A stretch of 64,000 nucleotides of DNA from an uncultured Solirubrobacteraceae bacterium (lineage in GTDB: Bacteria; Actinomycetota; Thermoleophilia; Solirubrobacterales; Solirubrobacteraceae), in NCBI GenBank assembly GCA_964588985.1, contig CAZPQW010000019.1:4632-68631 (forward strand). Direction: 5' to 3'. The position numbers were made by a program, and so were the translations under genes. The notes beneath the pieces are model-generated. The model ran no database searches, had not been told where the DNA came from, and saw only the letters and a program-made list of their open reading frames with translations. Shown in pieces: positions 1 through 64,000 of the stretch. The first letter of the stretch is position 1. Every line of letters starts with the position of its first letter.

Positions 1-1
1 G

Positions 2-1363
2 GTGCTCAACCCCGCCACCGGGGAGGAGATGGCGCGGGCGCCGATCTCGAGCGTCGAGGACGTCGACCGTGCTGTGAAGGCCGCACGCAGGGCGTTCGAC
101 GGCTGGTCCACCACCACGCCCGCGGTGCGCGCGCAGGCGCTGCTCGCGCTGGCGAGCCTGATCGAAGAGCACGGCGGGGAGATCGCGCGCCTCGAGGCGC
201 TCAACGCGGGCAAGCCGATCGACGCGGTCACGAACGACGAGATCCCCGTGATGGCCGACAACCTGCGCTTCTTCGCGGGCGCCGCGCGCTGTCTGGAGGG
301 CAGGGCGGCGGGCGAGTACATGGACGGCTACACGTCGTTCACCCGCCGCGAAGCGGTCGGCGTAATCGGACAGGTGACCCCGTGGAACTACCCGCTGATG
401 ATGGCGATTTGGAAATTCGGCCCGGCGATCGCGGCGGGCAACACGGTCGTGTTGAAGCCCGCGGAGACGACGCCGGTCACGACCGTGAAGCTCGCCGAAC
501 TGGCCGCGGAGATCCTGCCCAAGGGAGTGCTGAACATCGTCTGCGGCCCCGGCCGTCCGACGGGTGAGGCGCTGATCACGCACCCCGACGTGGACATGAT
601 CGCGCTGACCGGCTCGGTCGACACCGGCAAGCACTTCGCGCGCAGCGCCGCCGACACGCTCAAGCGCGTGCACCTGGAGCTCGGCGGCAAGGCGCCGGTG
701 GTGGTGTTCGACGACGTGAGCCTCGAGAGCGCGATGGAGACGATCGCCGGAACCGGCTACTACAACGCCGGCCAGGACTGCACCGCCGCGACGCGCGTGC
801 TCGCCTCGGCGGACGTGTACGACGACGTCGTCTCCGGCCTGGCGGCGCAGGCGCAGGGTCTCGTGATCGGCGACACGCTTTCGTCCGAGACGACGCTCGG
901 CCCGGTCAACTCGGCCAAACAGCGCGAGCGCGTGACCGGCTTTCTCGAGCGGCGCCCCGGACACGCCGAGATCGTCACCGGCGGCGGCGCCGCCGACCGT
1001 CCCGGCTTCTTCGTCGAGCCGACCGTCGTCGCCGGCCTGCGCCAGGACGATGAGATGATCCAGAACGAGATCTTCGGCCCGGTCATCACCGTCCAGCGCT
1101 TCTCCGACGAGGCCGAGGCGATCGCGTGGGCGAACGCCACCCGCTACGGCCTGGCCTCCTCGGTGTGGACCCGCGACGTGGGCCGCGCGCTGCGCGTATC
1201 GCGTGCTCTGCGCTTCGGCTGCGTGTGGATCAACGACCACATCCCGCTCGTCTCCGAGATGCCCCACGGCGGCTTCAAGGAGTCCGGCTACGGCAAGGAC
1301 CTCAGCATGTACGGGGTCGAGGACTACACCGTCGTCAAGCACGTGATGGCTTCGCTGGAGTAG
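2..1363 (+). CDS. NAD(P)-dependent aldehyde dehydrogenase (5' end outside window)
   Basis: ORF runs to the window edge. ALDH hallmarks are present: ELGGKAP, catalytic-Cys context GQDCTAATR, and [11 protein letters not shown] near the C-terminus. Confidence 0.9.
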
Positions 1364-1541
1364 GCGGGTTCGCAGGCCCGCTTGCGGGAGGCGAGACAGA
1401 AGGCTGCTACGGTCAACCTACGGACGACGACGTCGTTCGCGAGGTTCTTTGTCTTTGTTGGCGCTCAGGGCGCGGATGGGGTCAGTCGAATCTCCATCTG
1501 CAGCGGTGGCCATCGACGGCCGCCAGAAGGAGCACCACAAC

Positions 1542-2822
<1,281 letters not shown>

Positions 2823-2871
2823 GTCCAGTGACTCTTCGTTCTGTACGGTGCGTCAGCTAACGTCGCAGGTG

Positions 2872-3726
2872 ATGAGCACGCCGAACTTGCCCGGTCAGGA
2901 CGCCGAGCCCGGCGCCAATGGCGACTCAGCTGAGGCCGTGTCTGAGGCTGACCTCCTCACGCACTACGACATCCTGCGCCTGCGTGCCCCCAACCCGGGG
3001 CTGCTCACCCTTTCGGGGACCAACACCTGGGTCGTCGGGCGCAAGCCGGCATGGGTGGTCGACCCGGGGCCGTTGCTGGACGCGCACCTCGAGCGGCTGT
3101 GCGCGGCGATCGACGGCCGCGGGGGTCTCGGCGGGATCGTGCTGACGCACGATCACCACGACCACTCCGAGGCTGTGAGGCCGCTGCTGGAACGCTACCC
3201 CGCGCCGCTCGCGGCGGGTCGCGGCTCGGTCGACGTGCAGCTCGGCGAGGGCGTGCGGATCGGTCCGTTCGAGGCCGTCGCCACACCGGGGCACTCGGCC
3301 GATCACTTCGCGCTGGTGGCCGAGGGCGCGTGCTTCACCGGCGATGCGGTGCTCGGCGACGGGAGCGTGTTCATCAGCCCGTACCGCGGCTCGATGTCGG
3401 GCTACCTGCTGGCGCTCACGCGCCTGCGGCTGCGCGAGGACTTCAACGTCCTGTGTCCAGGACACGGTCCGCCGGTGTGGGACGCGCACACGAAGCTCGA
3501 GGAATACATCGCCCATCGAATCGACCGCGAAAACCACCTGATCGTGGCGCTCGGCGAAGGCAAGCGAACGGTCAAGGAGCTGCTCGACACGGTGTGGCAC
3601 GACGTGGCCGAGCCGCTGCGCGACATGGCCACGGCGACGCTCGCCGCTCACCTGGACAAGCTCGAGGACGAGCAGATCCTGCCGACGGGCGTTGAGCGCC
3701 CAAGGTTCGAGCGGACCGAGTGGTGA
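2872..3726 (+). CDS. MBL-fold metallo-hydrolase
   Basis: THDHHDHSE (HxHxDH) and a later PGHS motif. Start moved to ATG 2872, after the helicase stop. Confidence 0.8.
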   Translation: MSTPNLPGQDAEPGANGDSAEAVSEADLLTHYDILRLRAPNPGLLTLSGTNTWVVGRKPAWVVDPGPLLDAHLERLCAAIDGRGGLGGIVLTHDHHDHSEAVRPLLERYPAPLAAGRGSVDVQLGEGVRIGPFEAVATPGHSADHFALVAEGACFTGDAVLGDGSVFISPYRGSMSGYLLALTRLRLREDFNVLCPGHGPPVWDAHTKLEEYIAHRIDRENHLIVALGEGKRTVKELLDTVWHDVAEPLRDMATATLAAHLDKLEDEQILPTGVERPRFERTEW

Positions 3727-5657
3727 AAGTGCCGCAGGCGCCGTCCCTCACAGCGATGTGGGGCGATGGCTCGGTGGCGGCGCCGGCCGGATCGCGCGCC
3801 ACCTCGCTGGCCTCACCGTTTCCTCCGATCGCCGACTACGGCTTCCTGTCGGACTGCCACACCGGGGCGCTCGTCGCCTCGGACGGCTCGATCGAGTGGA
3901 TGTGCCTGCCGCATTTCGACTCCCCGTCGGTGTTCGGCGCGATGCTCGACCGCGGCGCGGGCAGCTGGCGCGTGGGGCCGTATGGCATCTACGTCCCGGC
4001 CGGCCGGCGTTACATCCCCGGCACGAACCTGATCGAGACGACGTGGATGACGCCGCAGGGCTGGATCCGGGTGGTCGACGGGCTGACGATCGGGCCGTGG
4101 CACGACAACAAGCACGGCTCCAGCCACACGCGCCCGCCGACCGACTACGACGCGGACCACCTGCTGGTGCGGATGATCGAGTGCATCCAGGGACAGGTGC
4201 AGGTGGAGATCGTGTGCGAGCCGATGCTCGACTTCGGCGCGACGCCCGCCGCGTGGAGCGTGGTGCAGACCGGCGAGGAGGGCGTGTGCATGATGGACGC
4301 CACCAACGACGTGACCGCCTTCCGGCTGTTCAGCGACGTGCGCATGGGGATCGAGGGCAACCGCGCGCACGGCCGGCACACGATGAAAGAAGGCGAGAAG
4401 CGCTTCTGTGCGATCTCCTGGACGGAGGAGCACGGCGGGCCGCACACGGTCGAACAGGCCGAAGGCCACATCGAGCGCACGAGTCACTTCTGGCGCACGT
4501 GGCTGGCCGAAGGCGAATACCCGGACCACCCGTGGCGCTTTCACCTGCAGCGCTCCGCGCTGGTGCTCAAGGGCCTCACGTTCATGCCCACGGGCGCGCT
4601 CGTGGCCGCGCCGACGACATCGCTGCCGGAGACGCCGCGCGGCGAACGCAACTGGGACTACCGCTACTGCTGGATGCGCGACGCGTCCTTCACGCTGTGG
4701 GCGCTGCACGCCCTCGGCCTGAACTGGGAGGCGGACGACTTCATCCAGTACGTGGCCGACATGGAGCGCAACGAGGATGGCTCGCTGCAGATCATGTACG
4801 GGATCAAGGGCCAGAAAGACCTCACCGAGTCGACACTCGACCACCTCAAGGGCTACGAGGGCGCGCGCCCTGTGCGGATTGGCAACGGTGCGTTCAACCA
4901 GCGCCAGAACGACGTGTTCGGCATGGTCCTGGACTCTGTTTACCTGCACTCGAAGAAGCGCGACCACATCCCCGAGCGCCTGTGGCCGGTGCTGATCGAC
5001 CAGGTGCATGCCGCGGCGAGGGTGTGGAAGGAACCCGACCAGGGGATCTGGGAGGCGCGCGGCGAGCCCCGCCACTACGTCTCCTCGAAGCTGATGTGCT
5101 GGGTGGCGTTGGACCGCGGCGCGCGTCTGGCCGAACGGCGTGGAGAGGCCGAGCAGGCCGAGGAATGCCAGGCTATCGCGGACGAGATCCGCGAGGACAT
5201 CCTCACTCGCGGCGTCGACAAGCGCGGCGTGTTCCGCCAGCACTACGACACCGACGAGCTCGACGCGTCCAGCCTGCTCGTGCCGCTGATGCGCTTCCTG
5301 CCGCCGGAGGACGAGCGCGTGCGTGCGACCGTGATGGCGATCCGCGAGGAGCTTACGGAGGGCGGCCTCGTGCTTCGCTACCGCACCGACGCCACCGACG
5401 ACGGTCTCCACGGCGAGGAGGGCACGTTCCTTATCTGCTCCTTCTGGCTCGTCTCCGCGCTATCGGAGATCGGCGAGCACCGCGAGGCCGAGCACCTGTG
5501 CGAGCGGCTCTTGTCCTACTCCTCGCCGCTCGAGCTGTATGCCGAGGAGCTGGAGGCTTCTTCGGGTCGCCACCTCGGCAACTACCCGCAGGCGTTCACG
5601 CATTTGGCGCTGATCAATGCGGTGACGCATGTGATCGCGGCTCAGCAGCAAGTCTGA
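3720..5657 (+). CDS. Glycoside hydrolase family 15 (glucoamylase/trehalase-like)
   Basis: N-terminal IADYGFLSDCHTGALV..DGSIEWMCLPHFDSPSVF and an (alpha/alpha)6-type C-terminal region. GTG 3720 overlaps the upstream stop. Confidence 0.85.
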   Translation: MVKVPQAPSLTAMWGDGSVAAPAGSRATSLASPFPPIADYGFLSDCHTGALVASDGSIEWMCLPHFDSPSVFGAMLDRGAGSWRVGPYGIYVPAGRRYIPGTNLIETTWMTPQGWIRVVDGLTIGPWHDNKHGSSHTRPPTDYDADHLLVRMIECIQGQVQVEIVCEPMLDFGATPAAWSVVQTGEEGVCMMDATNDVTAFRLFSDVRMGIEGNRAHGRHTMKEGEKRFCAISWTEEHGGPHTVEQAEGHIERTSHFWRTWLAEGEYPDHPWRFHLQRSALVLKGLTFMPTGALVAAPTTSLPETPRGERNWDYRYCWMRDASFTLWALHALGLNWEADDFIQYVADMERNEDGSLQIMYGIKGQKDLTESTLDHLKGYEGARPVRIGNGAFNQRQNDVFGMVLDSVYLHSKKRDHIPERLWPVLIDQVHAAARVWKEPDQGIWEARGEPRHYVSSKLMCWVALDRGARLAERRGEAEQAEECQAIADEIREDILTRGVDKRGVFRQHYDTDELDASSLLVPLMRFLPPEDERVRATVMAIREELTEGGLVLRYRTDATDDGLHGEEGTFLICSFWLVSALSEIGEHREAEHLCERLLSYSSPLELYAEELEASSGRHLGNYPQAFTHLALINAVTHVIAAQQQV

Positions 5658-5695
5658 GATCCGCTGCTACTGCCCCTCAACCAGGAGGAGGTCCG

Positions 5696-6181
5696 ATGAC
5701 AGATCGACTGCTTGAGCTCGATCGCCTGCTCAGCGACATGAGCGACGACGAGGTCGCTAGGGCCTGGGCGCGTTGCATGCGGATGCTGCGCTCGCGCGAC
5801 CTAGTGCGGACCGCGAACACACCCGTTGGCGATTACGCCGAGCGGATCTGCTGTGAGCGTTTCGGGCTTCAGAGGAAGGGGTTCTCCGCGAAGTCCGTCG
5901 ACGCGATCGATGCAGATGGGGTTCGGTACCAGATCAAGGGAAGAAGGCTCACACCAGAGAACCCCAGCCGACAGCTCGGCGCGATCCGCGACATAGATCA
6001 GCATCCGTTCGACGTGCTGTACGCAGTTTTCTTCAATGAAGATCTCGAACTCCAGGAGATATGGCAGATTCCCTATGAGGTCGTCAAGGAGGCCTCATTC
6101 GTAGCACGGACCAATTCGACTCGATTCGTCCTGACCAAGAAGATGATGACCGGGGATTCGCGCATTATCCGGCGCGTTTGA
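5696..6181 (+). CDS. Hypothetical small protein with a PD-(D/E)xK-like motif
   Basis: ATG 5696 is preceded by aggaggagg. It is the only plausible coding part of the 829-aa ORF 3692..6181. Motif SVDAIDADGVRYQIKGRR (D...QxK). Locally lower GC. Confidence 0.6.
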   Translation: MTDRLLELDRLLSDMSDDEVARAWARCMRMLRSRDLVRTANTPVGDYAERICCERFGLQRKGFSAKSVDAIDADGVRYQIKGRRLTPENPSRQLGAIRDIDQHPFDVLYAVFFNEDLELQEIWQIPYEVVKEASFVARTNSTRFVLTKKMMTGDSRIIRRV

Positions 6182-6328
6182 GTCCGACCTCAGCTCAACG
6201 CAGCAAGCCGCCCAAAGCTGGAGACACCCCCTCCGGTGAGCGCAACTTAGGACGCCTGCGGTTGTCCTAGCTGAAGTCACGAACATTGGCCTCAGCGGTT
6301 GTTCTGGGGCGGGGGAGGAGTTGAGCAG

Positions 6329-7336
6329 ATGCGTTCCGAGCTACTCATGCTGCTGCGGTGTCCGTCTTGCGGTTCGACGAGCGGCATGGACCTCGACCCG
6401 CTCGTCGATGACGAGCGGGAGACTCGCACTGGCTTGCTGCGCTGCCGGTGCTGCCGACTCGAGCGCCCCGTGCGTGATGGGGTGGCCGATCTGATGCTGG
6501 ACCCGACTCCCGAGGTGAGCGCGGAGGCCGACGGGCTGGAGCGATTTGCCCTGGAGATGCGAGCGAACGGCTGGGATCGTGCGAGAGTCTTGGGGCTCCC
6601 ATACGAGCAGAATGGTTACTGGTTCGCGCAGGCTCGGGCAATGGAGCGCCTGCTCGAAACCGTCCCGTTCGCCGCTGGGCAGAGCATTCTCGACGTGGGC
6701 TCCAACACGTGCTGGGCCGCCGCCACGTTCGCACGCATCGGCCTGCGAGCTGTGGCATTGGACATCTCGATGGCTGAGATGCAGGGACTGCGCACAGCCG
6801 ACTGGTGGTTCGAGGACCGGAAGACCTACTTCGAGCGGGTGCTCGCGCAGATGTCCTCTCTGCCCTTCGCTGACAACAGCTTCGACTGGGTCTTCTGCTG
6901 TGAGGTGCTGCATCACAACGACGGTCGGCGGATGACCGATGCCCTACGCGAGATCCACCGTGTGCTGCGTCCCGGTGGCAGTCTGCTCGTGATCAACGAG
7001 CCGTTGCGCTGGCCCACCGATCTAAAGCGCGATCACGGTGTCGAGGTGGCGCAGTTCGACGGCAACGAGCACGTTTACTTCTTTGTGGAGTACGTGTGGA
7101 AAGCATGGCGGGCTGGCTTTCGCCGTATTCGCATGACCGAGCCGGCATACGACATCTTCTTCTCGCACGACCCGATTCACCTCACGCGCGAGGCGAGCAC
7201 GCTGGGCTCGTTCAAGCTCGCGGCAATCAATGTGGCTCGCCGACAGGCGCTCGTGCGTCGTCTGGGCATGTGGTGGCGCTACCTGATGGGGCCACAGGTA
7301 TCGCTGCAGATGGTCTGTACCAAGGAGACGATTTGA
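6329..7336 (+). CDS. Class I SAM-dependent methyltransferase with N-terminal Trm112-like zinc ribbon
   Basis: CPSCG...CRCC Cys pairs, then ILDVGSNTCWAAATFA (motif I) and VLRPGGSLLV. ATG 6329 follows gggggaggag. Confidence 0.8.
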   Translation: MRSELLMLLRCPSCGSTSGMDLDPLVDDERETRTGLLRCRCCRLERPVRDGVADLMLDPTPEVSAEADGLERFALEMRANGWDRARVLGLPYEQNGYWFAQARAMERLLETVPFAAGQSILDVGSNTCWAAATFARIGLRAVALDISMAEMQGLRTADWWFEDRKTYFERVLAQMSSLPFADNSFDWVFCCEVLHHNDGRRMTDALREIHRVLRPGGSLLVINEPLRWPTDLKRDHGVEVAQFDGNEHVYFFVEYVWKAWRAGFRRIRMTEPAYDIFFSHDPIHLTREASTLGSFKLAAINVARRQALVRRLGMWWRYLMGPQVSLQMVCTKETI

Positions 7337-7411
7337 GTGGAACGTCGAGGTAACGCAGCGCGATGAGTCGTTCTACCAGTTCGTCACGCCACGCGTAGAC
7401 TTGCTGACGAG

Positions 7412-7948
7412 ATGAGCGAGGCCACGAGCGAGCAGATTGGACAGCAGAGCGGTTCATCGTCGATGCAGTTGGTCGAACGGTTCTTGGACTTGCTGAGCGT
7501 CAAGGACATCGACGGTGCGACGCAGCTGCTGGCGCAGGACGTGGTGTATGAAAACGTCGGCTTGCCGACGGTGCGCGGGCGCGAGCGCGTTCGGCGGCTC
7601 GGCAAGGCCACACTCGGCTTGGCCGGCGCCGGATTCGAGGTCTACACGCACACGATCTCGGAGAGCGGTTCGACGGTGATGACCGAGCGCACTGATGTTC
7701 TGAAGTTTCGCCGGCTGCGCGTCCAGTTCTGGGTCTGTGGGCGTTTCGACGTTCGTGACGGACAGATCGTGTTGTGGCGTGACTACTTCGATCAGGCGAA
7801 CATCCTCGTTGCGACGCTACGTGGGCTGGTCGGTGTGATCGTGCCGGCGGCTCGCGCCAAGCCACCCGCCCAGGAGATCGCGCGGATGCGCGGGGCGGGC
7901 GACGTGGAGTTGACGACCGACGAGACCCTTTCGCTGACCAGACGGTGA
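7412..7948 (+). CDS. SnoaL/limonene-1,2-epoxide-hydrolase-like (NTF2 fold) protein
   Basis: The pattern VERFLDLL...DVVYENVGLP...WRDYFD is typical of the LEH/SnoaL family. Start (7412 or 7463) is uncertain. Confidence 0.65.
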   Translation: MSEATSEQIGQQSGSSSMQLVERFLDLLSVKDIDGATQLLAQDVVYENVGLPTVRGRERVRRLGKATLGLAGAGFEVYTHTISESGSTVMTERTDVLKFRRLRVQFWVCGRFDVRDGQIVLWRDYFDQANILVATLRGLVGVIVPAARAKPPAQEIARMRGAGDVELTTDETLSLTRR

Positions 7949-7971
7949 GCCCCTCACCGGGTCTTCGTGGA

Positions 7972-8607
7972 TCAGTACCCCGGCTCCCCCGGCAGCACGA
8001 TCCGCGCGACCTCGCCCTCCATCACGACCCGCGGCTGGATCGGGAGCACGTCGCGCCCGCAGGCATAGGCGAGCAGCTCCTCCACCGAGGCGAACTCGCC
8101 GAGCTGTTCGAGGTGCTTGATCGTGGGGAAGACCAGCACGATCTCCTTCGCCTCGTGAGCGGCGAGCGCGGCGGCGGGCGTGAACCAGCCGAGGTCGACG
8201 CACTCCTCGCCGTCGATCCGCGGCTCCTGCCCCTCGGGGAGCTCTGCGAGGAAGAAGTGCGTGTCGAAGCGGATCTGCACCTCAGCGGGCGTGATCCAGC
8301 GCGAGAACTTCACGAGCACGTCGGGACCCTCGAGCACGATCGCGGCCTCCTCGCTCAGCTCGCGCACCGCGGCCGCGCGGTGCGCCTCGTCGCCGGCGCC
8401 CTCCTCGGCGTCCACCGCGCCGCCGGGAAAGACCCACACGCCGCCCATGAAGCGAGCCTCGGGAGTGCGCCTCACGAGCAGAACCTCGAGCGTCTCCGAG
8501 CCTCCCCGCATCAGGATCACGGTCGCCGCCTGGCGGGCGTGCACGGGCTTGCCGGGGTTGTACGCCTGCCCGGGCTCCGGTAGCTCGCTCCCCTCGCGTG
8601 CGCGCAT
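7972..8607 (-). CDS. NUDIX hydrolase
   Basis: Nudix box GGAVDAEEGAGDEAHRAAAVRELSEEAAI. Confidence 0.85.
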   Translation of the reverse strand: MRAREGSELPEPGQAYNPGKPVHARQAATVILMRGGSETLEVLLVRRTPEARFMGGVWVFPGGAVDAEEGAGDEAHRAAAVRELSEEAAIVLEGPDVLVKFSRWITPAEVQIRFDTHFFLAELPEGQEPRIDGEECVDLGWFTPAAALAAHEAKEIVLVFPTIKHLEQLGEFASVEELLAYACGRDVLPIQPRVVMEGEVARIVLPGEPGY

Positions 8608-8637
8608 CGGCTGACCCTACCTTGTCGGTAATCTTCG

Positions 8638-8853
8638 ATGCATGAGCAACCCGACCCAGACCCCACGCGCATGAGCGCCACCGAGACCCTCCAGCGCTGG
8701 ATCTGCGAGTCCTGCGGCTACATCTACGACCCCGAGGAGGGCGACCCGGACGGGGGCATCCCCGCGGGAACGCCGTTCCAGGAGATCCCCGACACGTGGT
8801 TCTGCCCCGTTTGCGGCGCGCGTAAGCGGGACTTCACCGTCTACGAGGACTAG
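8638..8853 (+). CDS. Rubredoxin
   Basis: [17 protein letters not shown]...[13 protein letters not shown] (two CxxC knuckles). Start 8638 or ATG 8671. Confidence 0.85.
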
Positions 8854-8901
8854 GACGGTCTGACGGACTGGGGCGAACTGCTCGCGCTCGACTCCGAGCG
8901 C

Positions 8902-10149
8902 GTGTGGCACCCATACGGCGCGCTGCCCGCGGCGATGCCGTCGCTGCCGGTGGTGTTCGCAGAGGGCGTGCGTTTGACGCTCGCGGACGGTCGCGAGCTG
9001 ATCGACGGGATGGCGTCGTGGTGGTGCGCGATCCACGGCTACCGCAACCCCGCGCTCGACGCCGCGGTCACCGGTCAGCTGGGACGTATGGCGCACGTGA
9101 TGTTCGGCGGCCTCACGCACGAGCCCGCGATCCGGCTCGCACAACGGCTGACGGAGATCGCGCCCGCGGGGTTGGAGCGCGTGTTCCTCGCCGACTCGGG
9201 GTCGGTGTCGGTGGAGGTCGCGATCAAGATGTGCATCCAGTACCAGCGCGCGCTCGGCCACAGCGGGCGCACACGTCTGCTGACGGTCAGAGGCGGCTAC
9301 CACGGCGACACCGCCGGCGCGATGGCCGTGTGCGACCCGGTTGGAGGGATGCACAGCCTGTTCGCGGGCGTGCTGCCCGAGCACGTCTTCGCGGAGCGCC
9401 CACCCGACGGGTTCGACGCTCCCCTCGACGAGGCGTGGGCCGCCCAGGTGCGGGAGCTTGCGGAGCGCCACGCGCACGAGCTGGCCGCGGTGATCGTCGA
9501 GCCGGTCGTGCAGGGAGCGGGAGGGATGCGCTTCCACTCGCCCGCATGCGTCGCGTTCCTGCGGACGCTGTGCGACGAGCATGGCCTGCTGCTCGTGCTG
9601 GATGAGATCGCCACTGGCTTCGGGCGCACCGGTGCGATGTTCGCCTCCGAGCACGCCGGCGTGAGCCCGGACGTGATGTGTGTCGGCAAGGCGCTCACCG
9701 GCGGCTACATGACGCTCGCGGCGACGCTGTGCACGCCGGCGGTCGCCGAGGCGGTCTCATCGGGCGAGGGCGGCGGGCTGATGCACGGCCCCACGTTCAT
9801 GGCCAATCCGCTCGCGTGCTCGGTCGCGCTGGCGTCGCTCGAGCTGCTCGCCGACGGCGGATGGCGGGCGCAGGTCGGCGTGATCGAGCAGGGGCTGCGA
9901 CAGGGCTTGGAGCCGGCGCGCGCGCTGCCTGACGTGAAGGATGTTCGTGTGCTCGGCGCGATCGGCGTGGTGCAGCTGAACCACGATGTAGATGTCGCTC
10001 GGGCGACCGCTGCGGCGGTCGCGCATGGCGTGTGGCTACGCCCGTTCCGCGACCTCATCTACACGATGCCGCCGTATGTCATCAACGAGGAGGATCTGGC
10101 TCGAGTGAGCGGCGCGATTCTCGATGCGGCGAGGGCCGGCGGGGACTGA
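8902..10149 (+). CDS. bioA: Adenosylmethionine-8-amino-7-oxononanoate aminotransferase
   Basis: [34 protein letters not shown] (PLP Lys). Homology-like sequence continues upstream of GTG 8902 to codon 8854/8860 (see finding). Confidence 0.9.
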
Positions 10150-10154
10150 GAGCG

Positions 10155-10862
10155 CTACCGGAGCCAGCGACGCCAAGGCAGCGACTCCCCAGCGCCCGCG
10201 AGCTCGACTGCGACAGGCCTGGAGATAGGAGGAAGGATCTCGACCTCGACCTCGCCCACCCGCGCGATCGTCTCGCGGTTGGAGCGCTCGATCGCCGTCG
10301 GTTCCTCCGGCCATGGTGTGAGCACCACCGCGCACACCTGCAGGCCCGCGCTTCGCGCCACCTGAAGCGTGAGCAGAGTGTGGTTGATCGTGCCGAGCCC
10401 GGGTCTCGCGGCGATCACCACCGGCAGCCCGAGAGCGACCGCGAGATCGCACACGGTGTAGTCGTCCGCCAGCGGCACCAGCAGGCCGCCCACGCCCTCC
10501 ACGACGAGCGTCTCCTCCGCGGTGGGGCTGTCAGGGCGCGCGCCGCCTCGAGCGTGCGCCAGCAGCTCCGCCGGGTCGATTCGCGCCCCCGCGAGCTCCG
10601 CCGCCAGGTGGGGTGAGACGGCGGGTCCGAAGCGCAGCGGCGAGACGTCCTCGGGACGCATGCCGGCAGCCGACGCAAGCAACTCGTGGTCTGGCGGCCA
10701 CGTCTCCCCGGCGTTCGCATCGGGCGGCTCGTCGAGTCCCGTCACCACCGGCTTGAACGCCCGCACGCTCTCGCCGGCGGCGACCATCGCCGCGACGAGC
10801 GCCGCGCTCAGGACGCTCTTGCCGACGCCCGTGTCGGTTCCCGTGACGAACAGTCCGCGCAT
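10155..10862 (-). CDS. bioD: Dethiobiotin synthetase
   Basis: N-terminal LFVTGTDTGVGKSV P-loop; bio gene context. Confidence 0.9.
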   Translation of the reverse strand: MRGLFVTGTDTGVGKSVLSAALVAAMVAAGESVRAFKPVVTGLDEPPDANAGETWPPDHELLASAAGMRPEDVSPLRFGPAVSPHLAAELAGARIDPAELLAHARGGARPDSPTAEETLVVEGVGGLLVPLADDYTVCDLAVALGLPVVIAARPGLGTINHTLLTLQVARSAGLQVCAVVLTPWPEEPTAIERSNRETIARVGEVEVEILPPISRPVAVELAGAGESLPWRRWLR

Positions 10863-10880
10863 GAGCGCCGGAGTGGAGCT

Positions 10881-12287
10881 CTACGCCGCGGAGGCTTCGC
10901 GCTCGAGATCGAACGGAGCGCTCGCCAGTGCAGCCTCGCGCCGGCGGGGCGCGGGCGCCTCCTCGGCGTCGCGCTCCATGTCGAACGGCACGGGGCCCGT
11001 GCGCTCGCGCTCGCGCCCGTATGAGCGCTCGCGCACGATCCGCGCCAGTTCCGCGTGTTCGCTGTTCGGGTCCTCCACCGGCTGCGCCGGCTCCGCGGAG
11101 GGCGAGAGGATCGCGGCCGGGTCCAGTCCGAGCCGGCGGGCGGCGTCGCCAAGCACGCTCGCCGCCATCTCCAGGTCCGAGGCTGTGTGCGAGGCCATCG
11201 TCGTCAGGCGCAGGCGCGAGGTGCCCGCTGCAACCGTCGGCGGGCGGATGCCCTGCGCGAACACGCCCTGCTCGATCGCCTCCTGGCACAGACGCATCGT
11301 CTGGCGCTCGTCGCCCACGATCAGCGGCACGATGTGCATGTCAGCCTCCGCCACCGGGAAGCCCTCGGCGGCGAGCGCCCGGCGCAGCGTGCGCGCGTTG
11401 GAGCGCAGCCGCTGCACGCGGTGGGGGCGCTCCTGCAGTAGTTCGAGCGCGGCGAGCGCGCCCGCGATCGCGGGGGGCGGGGGGGCGGTGGAGAAGATCA
11501 GCGAGCGCGAGGAGTTGATCAGGTAGCGCACGATCTCCGTGCTCGCGCACGCGTATGCGCCGTAGGAGCCGAGTGCCTTGCCGAGCGTGCCGACCACCAC
11601 GTCGAACTCGCCCTCCAGGCCCGCCTCGGCCACAGCGCCGCGTCCTTCCGGGCCGAGGTTGCCGATCGCGTGCGCCTCGTCCACCACCGTGCGCGCGCCG
11701 TAACGGCTCGCCAGCGCCGCGATGGGCTCGAGCGGCGCCACGTCGCCGTCCATCGAGAACACCGAGTCGGTCACGATCAGCCGACCGCCGTCTCGGCCGC
11801 CGTGGCGGTGCATGCTCCACTCGAGGTGCTCCACGTCGCGGTGGCGGTACACCACCACCTCCGCGCGCGAGAGCCTGCAGCCGTCGACGATCGACGCGTG
11901 GTTGAGCTCGTCGGAGAAGATCGTGTCGCCGCGGCCGGCTAGCGCGCCGATCACGCCGAGGTTCGCGAGGTAGCCCGAGCCGAACAGCAGACACGCCTCG
12001 CTGCCTTTGAACGACGCAAGGCGCTCCTCCAGGCGACGATGGATCGTCATCGTGCCCGACACCAGCCGAGAGGCGCCAGCGCCCACGCCCCAGCGCATCG
12101 CCGCCTCCGCCGCCGCCTCGCGCACGCGCGGGTGGTCGGCCAATCCGAGGTAGTTGTTCGAGCACAGCAGCAGCACCGGCTTGCCCTCCAGCAGCACCGT
12201 CGGCCCCTGTGGTCCGCTGATCAGTCGCAGACGGCGGCCCAGACCCTGACGCTCCAACTCCGCCACGCGCTCCTCGATCTCGCTCAT
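10881..12287 (-). CDS. bioF: 8-amino-7-oxononanoate synthase with a roughly 90-aa acidic/basic C-terminal extension
   Basis: The alpha-oxoamine synthase pattern NNYLGL...DEAHA.G..G..G...GTLGKALG. The extension carries a duplicated PFD(M/L)ER motif. Confidence 0.9.
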   Translation of the reverse strand: MSEIEERVAELERQGLGRRLRLISGPQGPTVLLEGKPVLLLCSNNYLGLADHPRVREAAAEAAMRWGVGAGASRLVSGTMTIHRRLEERLASFKGSEACLLFGSGYLANLGVIGALAGRGDTIFSDELNHASIVDGCRLSRAEVVVYRHRDVEHLEWSMHRHGGRDGGRLIVTDSVFSMDGDVAPLEPIAALASRYGARTVVDEAHAIGNLGPEGRGAVAEAGLEGEFDVVVGTLGKALGSYGAYACASTEIVRYLINSSRSLIFSTAPPPPAIAGALAALELLQERPHRVQRLRSNARTLRRALAAEGFPVAEADMHIVPLIVGDERQTMRLCQEAIEQGVFAQGIRPPTVAAGTSRLRLTTMASHTASDLEMAASVLGDAARRLGLDPAAILSPSAEPAQPVEDPNSEHAELARIVRERSYGRERERTGPVPFDMERDAEEAPAPRRREAALASAPFDLEREASAA

Positions 12288-12315
12288 CTGCCCTTCCCCT
12301 TGAGTGTGCGCTGCT

Positions 12316-13476
12316 CTAGCCGACCGGAACTCTGTTGGATGCGCCGTCCGGGCGCGGAGGAACGTTGCGCTTTGCGCGGTAGCGCAGCTGCGTGGAGGGG
12401 TCCCACAGGCGCACCTGCAGGTCGACCGCTTCCGCCGTCGTCACATCCGCGAGCAGCTCTTCGACCACGTCGGGCGTCTCGCCAGCCAGCCAGCCGGAGC
12501 GGTTGTCCGGGCGCGGGTTGGCCGCGTTGTCGGGCTGGCGCGCCACGTTCAGGCCCAGCTCCTCGAACATCGCCCTGTCGGTCTCGGGCTCGTTGCCGAG
12601 CGTCGTCAGGAAGTTGCCCATCATGACGCCGTTGATGCCCGCCTGGACCGCCAGTTGCTGCAGCTCGCCGAGGTTCTCCACGCGCCCGCCACACAGACGG
12701 AACAGCGCTTCGGGCAGGATCAGGCGGAAGATCGCGATCCACTTCACCGCCTCCCATGGGTCCATGTACGCGCGGTCGCCGAACTTCGTGCCGGGGCGCG
12801 GGTTGAGCATGTTGATCGGGACGCTCGTCGGGTTGATCTCCGCCAGCTCGAACGCCATCTCCACGCGCTGCTCGCGCGTCTCGCCGAGGTTCAGGATCCC
12901 GCCCACGCAGGTCTCCAGGCCCGCCTCGCGGACCGCCTGGATGGTGCGCAGGCGACCCTCGTAGCGGACGGTGCTCGTCACTTCGTCGTAGTAGCTCGCC
13001 GCGGTCTCCACGTTGTGGTGCACGCGCTGGATGCCCGCCTCGCGCAGCGCCGTCGCGCGCGCCGCTGAGATGTGCCCGACAGACGCGCAGCGCTTGAGGT
13101 TGGTCTGCTCGGAGACGAGCCGCACGCCCTCCAGGTACTTCTCGAAGTCGCGCTTGGACAGGCCCTGGCCCTGCGTGACCATGCAGAAGCGGTGCGCGCC
13201 AGCCGCTTCCGCCGCGCGCGCGTGCTCGAGGATCTGCTCCGGCTCCATCATCGCGTGCATCGGCGTCTCCGCGTCGGCGAAGCGCGACTGCGCGCAGAAG
13301 CCGCAGTCCTCCGCGCAACCGCCCGACTTGGCGTTGACGAGCGAGCACATGTCTGTGGAGTCCGCGAAGCGCTCCACCCGTGCCTGCCACGCGCGCTCGA
13401 TCAGCGCTTCGATCTGCTCGTGGTCCTCGATCTCGCCGAGGCGGACGGCCTCCTCACGGGTGATCAGCGATGGCAT
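12316..13476 (-). CDS. bioB: Biotin synthase (radical SAM)
   Basis: CAEDCGFCAQS CxxxCxxC cluster motif; bio context; extended C-terminus. Confidence 0.9.
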   Translation of the reverse strand: MPSLITREEAVRLGEIEDHEQIEALIERAWQARVERFADSTDMCSLVNAKSGGCAEDCGFCAQSRFADAETPMHAMMEPEQILEHARAAEAAGAHRFCMVTQGQGLSKRDFEKYLEGVRLVSEQTNLKRCASVGHISAARATALREAGIQRVHHNVETAASYYDEVTSTVRYEGRLRTIQAVREAGLETCVGGILNLGETREQRVEMAFELAEINPTSVPINMLNPRPGTKFGDRAYMDPWEAVKWIAIFRLILPEALFRLCGGRVENLGELQQLAVQAGINGVMMGNFLTTLGNEPETDRAMFEELGLNVARQPDNAANPRPDNRSGWLAGETPDVVEELLADVTTAEAVDLQVRLWDPSTQLRYRAKRNVPPRPDGASNRVPVG

Positions 13477-13528
13477 AAACGGAAAGGTATGACCTGCGGC
13501 GGACGGCTATACGCGCGTGCGCGGCGGG

Positions 13529-14329
13529 CTATTCGCCGAGCCAGCGAGCGGGACGGCGCTCGCCGAACGCGCGCATGCCCTCGCGCAGATCCTTCGACGC
13601 GAACGACGCGCGGCGCAGCTCGATCAGCTCCTCCTCCACCGTCGGCTCGAGCTCGCCCTCCGCGCGCAGCAGCTCCGCGATCACGCGCTTGTTGCCGCGC
13701 TGGGAGAGCGGCGCGTTGCCCGCCAGCTCGGCCGCGATGTCGAGGCCCGTCGCCTCCAGCTGCTCGGGCGCCGCCACGCGGTTCACCAGGCCCCACGACA
13801 GCGCCGTGGGCGCGTCGATGTAGCGGCCCAGCAGGAACAGCTCGCGCGTGCGCGCCGCGCCGATCGCGTCGATGAAGCGGCGCAGGCCGGTGTGGGAGTA
13901 CACGAGGCCGAGTTTCGCCGGCGGCATCCCGAGCTTGATTCCGTCCTGCGCCACGCGCATGTCGCACGACAGCGCCAGCTCGAGTCCGCCGCCGATCGTG
14001 TGGCCGGGCAGCACCGCGAGCGTCGGCAGCGGGAACGCCTCGATGGCTTCGATCGCTTCCGTGAACGGGTGCGCTACGAGCTTCTCCGCGCGCTCTTCGA
14101 ACTCCTCGTCCGGGATCTCGCCGATGTCGTAGCCCGCCGAGAACATCCCGTGCGCGCCCGTCACCACCACGCAGCGCGCGCCGGACTTCGCTGCGGACAG
14201 CTCGCCGAGCTTGGCGCTGATCGCGTCGAGGATCGGGTGGTCGAGCGCGTTGCGCTTGGCCGGATTGGAGATCGTCAGGCGGACGACTCCGTCCGCCGGC
14301 TCGTCGACAAGTAGCTCGCCGTCGGGCAC
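13529..14329 (-). CDS. Enoyl-CoA hydratase/isomerase (crotonase) family protein
   Basis: Crotonase-fold pattern (RNALD..., GAHGMFSAGYDI, GGGLELALSCD). The GTG start shares one nucleotide with the upstream stop. Confidence 0.85.
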   Translation of the reverse strand: MPDGELLVDEPADGVVRLTISNPAKRNALDHPILDAISAKLGELSAAKSGARCVVVTGAHGMFSAGYDIGEIPDEEFEERAEKLVAHPFTEAIEAIEAFPLPTLAVLPGHTIGGGLELALSCDMRVAQDGIKLGMPPAKLGLVYSHTGLRRFIDAIGAARTRELFLLGRYIDAPTALSWGLVNRVAAPEQLEATGLDIAAELAGNAPLSQRGNKRVIAELLRAEGELEPTVEEELIELRRASFASKDLREGMRAFGERRPARWLGE

Positions 14330-14541
14330 TACTCGAGCACCACCAGCGTGTCTCCCTCGTTGACCGCCTGGCCCTCCTGGCAGAGGATCTCCTTCACCGT
14401 GCCGGCGTCCTCAGCCTCCACGGGCATCTCCATCTTCATCGACTCGAGGATCGCGACCGTGTCGCCCTCCTCGATGGTGTCGCCCACCGCGCACTCGATT
14501 TTCCATACCGTGCCGGTGATATGAGCCTCAACGTCAGTCAT
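14329..14541 (-). CDS. Stand-alone biotinyl/lipoyl carrier domain protein (BCCP-like)
   Basis: ILESMKMEMPVEA biotinylation motif. Start set at ATG 14541, which has ggagga upstream. Confidence 0.8.
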   Translation of the reverse strand: MTDVEAHITGTVWKIECAVGDTIEEGDTVAILESMKMEMPVEAEDAGTVKEILCQEGQAVNEGDTLVVLE

Positions 14542-14576
14542 TCCATCCTCCGTCCGCCGGTCGTCTGCACAGGCTC

Positions 14577-15305
14577 GTGACAATAGATAGGCCAGCCGAC
14601 CGATCGCCGCGCGGGCCCGTGGCGATCGTCGTCGCCGCTCACGACGAGGGGGACCGCATCGCCGCCACGCTCGCAGCGCTCGCGCACGCGTTTCCCGGCG
14701 CGCCTGTGTGGGTCGCCGACGACGGCTCCAGCGACGCCACCGCTCAGATCGCTAGCGAGAACGGGGCGCACGTGGTGCGCAGCGAGCGCGTGATCGGCAA
14801 GGGAGGGGCCATGAGCGAAGCCGCGCGCGCCGCCCTCACACAGGCCGCTGAGAGTCACGACGTGAACAGAGATAAATCGATATTCCTTCTCTGCGACGGT
14901 GATCTCGCCGACTCCGCACGCGAGCTGGGCGCTCTGGTGGATACGGTCGCGTGCGGCGACGCGGACGTGGCGGTCGCGGCTTTCGCCACGCGCGTCGGGG
15001 GAGGATTGGGAGTTGCGAAGGGCTTCGCCCGCTGGGCGATCCTCAGGTGCTGCGGCCTGCACACGAACGCGCCGATCTCCGGGCAGCGGGCGCTCACCGC
15101 GCGGGCGCTCGAGGACGTGCTGCCGTTCGCGTACGGCTACGGGATGGAGATCGGGATCACCGTCGACGCGGTTCGCGCGGGGCACCGTCTGGTGGAGGTC
15201 GAGCTCGATCTCGCCCACCGCGCGAGCGGCCGCACGCTCGCCGGGTTCCTGCACCGCGCGCGCCAGCTCGTCGACTTCGTGCTGGTCTACCGCGCGCGCG
15301 GGTAA
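14577..15305 (+). CDS. Glycosyltransferase family 2
   Basis: VAIVVAAHDEGDRI...VADDGSSDAT (GT-A DxD region). Start 14577 (GTG) or 14619. Confidence 0.75.
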   Translation: MTIDRPADRSPRGPVAIVVAAHDEGDRIAATLAALAHAFPGAPVWVADDGSSDATAQIASENGAHVVRSERVIGKGGAMSEAARAALTQAAESHDVNRDKSIFLLCDGDLADSARELGALVDTVACGDADVAVAAFATRVGGGLGVAKGFARWAILRCCGLHTNAPISGQRALTARALEDVLPFAYGYGMEIGITVDAVRAGHRLVEVELDLAHRASGRTLAGFLHRARQLVDFVLVYRARG

Positions 15306-15317
15306 TCTCCACTTGAC

Positions 15318-16094
15318 ATGAGCGATCTCGCCCCGATGCGCGAGCAGGTGTACTCCGACCCCCGGCCGAAGGAGTACTTCGATCGCTTCCACAAGCGCTC
15401 GCGCGAGCGCGAACCGGACTGGGTGTACGAGCTCGTCCGCGTCGTCACCTCGCTCTACGGCTACATCTTCCTGCGCACGCGCGCGATCTCCACCGAGAAG
15501 GTGCCCGGCGCCGGCCCCGTGATCCTCGCGCCCAACCACTTCTCGTTCATGGACCACTTCCTCATGGGCTGCTACATCCGGCGCAAGGTGCGCTTCATGG
15601 CCAAGTCGCAGCTGTTCAAACGCCCGATGCAGTTCATCTACACCCACGGCGGCGTGTTCCCCGTGCGCCGCGGAGCACGCGACGAGGAGACGTTCATCAC
15701 CGCCGAGAGCGTGCTCGCGCGCGGCGGCGCGATCACCATGTACTGCGAGGGCGGGCGCTCGCGCACCGGCAAACTCGCCACCGAGGCCAAGCGTGGCATC
15801 GGGCGCCTCGCCCTGGAGACCGGCGCGCCGGTCGTGCCGATCGCGATCCACGGCTCCTCGCGGATCCGCAACTGGAAGCGCCTGCAGTTCCCCAAGGTGA
15901 CCGTCCAGTACGGCGATCCCATCCGCTGGGAGCCGATCGAGAACCCCACCCGCGAGCAGCAGCAGGCGGTCGCCGACCAGATCCTCGTCGAGATCCGTGC
16001 CCTCTACGCGGGTCTCGACGAACACGGCCGCAAGGGCATCCTCAGACGCGTGCGCGAACAGCGGCGCGCGCCCAACGGCGCCGCGGTCGCCTGA
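15318..16094 (+). CDS. 1-acyl-sn-glycerol-3-phosphate acyltransferase family
   Basis: HX4D motif NHFSFMD and CEGGRSRTG. Confidence 0.85.
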   Translation: MSDLAPMREQVYSDPRPKEYFDRFHKRSREREPDWVYELVRVVTSLYGYIFLRTRAISTEKVPGAGPVILAPNHFSFMDHFLMGCYIRRKVRFMAKSQLFKRPMQFIYTHGGVFPVRRGARDEETFITAESVLARGGAITMYCEGGRSRTGKLATEAKRGIGRLALETGAPVVPIAIHGSSRIRNWKRLQFPKVTVQYGDPIRWEPIENPTREQQQAVADQILVEIRALYAGLDEHGRKGILRRVREQRRAPNGAAVA

Positions 16095-16101
16095 GTCGGC
16101 G

Positions 16102-16812
16102 ATGAGCGCTCGAATCGACGTCGGCGCGCTCGTCGGCCGCGTGTTCAGGATCTACGTCGATCAGGCATCTGTGCTGATGCCGGCCGCGGCGGTGGTGTTC
16201 GTCTTCACGGGCATCCTCTCGAGCGTGCTGCGCACGGGGGGCACCGGAGCCGGCCTGCTGGCCGAGCTCATCGCCCTCGTCGCGGGGATGCTGTTCACCG
16301 GCATGGTCGTCGAGCTCGTCGACGACGTCCAGGACGGCCGGCTCGACTCCGGCCCCGGACAGCTGCTGCGGGCCGTCACGCCCGTGCTCGGCCAGCTGAT
16401 CCTCGTCTCGCTCGTTGTAGGCCTCACCGTTCTGCTCGGCTTCATCCTGTTCATCGTCCCCGGCCTCGTGCTGCTCACCATCTGGGCGGTCGTCGTGCCC
16501 GTAATCGTGCTCGAGCGCCCGCCCGGCCTGCAGGCGCTCGCACGCAGTCGCGATCTCGTCCGCGGAAACGGCTGGCAAGTGTTCGTGGTGATCCTCCTGC
16601 TCGACTTCCTCGTACTGATCCTCGGCGGCCTCGTCGACTTCGGCGCGGACTCATCCAGCACCGCGTTGGGGATCGTCGTCACCGTCGTCGTCGGGATCCT
16701 CACAGCTCCGATCCCCGCGCTCGCGTCGGCCGTTCTTTACTTCGACCTGCGCCGCCTGTCGGGTGGGGCGAGCGGTGGCGCGGCTGGGCCCGCGGGCCTG
16801 GGCCTCGACTGA
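16102..16812 (+). CDS. Polytopic membrane protein, unknown function
   Basis: Several hydrophobic helices. ATG 16102 lies just after the upstream stop, and the 35 upstream codons overlap the acyltransferase gene. Confidence 0.6.
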   Translation: MSARIDVGALVGRVFRIYVDQASVLMPAAAVVFVFTGILSSVLRTGGTGAGLLAELIALVAGMLFTGMVVELVDDVQDGRLDSGPGQLLRAVTPVLGQLILVSLVVGLTVLLGFILFIVPGLVLLTIWAVVVPVIVLERPPGLQALARSRDLVRGNGWQVFVVILLLDFLVLILGGLVDFGADSSSTALGIVVTVVVGILTAPIPALASAVLYFDLRRLSGGASGGAAGPAGLGLD

Positions 16813-16817
16813 GCAGC

Positions 16818-17462
16818 ATGGCCGCCACTCACGCTTCAGGGTTGCTGCGCGCCGACCTCCTCGACGGGGTTGGGGTTGCGCTTGCGCATGCGGGCTCCGA
16901 GTCGGCCGCGGCCGATGGTGGTGCGATCACGCAGGCTGTTCAGGCGGGTTGTGGAGCGCTGGGAGCGTGGGTCTTGGATCTACCGCTCAGCGACGGCGAT
17001 GGCGCCCTGCTCGGAGAGGACGCGATCGACGCGGCGGTCGAGGGCTTGCTCGGGGAGGGTGAGAGCGTCGAGATGCTCGTCGTGGATGGGGCCGGTCTGT
17101 ACGCGGCGGGCATCGGCAGGGCGGCGCTCGTGGAGAGCATGCAGGCCTGCTGGAGCGTCAGCCGGGCGGTGGTCAATCGTGCGTTCATTGCGGAGACGTC
17201 AGACCCGCCGCCGCGGCGGATCGTCTACGTAGCTCCTGCCCCGGGCGCTGGTGAGCACGCGGACGCTGCGCGTGCCGGCCTCGAGAACCTCGCTCGCACG
17301 CTGTCGATCGAGTGGTCGCGGCATGGGATCACGCCTGTCGCGCTAGCTCCCGGCGAGGACACCGCCGCGGACGAGGTGGCGGCGCTCGTCGCCTACCTCG
17401 CCTCGCCCGCGGGGGCCTACTTCTCGGGCTGCCTGCTGGATCTCAGGGGCCCGAACTCCTAA
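16818..17462 (+). CDS. SDR-fold-like protein lacking canonical motifs
   Basis: C-terminal half resembles an SDR (LARTLSIEWSRHGI, LVAYLASPAGAYFSG), but no TGxxxGxG or YxxxK could be found. Confidence 0.5.
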   Translation: MAATHASGLLRADLLDGVGVALAHAGSESAAADGGAITQAVQAGCGALGAWVLDLPLSDGDGALLGEDAIDAAVEGLLGEGESVEMLVVDGAGLYAAGIGRAALVESMQACWSVSRAVVNRAFIAETSDPPPRRIVYVAPAPGAGEHADAARAGLENLARTLSIEWSRHGITPVALAPGEDTAADEVAALVAYLASPAGAYFSGCLLDLRGPNS

Positions 17463-17469
17463 CTTCGAC

Positions 17470-18297
17470 TCAGCCGCTCATCCCGCCGAACAGGCCGCCG
17501 GTGATGTGCAGCGTCTGGCCGTGCACGTAGTTCGACCACGGCGAGCACAGGAAGAACACGCCGCCGGCTGCCTCTTCGGGTGTGGCAGGACGGCCGAGCG
17601 GGATCAGCATCGAGGCCATCTGACGCATCTGCTCGGGGATGCCGAGCTGGATCTTCTCGCCGTCGACCTCCATGGTGTTCTCGTCCACCTTCGCCTGCGT
17701 GAGGCGCGTGTCGATGAAGCCGAACGCGACGGCGTTGACGTTGACCTTGAACTGGCCCCACTCCTTCGCCACCGTTTTCGTCAGGCCCACCACGGCGGCC
17801 TTGCCCGCCGAGTAGTTCGCCTGGCCGGCGTTTCCGAACGTGCCCGATGTCGAGGACACGTTGACGATCTTGCGGAACACCTCCTGGCCTTCCTCGCGCT
17901 CCTTCTTGGCCGGCTCGCGCAGGTAGGGGGCGGCGGCGCGGATCACGCGGAACGGCACCACCGTGTGGATGTCGAGCATCGCCTGGAAGTGCTCGTCGGT
18001 CATCTTGTGCACCGGAGCGTCCAGGGTGTAGCCGGCGTTGTTGACGATGATGTCGATCTTGCCGAACGAGTCGATCGCCTTCGCCACCAGCTGGTCGGCC
18101 GCGCCGGGCTTCGTCAGGTCGCCCGCGAACACCGCGGTCTCGCCCTGGATCTCGCCGGAGGCCTGCTCGGCGATGTCGCCGTCGAGGTCGTTGATCAGAA
18201 CCTGGGCGCCCTGCGAGACGAGCAGCTCCGCGGTCGCGCGTCCGATCCCGCGGGCCGAGCCCGTCACGATCGCCGACTTTCCGTCGAGTACTCCCAT
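17470..18297 (-). CDS. SDR family oxidoreductase (FabG-like)
   Basis: GKSAIVTGSARGIGRA, NNAG, YSAGKAAVVG (YxxxK). Confidence 0.9.
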   Translation of the reverse strand: MGVLDGKSAIVTGSARGIGRATAELLVSQGAQVLINDLDGDIAEQASGEIQGETAVFAGDLTKPGAADQLVAKAIDSFGKIDIIVNNAGYTLDAPVHKMTDEHFQAMLDIHTVVPFRVIRAAAPYLREPAKKEREEGQEVFRKIVNVSSTSGTFGNAGQANYSAGKAAVVGLTKTVAKEWGQFKVNVNAVAFGFIDTRLTQAKVDENTMEVDGEKIQLGIPEQMRQMASMLIPLGRPATPEEAAGGVFFLCSPWSNYVHGQTLHITGGLFGGMSG

Positions 18298-18395
18298 AGC
18301 TGTTGCTTCTCCTTGTTGGTCGGGGAGGGGAAGTTATATAGGGCTGCGTGGAGTGGCTGGTGGGGGCGCCGAGGGGGCGTGGCGGGTCAGGCTGT

Positions 18396-18692
18396 CTACA
18401 GCTTGGGACGCTTGACTTGTTCGGATGCCGCTAGGTCCACCTGAGGGCCGGAGCCGGTTCTGATCCAGCCGGCAAGCTCCTCTCGGGCGCGGCGCGCTTT
18501 GCGGTCCTGGTCGGGCAGTTGAGAACGCTCGCGGGCGGTCTCCAACGAAGCGCGCACGTCCTTGTCGGCGATCGTCGTGCCTGTCGCTGCAACCACAGGG
18601 CCGTTGGGGCCGTCGATCACGCGCGGGTGCTTATCGTGCGGCGATGGCTCCACGTGGCCGGAGATCTTGGTGGGGTCAGCCGGCGGCTTCAT
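18396..18692 (-). CDS. Hypothetical protein
   Basis: ORF only; no recognisable motif. Confidence 0.35.
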   Translation of the reverse strand: MKPPADPTKISGHVEPSPHDKHPRVIDGPNGPVVAATGTTIADKDVRASLETARERSQLPDQDRKARRAREELAGWIRTGSGPQVDLAASEQVKRPKL

Positions 18693-18748
18693 TACACGAG
18701 GCTACCCGACCGAAAAGTGACTGTGTTTCTGTGATCCTGTGAGGCATT

Positions 18749-18988
18749 GTGACCAACATCATCGTCTCCGTTCCCGACGATGTCTACCGCGCCGCGCATA
18801 CCCGCGCGGCGGAACGGGGCAGCTCCGTCAGCGCGCTCGTGGCGGAGTACCTGAGGTCGCTGTCGGGGCTGGATGTCGAGGTCGCGAGGCTGGAGGCTCA
18901 GCAGCGATGCATCCAGGGCCAGGTCGGTCGGTTTAGTGCCCGCGACCGGGTCGATCGCGAGGAGCTGCACGGGCGTGCAGTTCGTTGA
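18749..18988 (+). CDS. Ribbon-helix-helix (CopG/VapB-like) antitoxin
   Basis: N-terminal IIVSVPDDVYRAAHTRAAERGSSVSALVAEYL is a typical RHH. It is followed by a PIN-like start, VQFVDTDV, that then decays. Confidence 0.6.
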   Translation: MTNIIVSVPDDVYRAAHTRAAERGSSVSALVAEYLRSLSGLDVEVARLEAQQRCIQGQVGRFSARDRVDREELHGRAVR

Positions 18989-19085
18989 CACTGATGTTCG
19001 GCGAGAGGGCGTCCAATCGGCTTGGACTACGGCGAGCTCGGGCGCATCCTGCACTCGATGGAGCGCGCTGGAGCATCCACGTATT

Positions 19086-19145
19086 TGTTCGGTGCAATTA
19101 GTTTGCCATCAACCGCACATTTAGAAATGTGTTCGGTACAATTAG
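19086..19145 (+). repeat. Two 16-nt direct repeats (tgttcggtGcaattag / tgttcggtAcaattag) upstream of fic
   Basis: Copies at 19086-19101 and 19130-19145, 15/16 identical, with starts 44 nt apart. The second contains tacaat ending 7 nt before ATG 19149. Confidence 0.5.
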
Positions 19146-19148
19146 ATC

Positions 19149-20276
19149 ATGCCTCAGCCGAACAAAATCACGGGGAGCGGCCGCGGCCGACCCACGAGAA
19201 CCGCTGTCTACGAGCGCCTGCGTGTTCAGATCAGCGAACTGCGTGACCGGCTCGGTGGTCTGCCCTCGCCTCGCGAGGCGGACGGGATCTGGCGCGGGAT
19301 ATGGCTCGAGGAGGCTCACCACTCGACTGCGATCGAGGGCAACACGCTCGTGCTCAAGCAGGTCGAGCAGCTGCTCGAGGAGGGCCGCGCGGTGGGCAAC
19401 AAGGAGCTCAGGGAGTACATGGAGGTACGTGGGTACGCCGATGCCGCCAATTGGGTCTACGGTCAGGCGCTGAACTCCGGCGCATGGTCGGCCGGCGAGC
19501 TTCTCTCGCTGACCGAGCTTCGCCACATCCATCGACTCGCGCTCACGCCCGCGTGGGGTGTCGCGCCTCATCCGAGCGCCGGCCATAACGAGAGTCCGGG
19601 CTCATTCCGCGAGCACGACATCCGGCCGTTTCCCGGTGGGATGCGCCCACCGCCGTGGCCCGAAGTCTCTGCCATGGTCACCGACTGGATTCGCGAGGTC
19701 CAAGCACTCGGTCGGGCGGGTGACGGCATCGAGCCCGAAGCGCTGGCCAAGGTGCATGTGCGCTTCGAGCAGATCCACCCATTTCTCGACGGCAACGGGC
19801 GCACCGGCCGGCTTGTTCTGAATCTGCTCCTGGTCAGGCTTGGCTATCCCCCCGCGATCATCTTCAAGGGCGATCGCCGGCGATACCTGGCCGCACTCCA
19901 GAGCGCCGATCGCGGCGACCATGGCCCGCTCGGGGAGCTGCTCGCCCGCGCCATCCTCGACAACCTCCACAAGTTCATCGTCCCCGCGGTCGCCGGTCCG
20001 TCACGCCTCGTCCCGCTGCCTGCTCTCGCCTCCGAGGAGATCTCCGCAAACGCGCTACGCGTCGCCGCGACGCGGGGGCGTCTCATGGCCTCCAAGGCCG
20101 CTGACGGCACGTGGCGCAGCACGCGCGCATGGGTTGAGGAATACCTGGCTGGGCGCTACGAGCGCGAGGCCCGCAGCAGAAGTAGAGAACACGGCGGACT
20201 GCCGGTAGTCCGTGTTCCGGCACGTACGCCTCCAATCACGCCAGAGATCGTGCGGCGAGCACTCGACGAGGATTGA
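19149..20276 (+). CDS. Fic family protein (class II, N-terminal auto-inhibitory helix)
   Basis: Fic motif HPFLDGNGRTGR. An upstream STAIEGN matches the [ST]xxxE[GN] inhibitory motif. Confidence 0.9.
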   Translation: MPQPNKITGSGRGRPTRTAVYERLRVQISELRDRLGGLPSPREADGIWRGIWLEEAHHSTAIEGNTLVLKQVEQLLEEGRAVGNKELREYMEVRGYADAANWVYGQALNSGAWSAGELLSLTELRHIHRLALTPAWGVAPHPSAGHNESPGSFREHDIRPFPGGMRPPPWPEVSAMVTDWIREVQALGRAGDGIEPEALAKVHVRFEQIHPFLDGNGRTGRLVLNLLLVRLGYPPAIIFKGDRRRYLAALQSADRGDHGPLGELLARAILDNLHKFIVPAVAGPSRLVPLPALASEEISANALRVAATRGRLMASKAADGTWRSTRAWVEEYLAGRYEREARSRSREHGGLPVVRVPARTPPITPEIVRRALDED

Positions 20277-20363
20277 GCTTCCCGGTGGCGCTGTTGGACG
20301 TCAACGCGACTCGAGCATCCTCGCCATGGGCGACGGAAATGACGTCGGGGTATTGACCACGCT

Positions 20364-23300
20364 TTGAAAGGATCCGACGGACGGGGATCCTCGGTACCGC
20401 AGGACCAGCAGCCACGTGATCCACCTCCATTCGGATCTAGGCGTTACGCTGCGGCGGTGGTCGGACCCAGCCCTGACGTTCCCCAGACAGCATCAATAGA
20501 CAACCCGATCCTCAACTCGCCCTACGCCCCGCCCGGCCGGCACTATGAGGTCGGCCAGAACGGTCCGACCGGGGTGATCAAGGACGGTCGGCGGCCGAGT
20601 GAGTCTTGGATTCCAATCGCCATGGCGAGGAAGGACAAGAAAGGCGCGCCGGTTCAGGAGACGATTGACTTCGATGTCACCGGCGAACGCCGGGAGCGCA
20701 ACGAGCTGATCAACGAGATACGGCGAGACGTCGCGAAGTGGCGTGGTGACGGTCAGTATGGGGGCGTCACGCCGATCACCCGCAAGTTGCTCCAACACTG
20801 GGCTGATGAGGATCGCGAGAACCGCGTCATCTTCGCGCAGCGCGAGGCGGCCGAGACGGCGATCTTCCTCACCGAGGTCGCAGGACGGCACCATGGGTAC
20901 GCCGACTGGCGGCGGCGGCTCGAGATCGAGAACGAGGCTCACAACGACGGGCTCCCACGAGCAGCCCTGAAGATGGCGACCGGAGGCGGCAAGACCGTCG
21001 TGATGGCGATGCTCATCGCCTGGCAGACCCTCAACAAGGTGCAGTCGCCGCGAGATGCGCGCTTCACCAACCGGTTCCTCGTCATCACGCCCGGGCTGAC
21101 GATCCGCGACCGGCTCCGCGTGTTGTTGCCCGAGGATGCCGAGAACTACTACGACCTACGCGACCTGATCCCGGCCGACCTCAAGGGCGGCCTCGAGCAT
21201 GCGCGCATCGCGATCACGAATTACCACGCATTCCAGCTTAAGGACGCCAAGGAGATCAAGGGCGTCGCCAAGAACACGCGCCTCCTGTTGAAGGGCTACC
21301 GCAGGGACGACCCGTTTAAGGAGACGTCGCAGGCGATGGTGAGCCGCATCTTGCGCGACCTCGGGCCGGACAAGCAGCAGATCATGGTGCTGAATGACGA
21401 GGCGCACCACTGCTATATGGACCGGCTGCTGCAGGCTGGCGAGAAAGCCGACAAGGAGCAACAGGACGCGAACGAGCAGGCCCGCGTCTGGTTCCGCGGC
21501 CTGCAGGCGGTCACAAAGCACGTGGGCGTCAAGCAGATCTGGGATCTCTCGGCGACGCCGTTCTACCTCAAGGGTTCCGGTTACAACGAGGGGTACATCT
21601 TTCCGTGGACGGTCAGTGACTTCTCGCTGATGGATGCGATCGAGTCGGGCATCGTCAAGGTCCCGCGGACGCCGGTCGACGATGATGCGACCGACCCGCT
21701 CGTCACCTATCTGCGCTTGTGGGACTACGTCGGCGCCGAGCTCCCGAAGCGAGCTGCGAAGGACACGGTCGCGGATTGGCTCCCGCCGAAGGAGCTCGAG
21801 GGCGCGTTGCGCAGTCTCCACCGCTCGTACGAGAAAGCGTTCGCGCACTGGGAGAAGGAGCTGGCGCAGTACGGCGAGACGCCGCCGGTGTTCATCGTCG
21901 TCTGTCCCAGCACTGTCGTCTCCAAGCTCGTCTACGACTGGATCGCGGGTGAGCAGGTCATCGAGGACGATGAGGTCGTCGCCCACAAACCCGGACAGCT
22001 TGCGCTGCTGTCGAACGTCGTCGGCGGCAAGCCGCTCGCGCGTCCGCGCACCATCCTCGTCGACTCGGCGCAGCTCGAGTCTGGCGACGGGATGAAGGAT
22101 GAGTTTAAGAAGATCGCGACTGCAGAGATCGCGGCCTTCAAGCAGGAGTACCGCAAGCGCAACCCGGGTGCCGACGTGGAGAAGATCGAGGACAGTGAGC
22201 TGCTCCGGGAGGTGATGAACACCGTCGGCAAGCGCGGCCGGCTCGGCGAGCAGGTTCGCTGCGTCGTCAGCGTCTCGATGCTCACCGAGGGATGGGACGC
22301 CAACACGGTTACGCACATCCTCGGCGTTCGCGCGTTCGGTAGCCAGCTCCTTTGCGAGCAGGTCATCGGCCGTGGCCTGCGCCGCCGCTCGTACGCAGTG
22401 AACGAGCAGGGGATGTTCGAGCCCGAGTACGCGAACGTCTACGGCATCCCGTTCCAGTTCATCTCGTCCGACAAGCCGCTCAAGGATCCGCTGCCGCCGA
22501 AGCCGGTGATCGAGATTTGCGCGGTCGAGGGCCGCGAGGAGCTGCGGATCGAGTTTCCCAGGCTCGACGGCTACCGCGTCGAGCTTCCCGACGATGAGAT
22601 CTGGCTGGACCTTGAAGGCGCACCCAAGTTCGATGTCGGTCCGAACACGGTGCCGAGCTGGGTCGAGATGGGCGGCGTTGTCGGCGAGCGTGAGCTCGAC
22701 GAAGGCGACCCGACGCAGTACCGGCCCCAGCAGGTCGCCTTCGCCCTCGCTAAGCGCGTCCTCGACGCCAATTTCAACACCGTCGACGACAGGCGTCCCT
22801 GGCTCTTCCCCCGGCTGGTCGAGATGTGTCGGGTGTGGATCGAGGAGAGGGTGATCGTTTCCGGTGGCTATAGCCTCGGGTATCTGATGACGATCACGGA
22901 GGCAAGAGTGCTGGCCGCCGAGGCGGTGTGGAACGCGATCGTGCGCCAAGAGGGCAACCGCCGAGAGCGACTGCGCCCGATGATCAATCGATTCGACCCC
23001 GTCGGCTCGACCGGCGACGTCGATTTCCAAACGCGCAAGCGCACCGTGCCGACTGAGAAGTCCGAGGTATCCCATGTCACTCTCGACGGCAAGGACGGCA
23101 ATACGTGGGAGCAGCTCCTCGCGAGCGAGCTCGAGCTGAACAGGAACGTGAAGTCGTACGTGAAGAATGACCACCTCGGCTTCACGATCCCCTACGTGCA
23201 CAAGGGGCGGAGCCACAGCTATACACCGGATTTCCTCGCCCGGCTCGAGCCTGGCGATGACGGGATCGTGCGGACCCTCATCGTCGAGGTCTCCGGCAGC

Positions 23301-23528
23301 CAGAAGAGCCCAGGGCCGACCCGCCAGAAGGCGACCACCGCACGCGAGTCCTGGTGCGTAGCGGTCAACAACCACGGCGGCTTCGGCCGTTGGGGCTATA
23401 TAGAGATGACCGATCCGCTCGCGTTCAAGGCACGCCTCTCGGATGCGATCCAGGCGCTGTACGGCGACAACGCGATCATCGGCGACCCCGATCGTCTCGA
23501 CTTCGAGTTGGCAGGCCATGGCGCGTAG
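20364..23528 (+). CDS. Type III-restriction-like Res subunit (SF2 helicase plus C-terminal PD-(D/E)xK-like region)
   Basis: ATGGGKT Walker A, NDEAHH (DEAH), QVIGRGLRR motif VI, and C-terminal YTPDF...IVEVSGSQK. Start uncertain (TTG 20364 or GTG 20457). Confidence 0.85.
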   Translation: MKGSDGRGSSVPQDQQPRDPPPFGSRRYAAAVVGPSPDVPQTASIDNPILNSPYAPPGRHYEVGQNGPTGVIKDGRRPSESWIPIAMARKDKKGAPVQETIDFDVTGERRERNELINEIRRDVAKWRGDGQYGGVTPITRKLLQHWADEDRENRVIFAQREAAETAIFLTEVAGRHHGYADWRRRLEIENEAHNDGLPRAALKMATGGGKTVVMAMLIAWQTLNKVQSPRDARFTNRFLVITPGLTIRDRLRVLLPEDAENYYDLRDLIPADLKGGLEHARIAITNYHAFQLKDAKEIKGVAKNTRLLLKGYRRDDPFKETSQAMVSRILRDLGPDKQQIMVLNDEAHHCYMDRLLQAGEKADKEQQDANEQARVWFRGLQAVTKHVGVKQIWDLSATPFYLKGSGYNEGYIFPWTVSDFSLMDAIESGIVKVPRTPVDDDATDPLVTYLRLWDYVGAELPKRAAKDTVADWLPPKELEGALRSLHRSYEKAFAHWEKELAQYGETPPVFIVVCPSTVVSKLVYDWIAGEQVIEDDEVVAHKPGQLALLSNVVGGKPLARPRTILVDSAQLESGDGMKDEFKKIATAEIAAFKQEYRKRNPGADVEKIEDSELLREVMNTVGKRGRLGEQVRCVVSVSMLTEGWDANTVTHILGVRAFGSQLLCEQVIGRGLRRRSYAVNEQGMFEPEYANVYGIPFQFISSDKPLKDPLPPKPVIEICAVEGREELRIEFPRLDGYRVELPDDEIWLDLEGAPKFDVGPNTVPSWVEMGGVVGERELDEGDPTQYRPQQVAFALAKRVLDANFNTVDDRRPWLFPRLVEMCRVWIEERVIVSGGYSLGYLMTITEARVLAAEAVWNAIVRQEGNRRERLRPMINRFDPVGSTGDVDFQTRKRTVPTEKSEVSHVTLDGKDGNTWEQLLASELELNRNVKSYVKNDHLGFTIPYVHKGRSHSYTPDFLARLEPGDDGIVRTLIVEVSGSQKSPGPTRQKATTARESWCVAVNNHGGFGRWGYIEMTDPLAFKARLSDAIQALYGDNAIIGDPDRLDFELAGHGA

Positions 23529-26217
23529 GGCGAAGCAGGCTGGGTCCACGCCGGTCGACTCGATCACGCATGGGGACAAGCGGACGAACATCCCCACCGC
23601 TGACGCACTCGCCTTCGTCGACCCCGCGATCGAGGAGGTCCGCAAGGTTCGCTACGCGCGTGATGAGAGTCTCGACCCGCAGCTTGTCTGGCGCGGGAAG
23701 TATCCGCCCGTCGATGAGATCGGTGAGGCCGACCTCGACCTCGTCACCGACGCGCCGCCGATCTACATACAGGAGAAGATCGACCCGCGCGTTCTAATCG
23801 AGAACCTCCGCCGCACCGCGGAGAAGCCCGACGACGAGCCTGAGCTGACCCTGTTCGACTCCTTCGACGGGCTGGATGAGTTCGATCAGGTGGACTTCTA
23901 CAAGCATGACGCCAACTGGTCGAATCGCATGATCCTCGGTGACAGCCTGCAAGTGATGGCGTCACTCGCGGAGCGCGAGAAGCTCCGCGGAAAGGTGCAG
24001 ATGGTCTACATCGACCCGCCGTACGGAATCAAGTTCGGGTCGAACTTCCAAGTCTCAACGAGGAACCGCGCCGTGAAGGACGGGAATCGTGAGGACACGG
24101 TTCGTGAAGCGGAGCAGATCAAGGCCTTCCGCGACACATGGGAGATGGGGATCCACTCGTACCTCACATATCTTCGTGATCGCCTGATCGCCGCTAGGGA
24201 GCTACTGACTGAATCAGGGTCATGCTTCGTCCAGATCGGCGATGAGAACATGCACCTTGTTCGTTCGGTCATGGACGAGGTCTTCGGTGCGGCTTCGTTT
24301 GTCAGTGCAATCGTCTTCTCCAAGACCGCCGGGGCATCGGGAGACTCGCTGTCGGGCGTTGTTGACTACCTGTTGTGGTACGCGCGGAATCCTGATGCCA
24401 TGAAGTACAGGCCGCTCTTTACGTCGAAGGTGGCAGGTGAGAGCGGTGCCACGCAATACCGGTTTGTTGAGAAGGTTGGCGGCGAGCGACTGCCGCTCGG
24501 CGAGACTGTCCTTGAACCGGGCGATCGGCTCTTTGCACACGACAACCTGATGAGCCAGCGACCGGCCCAAGGGGCAGATGTGCGTGAGTTCACCTTTCAG
24601 GGTAAGGTCTTTCGCCCGAGGGCAGGCACGTTCAAGACTGATCAGGCCGGGCTGGAGTGCCTCGCGGCAGCACGACGACTGTTCTGGGTTGGCAACACCC
24701 TTAGATACGTCAGGTTCCTCGATGACTTCAATGCGTCACCACTGACGAATCTCTGGACGGATACGGGAACTTCAGGATTCGCCGACTCAAAGACATATGT
24801 GGTCCAGACACTTCCTCGGGCGATCGAACGTTGCGTGCTGATGTGCACCGATCCAGGTGACCTCGTTCTCGACCCGACCTGTGGCTCAGGAACGTCCGCC
24901 TACGTTGCTGAACAGTGGGGACGTCGGTGGATCACCATTGACACATCACGCGTTGCTCTCGCCCTAGCTCGGCAGCGAGTGATGGGTGCAAGGTATCCGT
25001 GGTATCTTCTCGCGGACTCCCCGGAAGGGCGTCTGAAGGAGCAGTCACTCGTGGCATATGCCCTGCCGCGAGACCCCGGAGAAGCCTCTAATAAAGATAT
25101 TCACGAGGGGTTCGTTTACGAGCGCGTACCTCACATCATGCTGAGCTCGATCACCAACAACCCGGACATCGAGGCGGGCATGATGCGTGACCAGGTCGAT
25201 GCTGCAATCAACCGTCATGCAGAATTCGAGCTGCTGTATGACCGGCCATTCGAGGAGGCCAAGAAGGTCCGCGTCGCCGGCCCCTTCACAGTCGAGTCGC
25301 TGAGCCCACATCGCTCGCTCTCGTTCGGCGACAGCTCCGAATCCCTCTCTGAGACTAAGGCCGCCAAGGACGCCGACGCACCAAACTTCGAGCAGTCGAT
25401 CCTCGATAACCTCGCGAAGGCCGGCATCCAGAACGGCCGCCGGCAGGAGCGGATCGCGTTTGCGGCGTTCGAGACATATGCGGGCGACTACATCCAGGCG
25501 ATCGGCCAGCGCGACGGCAAGACGGATGGGGACACCCCGGTGCGGATCGCGATCGCGATCGGCCCGCAGTACGGCACCGTCAGCCCGTCGTATGTGAAGA
25601 AGGCGGCGCGCGAGGCGATCGAAGCAGACGACGTCGACCTGCTCGCGATCCTCGGCTTCGCCTTCGACCCGCAGGTCACCGGCCTCACCGAGGGCGACGG
25701 CGTCAGCATCGAGGCTTCCGACGAGGGCTTCGCCACCGTCGCGGGCGTTCGCAAGCTGGGCCGCATCCCAGTACTAATGGTGCGTATGAACGCCGACCTC
25801 CTTATGGGCGAGGAGCTGAAGAAGACCGGCGCCGGCAACCTTTTCACCGTATTCGGCGAGCCCGACATCGCGTGGGATGAGACCGAAGACGGCATCGTGG
25901 TCGATCTTAGGGGCGTCGACGTCTACGACCCGACGACTGGCGAGGTGCGCAGCAACAGCACCGACCAGATCGCGCTCTGGATGATCGACACCGAGTATGA
26001 CGAGGAGTCGTTTTTCGTCCGGCATTGCTATTTCACGGGCGGCAACGACCCGTACAAGCGCCTGAAGACCGCGCTCAAGGCTGACATTGATGAAGAGGCG
26101 TGGGAGTCGCTCTACCGGACTATCTCCCGCCCCTTCCCGAGGCCTGAGACCGGCAAGTTCGCCGTCAAGGTAATCAACGACTACGGCGATGAGGTCATGA
26201 AGGTCTTCGAGGTCTGA
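23518..26217 (+). CDS. Site-specific DNA methyltransferase (N6/N4, beta-class order) with a long C-terminal extension
   Basis: Motif IV YIDPPYG precedes motif I LDPTCGSGTS by roughly 280 aa. ATG 23518 overlaps the res stop by 11 nt. Confidence 0.9.
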   Translation: MARRAKQAGSTPVDSITHGDKRTNIPTADALAFVDPAIEEVRKVRYARDESLDPQLVWRGKYPPVDEIGEADLDLVTDAPPIYIQEKIDPRVLIENLRRTAEKPDDEPELTLFDSFDGLDEFDQVDFYKHDANWSNRMILGDSLQVMASLAEREKLRGKVQMVYIDPPYGIKFGSNFQVSTRNRAVKDGNREDTVREAEQIKAFRDTWEMGIHSYLTYLRDRLIAARELLTESGSCFVQIGDENMHLVRSVMDEVFGAASFVSAIVFSKTAGASGDSLSGVVDYLLWYARNPDAMKYRPLFTSKVAGESGATQYRFVEKVGGERLPLGETVLEPGDRLFAHDNLMSQRPAQGADVREFTFQGKVFRPRAGTFKTDQAGLECLAAARRLFWVGNTLRYVRFLDDFNASPLTNLWTDTGTSGFADSKTYVVQTLPRAIERCVLMCTDPGDLVLDPTCGSGTSAYVAEQWGRRWITIDTSRVALALARQRVMGARYPWYLLADSPEGRLKEQSLVAYALPRDPGEASNKDIHEGFVYERVPHIMLSSITNNPDIEAGMMRDQVDAAINRHAEFELLYDRPFEEAKKVRVAGPFTVESLSPHRSLSFGDSSESLSETKAAKDADAPNFEQSILDNLAKAGIQNGRRQERIAFAAFETYAGDYIQAIGQRDGKTDGDTPVRIAIAIGPQYGTVSPSYVKKAAREAIEADDVDLLAILGFAFDPQVTGLTEGDGVSIEASDEGFATVAGVRKLGRIPVLMVRMNADLLMGEELKKTGAGNLFTVFGEPDIAWDETEDGIVVDLRGVDVYDPTTGEVRSNSTDQIALWMIDTEYDEESFFVRHCYFTGGNDPYKRLKTALKADIDEEAWESLYRTISRPFPRPETGKFAVKVINDYGDEVMKVFEV

Positions 26218-26234
26218 CGACAGGGGAGGACGGA

Positions 26235-29042
26235 GTGCCGATCTACACACAGGCCCAGGCCGAGGCAATCTCCTGCCTCGACGAGCCGCTTCAGATGATC
26301 GCGTGTGCCGGCTCGGGGAAGACCCAGGTGATCTCTCAGCGGATCGCATCGATCCTCTCGCTTCCGGGCGTCGAGCCACGAAACGTCGTCGCGTTCACGT
26401 TCACCGAGAAGGCGGCGGCGGAGCTTCAGGACAGGATCTATTTCATCCTCGAGGAGGAGGGCGTAGACCGGCTCGGGCTGGCAGAGATGTATGTCGGAAC
26501 GATGCACGGGTACGCCCTCGACCTGTTGCAGCGGCTCGTCCCGGAGACCTTTAAGTTCTCGGTGCTGACGGACATCACCTCGCGGCTGCTCGTCGACAGG
26601 AACAGCAGGCAGTCCGGCTTGACCGTCTGCCCGACCAGCTCTCCCGGCACGCCTACGCTGCGGCGCTACATCCACTCGAAGCTCTTTCTGCAGGCAACGA
26701 GTGTGCTCCGCGAGGACGAGGTCGATGGAGATCTGGTGCCGGAGGGCGTGCAGTCATCGTTCCGCGACTACATGAGGTTGATTTTCGAGAAGGCCTATTT
26801 CGACTACACCGAGATCATCAACCTCGCAGTTCAGTTTCTCGAGGGAGATGAGGATGACGATGAGGACGCGGCCAGGATCCGCAGTCACATCCGTGACGAC
26901 ATTCGCTACGTTGTGGTCGACGAGTACCAGGATGTCAACCCGCTTCAAGAGCGTCTCGTCCGGGGGCTGACGCAGTTCGGTGCGAACCTTTGTGTCGTCG
27001 GAGACGACGATCAGACGATCTACCAGTGGCGTGGGAGCGAGGTCTCGAACATCGTCACGTTCGCCGACCGGTACGCTGGCGTCCGCCAGGTGACACTCGC
27101 CGAGAACTTCCGCTCGAGCGAGGGTGTGGTCGAGGTGGGGAGGTCGATCGCGGAGCAGATCCCCGCCGGTAGTCGCCTGCCGAAGGCAATGGTGCGCGCT
27201 GGCCACCAGACCTGGGACCGAGGTGACTTGATCGCTCGCGACTTCGCCGACGAGGACGAGGAGGCCGCGTGGATCTGCGATCGCATCGAGGCAATGCGCG
27301 GACTTGCCTTTCAGGACACTGCCGACAACGAGGCACGGGGCCTCTCGTGGTCGGACTTCGCCGTGCTGTTCCGGTCTGTCGCGAAGGACGCGGACCCACT
27401 AGTCGCGGAGATGCGGCGGCGCGAAATCCCGTACGTCGTTAAGGGTCTGAATCGCCTCTTCGACAGCCCGGAGATCACCGCTGTCGTCGGGGCGTTTCGC
27501 TATATGGCTGGCCTCGTCGATGCGCCGGCTCTACGGGACCTCTGGCAGGACGCGAACCTTCTCCCCGGGAACGGCGACTGGGCTGCGGCACTCGCTGTCC
27601 TAGAGGACGGTCGCGACTTCGACCGGGGAGAGCGGTGGGGCGTCTACAACATCCAGCGGCTTTACCTCGACTTTCTCGCCGCGCTCGGCGTGCGCGAGGA
27701 GACGGTTCCGGGTGAACCGGTGCGGCGAGAGCTCGTCTTCTACCAGCTCGGGAAGTTCAGCCAGGCGATCTCGGACTTCGAGGCTATCTACTTCAACAGC
27801 GAGCCTGCGCGGAAGTACGAGGCGTTCGCGAAGTGGCTCGAGTACCAAGCTCCGGATTACTACGCGGAGTCCGACGCCGACGTGGGGTATGCGACGCCGG
27901 ACGCGGTCACGCTCACAACAGTGCATCAGGCCAAGGGCATGCAATGGCCGGCGGTATTCATTCCCTGTCTGCGCAAGAACCGCTTCCCGTCGAAGCGGCA
28001 CGGCGGATTGGGCCTCTTCCACGTCATCCCGGAAGCTGCCATCGCCGATGCCGACCGCTACCGCGGCACCGTCGAGGACGAGACACGCCTCTTCTATGTT
28101 GCAGCCACTCGTGCCCAGAAGTACCTGTTCGTGTCGTTCTCGCCTGGGTCGAACCAGCTCTACAGGAAGCGGTCGGACTTCTTCGACCACTGCGCGAGCC
28201 AGCAGTGGTTCTCAACCAGGGACACGGGTGTGCCGGCGGACGCGCCGCGGCTCGAGCCTCGAGCCCACCACGAGACGCCGAACGTAACGCTGTCGTTCTC
28301 GGAGCTGAAGTACCTGTTCGAGTGCCCGTACCAGTTCAAGCTGCGCTTCCTCTACGGGTTCAACCCTCCGCTGCACGAGGCACTTGGCTACGGCAAGGGT
28401 CTACACGACGCGCTGTCGGAGCTGCACAAGCGTGCGCTCGCCGGCGACATCGTCGGGAACGACAAAGCCGAAGATCTCGTCGACCGGCATCTGCACGCTC
28501 CGTACGCGTACCCCGCGCTGCGCCAGACGCTGCGCGACGCAGCCGTGAAGTCCGTCCAGCGATATCTCGACGAGCACGGCTCGACGCTTGAGAAGACCGT
28601 GCACAGCGAGAAGGAGATCCAGGTGCACGTCGCTCCCGGTATCACCGTCGCCGGCCGGATCGACCTCGTCCGGCGACTGGACACCGACGAGCTCTCGATC
28701 GTCGACTTCAAGTCGACTGCTCGCGCACAGGACGAGGACGTGACGCGCGATCAACTGCACGTCTACGCCGTCGGTTACGAGGAGCTCACCGGCGAGCGGG
28801 CGGACCTGATCGAGGTGCTCAACCTCGACGAGGAAGGCAAGACCATCAGGGAGGAGGTCGAAGAGCCGCTCCTCGTCGGCGTGCGTTCGCAGATCCGCGA
28901 CGCGGGCGATTCGCTGCGGGAGAACAACCTTCCGCGCCTGGCCTCATGGGGCGAGCAGTGCTCCAAGTGTGACCTCGCCGAGCTGTGTCGCGATGTTCCT
29001 GCATTGGAGAAGGCGTCGCGACGTGCGGCCTCTGGTCGCTAA
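26235..29042 (+). CDS. UvrD/PcrA-type SF1 helicase fused to a Cas4/AddB-like 4Fe-4S PD-(D/E)xK nuclease
   Basis: Helicase motifs: CAGSGKT, VVDEYQD, GDDDQTIYQWRG, ENFRS, HQAKGMQW, YVAATRA. C-terminal nuclease motifs: ECPYQF, GRIDLV...IVDFKS, QLHVYA, CSKCDLAELC. The GTG start lies 17 nt after the mod stop and has a ggggagga RBS. Confidence 0.9.
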   Translation: MPIYTQAQAEAISCLDEPLQMIACAGSGKTQVISQRIASILSLPGVEPRNVVAFTFTEKAAAELQDRIYFILEEEGVDRLGLAEMYVGTMHGYALDLLQRLVPETFKFSVLTDITSRLLVDRNSRQSGLTVCPTSSPGTPTLRRYIHSKLFLQATSVLREDEVDGDLVPEGVQSSFRDYMRLIFEKAYFDYTEIINLAVQFLEGDEDDDEDAARIRSHIRDDIRYVVVDEYQDVNPLQERLVRGLTQFGANLCVVGDDDQTIYQWRGSEVSNIVTFADRYAGVRQVTLAENFRSSEGVVEVGRSIAEQIPAGSRLPKAMVRAGHQTWDRGDLIARDFADEDEEAAWICDRIEAMRGLAFQDTADNEARGLSWSDFAVLFRSVAKDADPLVAEMRRREIPYVVKGLNRLFDSPEITAVVGAFRYMAGLVDAPALRDLWQDANLLPGNGDWAAALAVLEDGRDFDRGERWGVYNIQRLYLDFLAALGVREETVPGEPVRRELVFYQLGKFSQAISDFEAIYFNSEPARKYEAFAKWLEYQAPDYYAESDADVGYATPDAVTLTTVHQAKGMQWPAVFIPCLRKNRFPSKRHGGLGLFHVIPEAAIADADRYRGTVEDETRLFYVAATRAQKYLFVSFSPGSNQLYRKRSDFFDHCASQQWFSTRDTGVPADAPRLEPRAHHETPNVTLSFSELKYLFECPYQFKLRFLYGFNPPLHEALGYGKGLHDALSELHKRALAGDIVGNDKAEDLVDRHLHAPYAYPALRQTLRDAAVKSVQRYLDEHGSTLEKTVHSEKEIQVHVAPGITVAGRIDLVRRLDTDELSIVDFKSTARAQDEDVTRDQLHVYAVGYEELTGERADLIEVLNLDEEGKTIREEVEEPLLVGVRSQIRDAGDSLRENNLPRLASWGEQCSKCDLAELCRDVPALEKASRRAASGR

Positions 29043-29116
29043 GGTCTGGGATTCAGAACGTATGCGGCCATCAGGCTAATCCCGCGGGTCACTGCGACGC
29101 CATTTCTGTGCCGGAC

Positions 29117-29146
29117 TTGACATTCTTCCAAAGAGCGGGATAAGCT
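29117..29146 (+). promoter_or_regulatory. Putative sigma70-type promoter (ttgaca-18 nt-taagct) for the 4-TM gene
   Basis: The -10 ends 7 nt before ATG 29153, which implies a leaderless or near-leaderless mRNA. Confidence 0.4.
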
Positions 29147-29152
29147 CATGAA

Positions 29153-30085
29153 ATGGATGTCGGGAGGCAGGTTTTCCGTTTCTCGATTCCTGGTTCTATT
29201 CTGCTTCTCTGGATGTCCATAGGCGTGGTCCTGATGCGCGTAATCGCGGGCGTCTCCCTGACGACAGCCACAGGGCCACTGCGTGAGAACCTTTCCGCGT
29301 TTGCCGCGATTTTGGCAGCGATTCCAGTGGGGTTCATCGTATATCAGGTCTATTATGTCTTTTATCGGCCAATGTTCCTGGGCTGGCCAATGATCTGGTA
29401 CGGGCGATGGATTCGTCTGGATAGGGCATCCCAAGTGCTGTCGCACTTCGAGGAGGATCAAATTCAAGCTTTGCGAGAGCTTTTTGGTGCTCAGTTGGAT
29501 GTGTCTAAGCCTCACGAGCACGAGAAGCTGTGGCCATTTAGATATCTCCGGCTACTCAGATTTTCTCAAGAGTATCTTGATCGCTTTGAAGGCAAGGCTG
29601 ATGCGCGTGCGGCATATCGTGCCCGATGGCATGGTAACTGGGATGTATTGCGTGCCGTTATCGATATCAGCGAGGCCAGTGACGCAACGAGTGGCGTGAA
29701 GCGGGAATACGCGAACCTTGCAGACATTTATCATTCTCTGGGAGCTACGCGCATGGCTATTTGGGGCGCGTGGTTTGCGAGTGCTGGGGTGACGCTCGCC
29801 GCTACGGTTAACCTGCACGAACCGCTCGCGAATTGGTTGTACGGCTTGCTTGCCTACTCGTTCATAACCGCCGTCATCCTTGTGGTCATGCACGAGACTC
29901 GAAGGCAGACCTGGAATTCCGCATCGAAATCCCTTCTTTTTGGACTGCGGTGGATTCTTGACAACCATCCGGAGCTGTTTGAACCAGCGCCGCAAGAGAG
30001 CGAGTCATCTCAGGCCGGGCCCCTAAAGCGCCTCCGACGACGTGTCCCGTGGCGCCCGTCAGTTGCCGAGCCGGAGGAAAGCTGA
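29153..30085 (+). CDS. Four-TM membrane protein with a central helical cytosolic domain, unknown function
   Basis: Two N-terminal and two C-terminal hydrophobic helices. Lowest GC in the window (about 50% by eye). No family recognised. Confidence 0.65.
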   Translation: MDVGRQVFRFSIPGSILLLWMSIGVVLMRVIAGVSLTTATGPLRENLSAFAAILAAIPVGFIVYQVYYVFYRPMFLGWPMIWYGRWIRLDRASQVLSHFEEDQIQALRELFGAQLDVSKPHEHEKLWPFRYLRLLRFSQEYLDRFEGKADARAAYRARWHGNWDVLRAVIDISEASDATSGVKREYANLADIYHSLGATRMAIWGAWFASAGVTLAATVNLHEPLANWLYGLLAYSFITAVILVVMHETRRQTWNSASKSLLFGLRWILDNHPELFEPAPQESESSQAGPLKRLRRRVPWRPSVAEPEES

Positions 30086-30170
30086 TCGCTGGGCACCCGC
30101 GCGGCTGAGGCATCCTCGGGACATCGGGGTACAGTTCCCAGAATGCATGGCGCCTGTGGCGGTTCAGGAG

Positions 30171-30206
30171 TGGAGCCAGCCAGACTCGAACCGACCTCTG
30201 CTTCCC
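30171..30206 (-). other. tRNA 3'-end-like fragment (T-arm plus acceptor 3' strand), possible att remnant
   Basis: The minus strand reads gggaagcagagGTCGGTTCGAGTCTGGCTGGCTCCA. This gives the T-loop GTTCGAGTC context and a 7-nt acceptor strand plus discriminator, but the T-stem has two G-U pairs. No matching 5' half or anticodon arm is present. Confidence 0.35.
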
Positions 30207-30956
30207 TCACCCCCCGGCAATAACCCCAAAGTCCTGCGTATAGATCCCGCCGCTCATCCCGCCCCCCAACGCCCGCGGCGGATGCGACGAAACCCCGATC
30301 CCCGTGTCCCTGAAGTGCCCATCGAGAATGTTCGCGCGGTGCAACGGCGAGGCCATCCACGCGGCGACGATCGACCGCGGCGTGCCCAGCCACAGCGTGC
30401 CCCATGCGATGTTCTCGCCGACCTGGAAGCTGTGTGAGCCGGAGATGTAGCCGGCTTCGCGCATCCGCTGCAGCGGCGTCTGGCCGCCCGGGCCGGTGTG
30501 TTCGAAGTAGTCGTTGACGACCATGCTCGTCGTGTGCCCCTGCGCCGCCTGCTGTAGCTGCGGGTTTGCGACGAGCGGCGTCTCGCCGTGCGCCGCACGT
30601 TCGCGGTTTACCAGGCAGAGCGTCGCTGCACGGATCAGTTCGAGGTTCTGCGTCGTGGGCGCAAGCCCGGCGTTCGCGCAGCCATCGGTGCCGCTGTCCG
30701 CTGACTTGGAGAGCGCGGTGACGGTGCTCGTGGAGCGGTTGACGGCTTTGGAGTGGTGCTTCACGCAGCTGACGTGAACGCGTCGCTTCGAGTGCTTTCG
30801 CGCCTTTACCGAGTGTGCATACCTGCCGCAGCGCGTCGCCCGATGGGCGCGCTTGTGCGTGCTCGAGGTTGCGCCGAGCGCGAGCGATCCGCCGTCGAGG
30901 GCGGCGAGGCTGAGGACGGCGATCACGGCAAGGCAGAGGAGGCGTAGTCGAGCCAC
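30207..30956 (-). CDS. Secreted CAP/SCP (YkwD-like) domain protein
   Basis: Signal peptide MARLRLLCLAVIAVLSLAAL, plus CAP motifs NRERAAHG...HTTSMVVNDYFEH...GENIAWG...WMASPLHRANIL. Confidence 0.85.
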   Translation of the reverse strand: MARLRLLCLAVIAVLSLAALDGGSLALGATSSTHKRAHRATRCGRYAHSVKARKHSKRRVHVSCVKHHSKAVNRSTSTVTALSKSADSGTDGCANAGLAPTTQNLELIRAATLCLVNRERAAHGETPLVANPQLQQAAQGHTTSMVVNDYFEHTGPGGQTPLQRMREAGYISGSHSFQVGENIAWGTLWLGTPRSIVAAWMASPLHRANILDGHFRDTGIGVSSHPPRALGGGMSGGIYTQDFGVIAGG

Positions 30957-31580
30957 ATGGCCCTATCGGGCCACATGTGCGCGAACATGAGTAGTGCAGC
31001 GGAGGTTTGGACAGGTTCATCTCGCCGCGGTTGCGCCTGGGACGATCTCGGCCTCCACCTCGACGCCCCGCCAGCGGTCGCCATGGGCGACCTCGAGGAC
31101 CAGCTGCGGGCCCGGATGTGGGTTGGAGCGCTGCGGTTTCCCGGGCGCCACTCTCACCCTCGCATCGCGTGACGCGCGCAGGAGCCGCACCGAGTAACCG
31201 CTCTGTCCGGAGCCGCAACGCAGCACGAACCTCGAGACGGACGACAGGGCAAGCTCGTGGCGGTTCCCGGCCGACAGGACCACCGTCCTATGGCTCTTCA
31301 GCACCGCGACGATGGTCGCGCCGGACGCCCAAGTGGGGAAGCGGACGGTCGCCTGGAGGTGCTCGCTCCCGCGCTTGCGCTCGATCTGCCATCGGGTACG
31401 AATTCGCTCGGCCTCGAACGTGTGCGTCGTGCGCACGCTCAGCGAGCCCTGACGGATCTCGCCGACGCATTGGATCTCCTCGAAGCCGCCCGCGTACGGG
31501 TGCGCGGGGTGCAGCGCGCCCTCACCGGCCCGTGAGGGCGAGCGGCGGGTCACCGCTAGCGGCGGCGTGGCGCCCGCGGC

Positions 31581-31618
31581 GCGACGCGGCGTCTGCGACG
31601 CGACGCGGCGTCTGCGAC
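31581..31618. repeat. Perfect 19-bp tandem duplication gcgacgcggcgtctgcgac x2
   Basis: Copies at 31581-31599 and 31600-31618 are identical. The next 4 nt (gcga) begin a third copy. Confidence 0.95.
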
Positions 31619-33096
31619 GCGAGCACCGTGCGGTTGCCGTCCGAGATCGTCACCCCGAACCCGGCCGCTCCGTACGGACCGATCCCGCCCGCCACTCGTT
31701 GCCCGCTGTCGAACAGTCGCGCGAGCTCGATGCCGCCGTATGGAAACGCGCCGTTGCTCACCGCGACCACGGCCGTGTTGTAGACCGGCGTCGTGATCGC
31801 CAGCCGGCCGATCCCGCGGTCGTACGCGTACAGGGGCGGAGGTCGCTCGCCGTGCGCATGCCCGAGACCGTCGTGGACGGCACGCGCCGCCTGGGACTGG
31901 AACCGTGTCGCGAACAGCCAGTGCGCAGGAAACTGGTCGCGCTTCGGCATGAACACCGGGCTCGCCGGGGTGCGCTCGGAGGGGCCGGCCTCGAGCGCCA
32001 GGCGCTGGTAGGTGCCGAGCGCGCGATCGAAGATGTACTTGGCCCACGAGCCGAGCTCTGGGCTGCGCAGCTCCGTCGGAGCATTCGCGATAGCCAGCAG
32101 GCCGTCGAGGGCGAACGCCCAGTAGCGCCCCGCGTGCCAGCGCGCGAGGAACATGCCGGTGTCCCAATTGAGGTAGCCGCTGTGCGTCCAATAGGCGGGG
32201 ATCGCGTGCGCGATCCAGCCTCGCAGGGTGCGCAGCTGCTGCGCCGGCAGCGGCTCCATTCCTGCGGCCCGCGCCTGGGCATAACCGGCGATGACGCCGA
32301 GCACGAGGTTGGCGTACTCGGCCGACTCGATGTTTTCCGGGGCGCCGGCGGGCGCAAACGGATTGCGGTGGAAGCTGTAGCTGCGGCTGAGGTTGGATAT
32401 CGACCAGGGAGCGGCCGGTCTCTCGCAGCCCTCCAGGAAACGGCACAGCTGGCGGCGGTAGTCGTTGCGCAGCAGGTCCGTGCGTCCTGCGACCTCCGCC
32501 GCGTACGCGTACATCTCGCACTGCCAGTTGCACTGGTTCAGGCGCACGCTCGGGTAGCGGAAGAAGGGGCCGGCGGCCATCGCCGCGACCTCGTGCTCGA
32601 TCGTGGCCACGTCGGTTGACGGGAGGCCGAGCACGTCGCGGGCGCGCCACGCGAACACGAGGCCCTCGGTCATCTCGGGATCCACCGCCACGTGCTGGAG
32701 GCTGTCGAGGCTCGACATGCTGGAGACGAATCCCGGCGTGTGTCGCTGTCCAGGGCCTTGGCTGCCCCACTTCCCGCCGGGTCGATACGGCGGGCTTCGC
32801 AGCATGCGCGCGACGAGCGACCGCGCGCGATCGTCCTGGCGTGTGGGGCCCACGTGGCCCGCTAGCGCAGCGATCGAATGCGTGATCAGCATCCCCGCGT
32901 TGACTCGTCCGTCGTCGCCATAGCAGCCGGTGCTTGGGTCCCAGAGATGCTCCATGCCCGGCTGACACCAGTCCGCGAACGCCCAGTAGTCGCCGTCGCC
33001 GTACTGCTGCGCCAGTCGCGGCGGCGAAGAGGCGGCGGCCGGCGCGGGAGCCATCGCCCATTCGATGGCGGCCGCGCCCGGCAGCGAGGCGACCAC

Positions 33097-33126
33097 GCCG
33101 GCGGCGCCGAGGCCGGCGGCGCCGAG
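33097..33126. repeat. 15-bp in-frame tandem duplication gccggcggcgccgag x2 (plus an 11-nt partial copy)
   Basis: Encodes the repeated AAGLG AAGLG in the Tat signal h-region of the same gene. Confidence 0.9.
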
Positions 33127-33227
33127 GCCGGCGGCGCGCGCGAGCAGCTCTCTCCGCGTAGTTTCTCCGGTGTCCGTCACGGGGCGAGCGTAACTCCGAC
33201 GACCCGGGCGTCAAAGCGCCGGGCCGA

Positions 33228-34388
33228 CTACAACCCGAGTATCCGCCCGAGGATTTCGCGCATGATCTCGTCGCTGCCGCCGCCGATCGGGCCCAGGCGC
33301 GAGTCGCGCGCCGCGCGCTCCACCCAATACTCCTTCATGTAACCCGCGCCGCCGTGGATCTGCAGGCACGCGTCCATGAGGTCGAACGACGCGCGCTGGG
33401 TGAGCAGCTTCGCCATCGTGACCTCCTTCAGCGGTTCCTCGCCCGCGACGAAGCGCCGCAGCGCGTCGTAGGTCACGCAGCGGCACGTGTACACCGAGGT
33501 GGCGAGGTCGGCGAGCTTGTGGCGGATCGCCTGGTGGCCCGTCAGCGGCTTGCCGAACGCGTTGCGCTCCTTCGCGAACTCCGCCGTACGCTCCCACGCG
33601 AGCTGCATAGCCCCCACCGCGCCGAGCGCCATCGCGAGCCGCTCCCACTGGAAGTTGGCCATGATCAGCTTGAAGCCCTCGTTCAGAGGCCCCAGCAGAT
33701 TCTCCTCGGGCACGAACACGTCCTGGTAGCTGATCGTGGCGGTGTCCGAGGCGTGCCAGCCGAGCTTCTCCAGCTTCGAGGACTCCACGCCCTCGCCGCG
33801 GTCCACGATCAGGAACGACATGCCGTGGTGGCCGCCCTCCGCGGTGGTCTTCACTGCGGTCACGATGAAGTGCGCGCGCACGCCGTTGGTGATGTAGGTC
33901 TTCTCCCCGTTCACCACCCAGCCGCCGTCCACCCGCTCGGCGCGCGTCGTGATCGCGGCGACATCCGAGCCGGCACCAGGCTCGGTGATGCCGAGCGCTC
34001 CCAGCTTCTCTCCCTTGATTGCCGGTACGAGGTAGCGCTGCTTCTGCTCCTCGCTGCCGAACTTCCAGATCGGCGGGGTGGCGATGTTGATGTGCGCGCC
34101 GATCCCTGCGGCCGTGCCGCCCGAGCCCGTGCGCGCGAGCTCCTCGCACAGCACAGCCTCGTGCAGGTAGTCGCCGCCCTGCCCGCCGTACTCCTCCGGG
34201 TACTTCAGCCCCAGCAGGCCCTGCGCGGCGAGCTTCGGGAAGACCTCGTCGGGGAACCAGCGCGCGTCCTCCCACTCCTGCGCATGGGGCGTCAGCTCGC
34301 GCTCGATGAAGCCGCGGGCCGACTGTCTCAGCTCTTCATGCTCGTCGGAGAAGGGAGGAGTGGTAGTGGTCATCGACAGCCGTCGCAA
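33228..34388 (-). CDS. Acyl-CoA dehydrogenase
   Basis: ACAD pattern: GITEPGAGSD, YITNG, QIHGGAGYMKEY, C-terminal IGGGSDEIMR. Confidence 0.9.
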   Translation of the reverse strand: MRRLSMTTTTPPFSDEHEELRQSARGFIERELTPHAQEWEDARWFPDEVFPKLAAQGLLGLKYPEEYGGQGGDYLHEAVLCEELARTGSGGTAAGIGAHINIATPPIWKFGSEEQKQRYLVPAIKGEKLGALGITEPGAGSDVAAITTRAERVDGGWVVNGEKTYITNGVRAHFIVTAVKTTAEGGHHGMSFLIVDRGEGVESSKLEKLGWHASDTATISYQDVFVPEENLLGPLNEGFKLIMANFQWERLAMALGAVGAMQLAWERTAEFAKERNAFGKPLTGHQAIRHKLADLATSVYTCRCVTYDALRRFVAGEEPLKEVTMAKLLTQRASFDLMDACLQIHGGAGYMKEYWVERAARDSRLGPIGGGSDEIMREILGRILGL

Positions 34389-34431
34389 CGCTGATATGCC
34401 TGATGTTGGGTCATCTGGCTATATTAATATC

Positions 34432-34647
34432 GTGCGGCGAACAACATTGGACATCGATGAGGATATGCTCGCGAAAGCGAGAGAGATACTCGGAACTCGA
34501 GGCGTGAAGGACACCGTAGACGAGGCGCTGCGTGAGGTGGTGCGCCGCGAGGCGGGTACGCGCATCATCGAGTGGCTGAAGGAGAACGAGGATCTGCAGA
34601 ATCCCGAGATCATGGAACGCGCGTGGCCGCCGCCGCTCATCTCGTAG
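34432..34647 (+). CDS. vapB: VapB-type antitoxin
   Basis: RRTTLDIDEDMLAKAREILG is typical of the RTTLDIDD-type VapB family. GTG 34432 lies directly behind tatatt/taatat; the alternative start is ATG 34396. Confidence 0.8.
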   Translation: MRRTTLDIDEDMLAKAREILGTRGVKDTVDEALREVVRREAGTRIIEWLKENEDLQNPEIMERAWPPPLIS

Positions 34648-35045
34648 ACAACAGCGTCTTGACTCGCATGGGGAAGGGCCCCGTTGCATCGCGGATCGAG
34701 CCGATGATCGTGTCGGGCACGTTGGCGACCTGCTCGATGACAGATCTCGAGCTTCTGTTCAGCGCTCGTAACGGCGAGGAGCACCGCGCGCGACGCGACG
34801 ATTTCGCATTGCGGTTCCTCCATGTGCAACTCGACCAGCGGATGTTCGACCGTGCGATCGAAGTCCAAGGACTGCTCGCCGAGAAGGCTCAGCACCGCGC
34901 GGCGAGCATCCCCGACCTCGTCGTAGCGGCCGCGGCTGAGCACGCGGGGCTCACGGTGCTCCACTACGACGCCGACTTCGACCTGATCGCCACGGTCACC
35001 GCGCAGCCGACCGAGTGGGTCGTGCCGCGCGGCTCCGTCGACTGA
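34623..35045 (+). CDS. vapC: PIN-domain toxin VapC
   Basis: LVDNSVL start and conserved acidic positions (DLE..., IPDLVVAAAAE, YDADFD). GTG 34623 overlaps the vapB end. Confidence 0.8.
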   Translation: MAAAAHLVDNSVLTRMGKGPVASRIEPMIVSGTLATCSMTDLELLFSARNGEEHRARRDDFALRFLHVQLDQRMFDRAIEVQGLLAEKAQHRAASIPDLVVAAAAEHAGLTVLHYDADFDLIATVTAQPTEWVVPRGSVD

Positions 35046-35055
35046 GCGTCGTCTA

Positions 35056-36246
35056 TCACAGGCCGTAGGAGCGGCCGATGACGTCGAGCATGATCTCGTC
35101 GGTGCCCGCGCCGATGCGGTTCAGGCGCGCGTCGCGCCACACGCGCTCGACGCCGTACTCGCGCATGTAGCCCGCGCCGCCGTGGATCTGGATGCATTCG
35201 TCGGCCACTTCGCACAGCACGCGCGAGGCGTGGAGCTTCGCCATCGAGATCTCCCGCACGGGGTACTCGCCGTTGTTGAAACGCCACGCCGTGATGTAGG
35301 TCATCTGCCGCGCCGACTCGATTTTGGTGGCCATCTCCGCGAACTTGTGGCGAATCACCTGGAACTTGCCGATTTCGCGGCCGAACGCCTTGCGCTCGTG
35401 CGCGTACTGCAGCGTCCGTTCGAAGCACTTCTGCGCACCGGCCACCATGCCCGCGGCGCCGATCAGGCGCTCGCCCTGGAGCTCCCACATGATGTGGTAG
35501 AAGCCCTTGCCCACCTGGCCGAGCACCGCGGATGCCGGCACGCGCACGTCCTGGAACGCCAGGAGCGCGGTGTCCGAGGCGTGCATGCCGAGCTTCTCGA
35601 GCCGCTTCTCGCGGATCACGCCCGGAGCGTCCATCGGCACGAGGAACAGCGTGAAGCCGTCATAGCCCGCGTCGGAGTCGGTCTTCGTCACGAGCACGAT
35701 CACGTCCGCGCGATGGCCGTTCGTGATGTAGGTCTTCGAGCCGTTGATGATGTAGTCGTCGCCGTCCTTCACGGCTCTCGTCTTGATGCCTTTCACATCC
35801 GAGCCGGCGTCGGGCTCGGTGATGCCGAGGCACAGGATCTTCTCGCCCTTGATCGCGGGCACCACCCACTCCTGCTTCTGCTCCTCTGAGCCGAACGCGA
35901 GGATCGGCGGCATCGCCATGTCGGTGTGGACCGCGATGCCCATCGCGAGCCCCCCGGAGTTGCCGTTGGTGATCTCCTCCGCCAGCACCAGCGCGGTGTA
36001 GTAGTCGCCGCCCTGACCGCCGTACTGCTCCGGCTTGTCGAGACCGAGGAAGCCCAGTTCGCCCATGCGCGCGAACACCGAGTCGGGGAATGTCGTCTCC
36101 TCCCACTCTTCGGCGTGCGGCGCCAGCTCTTTGGTGGCGAAGTTGCGGATCGACTCGCGCAGCTGTTCGTGCTCGTCGGTGAAGAGGAAGTGCTTGCGTG
36201 CGGCTTGGAAGTCGGGCTTGCGCACGCTCTCGTCGGTGGCGGCCAT
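35056..36246 (-). CDS. Acyl-CoA dehydrogenase
   Basis: GITEPDAGSD, YITNG, QIHGGAGYMREY. Start set to ATG 36246, which has aaggaga 9 nt upstream; the upstream 98 codons of the tracked ORF are discarded. Confidence 0.9.
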   Translation of the reverse strand: MAATDESVRKPDFQAARKHFLFTDEHEQLRESIRNFATKELAPHAEEWEETTFPDSVFARMGELGFLGLDKPEQYGGQGGDYYTALVLAEEITNGNSGGLAMGIAVHTDMAMPPILAFGSEEQKQEWVVPAIKGEKILCLGITEPDAGSDVKGIKTRAVKDGDDYIINGSKTYITNGHRADVIVLVTKTDSDAGYDGFTLFLVPMDAPGVIREKRLEKLGMHASDTALLAFQDVRVPASAVLGQVGKGFYHIMWELQGERLIGAAGMVAGAQKCFERTLQYAHERKAFGREIGKFQVIRHKFAEMATKIESARQMTYITAWRFNNGEYPVREISMAKLHASRVLCEVADECIQIHGGAGYMREYGVERVWRDARLNRIGAGTDEIMLDVIGRSYGL

Positions 36247-36313
36247 CTGGGAGGGTCTCCTTGGTCGTTTCGGGTCCGCGCGCAAGCTACCGCAAGCGGC
36301 GTCAAAAGTAAAT

Positions 36314-36329
36314 AGTACAACTGTGTACT
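36314..36329. promoter_or_regulatory. Inverted repeat AGTACAactgTGTACT in a divergent promoter region
   Basis: The only AT-rich patch between the divergent ACAD (36246) and crotonase (36364) genes. Candidate operator for the operon-encoded MerR regulator. Confidence 0.3.
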
Positions 36330-36363
36330 TCCAACGATCGCAAGTTCTGGTTAGGATGCGCGC

Positions 36364-37149
36364 ATGGCAAGCGACAAGGTCCTCTACGCCGTCGACGAGA
36401 GCGGGATCGCGACGATCACGCTCAACGACCCGGACACGCGCAACGCGCTCTCCGCGGAGCTGCTCGGTGGGTTGATCGAGTACTTCAAGCGCGCACGCGA
36501 CGAGCCCGAGGTGCGCTGCGTGGTGCTGCGCTCCTCGCACGAGAAGACGTTCTCCTCCGGCGCCAACCTAGGCGGCTTCGCGGGCGACGACTCGCTCGTA
36601 CACAAGCACTTCGGCTCGGAGCACTTCGTCGGCCTGTTCAAGCTGATCGGCGAGCTCGGCAAGCCGACGGTCTGCGCCGCGCGCGGCCACGTGCTCGCGG
36701 GCGCGCTCGGGATCGCGCTCGCGTGTGACCTGATCGTCGCGACCGAGGACGCCACGTTCGGCACGCCCGAGATCAACATCGGCACGTTCCCGTTCATGAT
36801 CATGGCGCTCATCTATCGCAACGTCCCGCGCAAGAAGGCCAACGAGCTGCTCCTGTTGGGCGAGCGCTGGAGCGCCGAGCAGGCTCTCGCCGCGGGGATC
36901 GTCAACCGCGTCGTGCCGGCCGGTGAGCTCGACGGCGCGGTGGCGGAGTGGGCGGGCAAGCTCGCAGGCAAGTCGCCGGTGATCATGCGCCTGGGCAAGG
37001 AGGCGATGCGCCGCCAGCTGGACATGCCGCTCGACGACGCGCTCGACTACCTGCGCGCGCAGCTCAGCCTGGCGCTTTCGACGGAAGACATAGTGGAGGG
37101 CGTCACCGCGTTCTTCGAGAAGCGCGACCCGCAGTGGAAAGGCCGCTGA
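36364..37149 (+). CDS. Enoyl-CoA hydratase/isomerase family protein
   Basis: Crotonase pattern (TLNDPDTRNAL, FSSGANL, GALGIALACD). The stop overlaps the next start (TGATG). Confidence 0.9.
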   Translation: MASDKVLYAVDESGIATITLNDPDTRNALSAELLGGLIEYFKRARDEPEVRCVVLRSSHEKTFSSGANLGGFAGDDSLVHKHFGSEHFVGLFKLIGELGKPTVCAARGHVLAGALGIALACDLIVATEDATFGTPEINIGTFPFMIMALIYRNVPRKKANELLLLGERWSAEQALAAGIVNRVVPAGELDGAVAEWAGKLAGKSPVIMRLGKEAMRRQLDMPLDDALDYLRAQLSLALSTEDIVEGVTAFFEKRDPQWKGR

Positions 37150-38735
37150 TGAGCACCAAGGAGACCAGCGCGCCGGAGACGGTTTCGATGCTGCGCCCGC
37201 TTGTGGAGGATCTGGAAGCACGCCGCGAGCGCATCAGGCTCGGCGGCGGCGAGGAGAAGATCGCCGCGCAGCACGAGCGCGAAAAGCTCACCGCGCGCGA
37301 GCGCATCGCGCTGCTCATAGACGAGGGCACGTTCGTCGAGCTGGGCATCCACGGCAAACCGCACTTCTCCCAGCGCGCGATGGACGGCGTCGACGCACCC
37401 GCCGACGGCGTGATCACCGGCTACGGCAAGGTCGACGGCCGGCTGACCGCCGTGTGCGCATACGACTTCACCGTGATGGCCGGCTCGATGGGCATGACCG
37501 GTGAGATCAAGGTCACGCGCCTGCGCGAGCTGGCGCTGACCAAGCGGATGCCGTTCGTGTGGCTGCTCGACTCGGCCGGCGCACGCGTGCAGGAGGCCGC
37601 CGGCGCGCTGTTCGCCGGCTCCGGGCACCTGTTCCGCGAGGAGGTCGTGATGAGCGGCGTGATCCCGCAGGTCGCCGCGCTGATGGGCCCGTGCGCCGCC
37701 GGCACCGCCTACATCCCCGGCCTCGCGGACTTCGTGCCGATGGTCAAGGGCCGCGGCTCGATGGCGCTCGCCGGGCCGCACCTCGTCAAAGCGGCGGTCG
37801 GCGAGGACGTCACCCAGGAGGAACTCGGTGGCTCGCGCGTGCACTGCCGCAAGTCGGGCGTGGGGGACTTGGAGGTCGCAAACGACGAGGAGTGCATCGA
37901 GCGGATCAAGCAGTACCTCTCCTACATGCCTCAGAACTGCGAAGAGCGCGCCCCGATCCGCGCCGCGGCCGACCCGATCGACCGCCGCGAGGAGGACCTC
38001 CTCGACGTGCTGCCCGAGTCCAACCGCAAGCCGTATGACATGTACGAGGTGATCAAGCGGATCGTCGACGACGGCGAGTACTTCGACATGAAGGGCCAGT
38101 GGGCGAAGACGATCATCACGTGCTTCGCGCGCTTCGGCGGGCGGCCAGCGGGGATCGTCGCCAACCAGCCCAAGCAGCTCGGCGGCATCCTCGACAACGA
38201 CTCCGCCGACAAGGCCGCGCGCTTCGTCAACCTCTGCAACGCGTTCGCGATCCCGCTCGTGTTCATCCAGGACGTGCCCGGCTTCATGGTCGGCACGAAG
38301 GTCGAGGCCGAAGGCATCATCCGACACGGCGCGAAGATGCTCTACGCGGTCGCCAACGCCACCGTGCCGAAGATCACCGTGATCACGCGCAAGGCCTACG
38401 GCGCGGGCTACTACGTCATGAACGGCCGCGCCTTTGAGCCGGACCTGATCGTCGCGTGGCCGAGCGCCGAGATCAGCGTGATGGGCGCCGAGGGCGTGGT
38501 GGAGATCGCGTTCCGCAAGCAGGTCGAAGCGGCCGAGGACCCCGCCGCGAAGAAGGCCGAGCTGGTCGAGGGCTTTCGCAAGATCTTCGAGGTCTACGGT
38601 GCCGCCGCCAACGATGTCATCGACGACGTCATCGACCCGCGCGAGACGCGCGAGACGATCTGCCGAGCGCTGGAGATGTCGGAGAACAAGAAAATCGAGC
38701 GGCCGTGGAAGCGGCAAGGAGTCGTACCGGTATGA
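37149..38735 (+). CDS. Acyl-CoA carboxylase carboxyltransferase (beta) subunit
   Basis: KLTARERIALLIDEGTF, MAGSMG, and the two-domain carboxyl-transferase pattern. Start set to ATG 37149. Confidence 0.9.
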   Translation: MSTKETSAPETVSMLRPLVEDLEARRERIRLGGGEEKIAAQHEREKLTARERIALLIDEGTFVELGIHGKPHFSQRAMDGVDAPADGVITGYGKVDGRLTAVCAYDFTVMAGSMGMTGEIKVTRLRELALTKRMPFVWLLDSAGARVQEAAGALFAGSGHLFREEVVMSGVIPQVAALMGPCAAGTAYIPGLADFVPMVKGRGSMALAGPHLVKAAVGEDVTQEELGGSRVHCRKSGVGDLEVANDEECIERIKQYLSYMPQNCEERAPIRAAADPIDRREEDLLDVLPESNRKPYDMYEVIKRIVDDGEYFDMKGQWAKTIITCFARFGGRPAGIVANQPKQLGGILDNDSADKAARFVNLCNAFAIPLVFIQDVPGFMVGTKVEAEGIIRHGAKMLYAVANATVPKITVITRKAYGAGYYVMNGRAFEPDLIVAWPSAEISVMGAEGVVEIAFRKQVEAAEDPAAKKAELVEGFRKIFEVYGAAANDVIDDVIDPRETRETICRALEMSENKKIERPWKRQGVVPV

Positions 38736-39595
38736 GCCTCGACCACCCAGTCGTCATCACCTGCTCGATCTCGGGGGCGATCGCCAACCGCGAGCAGTGC
38801 CCCGCGATCCCCTATACGCCCGAGGAGTACGCCGCGGAGGCGCGGCGGATCGTGGACGAGGGCGGCGTGCACATCCACATCCACGCGCGCAAACCCGACG
38901 GGACCCCGTCGTATGAGATCGAGGACTTCCAGGCGATCACCGACGCGATTCGCGGCGAGGTGGGAGACGCGGCGATCATCAACTTCTCCACCGGCACGAT
39001 CGGCGTGCCGGTCGCCAAGCGCATCGAATACCTGCGTGCGTGCCCTCCCGAAGTGGCCGCGCTGAACATGGGCTCGATGAACTACGCCAAGTACTCCAAG
39101 TCGCGCAAGCAGTTCGTCTTCTCGATGGTCTTCGAGAACCCGTTCCCGGAGATCATCGAGCTGCTCGAGGCGATGAACGAGCTGAACATCAAACCCGAGC
39201 ACGAGTGCTTCGACATCGGCCACGTCGGCAGCCTCGCGCCGCTGATCGACATGGGCGTGCTCAAAACCCCGCTGCACGTGGACTGCGTGATGGGCGTCGT
39301 GGGGGGTATCCCGCCGACCGCACGCAACCTCGCCGCGATGGTCGACAACATCCCCGAGGGTTCCCATTGGGGCGTGATCGGCATCTCGCGCGACCAGTGG
39401 ATGCTCGTGTCCGCTGCGCTCACGCTCGGCGGCTCGATCCGCGTCGGCCTCGAGGACAACCTGTACCTGCCGAACGGCGAGATGGCGAAGTCCAACGGCG
39501 AGCTGATCGCCAAGGCCAGGCAGATGACAGAAGACATGGGTCGCCGTCCCGCCACGGTTGAGGAGGCGCGCGCGATGCTGGGGATCGTCCGATGA
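38732..39595 (+). CDS. BKACE (3-keto-5-aminohexanoate cleavage enzyme / DUF849) family protein
   Basis: VVITCSISGA...YTPEEYA...GGVHIHIHAR pattern. ATGA overlap with the upstream stop. Confidence 0.85.
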   Translation: MSLDHPVVITCSISGAIANREQCPAIPYTPEEYAAEARRIVDEGGVHIHIHARKPDGTPSYEIEDFQAITDAIRGEVGDAAIINFSTGTIGVPVAKRIEYLRACPPEVAALNMGSMNYAKYSKSRKQFVFSMVFENPFPEIIELLEAMNELNIKPEHECFDIGHVGSLAPLIDMGVLKTPLHVDCVMGVVGGIPPTARNLAAMVDNIPEGSHWGVIGISRDQWMLVSAALTLGGSIRVGLEDNLYLPNGEMAKSNGELIAKARQMTEDMGRRPATVEEARAMLGIVR

Positions 39596-40842
39596 GCCTG
39601 CCGCTGGAGGGCGTGCGCGTCCTCGACCTCTCCCGTTTGCTGCCGGGCGGCTTCTGCTCGCTGCTGCTCGCCGACTTCGGCGCGGATGTGCTGAAGGTGG
39701 AGGACACCGGCATGGGCGACTACATCCGTTGGTCGCCCCCCTACTACGAGGGCGCGCACGACAGCGCCAAGTCCGCGCTGTTCCTGTCGCTCAACCGCAA
39801 CAAGCGCTCGATCCGCCTGGACCTGAAGAACGACCGCGGCCGCGAGGCGCTGCTGCGCTTGGTGCGCGAACACGACGTGGTGCTCGAGTCCTTCCGCCCG
39901 GGCGTGCTCGACCGGCTCGGCGTCGGCTACGAGCGGATGCGCGAGGAGAACCCCGGGATCGTCTACTGCGCGATCTCCGGCTACGGCCAGGACGGTCCCA
40001 AGCGCGACGCCTCCGGGCACGACATGAACTACCTCGGCCTGATCGGCCTGCTCGGACTGACAGGCGAGCGCGGCGGCGAGCCGGTGCAGGCCGCCGGGCA
40101 GATCGCCGACCTCGGCGGCGGCGCTCTGATGGCGGCGTTCGGGATCATGGCCGCGCTGCGCGAGCGCGACGGCGGTCCGGGCCGTCCGGGCTCCGGCGAG
40201 GGGCAGATGGTGGACGTGTCGATGGCCGATGGCGCGCTGTCGTGGCTTGCGATGGTCGCGGGCGCGTACTTCGCCGACGGCACCGTCCCGGCCCGGGGGG
40301 AGCTGCCATTGGCCGGCTCCTTGATCTGTTACCGCCCGTATGAGTGCTCCGACGGCTGGGTGTCGCTCGGTGCGCTCGAGCCGAAGTTCTGGCAGGCGTG
40401 GTGCCGCGGGGTGGGGCGAGAGGACCTGATCGCTGTCCAGTTCGAACGCCCCGGCTCAGACGCCCACGGACAGGTCAAGGAGATCTTCGCGTCGCGGACG
40501 CGCGCCGAATGGGAGGCGTTCGCGCAGAAGCACGACTGCTGCCTGGAGCCGGTGCTCGAGCTGGACGAGGCGCTCGAGTCCGAGCTCGTGCGCGAGCGTG
40601 GAATGGTCGTCGAGCTCGACCAGCCCGGCGCGACGCAGCCGGTGCGCCAGCTGGGCGTGCCGGTCAAGCTGGGTCGCACGCCCGGCGAGCATGCGCGTTT
40701 GCCCGGCCCCGAGCTGGGCGAGCACACCGAGGAGGTCCTGCTCGCCGCCGGCTACAGCGAGGCGGAGGTCGCCGAGCTGCTGGACTGCGGCGCGGCGGCC
40801 GCGTCGGCCGCGTCTCATCAGGGCGTCACGTTCAGGGCGTGA
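39592..40842 (+). CDS. CoA-transferase family III (CaiB/BaiF-like)
   Basis: LEGVRVLDLSRLLPGGFCS..LADFGADVLKVE. ATGA overlap with the upstream stop. Confidence 0.9.
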   Translation: MSLPLEGVRVLDLSRLLPGGFCSLLLADFGADVLKVEDTGMGDYIRWSPPYYEGAHDSAKSALFLSLNRNKRSIRLDLKNDRGREALLRLVREHDVVLESFRPGVLDRLGVGYERMREENPGIVYCAISGYGQDGPKRDASGHDMNYLGLIGLLGLTGERGGEPVQAAGQIADLGGGALMAAFGIMAALRERDGGPGRPGSGEGQMVDVSMADGALSWLAMVAGAYFADGTVPARGELPLAGSLICYRPYECSDGWVSLGALEPKFWQAWCRGVGREDLIAVQFERPGSDAHGQVKEIFASRTRAEWEAFAQKHDCCLEPVLELDEALESELVRERGMVVELDQPGATQPVRQLGVPVKLGRTPGEHARLPGPELGEHTEEVLLAAGYSEAEVAELLDCGAAAASAASHQGVTFRA

Positions 40843-40846
40843 GCTG

Positions 40847-41566
40847 ATGGCTGGCGTGCAGGAGCGGCCACTGCTGAAGATGAGCGAGCTGGCGGAGCGC
40901 TCGGGGGTGAGCCCGGGGACGATCCGCTACTACCTGCGCGAGGGGCTGCTCGGCGAGGGCGCAGACGTGGTGCGGACGAGCCGCAACATGGCCTACTACC
41001 CGCCCGAGTACGTCGAGCGGATCGTGCTGATCAAGCGCCTGCAGGAGGAGCGCTTCATGCCGCTGCGCGTGATCAAGGGCGCACTCGAGCAGGACCCCGA
41101 GCGCGTGCGCGCGCTGATGGAGCTCGAGGATCGCATCCTCGAGCGGGCTCTCGAGACCGTCGAGGACCAGAGCCGGATCTCGCGGAAGCTCGTGGAGGAG
41201 CGCTACGGCATCCCGCGCAACGCGCTCGACCGACTCGCGGACATCGGAGTGCTCACGCCCAGCAAGCGCGGCTATGACCGCGACGACGTGAAGATCATCG
41301 AGGCGATCGCGAACTTCCGCGCGGGCGGATACGACGAGGCGCTCGGGTTCACCGTGTACGACACGCTGCTCTACCGCGAGGCGCTCGAGCCGCTCGTGGA
41401 GGAAGAGGTCAACTCGCTGCTCGGCAAGCTCGCCGGCGAGGTCGAGATCGACCGCGCGATGGAGATCGTCGCCGCCGGCGTCGAGCCCCTGCGCGAGTTG
41501 ATCGGCGCTATGCACTCCAAGCTGCTGCTGGCGGCGTTGCGCAGGCACCGGGGGCGCGAGGGCTGA
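40847..41566 (+). CDS. MerR family transcriptional regulator (LiuR-like context)
   Basis: N-terminal HTH LLKMSELAERSGVSPGTIRYYLREGLL. Last gene of the acyl-CoA operon. Confidence 0.85.
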   Translation: MAGVQERPLLKMSELAERSGVSPGTIRYYLREGLLGEGADVVRTSRNMAYYPPEYVERIVLIKRLQEERFMPLRVIKGALEQDPERVRALMELEDRILERALETVEDQSRISRKLVEERYGIPRNALDRLADIGVLTPSKRGYDRDDVKIIEAIANFRAGGYDEALGFTVYDTLLYREALEPLVEEEVNSLLGKLAGEVEIDRAMEIVAAGVEPLRELIGAMHSKLLLAALRRHRGREG

Positions 41567-41614
41567 CGGGAAGCAGGCCCGGACGGACGGACGCGGCACC
41601 GGGGGTGGGCATCT

Positions 41615-42019
41615 TTGGACAGGTGGCCATGTAGCCGCACATACCTCAGAGGGACGATGCCTGGTATGGCTCTCAGGCCCCTATCCGCGCAGGAGCTGGC
41701 CGACACGCCGACGCTCTTCGCCAGTTTCATGGGCTACATGGGCACGAGCTACAAGACGCTCGGTCAGTTGCGCGACATATATCAGCAGCGCAGCAAGGCG
41801 CTCCGCGCGGCGGGGGATCCGGACGACGATTTGCGCGTCGACCGCTTCATCGCCGATATGGAAGGCCGCAGGTGGAGATCCGACTTGGTGATGCGGATCG
41901 GCGAGTTCGACGGCACCGTGCTCGTGGTCGACGGCATCCACCGCGCGATCGCGTACCTGACGTGCATCGAGCTGGGGATCGGGGCCGACAGGCTGCCGGC
42001 GCTGCACGTGGACTGCTAG
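41615..42019 (+). CDS. Hypothetical protein with a ParB/Srx-like DGxHR motif
   Basis: VLVVDGIHRAIAYL resembles the ParB N-terminal/sulfiredoxin-fold signature. Start uncertain (41615, 41657 or 41666). Confidence 0.45.
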   Translation: MDRWPCSRTYLRGTMPGMALRPLSAQELADTPTLFASFMGYMGTSYKTLGQLRDIYQQRSKALRAAGDPDDDLRVDRFIADMEGRRWRSDLVMRIGEFDGTVLVVDGIHRAIAYLTCIELGIGADRLPALHVDC

Positions 42020-42088
42020 CCAAGCCAGAGGTCTGCCAATGGCGAGAGTGGCTGTCAAGCGATACCGTCTTTAGGACGGACGGCACTA

Positions 42089-42265
42089 ATGGCTAAAAAC
42101 GAATCAACACAAATCACCAAGCGTGAGCTTCGCGACGCGGAGCTTCAGATGACCGGGAGACCGCCTGCATCGGCCATTGGGATGATCGGGTTCGTGCCCG
42201 CAGCCCCGATGTTCAATGGCGGACATGCCGGTTCAAATAGCTCCCCGCAAGTCGACAAGTCTTAA
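42089..42265 (+). CDS. Possible 58-aa small ORF (below the ORF-track cutoff)
   Basis: ATG 42089 to TAA 42263-42265 encodes MAKNESTQITKRELRDAELQMTGRPPASAIGMIGFVPAAPMFNGGHAGSNSSPQVDKS. Lower-GC gap with a weak agga upstream. Confidence 0.25.
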   Translation: MAKNESTQITKRELRDAELQMTGRPPASAIGMIGFVPAAPMFNGGHAGSNSSPQVDKS

Positions 42266-42289
42266 CGCGTCGCGTCCCGGTGCCGGGCA

Positions 42290-43183
42290 CTACCAGCGCG
42301 CTCTGTGGTGCTCCACGACCCCGAGCCCCCGCGCCAGCTCGATTCCGCCCGGGAGCATCCCCGAGAACGTCCCGAACGGCGCGCGGTAGTCGCTGCTGAG
42401 GATCAACAGGTTGTCGTGCCGGGCACGTTCCGTCTCCGCCACGAAGCGCAGCTCGGATCCGTCCTCGCAGTCAATGCTCGACAGATCCGTCGCGAAGCTG
42501 ACGGGCGGCGTCTCCGACGGGCGCCCGTCGACCCACACCGCCCGCTCGCTCCCCTGCGGCGGGTCATTCACGCCGCTGACGAGGTTCCACGCGAGCGCCA
42601 CGCCATCTGGACCTTCGCCTACCCCAGCGGTCCACCACCACTCGGTCTCGCGCGCGTGATGTCCGGCGGTGTCGTCAATCACGGCGAGCGCGTCGATGCT
42701 CCGCGGCGGACCGCCGTCGATCGTGAGCGTGCCGTGTGCTCGCACGCCCGCCTGCTTGCGCGTCCACACCTCCGCGCTTCCGTGCGGACAGAGCGCTTCG
42801 ATCGGCGCTCCTTCGTCGAGCTGCAGGTCGAGCTCCACGCCACGGTCGCGCACCCGGAGTCGTCCAGGCACAGGCTCGACCCCATTCCCGGCGAGCCGTC
42901 CGTTTACGAGCTCGACCTCCCGCTTGCGCGGTAGCAGCCGCGTGCGCTCCCGCTCGACCGACCCATCGCGCAGGTGCAGCGCCCAGAAGGACTGCCGCGC
43001 CGGGCCGATCTGCACGAGCGCAGCGCACGCCATCAGCTCCTCGCTGAACACGCCCACATATCGCCAACGCTTCAGCGGACGCGAACCGCGAAACAGCCGC
43101 GCGGGTATCGGGTGGAGTCGCGTCCCAGCGCTTGCGCCCTGCTCGGCGCCAGTTATGCTTCGCGATATTGACTGACCAGTCAA
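42290..43183 (-). CDS. DUF2804-like protein
   Basis: LKRWRYVGVF...ALVQIG... and the beta-rich remainder resemble DUF2804. The tracked N-terminus (to 43423) overlaps the divergent gene, so TTG 43183 is proposed as the start. Confidence 0.6.
   Translation of the reverse strand: MTGQSISRSITGAEQGASAGTRLHPIPARLFRGSRPLKRWRYVGVFSEELMACAALVQIGPARQSFWALHLRDGSVERERTRLLPRKREVELVNGRLAGNGVEPVPGRLRVRDRGVELDLQLDEGAPIEALCPHGSAEVWTRKQAGVRAHGTLTIDGGPPRSIDALAVIDDTAGHHARETEWWWTAGVGEGPDGVALAWNLVSGVNDPPQGSERAVWVDGRPSETPPVSFATDLSSIDCEDGSELRFVAETERARHDNLLILSSDYRAPFGTFSGMLPGGIELARGLGVVEHHRARW
43168..43183. promoter_or_regulatory. Perfect inverted repeat TTGACTG-ac-CAGTCAA, candidate TetR operator
   Basis: Sits in the roughly 20-nt gap between the divergent DUF2804 gene and the nitrilase-TetR operon. 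Confidence 0.45.
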
Positions 43184-43200
43184 TCTATTCTGAGGCTCAA

Positions 43201-44043
43201 GTGGGTGCGCTTTTGAAGGTCGCTGCAGTCCAGCTGAACTCCACCGCCGATCCGGCCGCCAACACCGCCGTCGCCGAGCGCCTGGTGCGCGCCGCGGCGG
43301 CCGATGGCGCACAGCTGATCGTACTCCCCGAGAAGTGGACCGCGATGGGCTCGGACGAGGAGCAGCGCGCGGCGGCTCAGCCGCTCGACGGCCCGGCGGT
43401 GACTTGGGCGCGCGCGCTCGCACGCGAGCTGAAGGTGGATCTGGTCGCCGGATCGATCTTGGAGGTCGTGTCCGGCCAGGAGAAGCTGTCGAACACCTCC
43501 GTGCACGTAGATCCGCAGGGGGAGGTCAAGGCGGTGTACCGCAAGGTGCACATGTTTGACGTGGAAGTCGGGGGCCGCGTGTATCGCGAGTCCGATCTCG
43601 AGCAGCCGGGCGATGAGATCGTGGTCTCGCAGACCGCCGACGGCGTCGAGCTGGGCATGTCGATCTGCTACGACCTGCGCTTCCCCGAGCTGTATCGGAT
43701 CCTCGCGGTGCGCGGCGCGCGCACGATCGCGCTGCCGGCGGCGTTCACGCTGGCAACCACGCGCGACCACTGGGAGGTGCTCGTGCGGGCGCGCGCGGTC
43801 GAGAACCAGGCGTTCGTGATCGCGGCCAACCAGGTGGGCGCGCACCCCGGGGGGATGCACTCGGGCGGGCGCTCGATGATCGTGGACCCGTGGGGCGTGG
43901 TGCTCGCGCAGGCCCCCGACCGCGAGAGCCACATCGTGGCCGAGCTGGACTACGAGCAGCAGAGCGAGATCCGCGGCCGTCTGCCCTCGCTCGCGAATCG
44001 CCAGCCGGGCGCGTATCGCTGGCCGCGGGAGGCGGGAGCGTGA
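43201..44043 (+). CDS. Carbon-nitrogen hydrolase (nitrilase superfamily)
   Basis: KVAAVQLNS..., EK..., YRKVHMF, SICYDLRFPE (Glu-Lys-Cys triad context). GTG 43201 follows gagg. Confidence 0.85.
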   Translation: MGALLKVAAVQLNSTADPAANTAVAERLVRAAAADGAQLIVLPEKWTAMGSDEEQRAAAQPLDGPAVTWARALARELKVDLVAGSILEVVSGQEKLSNTSVHVDPQGEVKAVYRKVHMFDVEVGGRVYRESDLEQPGDEIVVSQTADGVELGMSICYDLRFPELYRILAVRGARTIALPAAFTLATTRDHWEVLVRARAVENQAFVIAANQVGAHPGGMHSGGRSMIVDPWGVVLAQAPDRESHIVAELDYEQQSEIRGRLPSLANRQPGAYRWPREAGA

Positions 44044-44687
44044 GCGCGGGACAGCAGCCGGTGGCCGGCTCGAGGGCCGCGGACAAGCGCCGGCTGATCC
44101 TCGATGCGGCAGTGCGCGTGTTCGCCCGTCAGGGGTTCCACGCCTGTCGGGTGTCGGACATCGCGGACGAGGCGAAGGTCGCCTACGGTCTCGTCTACCA
44201 CTACTTCGGCTCCAAGGACGAGGTGCTCGACACGCTGTTCCTCGAGCGTTGGAACGTGATGCTTACGCTGATCCGTGAGGTCGACTCCGAGCCGATTCCG
44301 GTGCGCGAGAAGCTGCTGTCGATCGCGTCGTTCATCGTCGACAGCTACCGCCACGACCCCGACCTGATGAAGGTGATCATCGTGGAGGTCACGCGTGCGG
44401 CGAACTCGTTCGGGCAGACCCACATCGGGCACATCCGCGAGGCCTACGAGCTGATCGGCGAGATCGTCGTCAAGGCGCAGGCCGAGGGCGTGTTCAAGCC
44501 GGAGATCGAAGCGCGCTTCGCGGCGATGGCGTTTTACGGCGCAATCGAGCAGCTGCTCACCGGCTGGATCTTCGACCTGCTGCCGCAGGGCGAGGAGTAC
44601 TTCGAGCGCGCCAAGTGGCTCGTCGTCGAGACCGTGTGCGGGGGCCTCGAGGTCCCCACCCGCGTTGGCGACCACGGTGGGGAATAG
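44040..44687 (+). CDS. TetR family transcriptional regulator
   Basis: HTH RVSDIADEAKVAYGLVYHYFGSKDEVL. GTGA overlap with the nitrilase stop. Confidence 0.85.
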   Translation: MSAGQQPVAGSRAADKRRLILDAAVRVFARQGFHACRVSDIADEAKVAYGLVYHYFGSKDEVLDTLFLERWNVMLTLIREVDSEPIPVREKLLSIASFIVDSYRHDPDLMKVIIVEVTRAANSFGQTHIGHIREAYELIGEIVVKAQAEGVFKPEIEARFAAMAFYGAIEQLLTGWIFDLLPQGEEYFERAKWLVVETVCGGLEVPTRVGDHGGE

Positions 44688-44697
44688 ACTCACGGCC

Positions 44698-44832
44698 ATG
44701 GAGAACGAGATGGTCAAGCGACTGATGTGGTCGGGTCTGCTGGCTGGCGTGAGCGCGCTGGCGAGCGTCGCGGCCAACCGCGTCGCAGGCGTGATCTGGC
44801 GGCGCCTGTTCGACGAGGAGCCACCCGAGTGA
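44698..44832 (+). CDS. Small membrane protein (DUF4235-like), 44 aa
   Basis: Not in the ORF track. Encodes MENEMVKRLMWSGLLAGVSALASVAANRVAGVIWRRLFDEEPPE. The stop overlaps the next GTG. Confidence 0.5.
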   Translation: MENEMVKRLMWSGLLAGVSALASVAANRVAGVIWRRLFDEEPPE

Positions 44833-45290
44833 GCGAGTCTCAGCCGCCGCCCGTCGGCGAGCAGGGTGGGGCCCAGCCACCGCAGAACATCGCCGCCGCG
44901 ATCGCGGAGGTATCGGAGCGTGCGACGCTGCTCGTGCGCGAGGAGATCGAGCTCGCGAAGGCCGAGGTGAGCGAAAAGGCGACCAAGCTCGTCAAGGGCG
45001 CCGTCGTCGGCATCGCCGCGGGCGTGTTCTTCCTGACCGCGCTGATCTTTGTGCTGGTCGGCTGCGCGTGGCTGCTCTACTACTACCTACCGGTCGGCGA
45101 CTTCGCCTACTTCTGGGGTTTCTTCGCGATGGCCGCGATCCTCGTGGTGCTCGGCGTGCTCGCCGGACTGATCGCCGCCCGAGCCGTCAAAAAAGGCTCG
45201 CCGCCCGTGCCGAGCATGGCGATCGAGGAGGCGCGCAAGATTCGCGAGGCCGTCGGTCCGAACCCGAGCGCCGACGGAGGTGCGAGCTGA
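44829..45290 (+). CDS. Holin-X / phage-holin-3_6-like membrane protein
   Basis: LVREEIELAKAEVSEKATKLVKG followed by two TM helices. Confidence 0.65.
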   Translation: MSESQPPPVGEQGGAQPPQNIAAAIAEVSERATLLVREEIELAKAEVSEKATKLVKGAVVGIAAGVFFLTALIFVLVGCAWLLYYYLPVGDFAYFWGFFAMAAILVVLGVLAGLIAARAVKKGSPPVPSMAIEEARKIREAVGPNPSADGGAS

Positions 45291-45499
45291 TGCCACAACG
45301 GTCGCCCGAGGAGATCCGCAACTCGATCGAGGCCAACCGCATGGAGCTTGCGGTGTCGGTGGAGAAGCTGCGCGGCGAGGTCGTGCGCATCACCGACTGG
45401 CGCGCGCACGTGGAGCGCCACCGCAGCGAACTGACGGTCGCGGGCGCGGTCGTCGGGCTCATCATCACCCGGCGCATCCTGCGCCGTCGCCGCCGCTAG
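45290..45499 (+). CDS. DUF3618-like small protein with a C-terminal TM helix
   Basis: SPEEIRNSIEANRMELAVSVEKLR... then the TM segment AGAVVGLII. TGATG overlap with the upstream stop. Confidence 0.6.
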   Translation: MPQRSPEEIRNSIEANRMELAVSVEKLRGEVVRITDWRAHVERHRSELTVAGAVVGLIITRRILRRRRR

Positions 45500-45512
45500 C
45501 CCGACATCCGAC

Positions 45513-46376
45513 TCAGGCCAGCAGCGAGCGTGGGATCGCGCCCACGCCGATCAGCCCCGGGCCGGTGTAGGTGCCGATCACCGGCCCGACCTCCGAGGTG
45601 AACACGGGCTCCGAGTCGAAGATCTCGCGGCAGCGCTCGATCAGGCGCTGGGACTGCTCGGGCGCCTGGATGTGCTGAACCACCCATCCGTCAGCGCCCC
45701 TGTCGTGCAGCTCCTGGGCGTAGGCGACCATCCGCTCGAACGCGCGGCCGGCGGTGCGGACCCGCTCGACGGGCACGATCTCGTACTCGAGCGAGAGGAT
45801 CGGCTTGATCTTCAGCGTGCCGCCGATCCAGGCCTGCGCCTTGCCGACCCTGCCGCCGCGCTTGAGGTACTCGAGCGTGTCGAGGCAGAACCAGATCTGC
45901 AGCGCCTTGCGCGCCTCGCGCACGCGCGCCACCACCGCGTCTTTGTCAGCGCCGGCGCGGGCGGCGGCGCAGGCGGCGAGCACGAGCAGGCCCATCCCGC
46001 CACACGCGGTTTCGCCGTCGATGACCTCCACCCGCTCGCCCAGGCCGCGCTCGGCGAGCAGGCCATGAGCCTGGCGCGCGGCCTCGCACGTTCCCGAGAT
46101 CCCGCCCGCGAGGTGGATCGACACGACGTCCTGGCCGGCGTCGATCAGCGGTTCCCACACGGCCAGGAAGTCGCCGATCGACGGCTGTGACGTGGTGGGG
46201 AGTTCCGCGTCGCGGCCGAGGCGCTCGTAGAACGCGTCGAAGCCGTCCATCTCGAGCTCACGTTGGGGCTGGCTCTGCCAGCCCACGTAAAGGCTCACCT
46301 GATGCAGGCCTTCGGCCTGCGCGAGTGCGCTGGGGAGGTAGCTGGTGCTGTCGGCTGCGACCGCGACGGGAGTCAT
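45513..46376 (-). CDS. DegV family fatty-acid-binding protein
   Basis: VAVAADSTSYLP start and DegV-type length and pattern. Confidence 0.85.
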   Translation of the reverse strand: MTPVAVAADSTSYLPSALAQAEGLHQVSLYVGWQSQPQRELEMDGFDAFYERLGRDAELPTTSQPSIGDFLAVWEPLIDAGQDVVSIHLAGGISGTCEAARQAHGLLAERGLGERVEVIDGETACGGMGLLVLAACAAARAGADKDAVVARVREARKALQIWFCLDTLEYLKRGGRVGKAQAWIGGTLKIKPILSLEYEIVPVERVRTAGRAFERMVAYAQELHDRGADGWVVQHIQAPEQSQRLIERCREIFDSEPVFTSEVGPVIGTYTGPGLIGVGAIPRSLLA

Positions 46377-46389
46377 GCGGCGCGGGACG

Positions 46390-46776
46390 CTACAGCAACG
46401 TCTGCGCGAGCTCCCCCGACTCGTACATCTCGGTCACGATGTCGCAGCCCCCGACCAGCTCTCCTTCGACGAACAGCTGGGGGATGGTCGGCCACTGCGA
46501 GATGGCCGAGAGCTCCTGGCGGATGCGCGGGTCGGGGAGGATGTCGACGGCCGCGAACGGCGCGTCGAGGTCCTGCAGCATCGCGACGGTGCGAGCGGAG
46601 AAGCCGCACGCGGGCGCCTCGGGCGTGCCCTTCATGAACAGGATCACCTTGTGCGAGGAGATCGCCTCGGCGATCGCGTCGCGGATCGGGTTTGACTCCT
46701 CGGCGGAGGGTGCGGCCGGCGCCGCGGGCGCGTCGCTCAACATCGGTATCGGGTCGAACTGCGGGCTGCTGGACAT
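46390..46776 (-). CDS. Monothiol (CGFS) glutaredoxin
   Basis: ILFMKGTPEAPACGFS...WPTIPQLFV.GELVGGCDI. Confidence 0.9.
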   Translation of the reverse strand: MSSSPQFDPIPMLSDAPAAPAAPSAEESNPIRDAIAEAISSHKVILFMKGTPEAPACGFSARTVAMLQDLDAPFAAVDILPDPRIRQELSAISQWPTIPQLFVEGELVGGCDIVTEMYESGELAQTLL

Positions 46777-46792
46777 GGAGTGCTCCTGGCTC

Positions 46793-47038
46793 TCAGGGGG
46801 TCTGGATCTTGGAGGGAACCTGCGTCTTCAACGCGAGGGCGTGGATCGCGCCGCCGATCTCCGCCCCGAAGACGTCGTACACGAGGCGGTGCTGCGCGAT
46901 CCGGCTGAGGCCGTCGAAAGCCTCGGCGGTGACCGTCGCGCGGAAGTGGTCGCCGCCGCCGGTGTAGTCCTCGACTTCGGCGTGCGCGCTTGGGATGGCG
47001 GCCTCTATGCGCGCCTTTATGTCCTCTGCGGAGGGCAT
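46793..47038 (-). CDS. BolA family protein
   Basis: GGGDHF...V.S..F.G...I.QHRLVY...IHAL pattern. Start set to ATG 47038. Confidence 0.8.
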   Translation of the reverse strand: MPSAEDIKARIEAAIPSAHAEVEDYTGGGDHFRATVTAEAFDGLSRIAQHRLVYDVFGAEIGGAIHALALKTQVPSKIQTP

Positions 47039-47125
47039 CTCGCACCTAGCGTAGAGGATCGCGAGCCGCTTCCGAGCACCGCTATACTTTGGAAAGTCTT
47101 GGAGCCATCCACAGGAGCGAAGCCG

Positions 47126-47479
47126 ATGATCGACATCACCGACAAGGGTGCGGAGAAGGTGCACGAGTTCCTCGCCTCCCAGCAGGCTGACGTGAGCGTC
47201 GCGGGACTACGGGTCGGCGTACGCGGTGGCGGCTGCTCCGGCTTCCAGTACCAGCTGGCGTTCGACGAGCAGCGCGACAGCGACGTGGTGTTCGAGAGCC
47301 ACGGCCTCAAGTTGCTCGTGGACGGCGAGAGCCTGCAGTTCGTGAGCGGCTCGACGATCGACTACGAGGAGAGCCTGCAGGGCGCGGGCTTCAAGGTCAA
47401 CAACCCCAACGTGGTCGCCGCTTGCGGTTGCGGCTCATCCTTCCGTGTAGCCGAGGAGGAGCAGGTCTCCGCAGTCTGA
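47126..47479 (+). CDS. IscA/HesB-type iron-sulfur cluster insertion protein
   Basis: GGGCSGFQY and C-terminal CGCGSSF. ATG 47126 follows aggagcg. Confidence 0.9.
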   Translation: MIDITDKGAEKVHEFLASQQADVSVAGLRVGVRGGGCSGFQYQLAFDEQRDSDVVFESHGLKLLVDGESLQFVSGSTIDYEESLQGAGFKVNNPNVVAACGCGSSFRVAEEEQVSAV

Positions 47480-47640
47480 GGGCCGGATGGCGGCGCAATG
47501 CTGCGTCCTCGCTCGCTCATGTGCGTAAAGCACACTTCGCTCGCTGCGTCCTTGCCTTGCTTGCCCTCCGGCCCCTCAGACGGGCTGGGAGTGACTTTAT
47601 GTCTATCGAGATAATGTAGTTCAACATAAGACTAAATATG

Positions 47641-47669
47641 TTGACAGGCATTATTTTGCTTGACATATT
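47641..47669 (+). promoter_or_regulatory. Putative promoter ttgaca-17 nt-catatt
   Basis: AT-rich patch. The -10 ends 6-7 nt before GTG 47676, which is leaderless geometry. The inverted repeat AACATA-8 nt-TATGTT (47623-47642) abuts the -35. Confidence 0.4.
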
Positions 47670-47675
47670 TACTGA

Positions 47676-48836
47676 GTGGCGCGCTCCGAGGAGGACCTGA
47701 AGAACCCGTTCCGCTTCGGTGCGCTCGCGTTGGACGCGGCGTTCACCGACCGCGAGCGCGAGATCGAGGAGCTGAGCGCGGACATCCGCAACGGGCAGGA
47801 CGTGGTCCTGTTCGCGCCGCGCCGCTACGGCAAGTCCTCACTGATCTGGCGCGTGGCGCAGCAGCTCGTGACCGAGGACGTGCTGGTGGCGCAGGTCGAC
47901 CTGATGCGCACCCCCACGCGGGAGAAGCTCGCGGAGCGGCTCGCCAAGTCGATCCACGAGGAGATCGCCTCGCGCCTGTTTCGCACGCGCGAGCGGGTGC
48001 GCGTGTTCGCGGGCCTGCGGATCAAACCGACCGTGACCGTCGACCCGGACGACGGCTCGCTGTCGTTCAGCTTCGAAGCGCGCGCCGACCGGCAGGACAT
48101 CGACGCGACGCTCGAAGGGCTCCTCGCCCTGCCGGGGCGTCTGGCCGCGGAGCGCAGACGGTCGGTGGCGCTGGTGTTCGACGAGTTCCAGGAGGTCGTG
48201 GACATCGACCCCGGGCTGCCGAAGCTGATGCGCTCGGTCTTCCAGGAGCAGCCGGAGGTCGCCCACGTGTACCTCGGCAGCCGCCGGCACATGATGGAGC
48301 GGATCTTCAACGACGAGAACGAGCCGTTCTGGCGCAGCGCGAAGCAGGTCGAGCTCGGCCCGATCCCCGTGGATCTGTTCGCTCGCTATGCGATCGCGCG
48401 GTTCGCCGACACCGCGAAGGAGCTGGAGCAGAACACCTGCGAGCGCGTGCTCGAGCTGACGGGAGGCCATCCTTACGGCACGCAGGAGGCGCTGTACTTC
48501 CTGTGGGAGGAGACCCCCGCGGGAGGAATCGCCGAAGCGGAGCGCCTGGAGCAGGCGATCGACGCGCTGCTGCGCTCCGAGCACTCGCACTTCAGCCTGC
48601 TGTGGTCGCGGGCCGCCGCGGCGCAGCGCCGCGTGCTGCAGGCACTCTCCGCCGAGCAGCCCGGACGCCCCCTCAGCAGCGACTACCGCCTGCGCCACGC
48701 GCTGCCGTCGACCGCGACGGTGCAGACAGCCCTGAACGCGCTCGGCGCGGCGGAAGTGATCGAGCGGGTCGAGCGCGGCGAGTACCGCATCGCCGAGCCG
48801 TTCCTCGCGGAATGGATCGCGCGCAACGAGAGCTAG
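47676..48836 (+). CDS. AAA ATPase of the archaeal-ATPase (PF01637-like) type
   Basis: FTDREREIEEL...VLFAPRRYGKSSL (Walker A) and VFDEFQEV (Walker B). Confidence 0.8.
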   Translation: MARSEEDLKNPFRFGALALDAAFTDREREIEELSADIRNGQDVVLFAPRRYGKSSLIWRVAQQLVTEDVLVAQVDLMRTPTREKLAERLAKSIHEEIASRLFRTRERVRVFAGLRIKPTVTVDPDDGSLSFSFEARADRQDIDATLEGLLALPGRLAAERRRSVALVFDEFQEVVDIDPGLPKLMRSVFQEQPEVAHVYLGSRRHMMERIFNDENEPFWRSAKQVELGPIPVDLFARYAIARFADTAKELEQNTCERVLELTGGHPYGTQEALYFLWEETPAGGIAEAERLEQAIDALLRSEHSHFSLLWSRAAAAQRRVLQALSAEQPGRPLSSDYRLRHALPSTATVQTALNALGAAEVIERVERGEYRIAEPFLAEWIARNES

Positions 48837-49270
48837 CGCGCTCTCGTCGACCGTCGCCCCGCAATCACACGGACCGTATTTTCACCGGATTGGACGGTGC
48901 GTTCTCGGGCTTAAGCTGGACGGCCAGCCGACCAATTGTGGCCGTTTGCAGGAATAACGAGGGTTGACTACAGTGTCCCGCCTGTGGTACCGTCGCCGGG
49001 ACATGATGTCAAGCGTCGCACGGGGAATGGAACGCCCAGACCTCCGAAACCAAGCGATCCGCCTTCGGTGGGTTGGGATCGGAGTGTCCAGACGCGGCTT
49101 CAGGCTTGACCTTGACGCAGGCGATGTTTTCTGCCAAGGTCGGGCACACAGCACCATTGACATTAGTTCTGTCGATGGCTACGACTGGCTCGGGACGTCT
49201 CTGTCCTGAGGAGGGGACATAAAGGGTCGGTCGATCTAACCCTAGAGGGAATCAAAGGAGCGGTGGATAG

Positions 49271-50044
49271 ATGACACGCATCAAGATCATGGGGCTCAGC
49301 CTCGTCGCGGTGTTCGCGATGGCCGCGATGGCCGCATCGAGCGCGTCGGCCACGCCGACGTTCTACGAATGTGCGAAGGCAGCCAAGGTAGGCAAATTCT
49401 ACACTGGCAAATACAACGACAAAAACTGCACCGAAGTCAACGGCAAATCCGAAGGTAAATACGAACTCAAAGAAGGCGTTGGCAAAGGCAAGGTCTTCAA
49501 GGGCAAGGGCGCAGCCGCCGTTCTGCACACGCCCGCCGTCGGTGGAGAAGTGACCTGCAAAGGCAGCAAGGACGAAGGTAAGAACACTCTGACGGGCCAG
49601 AAGGAAGTCAAAGTGACCTTCACCGGCTGCGCCAGCCTCGGTAAAACCTGCAACTCCGTAGGCGCGAAATCAGGCGAAATCAAAACCAACCCGCTGGCCG
49701 GCACGCTCGGCTACATCTCCGCGACTGGCCCCAAAGTGGGCGTCAGCCTCACGGGTGAAGCTGGCAAACCGTCCGCTGAATTCGCATGTGGAACGGGCGC
49801 AGGCTCGCTGAACATCGTCACCACCGGCGCCGTCATCGGCGAAATCACGGGTGACATCAACAAAATCTCGAAGGAAGCAACCGACGCGTTCACTGTCACG
49901 GGCGAAGGTTTCCAGACGGTGACCAGCTTCGAAGGTGGACCGCTGGAAGTCCTCGAGACGAGCATCAACGGTTCGCCTAACTTCGAATCAGGCGAGCAGA
50001 CGACGACCCTGAACAAGGGCGAAGCACTCGAGATCAAAGCGTAG
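49271..50044 (+). CDS. Secreted six-Cys protein, paralogue 1 (unknown family)
   Basis: Signal peptide ending SASA-TP and an aaggag RBS. About 55-60% identity to 50182..50970 by hand alignment. Strong GAA/AAA codon bias. Confidence 0.75.
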   Translation: MTRIKIMGLSLVAVFAMAAMAASSASATPTFYECAKAAKVGKFYTGKYNDKNCTEVNGKSEGKYELKEGVGKGKVFKGKGAAAVLHTPAVGGEVTCKGSKDEGKNTLTGQKEVKVTFTGCASLGKTCNSVGAKSGEIKTNPLAGTLGYISATGPKVGVSLTGEAGKPSAEFACGTGAGSLNIVTTGAVIGEITGDINKISKEATDAFTVTGEGFQTVTSFEGGPLEVLETSINGSPNFESGEQTTTLNKGEALEIKA

Positions 50045-50094
50045 TGATCCTGCCGCCAATGCTCCGCTCTGGAGCAGGCAGCTAGGTGAGTTGG

Positions 50095-50126
50095 CTTGTG
50101 GGGCTCCATTCGTGGAGCCCCACAAG
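50095..50126 (+). terminator. Hairpin terminator candidate (14-bp perfect stem, TTCG loop)
   Basis: cttgtggggctcca-ttcg-tggagccccacaag followed by tcttt, about 50 nt after the paralogue-1 stop. Confidence 0.65.
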
Positions 50127-50181
50127 TCTTTAAGCAGCAGCTCGGCACGCAATCAGCGGGTTCGGGTATGGGCACCCTGTT

Positions 50182-50970
50182 GTGTGGGCAACTCAAGGGG
50201 AGGGCATACAGATGCGACGGATGAGGATCGTCGGGCTCAGCACGCTCGCAGCACTGGCAGTGGCCGCGATAGTGGCCGCGGGTGCATCGGCCGCGCCGAC
50301 GTACTACGAATGCGCGAAAACGGCCAAAGGGGTTGGCAAATACCTGGTCGGCTGCACCGAAGAAGCCGCGGAAGGGGCGGGCACGTACGAAATCCAGGAA
50401 GGGATCGGCAAAGGCAAAGCGTTCAAAGGCAAAGGCGGAGCGCTGATCTTCCACATCCCGGCGAACGGCGGCGAATTCACGTGCAAAGCAAGCACCGAAG
50501 AAGGTCACTACACGGTCACCGGCCAGGAAAAAGTCAAAATCACGATCACCGGCTGCGAGATCCTCGGCAAAACCTGCCAGACGGCTGGTGCCAAATTGGG
50601 CGAAGTCAAAACGAACTCGCTCTCGGGATCCCTTGGCTATATCTCCGCCGTTGGGCCCAAAATAGGTATCGCCCTAGCCGGTGAAGAAGGTACCCCGTGG
50701 GCCGTATTCGAATGCGGGAGCGGTGCCGGGACACTGCACTTCGTCGTCACGAGTGCTGTCATCGGCGAACTCACCGGCGACGTCAACCACTTCGGCAAAG
50801 AAGTCACGAAGGCGTACACCGTGACCGGTGGAGGCTTTCAGACGGTCGCACGGTTCGAAGGTGGCCCGCTGCAGGTTCTCGAATACTCCATCAACGAATC
50901 GATCGTGACCGAAATGGGTATCGCGACCACGACGGCCGCGAAAGGCGAAAACCTGGAGATCAAAGCCTAG
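50182..50970 (+). CDS. Secreted six-Cys protein, paralogue 2 (unknown family)
   Basis: Signal peptide ending ASA-AP and a ggggaggg RBS. Collinear with paralogue 1, including all six Cys and the C-terminal LEIKA. Confidence 0.75.
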   Translation: MWATQGEGIQMRRMRIVGLSTLAALAVAAIVAAGASAAPTYYECAKTAKGVGKYLVGCTEEAAEGAGTYEIQEGIGKGKAFKGKGGALIFHIPANGGEFTCKASTEEGHYTVTGQEKVKITITGCEILGKTCQTAGAKLGEVKTNSLSGSLGYISAVGPKIGIALAGEEGTPWAVFECGSGAGTLHFVVTSAVIGELTGDVNHFGKEVTKAYTVTGGGFQTVARFEGGPLQVLEYSINESIVTEMGIATTTAAKGENLEIKA

Positions 50971-51013
50971 GAGATCGCCTCGACGCGTGCCATAGGGGGC
51001 GCGGGGTCGGGCG

Positions 51014-51059
51014 ACGCGGCATGTGGAGATCGTGATGCCAGGTCCTCCACATGCCGCGT
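51014..51059 (+). other. 15-bp perfect inverted repeat with a 16-nt loop
   Basis: acgcggcatgtggag (51014-51028) pairs with ctccacatgccgcgt (51045-51059). There is no U-tract. It lies between paralogue 2 and the large NHL gene. Confidence 0.5.
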
Positions 51060-51169
51060 GCGCTCAGACGCCGATCGGCCGTTTGCGATGGCGAACAGAG
51101 ACGCGATGGTTCTCCCTTGACAAGCGGCAAGCGGGCACTAGACTGCCTGCAGGGATGAGGGAGACGACG

Positions 51170-54100
51170 ATGAGCGACGCTGGCGGCGCTGGCGCTCAAC
51201 TGCAGATGTCACGCCGCGCAAGAAGCGCCGTGCTCGGGATGCTGGGTGCGTGTGCGATCGGATCGTTGCTCATGAGTGCGCCTGCGCTCGCCCTCATCCA
51301 GCGCGGGCATGTCTTCAGTCCGTCCGCGTCGTTCGGCAGCAGCGGCTCCGGTGAAGGCCAGCTGTCGAGCCCGTCGGCCGTCGCCGTCAGCGAAGTGGGG
51401 GTCGCGGCGGGCGATGTGTACGTCGCCGATCGCGGCAACAACAGAGTCGAGCAGTTCGACTCATCGGGCAAATTCGTAGCTGCATGGGGCTGGGGCGTGA
51501 AGGACGGCGAAAAAGAAACCGAGGTCTGCACGAGCGGAGAAGGCTGCAAACCCGGTCTCGCGGGCGCGGGCAAAGGAAGCGAAGGCTTCCATCTCGGCAA
51601 AGGCCAGATCGTCTCGCCGATCGCGATCGCCGTGGACAACTCGAAATCCGCCTCGGCCGGCGACGTTTACGTGGTGGCTAGCGTCGTGCCGGAAAAGTCC
51701 TATGTGGACAAGTTCGGACCGAATGGCGAATACATCCGTCAGCTCACGAAGAAAGAAGAAACCGAATTCAACGGTCGCGTGGAGGGCGTGGCGGTCGATG
51801 GCAACGGTGTGGTGTGGGTCGATTGGAGCGAACAGGAGATCACCAACTTCACCGGTGCGGAACCGAACAAACGCGTGAACAAAGAAGTGGAACTCGAATC
51901 GGGTGTCGGCAACCTCCGGCCGGGTCTGGCGGCGGACTCCAGCGGGCATCTGTACGTGAACTCCGAACCGGCTGAACTCTTCGAACAGGGCACGGAAGGC
52001 ACCAGTGCCGAAGAAGGCACGGGCGAAGGCGGCGAAGAACCGTGCGAAGCGTCCCCCTGCTACGCCTCGAAGCTCGCCATGACGGGCGAAGAACCGGGCG
52101 CCGTGCTGACCTTGCACATGAACCACCAGAACACAAGCGGCATCGCTGCTGACCTTGGCACGAACGACGTCTACGTCGACAACCTCACGAGCGTGACCTC
52201 GTACAGCTCGACGGGACGGACGATCGAGCGCTTTGGCACAGGCGACCTGACGCACGCCGCCGGTCTCGCCGTTCACGCAGGCGACGGCGACGTCTACGTC
52301 GCGGACTCCGCGACGGGCAAAATCGATGTCTTCGTTCCCGAACCCGCCGCTGCCCCGAACGTCGACGAAATATCGGTCGGGAAGATCACGACCACAACGG
52401 CCGAACTCGGTGCCGAGGTCGACGCCAAAGGGGCCGAAACGACCGTCACCTTCCAATACGGCACCTCGAGCTGCTCGGGAGGGTCGTGCGTGTCCGTCCC
52501 AGCGTCCGAACCGACGATCCCGACGAGCTTCGGCGACCGCAGCAGGAGCATTCCGCTGGAAGGTCTCATCGCTGGCACCACCTACCACTACCGGGTCATC
52601 GCCAAAAACTCCTTCGGCACCTTGACGAGCGAAGAACGCACGTTCACGACGCAGTCCGCGACGTCGTTTGCGCTGCTCGACGGGCGGGGCTGGGAGCAGG
52701 TCTCGCCGTCCGCCAAGAACGGCGCAGGATTCGAATCGATCGCCAAGGAAGGCGGCGTGATCCAGGCATCCGTGGAAGGCAGCGGCATCACGTTCGTTGG
52801 CACGGGGCCGGACGAAGTCGAAACGGAAGGCAACCGCAGCCCGGAATTCACACAGATCCTCGCCAATCGCGTGACCAACGGCGAAGGCAAGGCTGAATGG
52901 ATCTCCAAGGACATCAACACGCCGAGCGACACCGCCACCGGGATTGAAGCTGGCAAGGCGCCGGAGTACCAGGCCTTCTCGCCCGACCTCTCAGCCGCGA
53001 TCGTCAGGCCCAAGTCGCCCGAACCGCTGCTTTCCGAAGAAGCCTCGGAAGTCACGCCGTATCTGCGCGAAAACGCGCACTGCGGGCCCGTGCCCTCGGC
53101 CTGCTACAAGCCGCTGGTAACAGGCAAGGAAGGCTATGCAAACGTGCCTTCGGGCACGAAATTCGGCGGCACCGTGAGCCGCGGACTCCAGCTTCTGTCG
53201 ACGGAACCCGACCTGCGTCACGTTGTCCTGCAGTCGGAAGTCCCGCTCACCGAAGAACCGGCCGCGGCCGGTCCAAACCTGTACGAGTGGAGCGAAGGCC
53301 ATCTCCAGCTGGTCAACGCGCTGCCGGGCGCCGGCGGCCCTGCGGTGGCGGCGAAGCTCGGTACGGATAACAACGGCGTCAGGCACGCGCTCGCCGACGG
53401 CGGTGCAAGGGTCTTCTGGACCGCCTCGACGGACGTCCCGCTCGAAGGAAGTCAGCGCCTCTACGTCCGCGACATGGTCAAGGAAGAAACCCTGCGGCTC
53501 GACATGCCCCAGGAAGGCGTCAAAGAACAGACCTCCGAAGGAGCTGGCTTTGCCGCCGCCAACGCGGAAGGCTCGCGGGTGTTCTTCACCGACGTCGAAC
53601 CGCTGACCCCTGGCGCGCGGGCCTCGCGCGAAGCGGGAGGCCCAGACCTGTACGCGTGCGACATCGGCGAACAGGCGGGCAAACTGACGTGCTCGCTGCA
53701 CGACCTGACCGAAGACACCGAAGCCGGTGGCGAAACGGCTGACGTCCAGGGCACCGTGCTCGGGGAGAGCGAAGACGGCTCGACGGTTTACTTCGTCGCA
53801 AACGGGGTGCTCGACAAAACCGCCAACGCGCAGAGCGAAAAAGCCACACCCGGCGAATGCGAACTCGACAACCGAGGCTCGCAGGCGACCTGCAACCTCT
53901 ACGTCGAGCACTACAACGCGGGCGAAGGCGCATGGGAAGCGCCGAGGTTCGTCGCGACGCTCTCAAACGAAGACGAACCGGACTGGTACAGCTTTGGCCA
54001 CGGCGGAGGTCTGACGGAAATGACCTCCCGCGTCTCGCCGAACGGCCGCTACCTGTCGTTCATGTCCGAGCGGAGCCTGACGGGGTACGACAACCGCGAC

Positions 54101-54955
54101 GTCAACAGCGGCGCTCTCGACGAGGAGGTCTTCCTCTACGACACGAGCAGCGGCAAGCTCGTGTGCGCCTCGTGCGACCCGACGCAGGGCCGACCGACGG
54201 GTGTCTTCGACACTGGGGAAGTCAGCGAAGAAGGCTTGGGGCTGCTCGTGGATCGCCCGGAAACCTGGGGCGGACGGTGGCTTGCCGGCAGCGTCCCCGG
54301 GTGGACCCCGGTGAGCGAGAACCGCTCCACGTATCAGTCGCGCTACCTGTCCGACAGCGGCAGGCTGTTCTTCAACAGCGCCGACCAGCTCGTCCCAGCA
54401 GACACGAACTCCAAGGAGGACGTCTACGAGTACGAGCCCGCGGGTCTCGGCTCGTGCGCCAGCGAAACGGGCTGTGTCGGGCTCCTCTCCTCCGGCAGGT
54501 CGGAAAAGGAATCTGCGTTCCTGGACGCGAGCGTCACGGGCAACGACGTGTTCTTCCTCACCGCTGGCGCGCTCGTCGCGGGCGACGCCGACACGAACTT
54601 CGATGTATACGACGCGCGAGTCTGCGGGCCGGGTGGCTGTGTGTCTTCGAGCAGCGAATCGAGCGCGACGTGCCAGGAAGTCGAAACCTGCCGTCCGGCG
54701 GCCCCCACCGAGCCGGTGTTCTCGAGTCCGGCGACCACGGCCCCTTCCGGCTCCAGCAACCTCACGCCTTCCCCGCCCGTGAAAACCCCGGTCAAAGTGG
54801 TCGTCAAACCGACCCGCACGCAACTGCTCGCGAAGGCGCTGAAGGCCTGCAAGAAGAACAAGAGCAAGCACAGGCGAGCGGTTTGCGAAAGGGCCGCGCG
54901 TAAGAAGTACGCCGCCAAGAAGGCGAGCAAGAGCACGCGCAGGAGAGGTCGATGA
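51170..54955 (+). CDS. Large secreted NHL-repeat / FN3-like / beta-propeller protein with a Lys-rich two-Cys tail
   Basis: Signal peptide (SAVLGMLGACAIGSLLMSAPALA). About six NHL-type blades (GDVYVADRGNNRVEQFDSSGKF and others). An FN3-like segment (TTYHYRVIAKNSFG). TolB-like blades (SPNGRYLSFMS, DVYEYEP). Start 51170 (gagggag RBS) or 51206. Confidence 0.8.
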   Translation: MSDAGGAGAQLQMSRRARSAVLGMLGACAIGSLLMSAPALALIQRGHVFSPSASFGSSGSGEGQLSSPSAVAVSEVGVAAGDVYVADRGNNRVEQFDSSGKFVAAWGWGVKDGEKETEVCTSGEGCKPGLAGAGKGSEGFHLGKGQIVSPIAIAVDNSKSASAGDVYVVASVVPEKSYVDKFGPNGEYIRQLTKKEETEFNGRVEGVAVDGNGVVWVDWSEQEITNFTGAEPNKRVNKEVELESGVGNLRPGLAADSSGHLYVNSEPAELFEQGTEGTSAEEGTGEGGEEPCEASPCYASKLAMTGEEPGAVLTLHMNHQNTSGIAADLGTNDVYVDNLTSVTSYSSTGRTIERFGTGDLTHAAGLAVHAGDGDVYVADSATGKIDVFVPEPAAAPNVDEISVGKITTTTAELGAEVDAKGAETTVTFQYGTSSCSGGSCVSVPASEPTIPTSFGDRSRSIPLEGLIAGTTYHYRVIAKNSFGTLTSEERTFTTQSATSFALLDGRGWEQVSPSAKNGAGFESIAKEGGVIQASVEGSGITFVGTGPDEVETEGNRSPEFTQILANRVTNGEGKAEWISKDINTPSDTATGIEAGKAPEYQAFSPDLSAAIVRPKSPEPLLSEEASEVTPYLRENAHCGPVPSACYKPLVTGKEGYANVPSGTKFGGTVSRGLQLLSTEPDLRHVVLQSEVPLTEEPAAAGPNLYEWSEGHLQLVNALPGAGGPAVAAKLGTDNNGVRHALADGGARVFWTASTDVPLEGSQRLYVRDMVKEETLRLDMPQEGVKEQTSEGAGFAAANAEGSRVFFTDVEPLTPGARASREAGGPDLYACDIGEQAGKLTCSLHDLTEDTEAGGETADVQGTVLGESEDGSTVYFVANGVLDKTANAQSEKATPGECELDNRGSQATCNLYVEHYNAGEGAWEAPRFVATLSNEDEPDWYSFGHGGGLTEMTSRVSPNGRYLSFMSERSLTGYDNRDVNSGALDEEVFLYDTSSGKLVCASCDPTQGRPTGVFDTGEVSEEGLGLLVDRPETWGGRWLAGSVPGWTPVSENRSTYQSRYLSDSGRLFFNSADQLVPADTNSKEDVYEYEPAGLGSCASETGCVGLLSSGRSEKESAFLDASVTGNDVFFLTAGALVAGDADTNFDVYDARVCGPGGCVSSSSESSATCQEVETCRPAAPTEPVFSSPATTAPSGSSNLTPSPPVKTPVKVVVKPTRTQLLAKALKACKKNKSKHRRAVCERAARKKYAAKKASKSTRRRGR

Positions 54956-57900
54956 CGAGCGCTCGCTCTCGCGGTCGACGGCTCCTCGGTCTCCTCGTGG
55001 CCCTGTGTTCGAGCGTGACGCTCGTGGCGGCGTTCGGCGCCGCGCCGGCACTCGCGGCGGGATCGTGGTGGAGCCTGACCTCCAGTGCGGCGCCGACGAA
55101 CCTGTCGCCGACAGAAGAAGGCCAGATACTCGTGATGGCCACCAACCGCGGTTATGCGGACGCGAAAGCCAGCGCCGGACACCCGCTCAAGGTGATAGAC
55201 CACCTGCCGGTCGGGCTCGAAGTCGGTGCCGAAGGCGCGCGGGCCGTGTTCCTCAGCCTTCCGATCAGCTGTCCGGTGGCGACCGGACAGACCGTTGTGT
55301 GCGAACTGCCACAGGCGGTCCCCGCGGGGGAAGACCTGGAAATCAAAATCGGAGTGAAGGCAACGGTTCCCAGCGGTACGACCTTGAGCAACGAACTCGT
55401 GATCGAAGGCGGCGAAGGCCAAGCGGTCACGCCGCCTGTGAAAGCTCCGGTGCGCGTGGACAGCGCCGCGACCCAGTTCGGTGTCGAAAAGTACGAACTG
55501 AAGCCGGAAGGCGAAGACGGTTCCGTCGACGCGCAGGCCGGCTCTCACCCGTTCCAGCTCACGACCACGTTCAACCTCAACAAGACGATCGAATTCAACA
55601 CCAACTACAAACACCTCGAAGCGACCGCTCCGATCCTCCCTCGCGATCTGCGCTTCGTGCTGCCGCCAGGCCTGCTCGGCAACATCACGGTCGTGCCTCA
55701 GTGCTCGGGCGTCGACTTCGCCACGATCGGCCAGGAGGACATCAACCTGTGTCCCTCCGACACCGCCATCGGCACCGCGCGAGTGACGATCAACGAACCT
55801 ACGGTGTTCGGAGGTGCGCTCACCGAAGCGGTCCCGGTCTTCAACCTGGCGCCCGAAAAAGGCGAACCCGCCCGCTTCGGTCTCGAGATCGACAAAGTGC
55901 CCGTCGTCTTCAACACCGCTGTGCGAACCGGCAGCGACTACGCCGTCGAAGTCAGCGTCGACAACGCGTCGCAGGCCGCGGCGCTGCTCAGCACCGAGGT
56001 GACGTTCTGGGGTGTGCCCGGGGACCCTCGTCACGACCAGTCACGTGGATGGGAGTGCATCGGTCACGGGCACTTCGTCGCCAAAGCCGAACCGGCGACG
56101 CCATGCGAACCGCTGGAAGAAACCAGCCCGCCGGCCTTCCTCACGCTGCCGACGTCCTGCTCGAGCACGCCGGTCACCACGGTCACCGGCGACTCGTGGC
56201 CCACCGGCCCGAGCCGCACCGTGAGCCAGCTTGCCGCCAGCTACGAATTCCCATCGGCGCTTCAGAACTGCGACCTGCTCGGCTTCTCACCCGCGATCAG
56301 CGTGGAACCGGAAACCCATGCGGCGAACGAACCGAGCGGACTGGCTGTCGACGTGACGGTGCCGCAGGCGTCGACGATCTCCGCCACCGAACTGGCCGAG
56401 GCCGACGCCAAGGAAGCCACCGTGGCGCTGCCCGCGGGCGTGCTCGCGAGTCCCGGCGCCGCCAACGGGCTGCAGGCGTGCTTCACCACGAGCATCGGTC
56501 TCGAAGCCGGGTTCTCCGAACCGAGCCAGCTCGAAAACGACCACTTCAACGCGGGCGCGGCGTCATGCCCCGACGGCTCGAAGATCGGCACCGCGGTGAT
56601 CGAAACGCCGCTGCTCAAAAACCCGCTCGCTGGTTTCGTCTATCTCGCCAACCAGGACACGAACCTGGTGGAAGAAAAGCTGGTGCTGTATCTGGTCGCC
56701 GAAGACCCGGTCTCGGGCGTGCGCGTGAAGCTCGCGGGCGACGTGCACGTGGATCCGACGACCGGCCAGCTCGTCTCGACGTTCAAGAACACCCCGCCCG
56801 AGCCGTTCTCCGAGCTGAAGCTGAGCTTCTTCGGTGGAGGCCGCGCGTCGCAGTCAACGCCCGCGCAGTGCGGTACCTACACGACCCACGCGACGTTCGT
56901 CCCCTGGTCGGGGACCTCGCCGGCGCCCGTGTCCTCGAGCTTCGAAATCACCTCCGGACCGAAGGGCACGGCCTGCGCCAACCCGCAGCCGTTCGCTCCG
57001 TCCTTCCAGGCCGGCTCGGTCGACAACCGGGCGGGCGCGTTCACGAACTTCTCGCTGACGATCGGCCACGCCGACACCGACCAGTGGCTGCAGGCGCTGA
57101 CCGTCCACCTGCCGTCGGGCGTCGCCGCGCTGCTCTCCACGGTCACGCCGTGCCCCGAACCCGCCGCGGGTCAGGAATGGGCGTGCGGGCCGGAAAGCCT
57201 GATCGGGCACTCGACCGCGAGCTCGGGCCTCGGCGAAGACCCGTTCACGCTCGGGGGCAGCGTGTATCTCACCGTGGGCTACGACAAAGCGCCGTTCGGC
57301 CTGCTGGTGGTCACGCCCGCGGACGCCGGCCCGTTCCACCTCGGCAACGTGGACGTGCGCTCGCGCATCGAAGTCGACCCGACCACGGCGGCGGTGACGA
57401 TCGTCAGCGATCCGTTCCCGACATACGTGAAGGGCGTGCCGGTGCAGCTCAAACAGATCAACGTGACCGTCGATCGCCCCGGCTTCGAGTTCAACCCCAC
57501 CAACTGCAACCAGATGGCGATCACCGGATCTCTCAGCAGTACTGGGGGGCTCAGCGAGTCGGTCTCCTCGCCCTTCCAGGTCGCAAACTGCGCGACGCTC
57601 CCGTTCAGCCCGAAGCTGACCGCGAGCACACAGGCGCAGGCGAGCAAAGCGAACGGAGCGGCGCTCAACGTCAAGGTCGAATCGACGGGGCTCGGACAGG
57701 CGAACATCGCGAAGGTCGACCTGCAGCTGCCGGTCGCGCTGCCGTCGCGCCTGTCGACGATCCAGAAAGCGTGCCTCGAAGTGGTCTTCAAGGCCAACCC
57801 GGCCGCGTGTGACGAAGGCTCGAACATCGGCTACGCCACGATCCACACGCCGGTACTCAAGGACCCGCTCACCGGGCCCGCGTATCTCGTCGCCAAGGGC

Positions 57901-58353
57901 GGCGCGGCGTTCCCCGACGTGGAGTTCGTGCTCCAGGGCGAAGGGATCCTGCTGATCCTCGACGGCAAGACGGACATCAAAAAAGGCATCACCTACTCGC
58001 GCTTCGAAGCCACCCCCGACGCGCCCTTCACGACCTTCGAAACGGTCCTGCCGACCGGGCCGCACTCCGCGCTCACAGCTTACGTCCCCGCCAGCCGCAA
58101 CTTCAACGTGTGCGGCACGAAGCTGGAAATGCCCACCGAAATCGTCGGCCAGAACGGCGCGGTGATCAGGCAGACCACGAACATCGTCGCCAACGGCTGC
58201 GCCGCCTCTCACCCGCTTACCCGCGCCCAGCTGCTCGCGAAGGCGCTCAAGACGTGCAGGAAGGCCAAGAAGAAGAGCAAGCGCGTCAGCTGCGAAAAGC
58301 AGGCCCGCAAGAAGTACGGGCCGAAGGCCAAGAAGGCGAAGAAGAAGCATTAA
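54952..58353 (+). CDS. Large secreted beta-sandwich-rich protein (adhesin-like) with the same Lys-rich two-Cys tail
   Basis: ATGA overlap with the upstream stop. Signal peptide LLGLLVALCSSVTLVAAFGAAPALA. The N-terminal TNLSP..GQILVMATNRGYA resembles DUF11/CARDB-type repeats. No LPXTG motif. Confidence 0.8.
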   Translation: MTSARSRGRRLLGLLVALCSSVTLVAAFGAAPALAAGSWWSLTSSAAPTNLSPTEEGQILVMATNRGYADAKASAGHPLKVIDHLPVGLEVGAEGARAVFLSLPISCPVATGQTVVCELPQAVPAGEDLEIKIGVKATVPSGTTLSNELVIEGGEGQAVTPPVKAPVRVDSAATQFGVEKYELKPEGEDGSVDAQAGSHPFQLTTTFNLNKTIEFNTNYKHLEATAPILPRDLRFVLPPGLLGNITVVPQCSGVDFATIGQEDINLCPSDTAIGTARVTINEPTVFGGALTEAVPVFNLAPEKGEPARFGLEIDKVPVVFNTAVRTGSDYAVEVSVDNASQAAALLSTEVTFWGVPGDPRHDQSRGWECIGHGHFVAKAEPATPCEPLEETSPPAFLTLPTSCSSTPVTTVTGDSWPTGPSRTVSQLAASYEFPSALQNCDLLGFSPAISVEPETHAANEPSGLAVDVTVPQASTISATELAEADAKEATVALPAGVLASPGAANGLQACFTTSIGLEAGFSEPSQLENDHFNAGAASCPDGSKIGTAVIETPLLKNPLAGFVYLANQDTNLVEEKLVLYLVAEDPVSGVRVKLAGDVHVDPTTGQLVSTFKNTPPEPFSELKLSFFGGGRASQSTPAQCGTYTTHATFVPWSGTSPAPVSSSFEITSGPKGTACANPQPFAPSFQAGSVDNRAGAFTNFSLTIGHADTDQWLQALTVHLPSGVAALLSTVTPCPEPAAGQEWACGPESLIGHSTASSGLGEDPFTLGGSVYLTVGYDKAPFGLLVVTPADAGPFHLGNVDVRSRIEVDPTTAAVTIVSDPFPTYVKGVPVQLKQINVTVDRPGFEFNPTNCNQMAITGSLSSTGGLSESVSSPFQVANCATLPFSPKLTASTQAQASKANGAALNVKVESTGLGQANIAKVDLQLPVALPSRLSTIQKACLEVVFKANPAACDEGSNIGYATIHTPVLKDPLTGPAYLVAKGGAAFPDVEFVLQGEGILLILDGKTDIKKGITYSRFEATPDAPFTTFETVLPTGPHSALTAYVPASRNFNVCGTKLEMPTEIVGQNGAVIRQTTNIVANGCAASHPLTRAQLLAKALKTCRKAKKKSKRVSCEKQARKKYGPKAKKAKKKH

Positions 58354-58400
58354 TAGGAGCGGCCACGCGCGCGCTCTGCCGTGCCACGGCCTGCCCCGAG

Positions 58401-59030
58401 TTACCCCGGTTCGTTATCCAGGGAGCGCCACAGATACCGGCACGCGAGCGTCCGGTGCGGGCGCCACGGCTCGGCGATCAGCTCCATCGCCGCGGGCGCG
58501 GGCAGCGCATCGAGGCCGTAGGCCCGTTCGATCGCGCGGCGGATGCCGAGGTCGCCCACCGGAAGCACGTCCGGTCGCTCGAGCTGGAACATCAGGAACA
58601 TGTGCGCGGTCCACACGCCGAGTCCCTTGACCGCGACCAGCTCCGCGATCGCCTGCTCGTCGCTGAGCTCGTCGAGGCGATCGAGCTCCAGCTCGCCCGA
58701 GATGACGTGTTCGGCGAGCGAGCGCAGGTAGCTCACCTTGGCGCGCGAGAAGCCCGCCGCGGCGCGCAGCTCTTCTGGGTCGTCGGCGAGGATCTCCTGC
58801 GGCGTTGGAGCCCTGTCTTCGAAGCGCGCGGTGAGCCGGTTGTAGATCGAGCGCGCCGCCTTCACCGACAGCTGCTGGCCGGCGATCGCGCGCACGAGCG
58901 CGCCGTAGTGGTCGCTCTGGTCCGGACGTCCCTCTCGCGCGTCGCCGAGCGGGCCGACCGCGTCGATCAGCCCCGCGAGAACCGGGTCGGACTTGCGCAG
59001 GTGCGCCAAGCCCTTGGGTCTGCCCGCCAC
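58401..59030 (-). CDS. DNA-3-methyladenine glycosylase II (HhH-GPD, AlkA-like)
   Basis: LVAVKGLGVWTAHMFLMF hairpin-helix-hairpin and a downstream Asp. Start set to GTG 59030, after the upstream stop. Confidence 0.85.
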   Translation of the reverse strand: MAGRPKGLAHLRKSDPVLAGLIDAVGPLGDAREGRPDQSDHYGALVRAIAGQQLSVKAARSIYNRLTARFEDRAPTPQEILADDPEELRAAAGFSRAKVSYLRSLAEHVISGELELDRLDELSDEQAIAELVAVKGLGVWTAHMFLMFQLERPDVLPVGDLGIRRAIERAYGLDALPAPAAMELIAEPWRPHRTLACRYLWRSLDNEPG

Positions 59031-59038
59031 GGCCGGCC

Positions 59039-59737
59039 TCAGGCCGACAGCTCGGTCGCGAGCGCCACCGGCTCGCCGTCGAGCGCGTTCAGCGCGCGCT
59101 CCAGCGACATCGCCAGGCACGTGAAGCTGGGGGTGTCGCGGACGGTGTAGCGCGACGCCTCGGTGGTGCGCAGCTGCTGCACGAGGTCGAGGAACGTGCC
59201 CACGTCGTCGGTGTCGAACGCGACCACGAACTCCTGATCGTCGAGGCCGAACGAGTACGTGGTGTGGTTGTCCACGCCGGGGTATTCGCGGCCTACCTGG
59301 ATGTGGCCCTGCATGATCCTCCATCGCTCCTCCGCGGGCAGCGCGTACCACTCGCGCGACTTCACGAACGGGTACACGAACACGTACTTGCCGCGGAACC
59401 CGCGCACCACGTTGCGCTCGTCGTCGGAGTACTCCGAGCTCTTGCGCATGCCGAGGAACGAGTGGGGGATGCTCGCCCACTGCATCAACCCGCTCTGCAG
59501 CAGCACCACGTGGAACTCGTGGATACGGTCGAGGTTCTCAGCCTCGGAGACGAGCAGCAGCTCGGCGTCCCCGCGCGTGCCCACGAGCGAGAAGCTCTGC
59601 AGCATGTGGCCGTCGGCGAAGTCCTCGCACGCAGCCGCGAACTCGCGCTTGTCCTGCGCACGTCGCTCACCGTCGAGGCGCCGCCACGCCGGGTCGAGCT
59701 GCAGGAACGTGTACTTCACGAAGCGGCGTGTGGCCAT
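59039..59737 (-). CDS. hemQ: Chlorite-dismutase-family coproheme decarboxylase (HemQ/ChdC-like)
   Basis: YTFLQLDPAWRRL..., YVFVYPFVKSREWY, VAFDTDD pattern. Confidence 0.8.
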   Translation of the reverse strand: MATRRFVKYTFLQLDPAWRRLDGERRAQDKREFAAACEDFADGHMLQSFSLVGTRGDAELLLVSEAENLDRIHEFHVVLLQSGLMQWASIPHSFLGMRKSSEYSDDERNVVRGFRGKYVFVYPFVKSREWYALPAEERWRIMQGHIQVGREYPGVDNHTTYSFGLDDQEFVVAFDTDDVGTFLDLVQQLRTTEASRYTVRDTPSFTCLAMSLERALNALDGEPVALATELSA

Positions 59738-59778
59738 ATACCGATTATCGCACCGCCGCGGCAGATAAAGTACCCGCT

Positions 59779-62136
59779 GTGCGGATCGCGCTGCTGTCGC
59801 CGTACTCGTGGACCTACCCAGGTGGGGTGACGCGCCACATCGAGGCCCTGTCCAGCGAGCTGGCCGCCGCCGGCCACGAGCCGCGGATCATCGCCCCGTT
59901 CGATCCCGACGACGCGCTCTCGCGCCGGCTGCACAGGGGAGCGGTCCCGCAGCGGCGCACCGTGGGGGAGGAGTTCGTCTCGCTCGGCCGCACCGTCGGG
60001 CTGCCGGCCAACGGCGCGGTGTCCAACATGGCGCTCACCCCGCACGCGGTGTTCGCGCTGCGTCGCGAGCTTCGCCAAGGGCGCTACGACGTGGTGCACA
60101 TCCACGAGCCGGTCGTGCCGGTCGTGGGCTGGGACGCGCTCTTCAGCGCCGGGGAGCTGCCGCTGGTGGGCACCTTCCACACCTACTCCGAGAACCTGCT
60201 CACCAACGGCATCGCCGCGATCCCGCTCGGCGGGCGGCGCCGGATGAACCGCCTGCACGTGCGCATCGCGGTGTCCGAGGCGGCCGCGTGGACCGCGCGG
60301 CGCTTCTACGGCGGGCGCTACCGCGTCGTCCCCAACGGCGTCCACCTCCAGGACGCGGCTCACGCGGCGCCCTCCGATTCCACGGCTCCGCTGCGCATCC
60401 TGTTCATCGGCCAGGCGGTCGAGCGCAAGGGCCTGCCGGTGCTGCTGCGCGCGTTCGAGGCGCTGCGCGACCAGATCCCGGCCACGCTCACACTCGCCGG
60501 CGCCGCCCCCGAGGAGGTCGCGCACATGATGCTCGACGACCGCGGCGTGGAGGCGCTCGGCAAGGTCTCCGAGCAGCGCAAGCAGGCCGAGCTGGCCCGC
60601 GCGGACGTGGTGTGCGCGCCGTCGCTGGGAGGAGAGAGCTTCGGCATGGTGCTGACTGAGGCGTTCGCCGCGGCTACGCCGGTCATCGCTTCGGACATCC
60701 CCGGCTACCGCGACGTGGTGCGCGACGAGCTCGACGGCCTGCTCGTGCCGGCGGGCGACGCGCTCGCGCTGGCCGAGTCCCTGCGCCGCCTCGCATTGGA
60801 CGAGCCGCTGCGCGCGCGGATGGCCGCCTCCGCGCGCGAGCGCGCGGAGCGCTTCGCGTGGCCGAGCGTCGCCGCGGAGGTGATCGACTGCTACGAGCGC
60901 GCGCGGGCGGTGGGGTCGCCGGTGAGCACCCTGGGTCGCGTGGCGGTTCGCCACGGCCTCGCGCCGGCGGACCTGCTGCCGAGAATCCCCGCCGAACGCC
61001 TCCCGAGCCTGCAGACCCAGCCGCCCGCGAGCGAGGAGACGGCGAGCGGGCGTACGCCGCGCGTGCTGCGACGGGGAGGGCTGCTCGTCTCGTGCATCCT
61101 CGGTCTCGTGCTCGCGCAGGTGGCGCTCGCGCACATCGGCGTCGATCGCGTGGTCGGCAGCCTGCTGGCCTCCAAGCCCGGCCTCGTGGCCGCCGGCCTG
61201 GGGTTGATGTGCGCGTCGATGTTCGCCCGCGCGTTTGCGTGGCACGCGATCCTCGCGTGCGCACCGACGTGGCGTCGCGCCAAACGCAGGGACGCGATGC
61301 AGGGCACGTTCATCGGCGTGCTGATGTCCGCGACGCTTCCCGCGCGCCTCGGCGAGCCATCGCGCGCGCTGATCGTCGCCCGCCGCCTCGGGCGCGCCCG
61401 CGAGACGCTGCCGGTGGTGCTCGGCACGATGGTCTCCCAGACGCTGCTGAACCTGCTCGCGCTGACGCTGCTCGGGATCGGCATGTTCTCCAGCGTCGAC
61501 CTGCTGAACGGCCATCACGGCGCGCTGATCGCGGCGGCCTTCACGCCGCTCGGGGTCGTGGCGGCGGTGCTGCTCGCGCCCGTGCTGATTCCACGCGCCG
61601 CCGGATCCCGCTCGGCGCGCCTGCAGGCGCTGACGGCCGGCCTGCGTCGTTCGCTCTCGCGCGTGCGCGACGGCCTGCGCGTCTTCAGGCATCCGCGCCA
61701 GGCGGCGCTCGCCACCGCGGCGCAGTTGGGGGCGTGGGCCCTGCAGTGGTTGAGCTGCTGGCTGTTGCTGATGGCGTTGGGGCTCGACGATCGTGTCGGG
61801 CTCGGCGGCGCGGCGGCGGTCCTGTTCGCGGTCAACGTCACCGCGGTGCTGCCCGCCACGCCCGCCAACGTGGGCGTCTTCCAGGCCGCGTGCGTCGCGG
61901 TCCTGGCGGGCGCCTACCACGTCTCCACCCCCGACGCGCTCGCCTACGGGATCGTCCTGCAGGTGGTCGAGGTACTGACCGCGCTGATGATGGGCCTGCC
62001 GGCGCTCGTCAACGAGGGTCTCTCGTGGCGCGACGTGCGGTTGCGCACGATGCACGCCGCGCCGGTGACGCTCGGCCCGCTGCCCGTAGGAGTCTCCTTG
62101 GGTGGGCGGGCTGTCGCTTCCGCCGCGGAACGCTAG
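59779..62136 (+). CDS. GT4 glycosyltransferase fused to a lysyl-PG-synthase-TM/UPF0104 flippase-like membrane domain
   Basis: N-terminal IALLSPYSWTYPGGV.RH and the EX7E region ESFGMVLTEAFAA. The C-terminal roughly 330 aa is polytopic. GTG 59779 is chosen to avoid overlap with hemQ. Confidence 0.8.
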   Translation: MRIALLSPYSWTYPGGVTRHIEALSSELAAAGHEPRIIAPFDPDDALSRRLHRGAVPQRRTVGEEFVSLGRTVGLPANGAVSNMALTPHAVFALRRELRQGRYDVVHIHEPVVPVVGWDALFSAGELPLVGTFHTYSENLLTNGIAAIPLGGRRRMNRLHVRIAVSEAAAWTARRFYGGRYRVVPNGVHLQDAAHAAPSDSTAPLRILFIGQAVERKGLPVLLRAFEALRDQIPATLTLAGAAPEEVAHMMLDDRGVEALGKVSEQRKQAELARADVVCAPSLGGESFGMVLTEAFAAATPVIASDIPGYRDVVRDELDGLLVPAGDALALAESLRRLALDEPLRARMAASARERAERFAWPSVAAEVIDCYERARAVGSPVSTLGRVAVRHGLAPADLLPRIPAERLPSLQTQPPASEETASGRTPRVLRRGGLLVSCILGLVLAQVALAHIGVDRVVGSLLASKPGLVAAGLGLMCASMFARAFAWHAILACAPTWRRAKRRDAMQGTFIGVLMSATLPARLGEPSRALIVARRLGRARETLPVVLGTMVSQTLLNLLALTLLGIGMFSSVDLLNGHHGALIAAAFTPLGVVAAVLLAPVLIPRAAGSRSARLQALTAGLRRSLSRVRDGLRVFRHPRQAALATAAQLGAWALQWLSCWLLLMALGLDDRVGLGGAAAVLFAVNVTAVLPATPANVGVFQAACVAVLAGAYHVSTPDALAYGIVLQVVEVLTALMMGLPALVNEGLSWRDVRLRTMHAAPVTLGPLPVGVSLGGRAVASAAER

Positions 62137-62144
62137 AGGCCCAG

Positions 62145-62447
62145 ATGGCCGACGCGTGGGTCTACATGCTGCGCTGCCACGACGGCTCGCTCTACACCGG
62201 CTGGAGCACCGACGTGCAGCGGCGCCTCGCGCGCCACCAGGCGGGTAAGGCCAGCAGATACACGGCCAGCCGCCGCCCGCTCGAGCTGGCGCTCGCCCTG
62301 CCGATGGCGGATCGCGGCGCCGCTATGCGCGAGGAGGCACGCATCAAGGCGCTCGACCGGCCCGCCAAGCTCGCGCTGATCGCCGCCCACCGACTGCCCG
62401 CCGGGGCCGCCGCCGGATGGGGTGGACAGGGAGCGGAGCCGGTTTAG
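62145..62447 (+). CDS. GIY-YIG nuclease family protein (UPF0213-like)
   Basis: VYMLRCHDGSLYTGWSTDVQRRLARH. Confidence 0.85.
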   Translation: MADAWVYMLRCHDGSLYTGWSTDVQRRLARHQAGKASRYTASRRPLELALALPMADRGAAMREEARIKALDRPAKLALIAAHRLPAGAAAGWGGQGAEPV

Positions 62448-62461
62448 GGCATGATGGGGGC

Positions 62462-63103
62462 ATGTCCAGCAGACCTCCCGCGCGCAGCGTCAAGATCTCA
62501 GAGGACGAGCGCACCGGCTGGTCATCCGATCGGCCCCGCCGCGACGGCGCTCCTCCGCGACCCGCGGATCTCACGGTTCACTGCCGGGTGCTCTCGCCCG
62601 CGGACCGTCTGCGCTACTCGCCCGGCAGCCTGCTGATCGTCGCCTCGGCTTCGGCGAAGGAGCGCGACGCGTTCCTCAACCGCCTGATCGAGGATCGCGC
62701 GTGCCTGCTCTCGGTCGGCAAGGTGCGCGCGCTGCTGGCCGGACGCGTGGCCGAGGAGGACGTCGACGCGCGCGCCGCCGAGCTCCTGACCGCCGCGGTC
62801 GCCAAGCGCCTGGAGAACAAGGAGACCGTGGTGCTCGCAGCCGACGGTTTGGAGGCGGACGAGCGCGAGCCGTTCGTGCGGATGGCCGCGGCGCTGAAAC
62901 GCCCGCGCCACCTGATCCTGCTCGAGATCGCGCGCGACCAGGTGCAGGAGGAGGACCTCGTCGCACTCAACGAGCTGCGCCGCGCCCTCGACGCCGGAGA
63001 GCTGGGCGCGGAGGGCTTCCAGACGGCGCTGCGCCTCGGCGGAGGCTCCTCCACAGAGGTCAAGCGGATCCTGTTCCGCCCACCGCCACGCGAAGACTCG
63101 TAG
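62462..63103 (+). CDS. Hypothetical protein (kinase/AAA_33-like fold without a P-loop?)
   Basis: ORF with coding-like composition. LLIVASASAKERDAF sits where a Walker A would be expected. No firm family. Confidence 0.45.
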   Translation: MSSRPPARSVKISEDERTGWSSDRPRRDGAPPRPADLTVHCRVLSPADRLRYSPGSLLIVASASAKERDAFLNRLIEDRACLLSVGKVRALLAGRVAEEDVDARAAELLTAAVAKRLENKETVVLAADGLEADEREPFVRMAAALKRPRHLILLEIARDQVQEEDLVALNELRRALDAGELGAEGFQTALRLGGGSSTEVKRILFRPPPREDS

Positions 63104-63388
63104 CTCTCAGCCGAGCAGTTCTCAGTCGAATTTTTCGCGGAGTTCCCTTGCAGGGTTCAGGTTATTCGTATATGCGGCCGATATGCGACCCGTGCGGAGC
63201 TACCTGGCCCCCGAAGAGAAGGACGCGCGCCCGCGGCGTGCCGGTGGATGGCGGCCGCTGGACGCTCGCTCGACGCTGATCGACACGCGCCTCGTGCGCG
63301 CGGAGATGGCGCGGCTGCGCGCTCCACGGCCCGCGACCGAAATCCACGCCGCGCGAATCGTCCGCTCGACGCTCACCGGTAGGTCGTG

Positions 63389-64000
63389 ATGCAGGCTCCT
63401 GTGGGGAGCGCGACCAAAGCCTCGAGTCGCTTCACGCTGCACTCGTGGTGGGTCTACCTCTGCGCGATGGCGCTGCTCACGGGCGGCTACGCCTTCGGCC
63501 AGATCTCCGGCCCCGCGTGGCTCAAGAGCGGGCTCGTGTTCAACCTGATCGGCGGTGCGACGATCGCCGCGCTGATCGTCGGCGGCAGGAAAAACTCGGG
63601 CAGGAGCTGCCTGCCGTGGTACCTGTTCGCGGTCGGGCAGGGGCTGTTCGTGACGAGCGACGTGCTCTCGTCGAACTACGAACGCCTCTTCGGGCACGCG
63701 ATGACGTTCCCGTCGATCGCCGACCCCTTCCACCTCGCGTTCTATCCGTTTCTCGTGGCGGGCATGCTGCTGCTGATCCACGAACGCGACGAGGGGCGCG
63801 ATCGCGACGGCCTGATCGACGCGCTGATCGTCACCGCGGCCCTGGCCACGCTGCTGTGGGTCTACCTGATCGCGCCGTACGCGGACAGCGAAACGAGCTC
63901 GCTGCTGAAAAGCCTGACCTCGATCGCGTATCCCGCGATGGACATCCTCGTGCTCGGCGTGGTCGCGCGTGTGGCCGCCGGCAGCCACCGTCGCGAGCCG
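63389..64000 (+). CDS. Polytopic membrane (sensor-type N-terminal) protein, 3' end outside window
   Basis: Not in the ORF track because it has no stop in the window. The frame is open from ATG 63389 to the edge and encodes at least five hydrophobic helices. The 262-aa minus-strand ORF 63200..63988 is its shadow. Confidence 0.6.
   Translation, partial: MQAPVGSATKASSRFTLHSWWVYLCAMALLTGGYAFGQISGPAWLKSGLVFNLIGGATIAALIVGGRKNSGRSCLPWYLFAVGQGLFVTSDVLSSNYERLFGHAMTFPSIADPFHLAFYPFLVAGMLLLIHERDEGRDRDGLIDALIVTAALATLLWVYLIAPYADSETSSLLKSLTSIAYPAMDILVLGVVARVAAGSHRREP

Follow-up and report, generated by a model that had tools for sequence, protein, structure and literature searches.

A short cationic hairpin domain at the C-termini of secreted Solirubrobacterales proteins, possibly serving in retention at the cell envelope

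Two adjacent genes in the 64-kb window (the whole stretch of DNA analysed) encode large secreted proteins, ORF1 and ORF2, with a common C-terminal tail that is rich in lysine and carries two cysteines. The core of this tail is an independent extracytoplasmic domain of ~35 residues, previously undescribed and specific to the Solirubrobacterales (Actinomycetota). We read the tail as a non-covalent polyanion-binding retention domain at the cell envelope, at a probability of roughly 0.48. In the Solirubrobacterales, an order of Actinomycetota that is abundant in soil, very few members have been cultured. The module is of interest as a short, sharply conserved domain that thousands of large secreted proteins of this order carry and for which Pfam, NCBIfam and the PDB have no entry.

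All features described here lie on the plus strand. The tail translations proposed in the initial annotation, at 54812-54952 in ORF1 and 58216-58350 in ORF2, were reproduced exactly, and each tail ends at its own stop codon (54953-54955 and 58351-58353, respectively). Common to both is the C-terminal module LTRAQ(K/L)LAKALKxC-x11-CE(K/R)xARKKY, followed by a Lys-rich extension. The hairpin module of ORF1, TRTQLLAKALKACKKNKSKHRRAVCERAARKKY, spans 54812-54910 and leads into a basic, probably disordered extension, AAKKASKSTRRRGR (54911-54952). The corresponding module of ORF2, LTRAQLLAKALKTCRKAKKKSKRVSCEKQARKKY, spans 58216-58317 and leads into the Lys-rich extension GPKAKKAKKKH (58318-58350), which falls in the last, low-pLDDT blocks of the structural model. 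The identical C-x11-C spacing that had been claimed was evident from the Cys codons, located at 54848 and 54884 in ORF1 and at 58255 and 58291 in ORF2. When the two whole proteins were compared by BLASTP, only the tails aligned (19/30 identical, E = 2e-8); non-tail segments all scored E >= 0.8 and the bodies are therefore unrelated, as had been suspected. Neither the motif nor a Lys-rich end was found in any ORF of the window besides these two. At the DNA level the tails do have the reported 17-mer in common, CTGCTCGCGAAGGCGCT, at 54824-54840 and 58231-58247. This identity exists because the conserved LLAKAL is encoded in high-GC codons, and beyond those codons the DNA of the two tails has diverged. 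We reject a DNA-level element, since the LLAKAL codons account for the common 17-mer.

ORF1 (51206-54955; a gene caller prefers a start at 51170) encodes a secreted protein of ~1250 aa, composed of NHL repeats, an FN3-like domain, a PD40/TolB-like propeller region and the cationic tail; a weak NCBIfam match to ScyF is confined to the NHL region. As read from the sequence, it begins with a Sec-type signal peptide, MSRRARSAVLGMLGACAIGSLLMSAPALA, followed by LIQRGH (51206-51292), and the ...ALA|L(S/I)QRGH junction recurs in homologues; a Pro/Ser/Thr-rich linker (54692-54811) precedes the module. The start of ORF2 (54952-58353) overlaps the ORF1 stop in an ATGA. It encodes a secreted protein of 1133 aa, with a signal peptide, MTSARSRGRRLLGLLVALCSSVTLVAAFGAAPALA, followed by AGSWW (54952-55056; residues 1-34 have pLDDT < 50 in the model), an Ig-like beta-sandwich array and the cationic tail, and its body resembles Bap, MG domains and the Ig-like domains of PrgB. 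Both proteins are acidic, beta-rich and of the Sec-exported type, and each contains 22 cysteines in its mature form, every one of them paired with a near neighbour, the tail pair included. Upstream of ORF1 lie two tandem genes for small secreted proteins without the tail (49271-50044, Cys-containing, and 50212-50970), paralogues that are 60% identical, the first of which belongs to a conserved cassette. In the wider family the tail-bearing genes are very often translationally coupled pairs or triplets accompanied by a conserved small secreted protein, and in dozens of further genomes orthologous gene pairs carry the module on both members. Across carriers the bodies contain NHL, FN3, PD40, InlB-B and Ig-like domains and look like adhesin stalks.

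The isolated module was predicted by AlphaFold to form a hairpin of two helices (residues 4-16 and 21-35) at pLDDT 90, in agreement with the helix-loop-helix-like arrangement guessed at in the initial annotation. The hairpin was also present in the full-length ORF2 model (helices 1091-1103 and 1108-1122; pLDDT 82-86), preceded by a low-confidence linker. In this prediction a small core (L, A/L, Cys-Cys, A, Y) sets the two cysteines side by side: Leu, Ala/Leu and Cys of helix 1 would pack against Cys, Ala and Tyr of helix 2, and these conserved core residues match up in antiparallel register. A disulfide probably staples the hairpin, a bond made plausible by this register together with the near-neighbour pairing of all cysteines in the two proteins. 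The domain would be a pair of short helices, one folded back on the other, with a disordered Lys-rich extension of ~15 residues after them. Pairwise identity was 62% in the hairpin, compared with 57% in the body, 26% in the linker and 41% in the extension, and the hairpin is, judging by sequence, under selection. Relative to the second Cys, nearly fixed residues were R at -3 (98%), E at +1 (95%), A at +4 (99%) and Y at +8 (93%), and across 414 distinct modules there were two cysteines only, at a spacing of x10 to x15. Searches for a known relative returned nothing in Pfam (two tails at E <= 1 and 50 tails at E <= 10), in NCBIfam (E <= 10) or among PDB sequences; Foldseek with the isolated hairpin returned non-significant helical-hairpin matches only (E > 1), and literature searches found no published description of the module.

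In a library of 1.84 billion proteins, a profile of the module matched 3670 cluster representatives at E <= 1e-3, with 255 of them at E <= 1e-10; in GTDB reference genomes, the module was confirmed at 469 sites or more. Thus the concern that the motif might be confined to these two proteins did not hold. Among the best 79 loci, 78 came from Solirubrobacterales MAGs, with several loci per genome, and the carriers derive from soil or peat metagenome organisms. It might be argued that the two tails resemble each other by chance, as low-complexity Lys-rich ends, or through a recent local duplication or gene conversion of no wider meaning, given that the genes adjoin and have the 17-nt identical stretch in common. 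We regard this as having practically no likelihood. Profile matches that reach E = 8e-27 in a library of this size exclude chance, the same fixed residues recur in thousands of independent occurrences, the tail DNA is diverged outside the LLAKAL codons, and the module sits on both members of the orthologous pairs; chance or local duplication is refuted by family size, genomic sites and orthologous pairs. A mobile-element origin was likewise unsupported, tblastn giving no match in plasmid or phage collections. Placement is strongly terminal: for 396/414 distinct modules the distance to the C-terminus is 25-60 aa, the proteins themselves being 500-1500 aa long. Tandem double modules also occur (P0052, P0054 and P0062), as do, rarely, internal modules (P0078 and P0096) and one N-terminal module (P0134), the last a single sequence on a transposase-rich contig. 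Tandem, internal and N-terminal copies of this sort are what one would expect of a binding domain more than of a signal.

What unites the tails is their charge. The net charge of the tail is ~ +20, compared with -44 and -84 for the bodies of ORF1 and ORF2, respectively, and the pI of the tail is 11-12, compared with 4.4 and 4.7 for the two bodies. Among 120 homologues tail charge ranged from +13 to +30, and that of the bodies from -18 to -72. The hairpin surface and loop are almost wholly Lys/Arg, and ORF2-like homologues that lack the hairpin end instead in bare poly-Lys/Arg/His tails. The tail-bearing proteins are thus exported proteins with a strongly basic terminus on an acidic body, one of the features expected of non-covalent polyanion-binding surface anchors, a functional class and not a homology family.

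Several known systems have properties in common with the tail. In Lactobacillus S-layer proteins (SlpA, CbsA and SlpB), high-pI wall-binding regions bind teichoic acids, for which an electrostatic interaction has been proposed (PMC3666127). Like the tail, these regions are the non-covalent, strongly basic end of an acidic or neutral secreted surface protein, and we propose by analogy that both may use the same working principle; unlike the tail, they exceed 100 aa, have no Cys pair, are not a helical hairpin and come from a different phylum, and there is no sequence relationship (the tail is empty in Pfam). Within the Actinomycetota, the Lys-rich C-terminus of Mycobacterium HBHA binds heparan sulfate (PMC12814364) and the Arg-rich C-terminus of PE_PGRS3 binds anionic phospholipids (PMC8007152). 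These polycationic C-termini are similar to the Lys-rich extension and to the variants that end in poly-Lys only. They differ from the module in being low-complexity repeats that lack a conserved hairpin, folded and stapled by Cys, and no homology connects them. HBHA is not known to have a Sec signal peptide. In fold, the closest likeness is to the alpha-hairpinins (plant defence peptides and vicilin leader peptides), which like the predicted module are disulfide-stapled helix-loop-helix structures and often cationic (PMC7191063); they made up the top, non-significant Foldseek matches (7lxk, 7uv4, 5lm0, 2nb2 and 6o3q). The helix-loop-helix fold is the part that the module shares, as predicted by AlphaFold, but alpha-hairpinins have four cysteines (CX3C...CX3C) and two disulfides where the module has one C-x10-15-C pair, and they occur in eukaryotes as free peptides that act as antimicrobials or inhibitors. 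The twin Cx9C pattern of the CHCH domain was also absent: the module has one Cys per helix, no Cx9C and no Pfam match.

The tail also occupies the place of an LPXTG/sortase signal, namely the extreme C-terminus of Gram-positive surface proteins with Ig-like adhesin stalks, with basic residues last, and the ORF2 body resembles the LPXTG adhesins PrgB and Bap. Unlike that signal, it has no LPXTG and no hydrophobic helix, and by prediction it folds as a soluble domain. The lack of a C-terminal LPXTG had been claimed from the outset; a regex search agreed, with no match in ORF2 and only the internal LAGAG, LAMTG and LPGAG in ORF1 (residues 119, 291 and 707). No membrane-spanning segment was detected in the last 120 aa, the maximal 19-aa Kyte-Doolittle mean being 0.37 for ORF1 and 0.71 for ORF2. 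For exosortase, rhombosortase and archaeosortase signals (PEP-CTERM, GlyGly-CTERM, MYXO-CTERM and others) there was no NCBIfam/TIGRFAM match to the tails at E <= 10 and no TM segment. Among established wall-binding domains, LysM, SLH, GW/SH3, CWB1, CWB2, WxL, PG_binding and SLAP gave no Pfam match in ORF1, ORF2, the two tails (E <= 1) or 50 tails (E <= 10), and in a review of surface display in monoderms (PMC5817068) the terms 'lysine-rich', 'cationic' and 'electrostatic' are all absent.

Of the two functions put forward in the initial annotation, an envelope-binding module fits these observations better and a sorting or processing tag is the less likely. Envelope binding is favoured because the module is a conserved folded domain that occurs in tandem, internal and N-terminal copies, is replaced by poly-Lys in some homologues and has no conserved processing enzyme nearby. 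What we infer, besides the disulfide, is the ligand and the role in anchoring: the domain, joined mostly C-terminally to many different Sec-exported, acidic, adhesin-like proteins, would bind a polyanionic component of the envelope, which may be a teichoic- or teichuronic-type wall polymer, a lipoglycan or anionic phospholipid head groups, and so would stand in for the LPXTG/sortase signal or the other wall-binding domains of other Gram-positive bacteria. Two features sit less easily with this. That surface residues are so highly conserved points to a specific partner, possibly a protein or machinery, and not a bulk polyanion; and ORF2, nearly devoid of a linker between its last domain and the hairpin, is difficult to picture stretching from the membrane across a thick wall. 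A bolder version, which we hold to be rather unlikely, is that the hairpin serves as the address label of a lineage-specific surface-display system that marks most of the Solirubrobacterales surface proteome and reads one defined envelope receptor, either a specific repeat unit of a wall polymer or a dedicated machinery for attachment, which might cross-link the Lys-rich tail.

The charge and fold evidence would be identical if the tail were instead the business end of an adhesin, directed at external polyanions such as extracellular DNA, humic substances, clay or mineral surfaces, or the acidic polysaccharides of plants, fungi and biofilm matrix. The origin of the carriers in soil or peat is consistent with this, and there are known examples of Lys-rich C-termini that bind polyanions of a host, as in HBHA (PMC12814364; compare the Arg-rich PE_PGRS3, PMC8007152). 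We consider such a role unlikely, however: the bodies differ widely and, with their NHL and PD40 propellers or Ig arrays, already look binding- or adhesin-like, the cell would lose any such protein that had no further anchor, and the C-terminal place after linkers mirrors that of wall anchors. The coupled pairs and triplets with their small secreted protein, the very acidic bodies and the conservation of hairpin surface residues well past mere charge raise a further alternative, in which the tail docks on the acidic bodies of its cassette partners, or on a receptor protein, and so builds a hetero-oligomeric surface structure or layer. Tails within a locus were indeed more alike than tails between loci (67.6% vs 63.9%, p = 0.003), but the excess is small, the module also occurs on many unrelated bodies and in single-gene contexts, and unstructured poly-Lys replaces it in homologues, which makes a generic polyanion likelier than a protein interface; we think assembly of this kind quite improbable. 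Likewise improbable in our estimate is a tag that is cleaved or covalently attached (for example, by lysine cross-linking) by dedicated machinery in the manner of LPXTG/sortase or PEP-CTERM/exosortase. A strongly conserved motif that is nearly always C-terminal, lineage-specific and found on many secreted proteins per genome would suit a tag. Against it stand the absence of a hydrophobic segment, the tandem, internal and N-terminal copies, the predicted folded domain and the lack of any match to NCBIfam sorting-signal models, and the 79 loci showed no conserved peptidase, sortase or exosortase-like neighbour. A search for a processing enzyme or partner among the 405 neighbouring ORFs of these loci found no sortase and no LPXTG substrate; the neighbours that recur are of a housekeeping or syntenic kind, namely a TetR-like regulator, a SAM methyltransferase, HhH-GPD, a chlorite-dismutase-like protein and a GT4+LPG_synthase_TM fusion.

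Under the envelope-retention reading, the module could serve as a marker for predicting the surface-kept proteins of Solirubrobacterales, points to an anionic envelope component to be expected in this order and could enter curation as a new domain family. Should it prove to bind, a 35-residue disulfide-stapled cationic hairpin would be among the smallest structured wall- or membrane-anchoring modules and a possible display tag; if the address-label version is true, it would provide a surfaceome predictor for a dominant, barely cultured soil order, together with a portable 35-residue anchoring tag.

N-terminal Sec-type signal peptides were found on both ORF1 and ORF2. Signal-peptide calls across the family were made with a home-made hydrophobicity heuristic rather than a trained predictor. 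A hydrophobic N-terminal signal segment was present in 44/62 representative and 102/117 ORF2-like full-length carriers. The 18 exceptions among the representative matches were apparent N-terminal fragments, while the 15 ORF2-like exceptions mostly still had a hydrophobic ...ALA-type N-terminus or a mis-called start. By this heuristic, carriers with an intact N-terminus have signal peptides, and the cytoplasmic carriers that would have spoken against a role outside the cell did not appear. Signal peptides were also enriched in carriers relative to neighbouring ORFs (74% vs 41%, p = 4e-4) under a permissive form of the heuristic that tried every alternative start and had this background of 41%. 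The N-termini of the called proteins were more informative than this all-starts heuristic.

The two neighbouring giant secreted proteins that share a C-terminal two-Cys cationic module are both encoded on the + strand, ORF1 from the Met before its signal peptide at 51206 (51170 according to the gene caller) to a stop codon at 54953-54955, and ORF2 at 54952-58353. Each begins with a classical Sec signal peptide, and a search of both proteins found no LPXTG motif, in line with the initial annotation, and no C-terminal hydrophobic segment. The tail translations quoted there match the window sequence exactly, and the description of like tails on unrelated bodies holds: BLASTP of ORF1 against ORF2 aligns the tails only (19/30 identical, E = 2e-8), the C-x11-C spacing is present in both, and the common DNA stretch is a 17-mer at 54824-54840 and 58231-58247. 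No other ORF of the window carries the motif or a Lys-rich end. Pfam and NCBIfam scans place NHL repeats, an FN3-like domain and a PD40/TolB-like region in ORF1, with a Pro/Ser/Thr-rich linker of 40 residues directly before the tail. For ORF2, which recurs in identical form on soil metagenome contigs (e.g., JGI 3300028800), the Pfam scan gave no domain; its AlphaFold model (109 homologues; pLDDT 88.8, pTM 0.74) consists of consecutive β-sandwich domains, and the closest PDB folds are Ig-like domains of the enterococcal adhesin PrgB, MG domains of TEP/complement proteins, integrin legs and Bap. The predicted architecture is that of an adhesin stalk. The mature proteins contain 22 Cys each, all in near-neighbour pairs including the tail pair, a sequence pattern typical of disulfide-bonded exported proteins. 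The bodies of ORF1 and ORF2 have pI values of 4.4 and 4.7 and net charges of –84 and –44, and the last 50 residues have a pI of 11-12 and net charges of +20 and +19, respectively.

Consensus and position statistics were drawn from 414 distinct modules, giving L-T-R-A-Q-K-L-A-K-A-L-K-A-C, a loop in which 55% of residues are Lys or Arg, and K-R-x-x-C-E-K-Q-A-R-K-K-Y-G. The two Cys are separated by 11 residues in 71% of modules, 13 in 17%, 10 in 9% and 15 in 3%. Relative to the first Cys, L-7 is found in 98%; A-4 and L-3 were prescribed by the pattern with which the modules were collected, and they are also invariant in the independently aligned A2, a profile built from 50 module sequences. Relative to the second Cys, R-3 (98%), E+1 (95%), A+4 (99%) and Y+8 (93%) are nearly constant. 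The Lys-rich extension past the Tyr has a median of 15 residues, 41% of them Lys or Arg and the rest Ala, Gly and Ser. In some proteins (P0002, P0190, P0199, P0200, P0068, P0075, P0097; P numbers label individual database proteins) this tail is frameshifted or read through, giving Arg/Ala/Ser-rich ends or fusion to the signal peptide of the next gene, probably because AAG-rich repeats led to errors in assembly or gene calling.

The helix-loop-helix-like shape initially proposed for the tail agrees with the AlphaFold predictions: a 41-residue query gives helices at 4-16 and 21-35 (pLDDT 90), and the full-length ORF2 model contains the same hairpin (1091-1103 and 1108-1122, pLDDT 82-86) between a low-confidence linker and a disordered end. 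On helix 1, the conserved apolar residues L1095, L1099 and C1102 line up in one stripe, and C1114, A1118 and Y1122 do so on helix 2. Since the two stripes match in antiparallel register, which sets the two Cys side by side in the predicted hairpin, we infer a disulfide staple between them. Pairwise identity in the ORF2 family is 62% for the hairpin, 57% for the body, 41% for the extension and 26% for the linker. By this measure conservation of the hairpin equals or exceeds that of the folded body, while linker and extension drift, which marks the hairpin as a folded domain under selection and more than a charged end.

Confinement of the motif to these two proteins is contradicted by database searches. 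A profile of just two sequences already matched 51 metagenome fragments, and an exhaustive run of A2 against 1.84 billion representatives matched 3670 proteins at E ≤ 1e-3, the weakest of which may include some low-complexity noise, and 255 at E ≤ 1e-10 (best E 8e-27), which are not noise of this kind. Scanning GTDB with one genome per species confirmed at least 469 module sites. The best 79 of these lie in Solirubrobacterales/Solirubrobacteraceae MAGs in 78 cases, one single MAG contributing five loci, and the remaining one is on a 2-kb contig binned as Polyangiaceae. Searches of plasmid and phage collections found nothing similar.

The module is terminal in 396 of 414 cases, on carriers of 500-1500 aa with varied bodies (NHL, FN3 arrays, PD40 propellers, InlB B-repeats, Ig-like domains). 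Hydrophobic signal segments were found in full-length carriers for 44/62 representative matches and 102/117 ORF2-like proteins; the representative matches without one look like N-terminal fragments, and in most of the ORF2-like proteins without one, the start was mis-called or the N-terminus is still hydrophobic and of the ...ALA type. A permissive signal-peptide heuristic was positive for 74% of carriers vs 41% of neighbouring ORFs (p = 4e-4). Tandem double modules occur in P0052, P0054, P0062 and others, and a secreted family of ~485 aa (P0078, P0096, P0308; genomic locus L084, 5001-6461), encoded in an ordinary arginine-biosynthesis neighbourhood (argC, argJ, argB, argG), holds two tandem modules between two other domains. 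In P0134 (L083, 868-2010) the module lies right behind the signal peptide and is followed by an unannotated domain of ~300 aa; this single sequence comes from a short contig rich in transposase genes and may have arisen by rearrangement. Of the 120 nearest homologues of ORF2, 110 keep the hairpin. More distant ORF2-like genes without it (such as those downstream of the match in L010, L029, L034, L039, L047, L048, L067, L069 and L074) end in bare Lys/Arg/His runs right after the last ...VTGC strand, e.g., CPKAKKKKK and CVKTKPKHKNNKKRKGKKKK, which makes C-terminal positive charge the common denominator and the hairpin its structured, conserved form. In some family members (P0207, P0215; L031 6167-10855, L053 1270-4050, L066 2-2998, L071 1034-4009, L072 6168-9881) the usual end is replaced by a β-rich domain of ~85 aa (...LTAGTHRIQVKLTRTGRSLRAHHKKTRVQVRLTV...TASVKL), which may be an alternative C-terminal module.

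The initial annotation had offered an envelope-anchoring module or a sorting/processing tag, and this interpretation is supported in part: a real domain of wide occurrence is present, for which anchoring is plausible and a tag less likely. The data agree with a small, self-contained binding domain that has a dense positive surface, and its most economical function would be to hold large acidic exported proteins non-covalently on a polyanionic component of the envelope. The high-pI regions with which Lactobacillus S-layer proteins bind the wall have been proposed to act likewise on teichoic acids (PMC3666127), and mycobacterial surface proteins bind polyanions through C-termini rich in Lys or Arg (PMC12814364, PMC8007152). 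Because the surface residues of the hairpin are strongly conserved, the sequences suggest that it recognises a defined ligand and is not drawn to charge in general, so the module may bind a specific receptor or serve assembly. Alternatively, it could bind external polyanions (eDNA, humics, minerals), a reading inseparable from self-anchoring on sequence data alone. Cleavage as a sorting tag is disfavoured: the module is predicted to fold, has no hydrophobic segment, can be doubled, internal or N-terminal, and lacks a partner enzyme, no recurring peptidase, sortase or exosortase-like gene being present among the neighbours of the 79 loci.

Membership in each known family compared was rejected on a defining feature of that family. 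Unlike the LPXTG sorting signal, the module has neither the motif nor a TM segment; unlike exosortase-type signals and known wall-binding domains, it gives no NCBIfam or Pfam match, respectively; and its Cys pattern differs from those that define α-hairpinins and CHCH proteins. Literature searches found no description of it, and a wide-ranging review of surface display in monoderms (PMC5817068) uses none of the terms 'lysine-rich', 'cationic' and 'electrostatic'. We therefore regard the module as a family that is new in sequence and structure but belongs to a known functional kind, non-covalent cationic surface-binding modules, its function being what we infer. It is relevant to domain and envelope-biology research and does not conflict with current understanding.

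An ORF1-like gene followed by an ORF2-like gene, both tailed, recurs in dozens of loci, which makes the pair a conserved cassette. The ORF1 stop and ORF2 start overlap in ATGA (54952-54955), as they often do elsewhere (L002, L016, L018, L019, L023, L028, L052 and L055 among many), which suggests that translation of the two tail-bearing proteins is coupled. Tail similarity is slightly higher within a locus than between loci (67.6% vs 63.9%; permutation p = 0.003). A third tail-bearing gene often lies upstream of the pair. In the window, two tandem genes for small secreted Cys-containing paralogues (49271-50044 and 50212-50970, both +; 60% identical, with no Pfam family and no cationic tail) precede ORF1. 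Homologues were found in 29 of the best 79 loci, and in most of these they immediately precede the ORF1-like gene. Together with the tail-bearing genes, they seem to make up a conserved cassette, three or four genes long, for secreted proteins. Other recurrent neighbours (a TetR-like regulator, a methyltransferase, HhH-GPD, a chlorite-dismutase-like protein and a GT4+LPG_synthase_TM fusion) appear to be there by synteny and not as partners. The last of these, a GT4 glycosyltransferase fused to a flippase-like LPG_synthase_TM domain (59728-62136), lies just downstream, past the HhH-GPD and chlorite-dismutase-like genes on the other strand, and is syntenic in 16 related loci; it could conceivably be linked to a glycolipid or polymer of the envelope. 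Upstream of the cassette lies a gene for an archaeal-type ATPase_2/AAA protein (47676-48836), and a CAP/SCP-family (cysteine-rich secretory protein) gene is found elsewhere in the window (30207-30956, –). The DNA of the window is of high GC (0.60-0.74), dropping to 0.60-0.65 at 19149-29042, where genes for a Fic protein, a ResIII-type helicase, an N6/N4 DNA methylase and a UvrD + PD-(D/E)XK helicase-nuclease form what looks like a restriction-modification or defence island.
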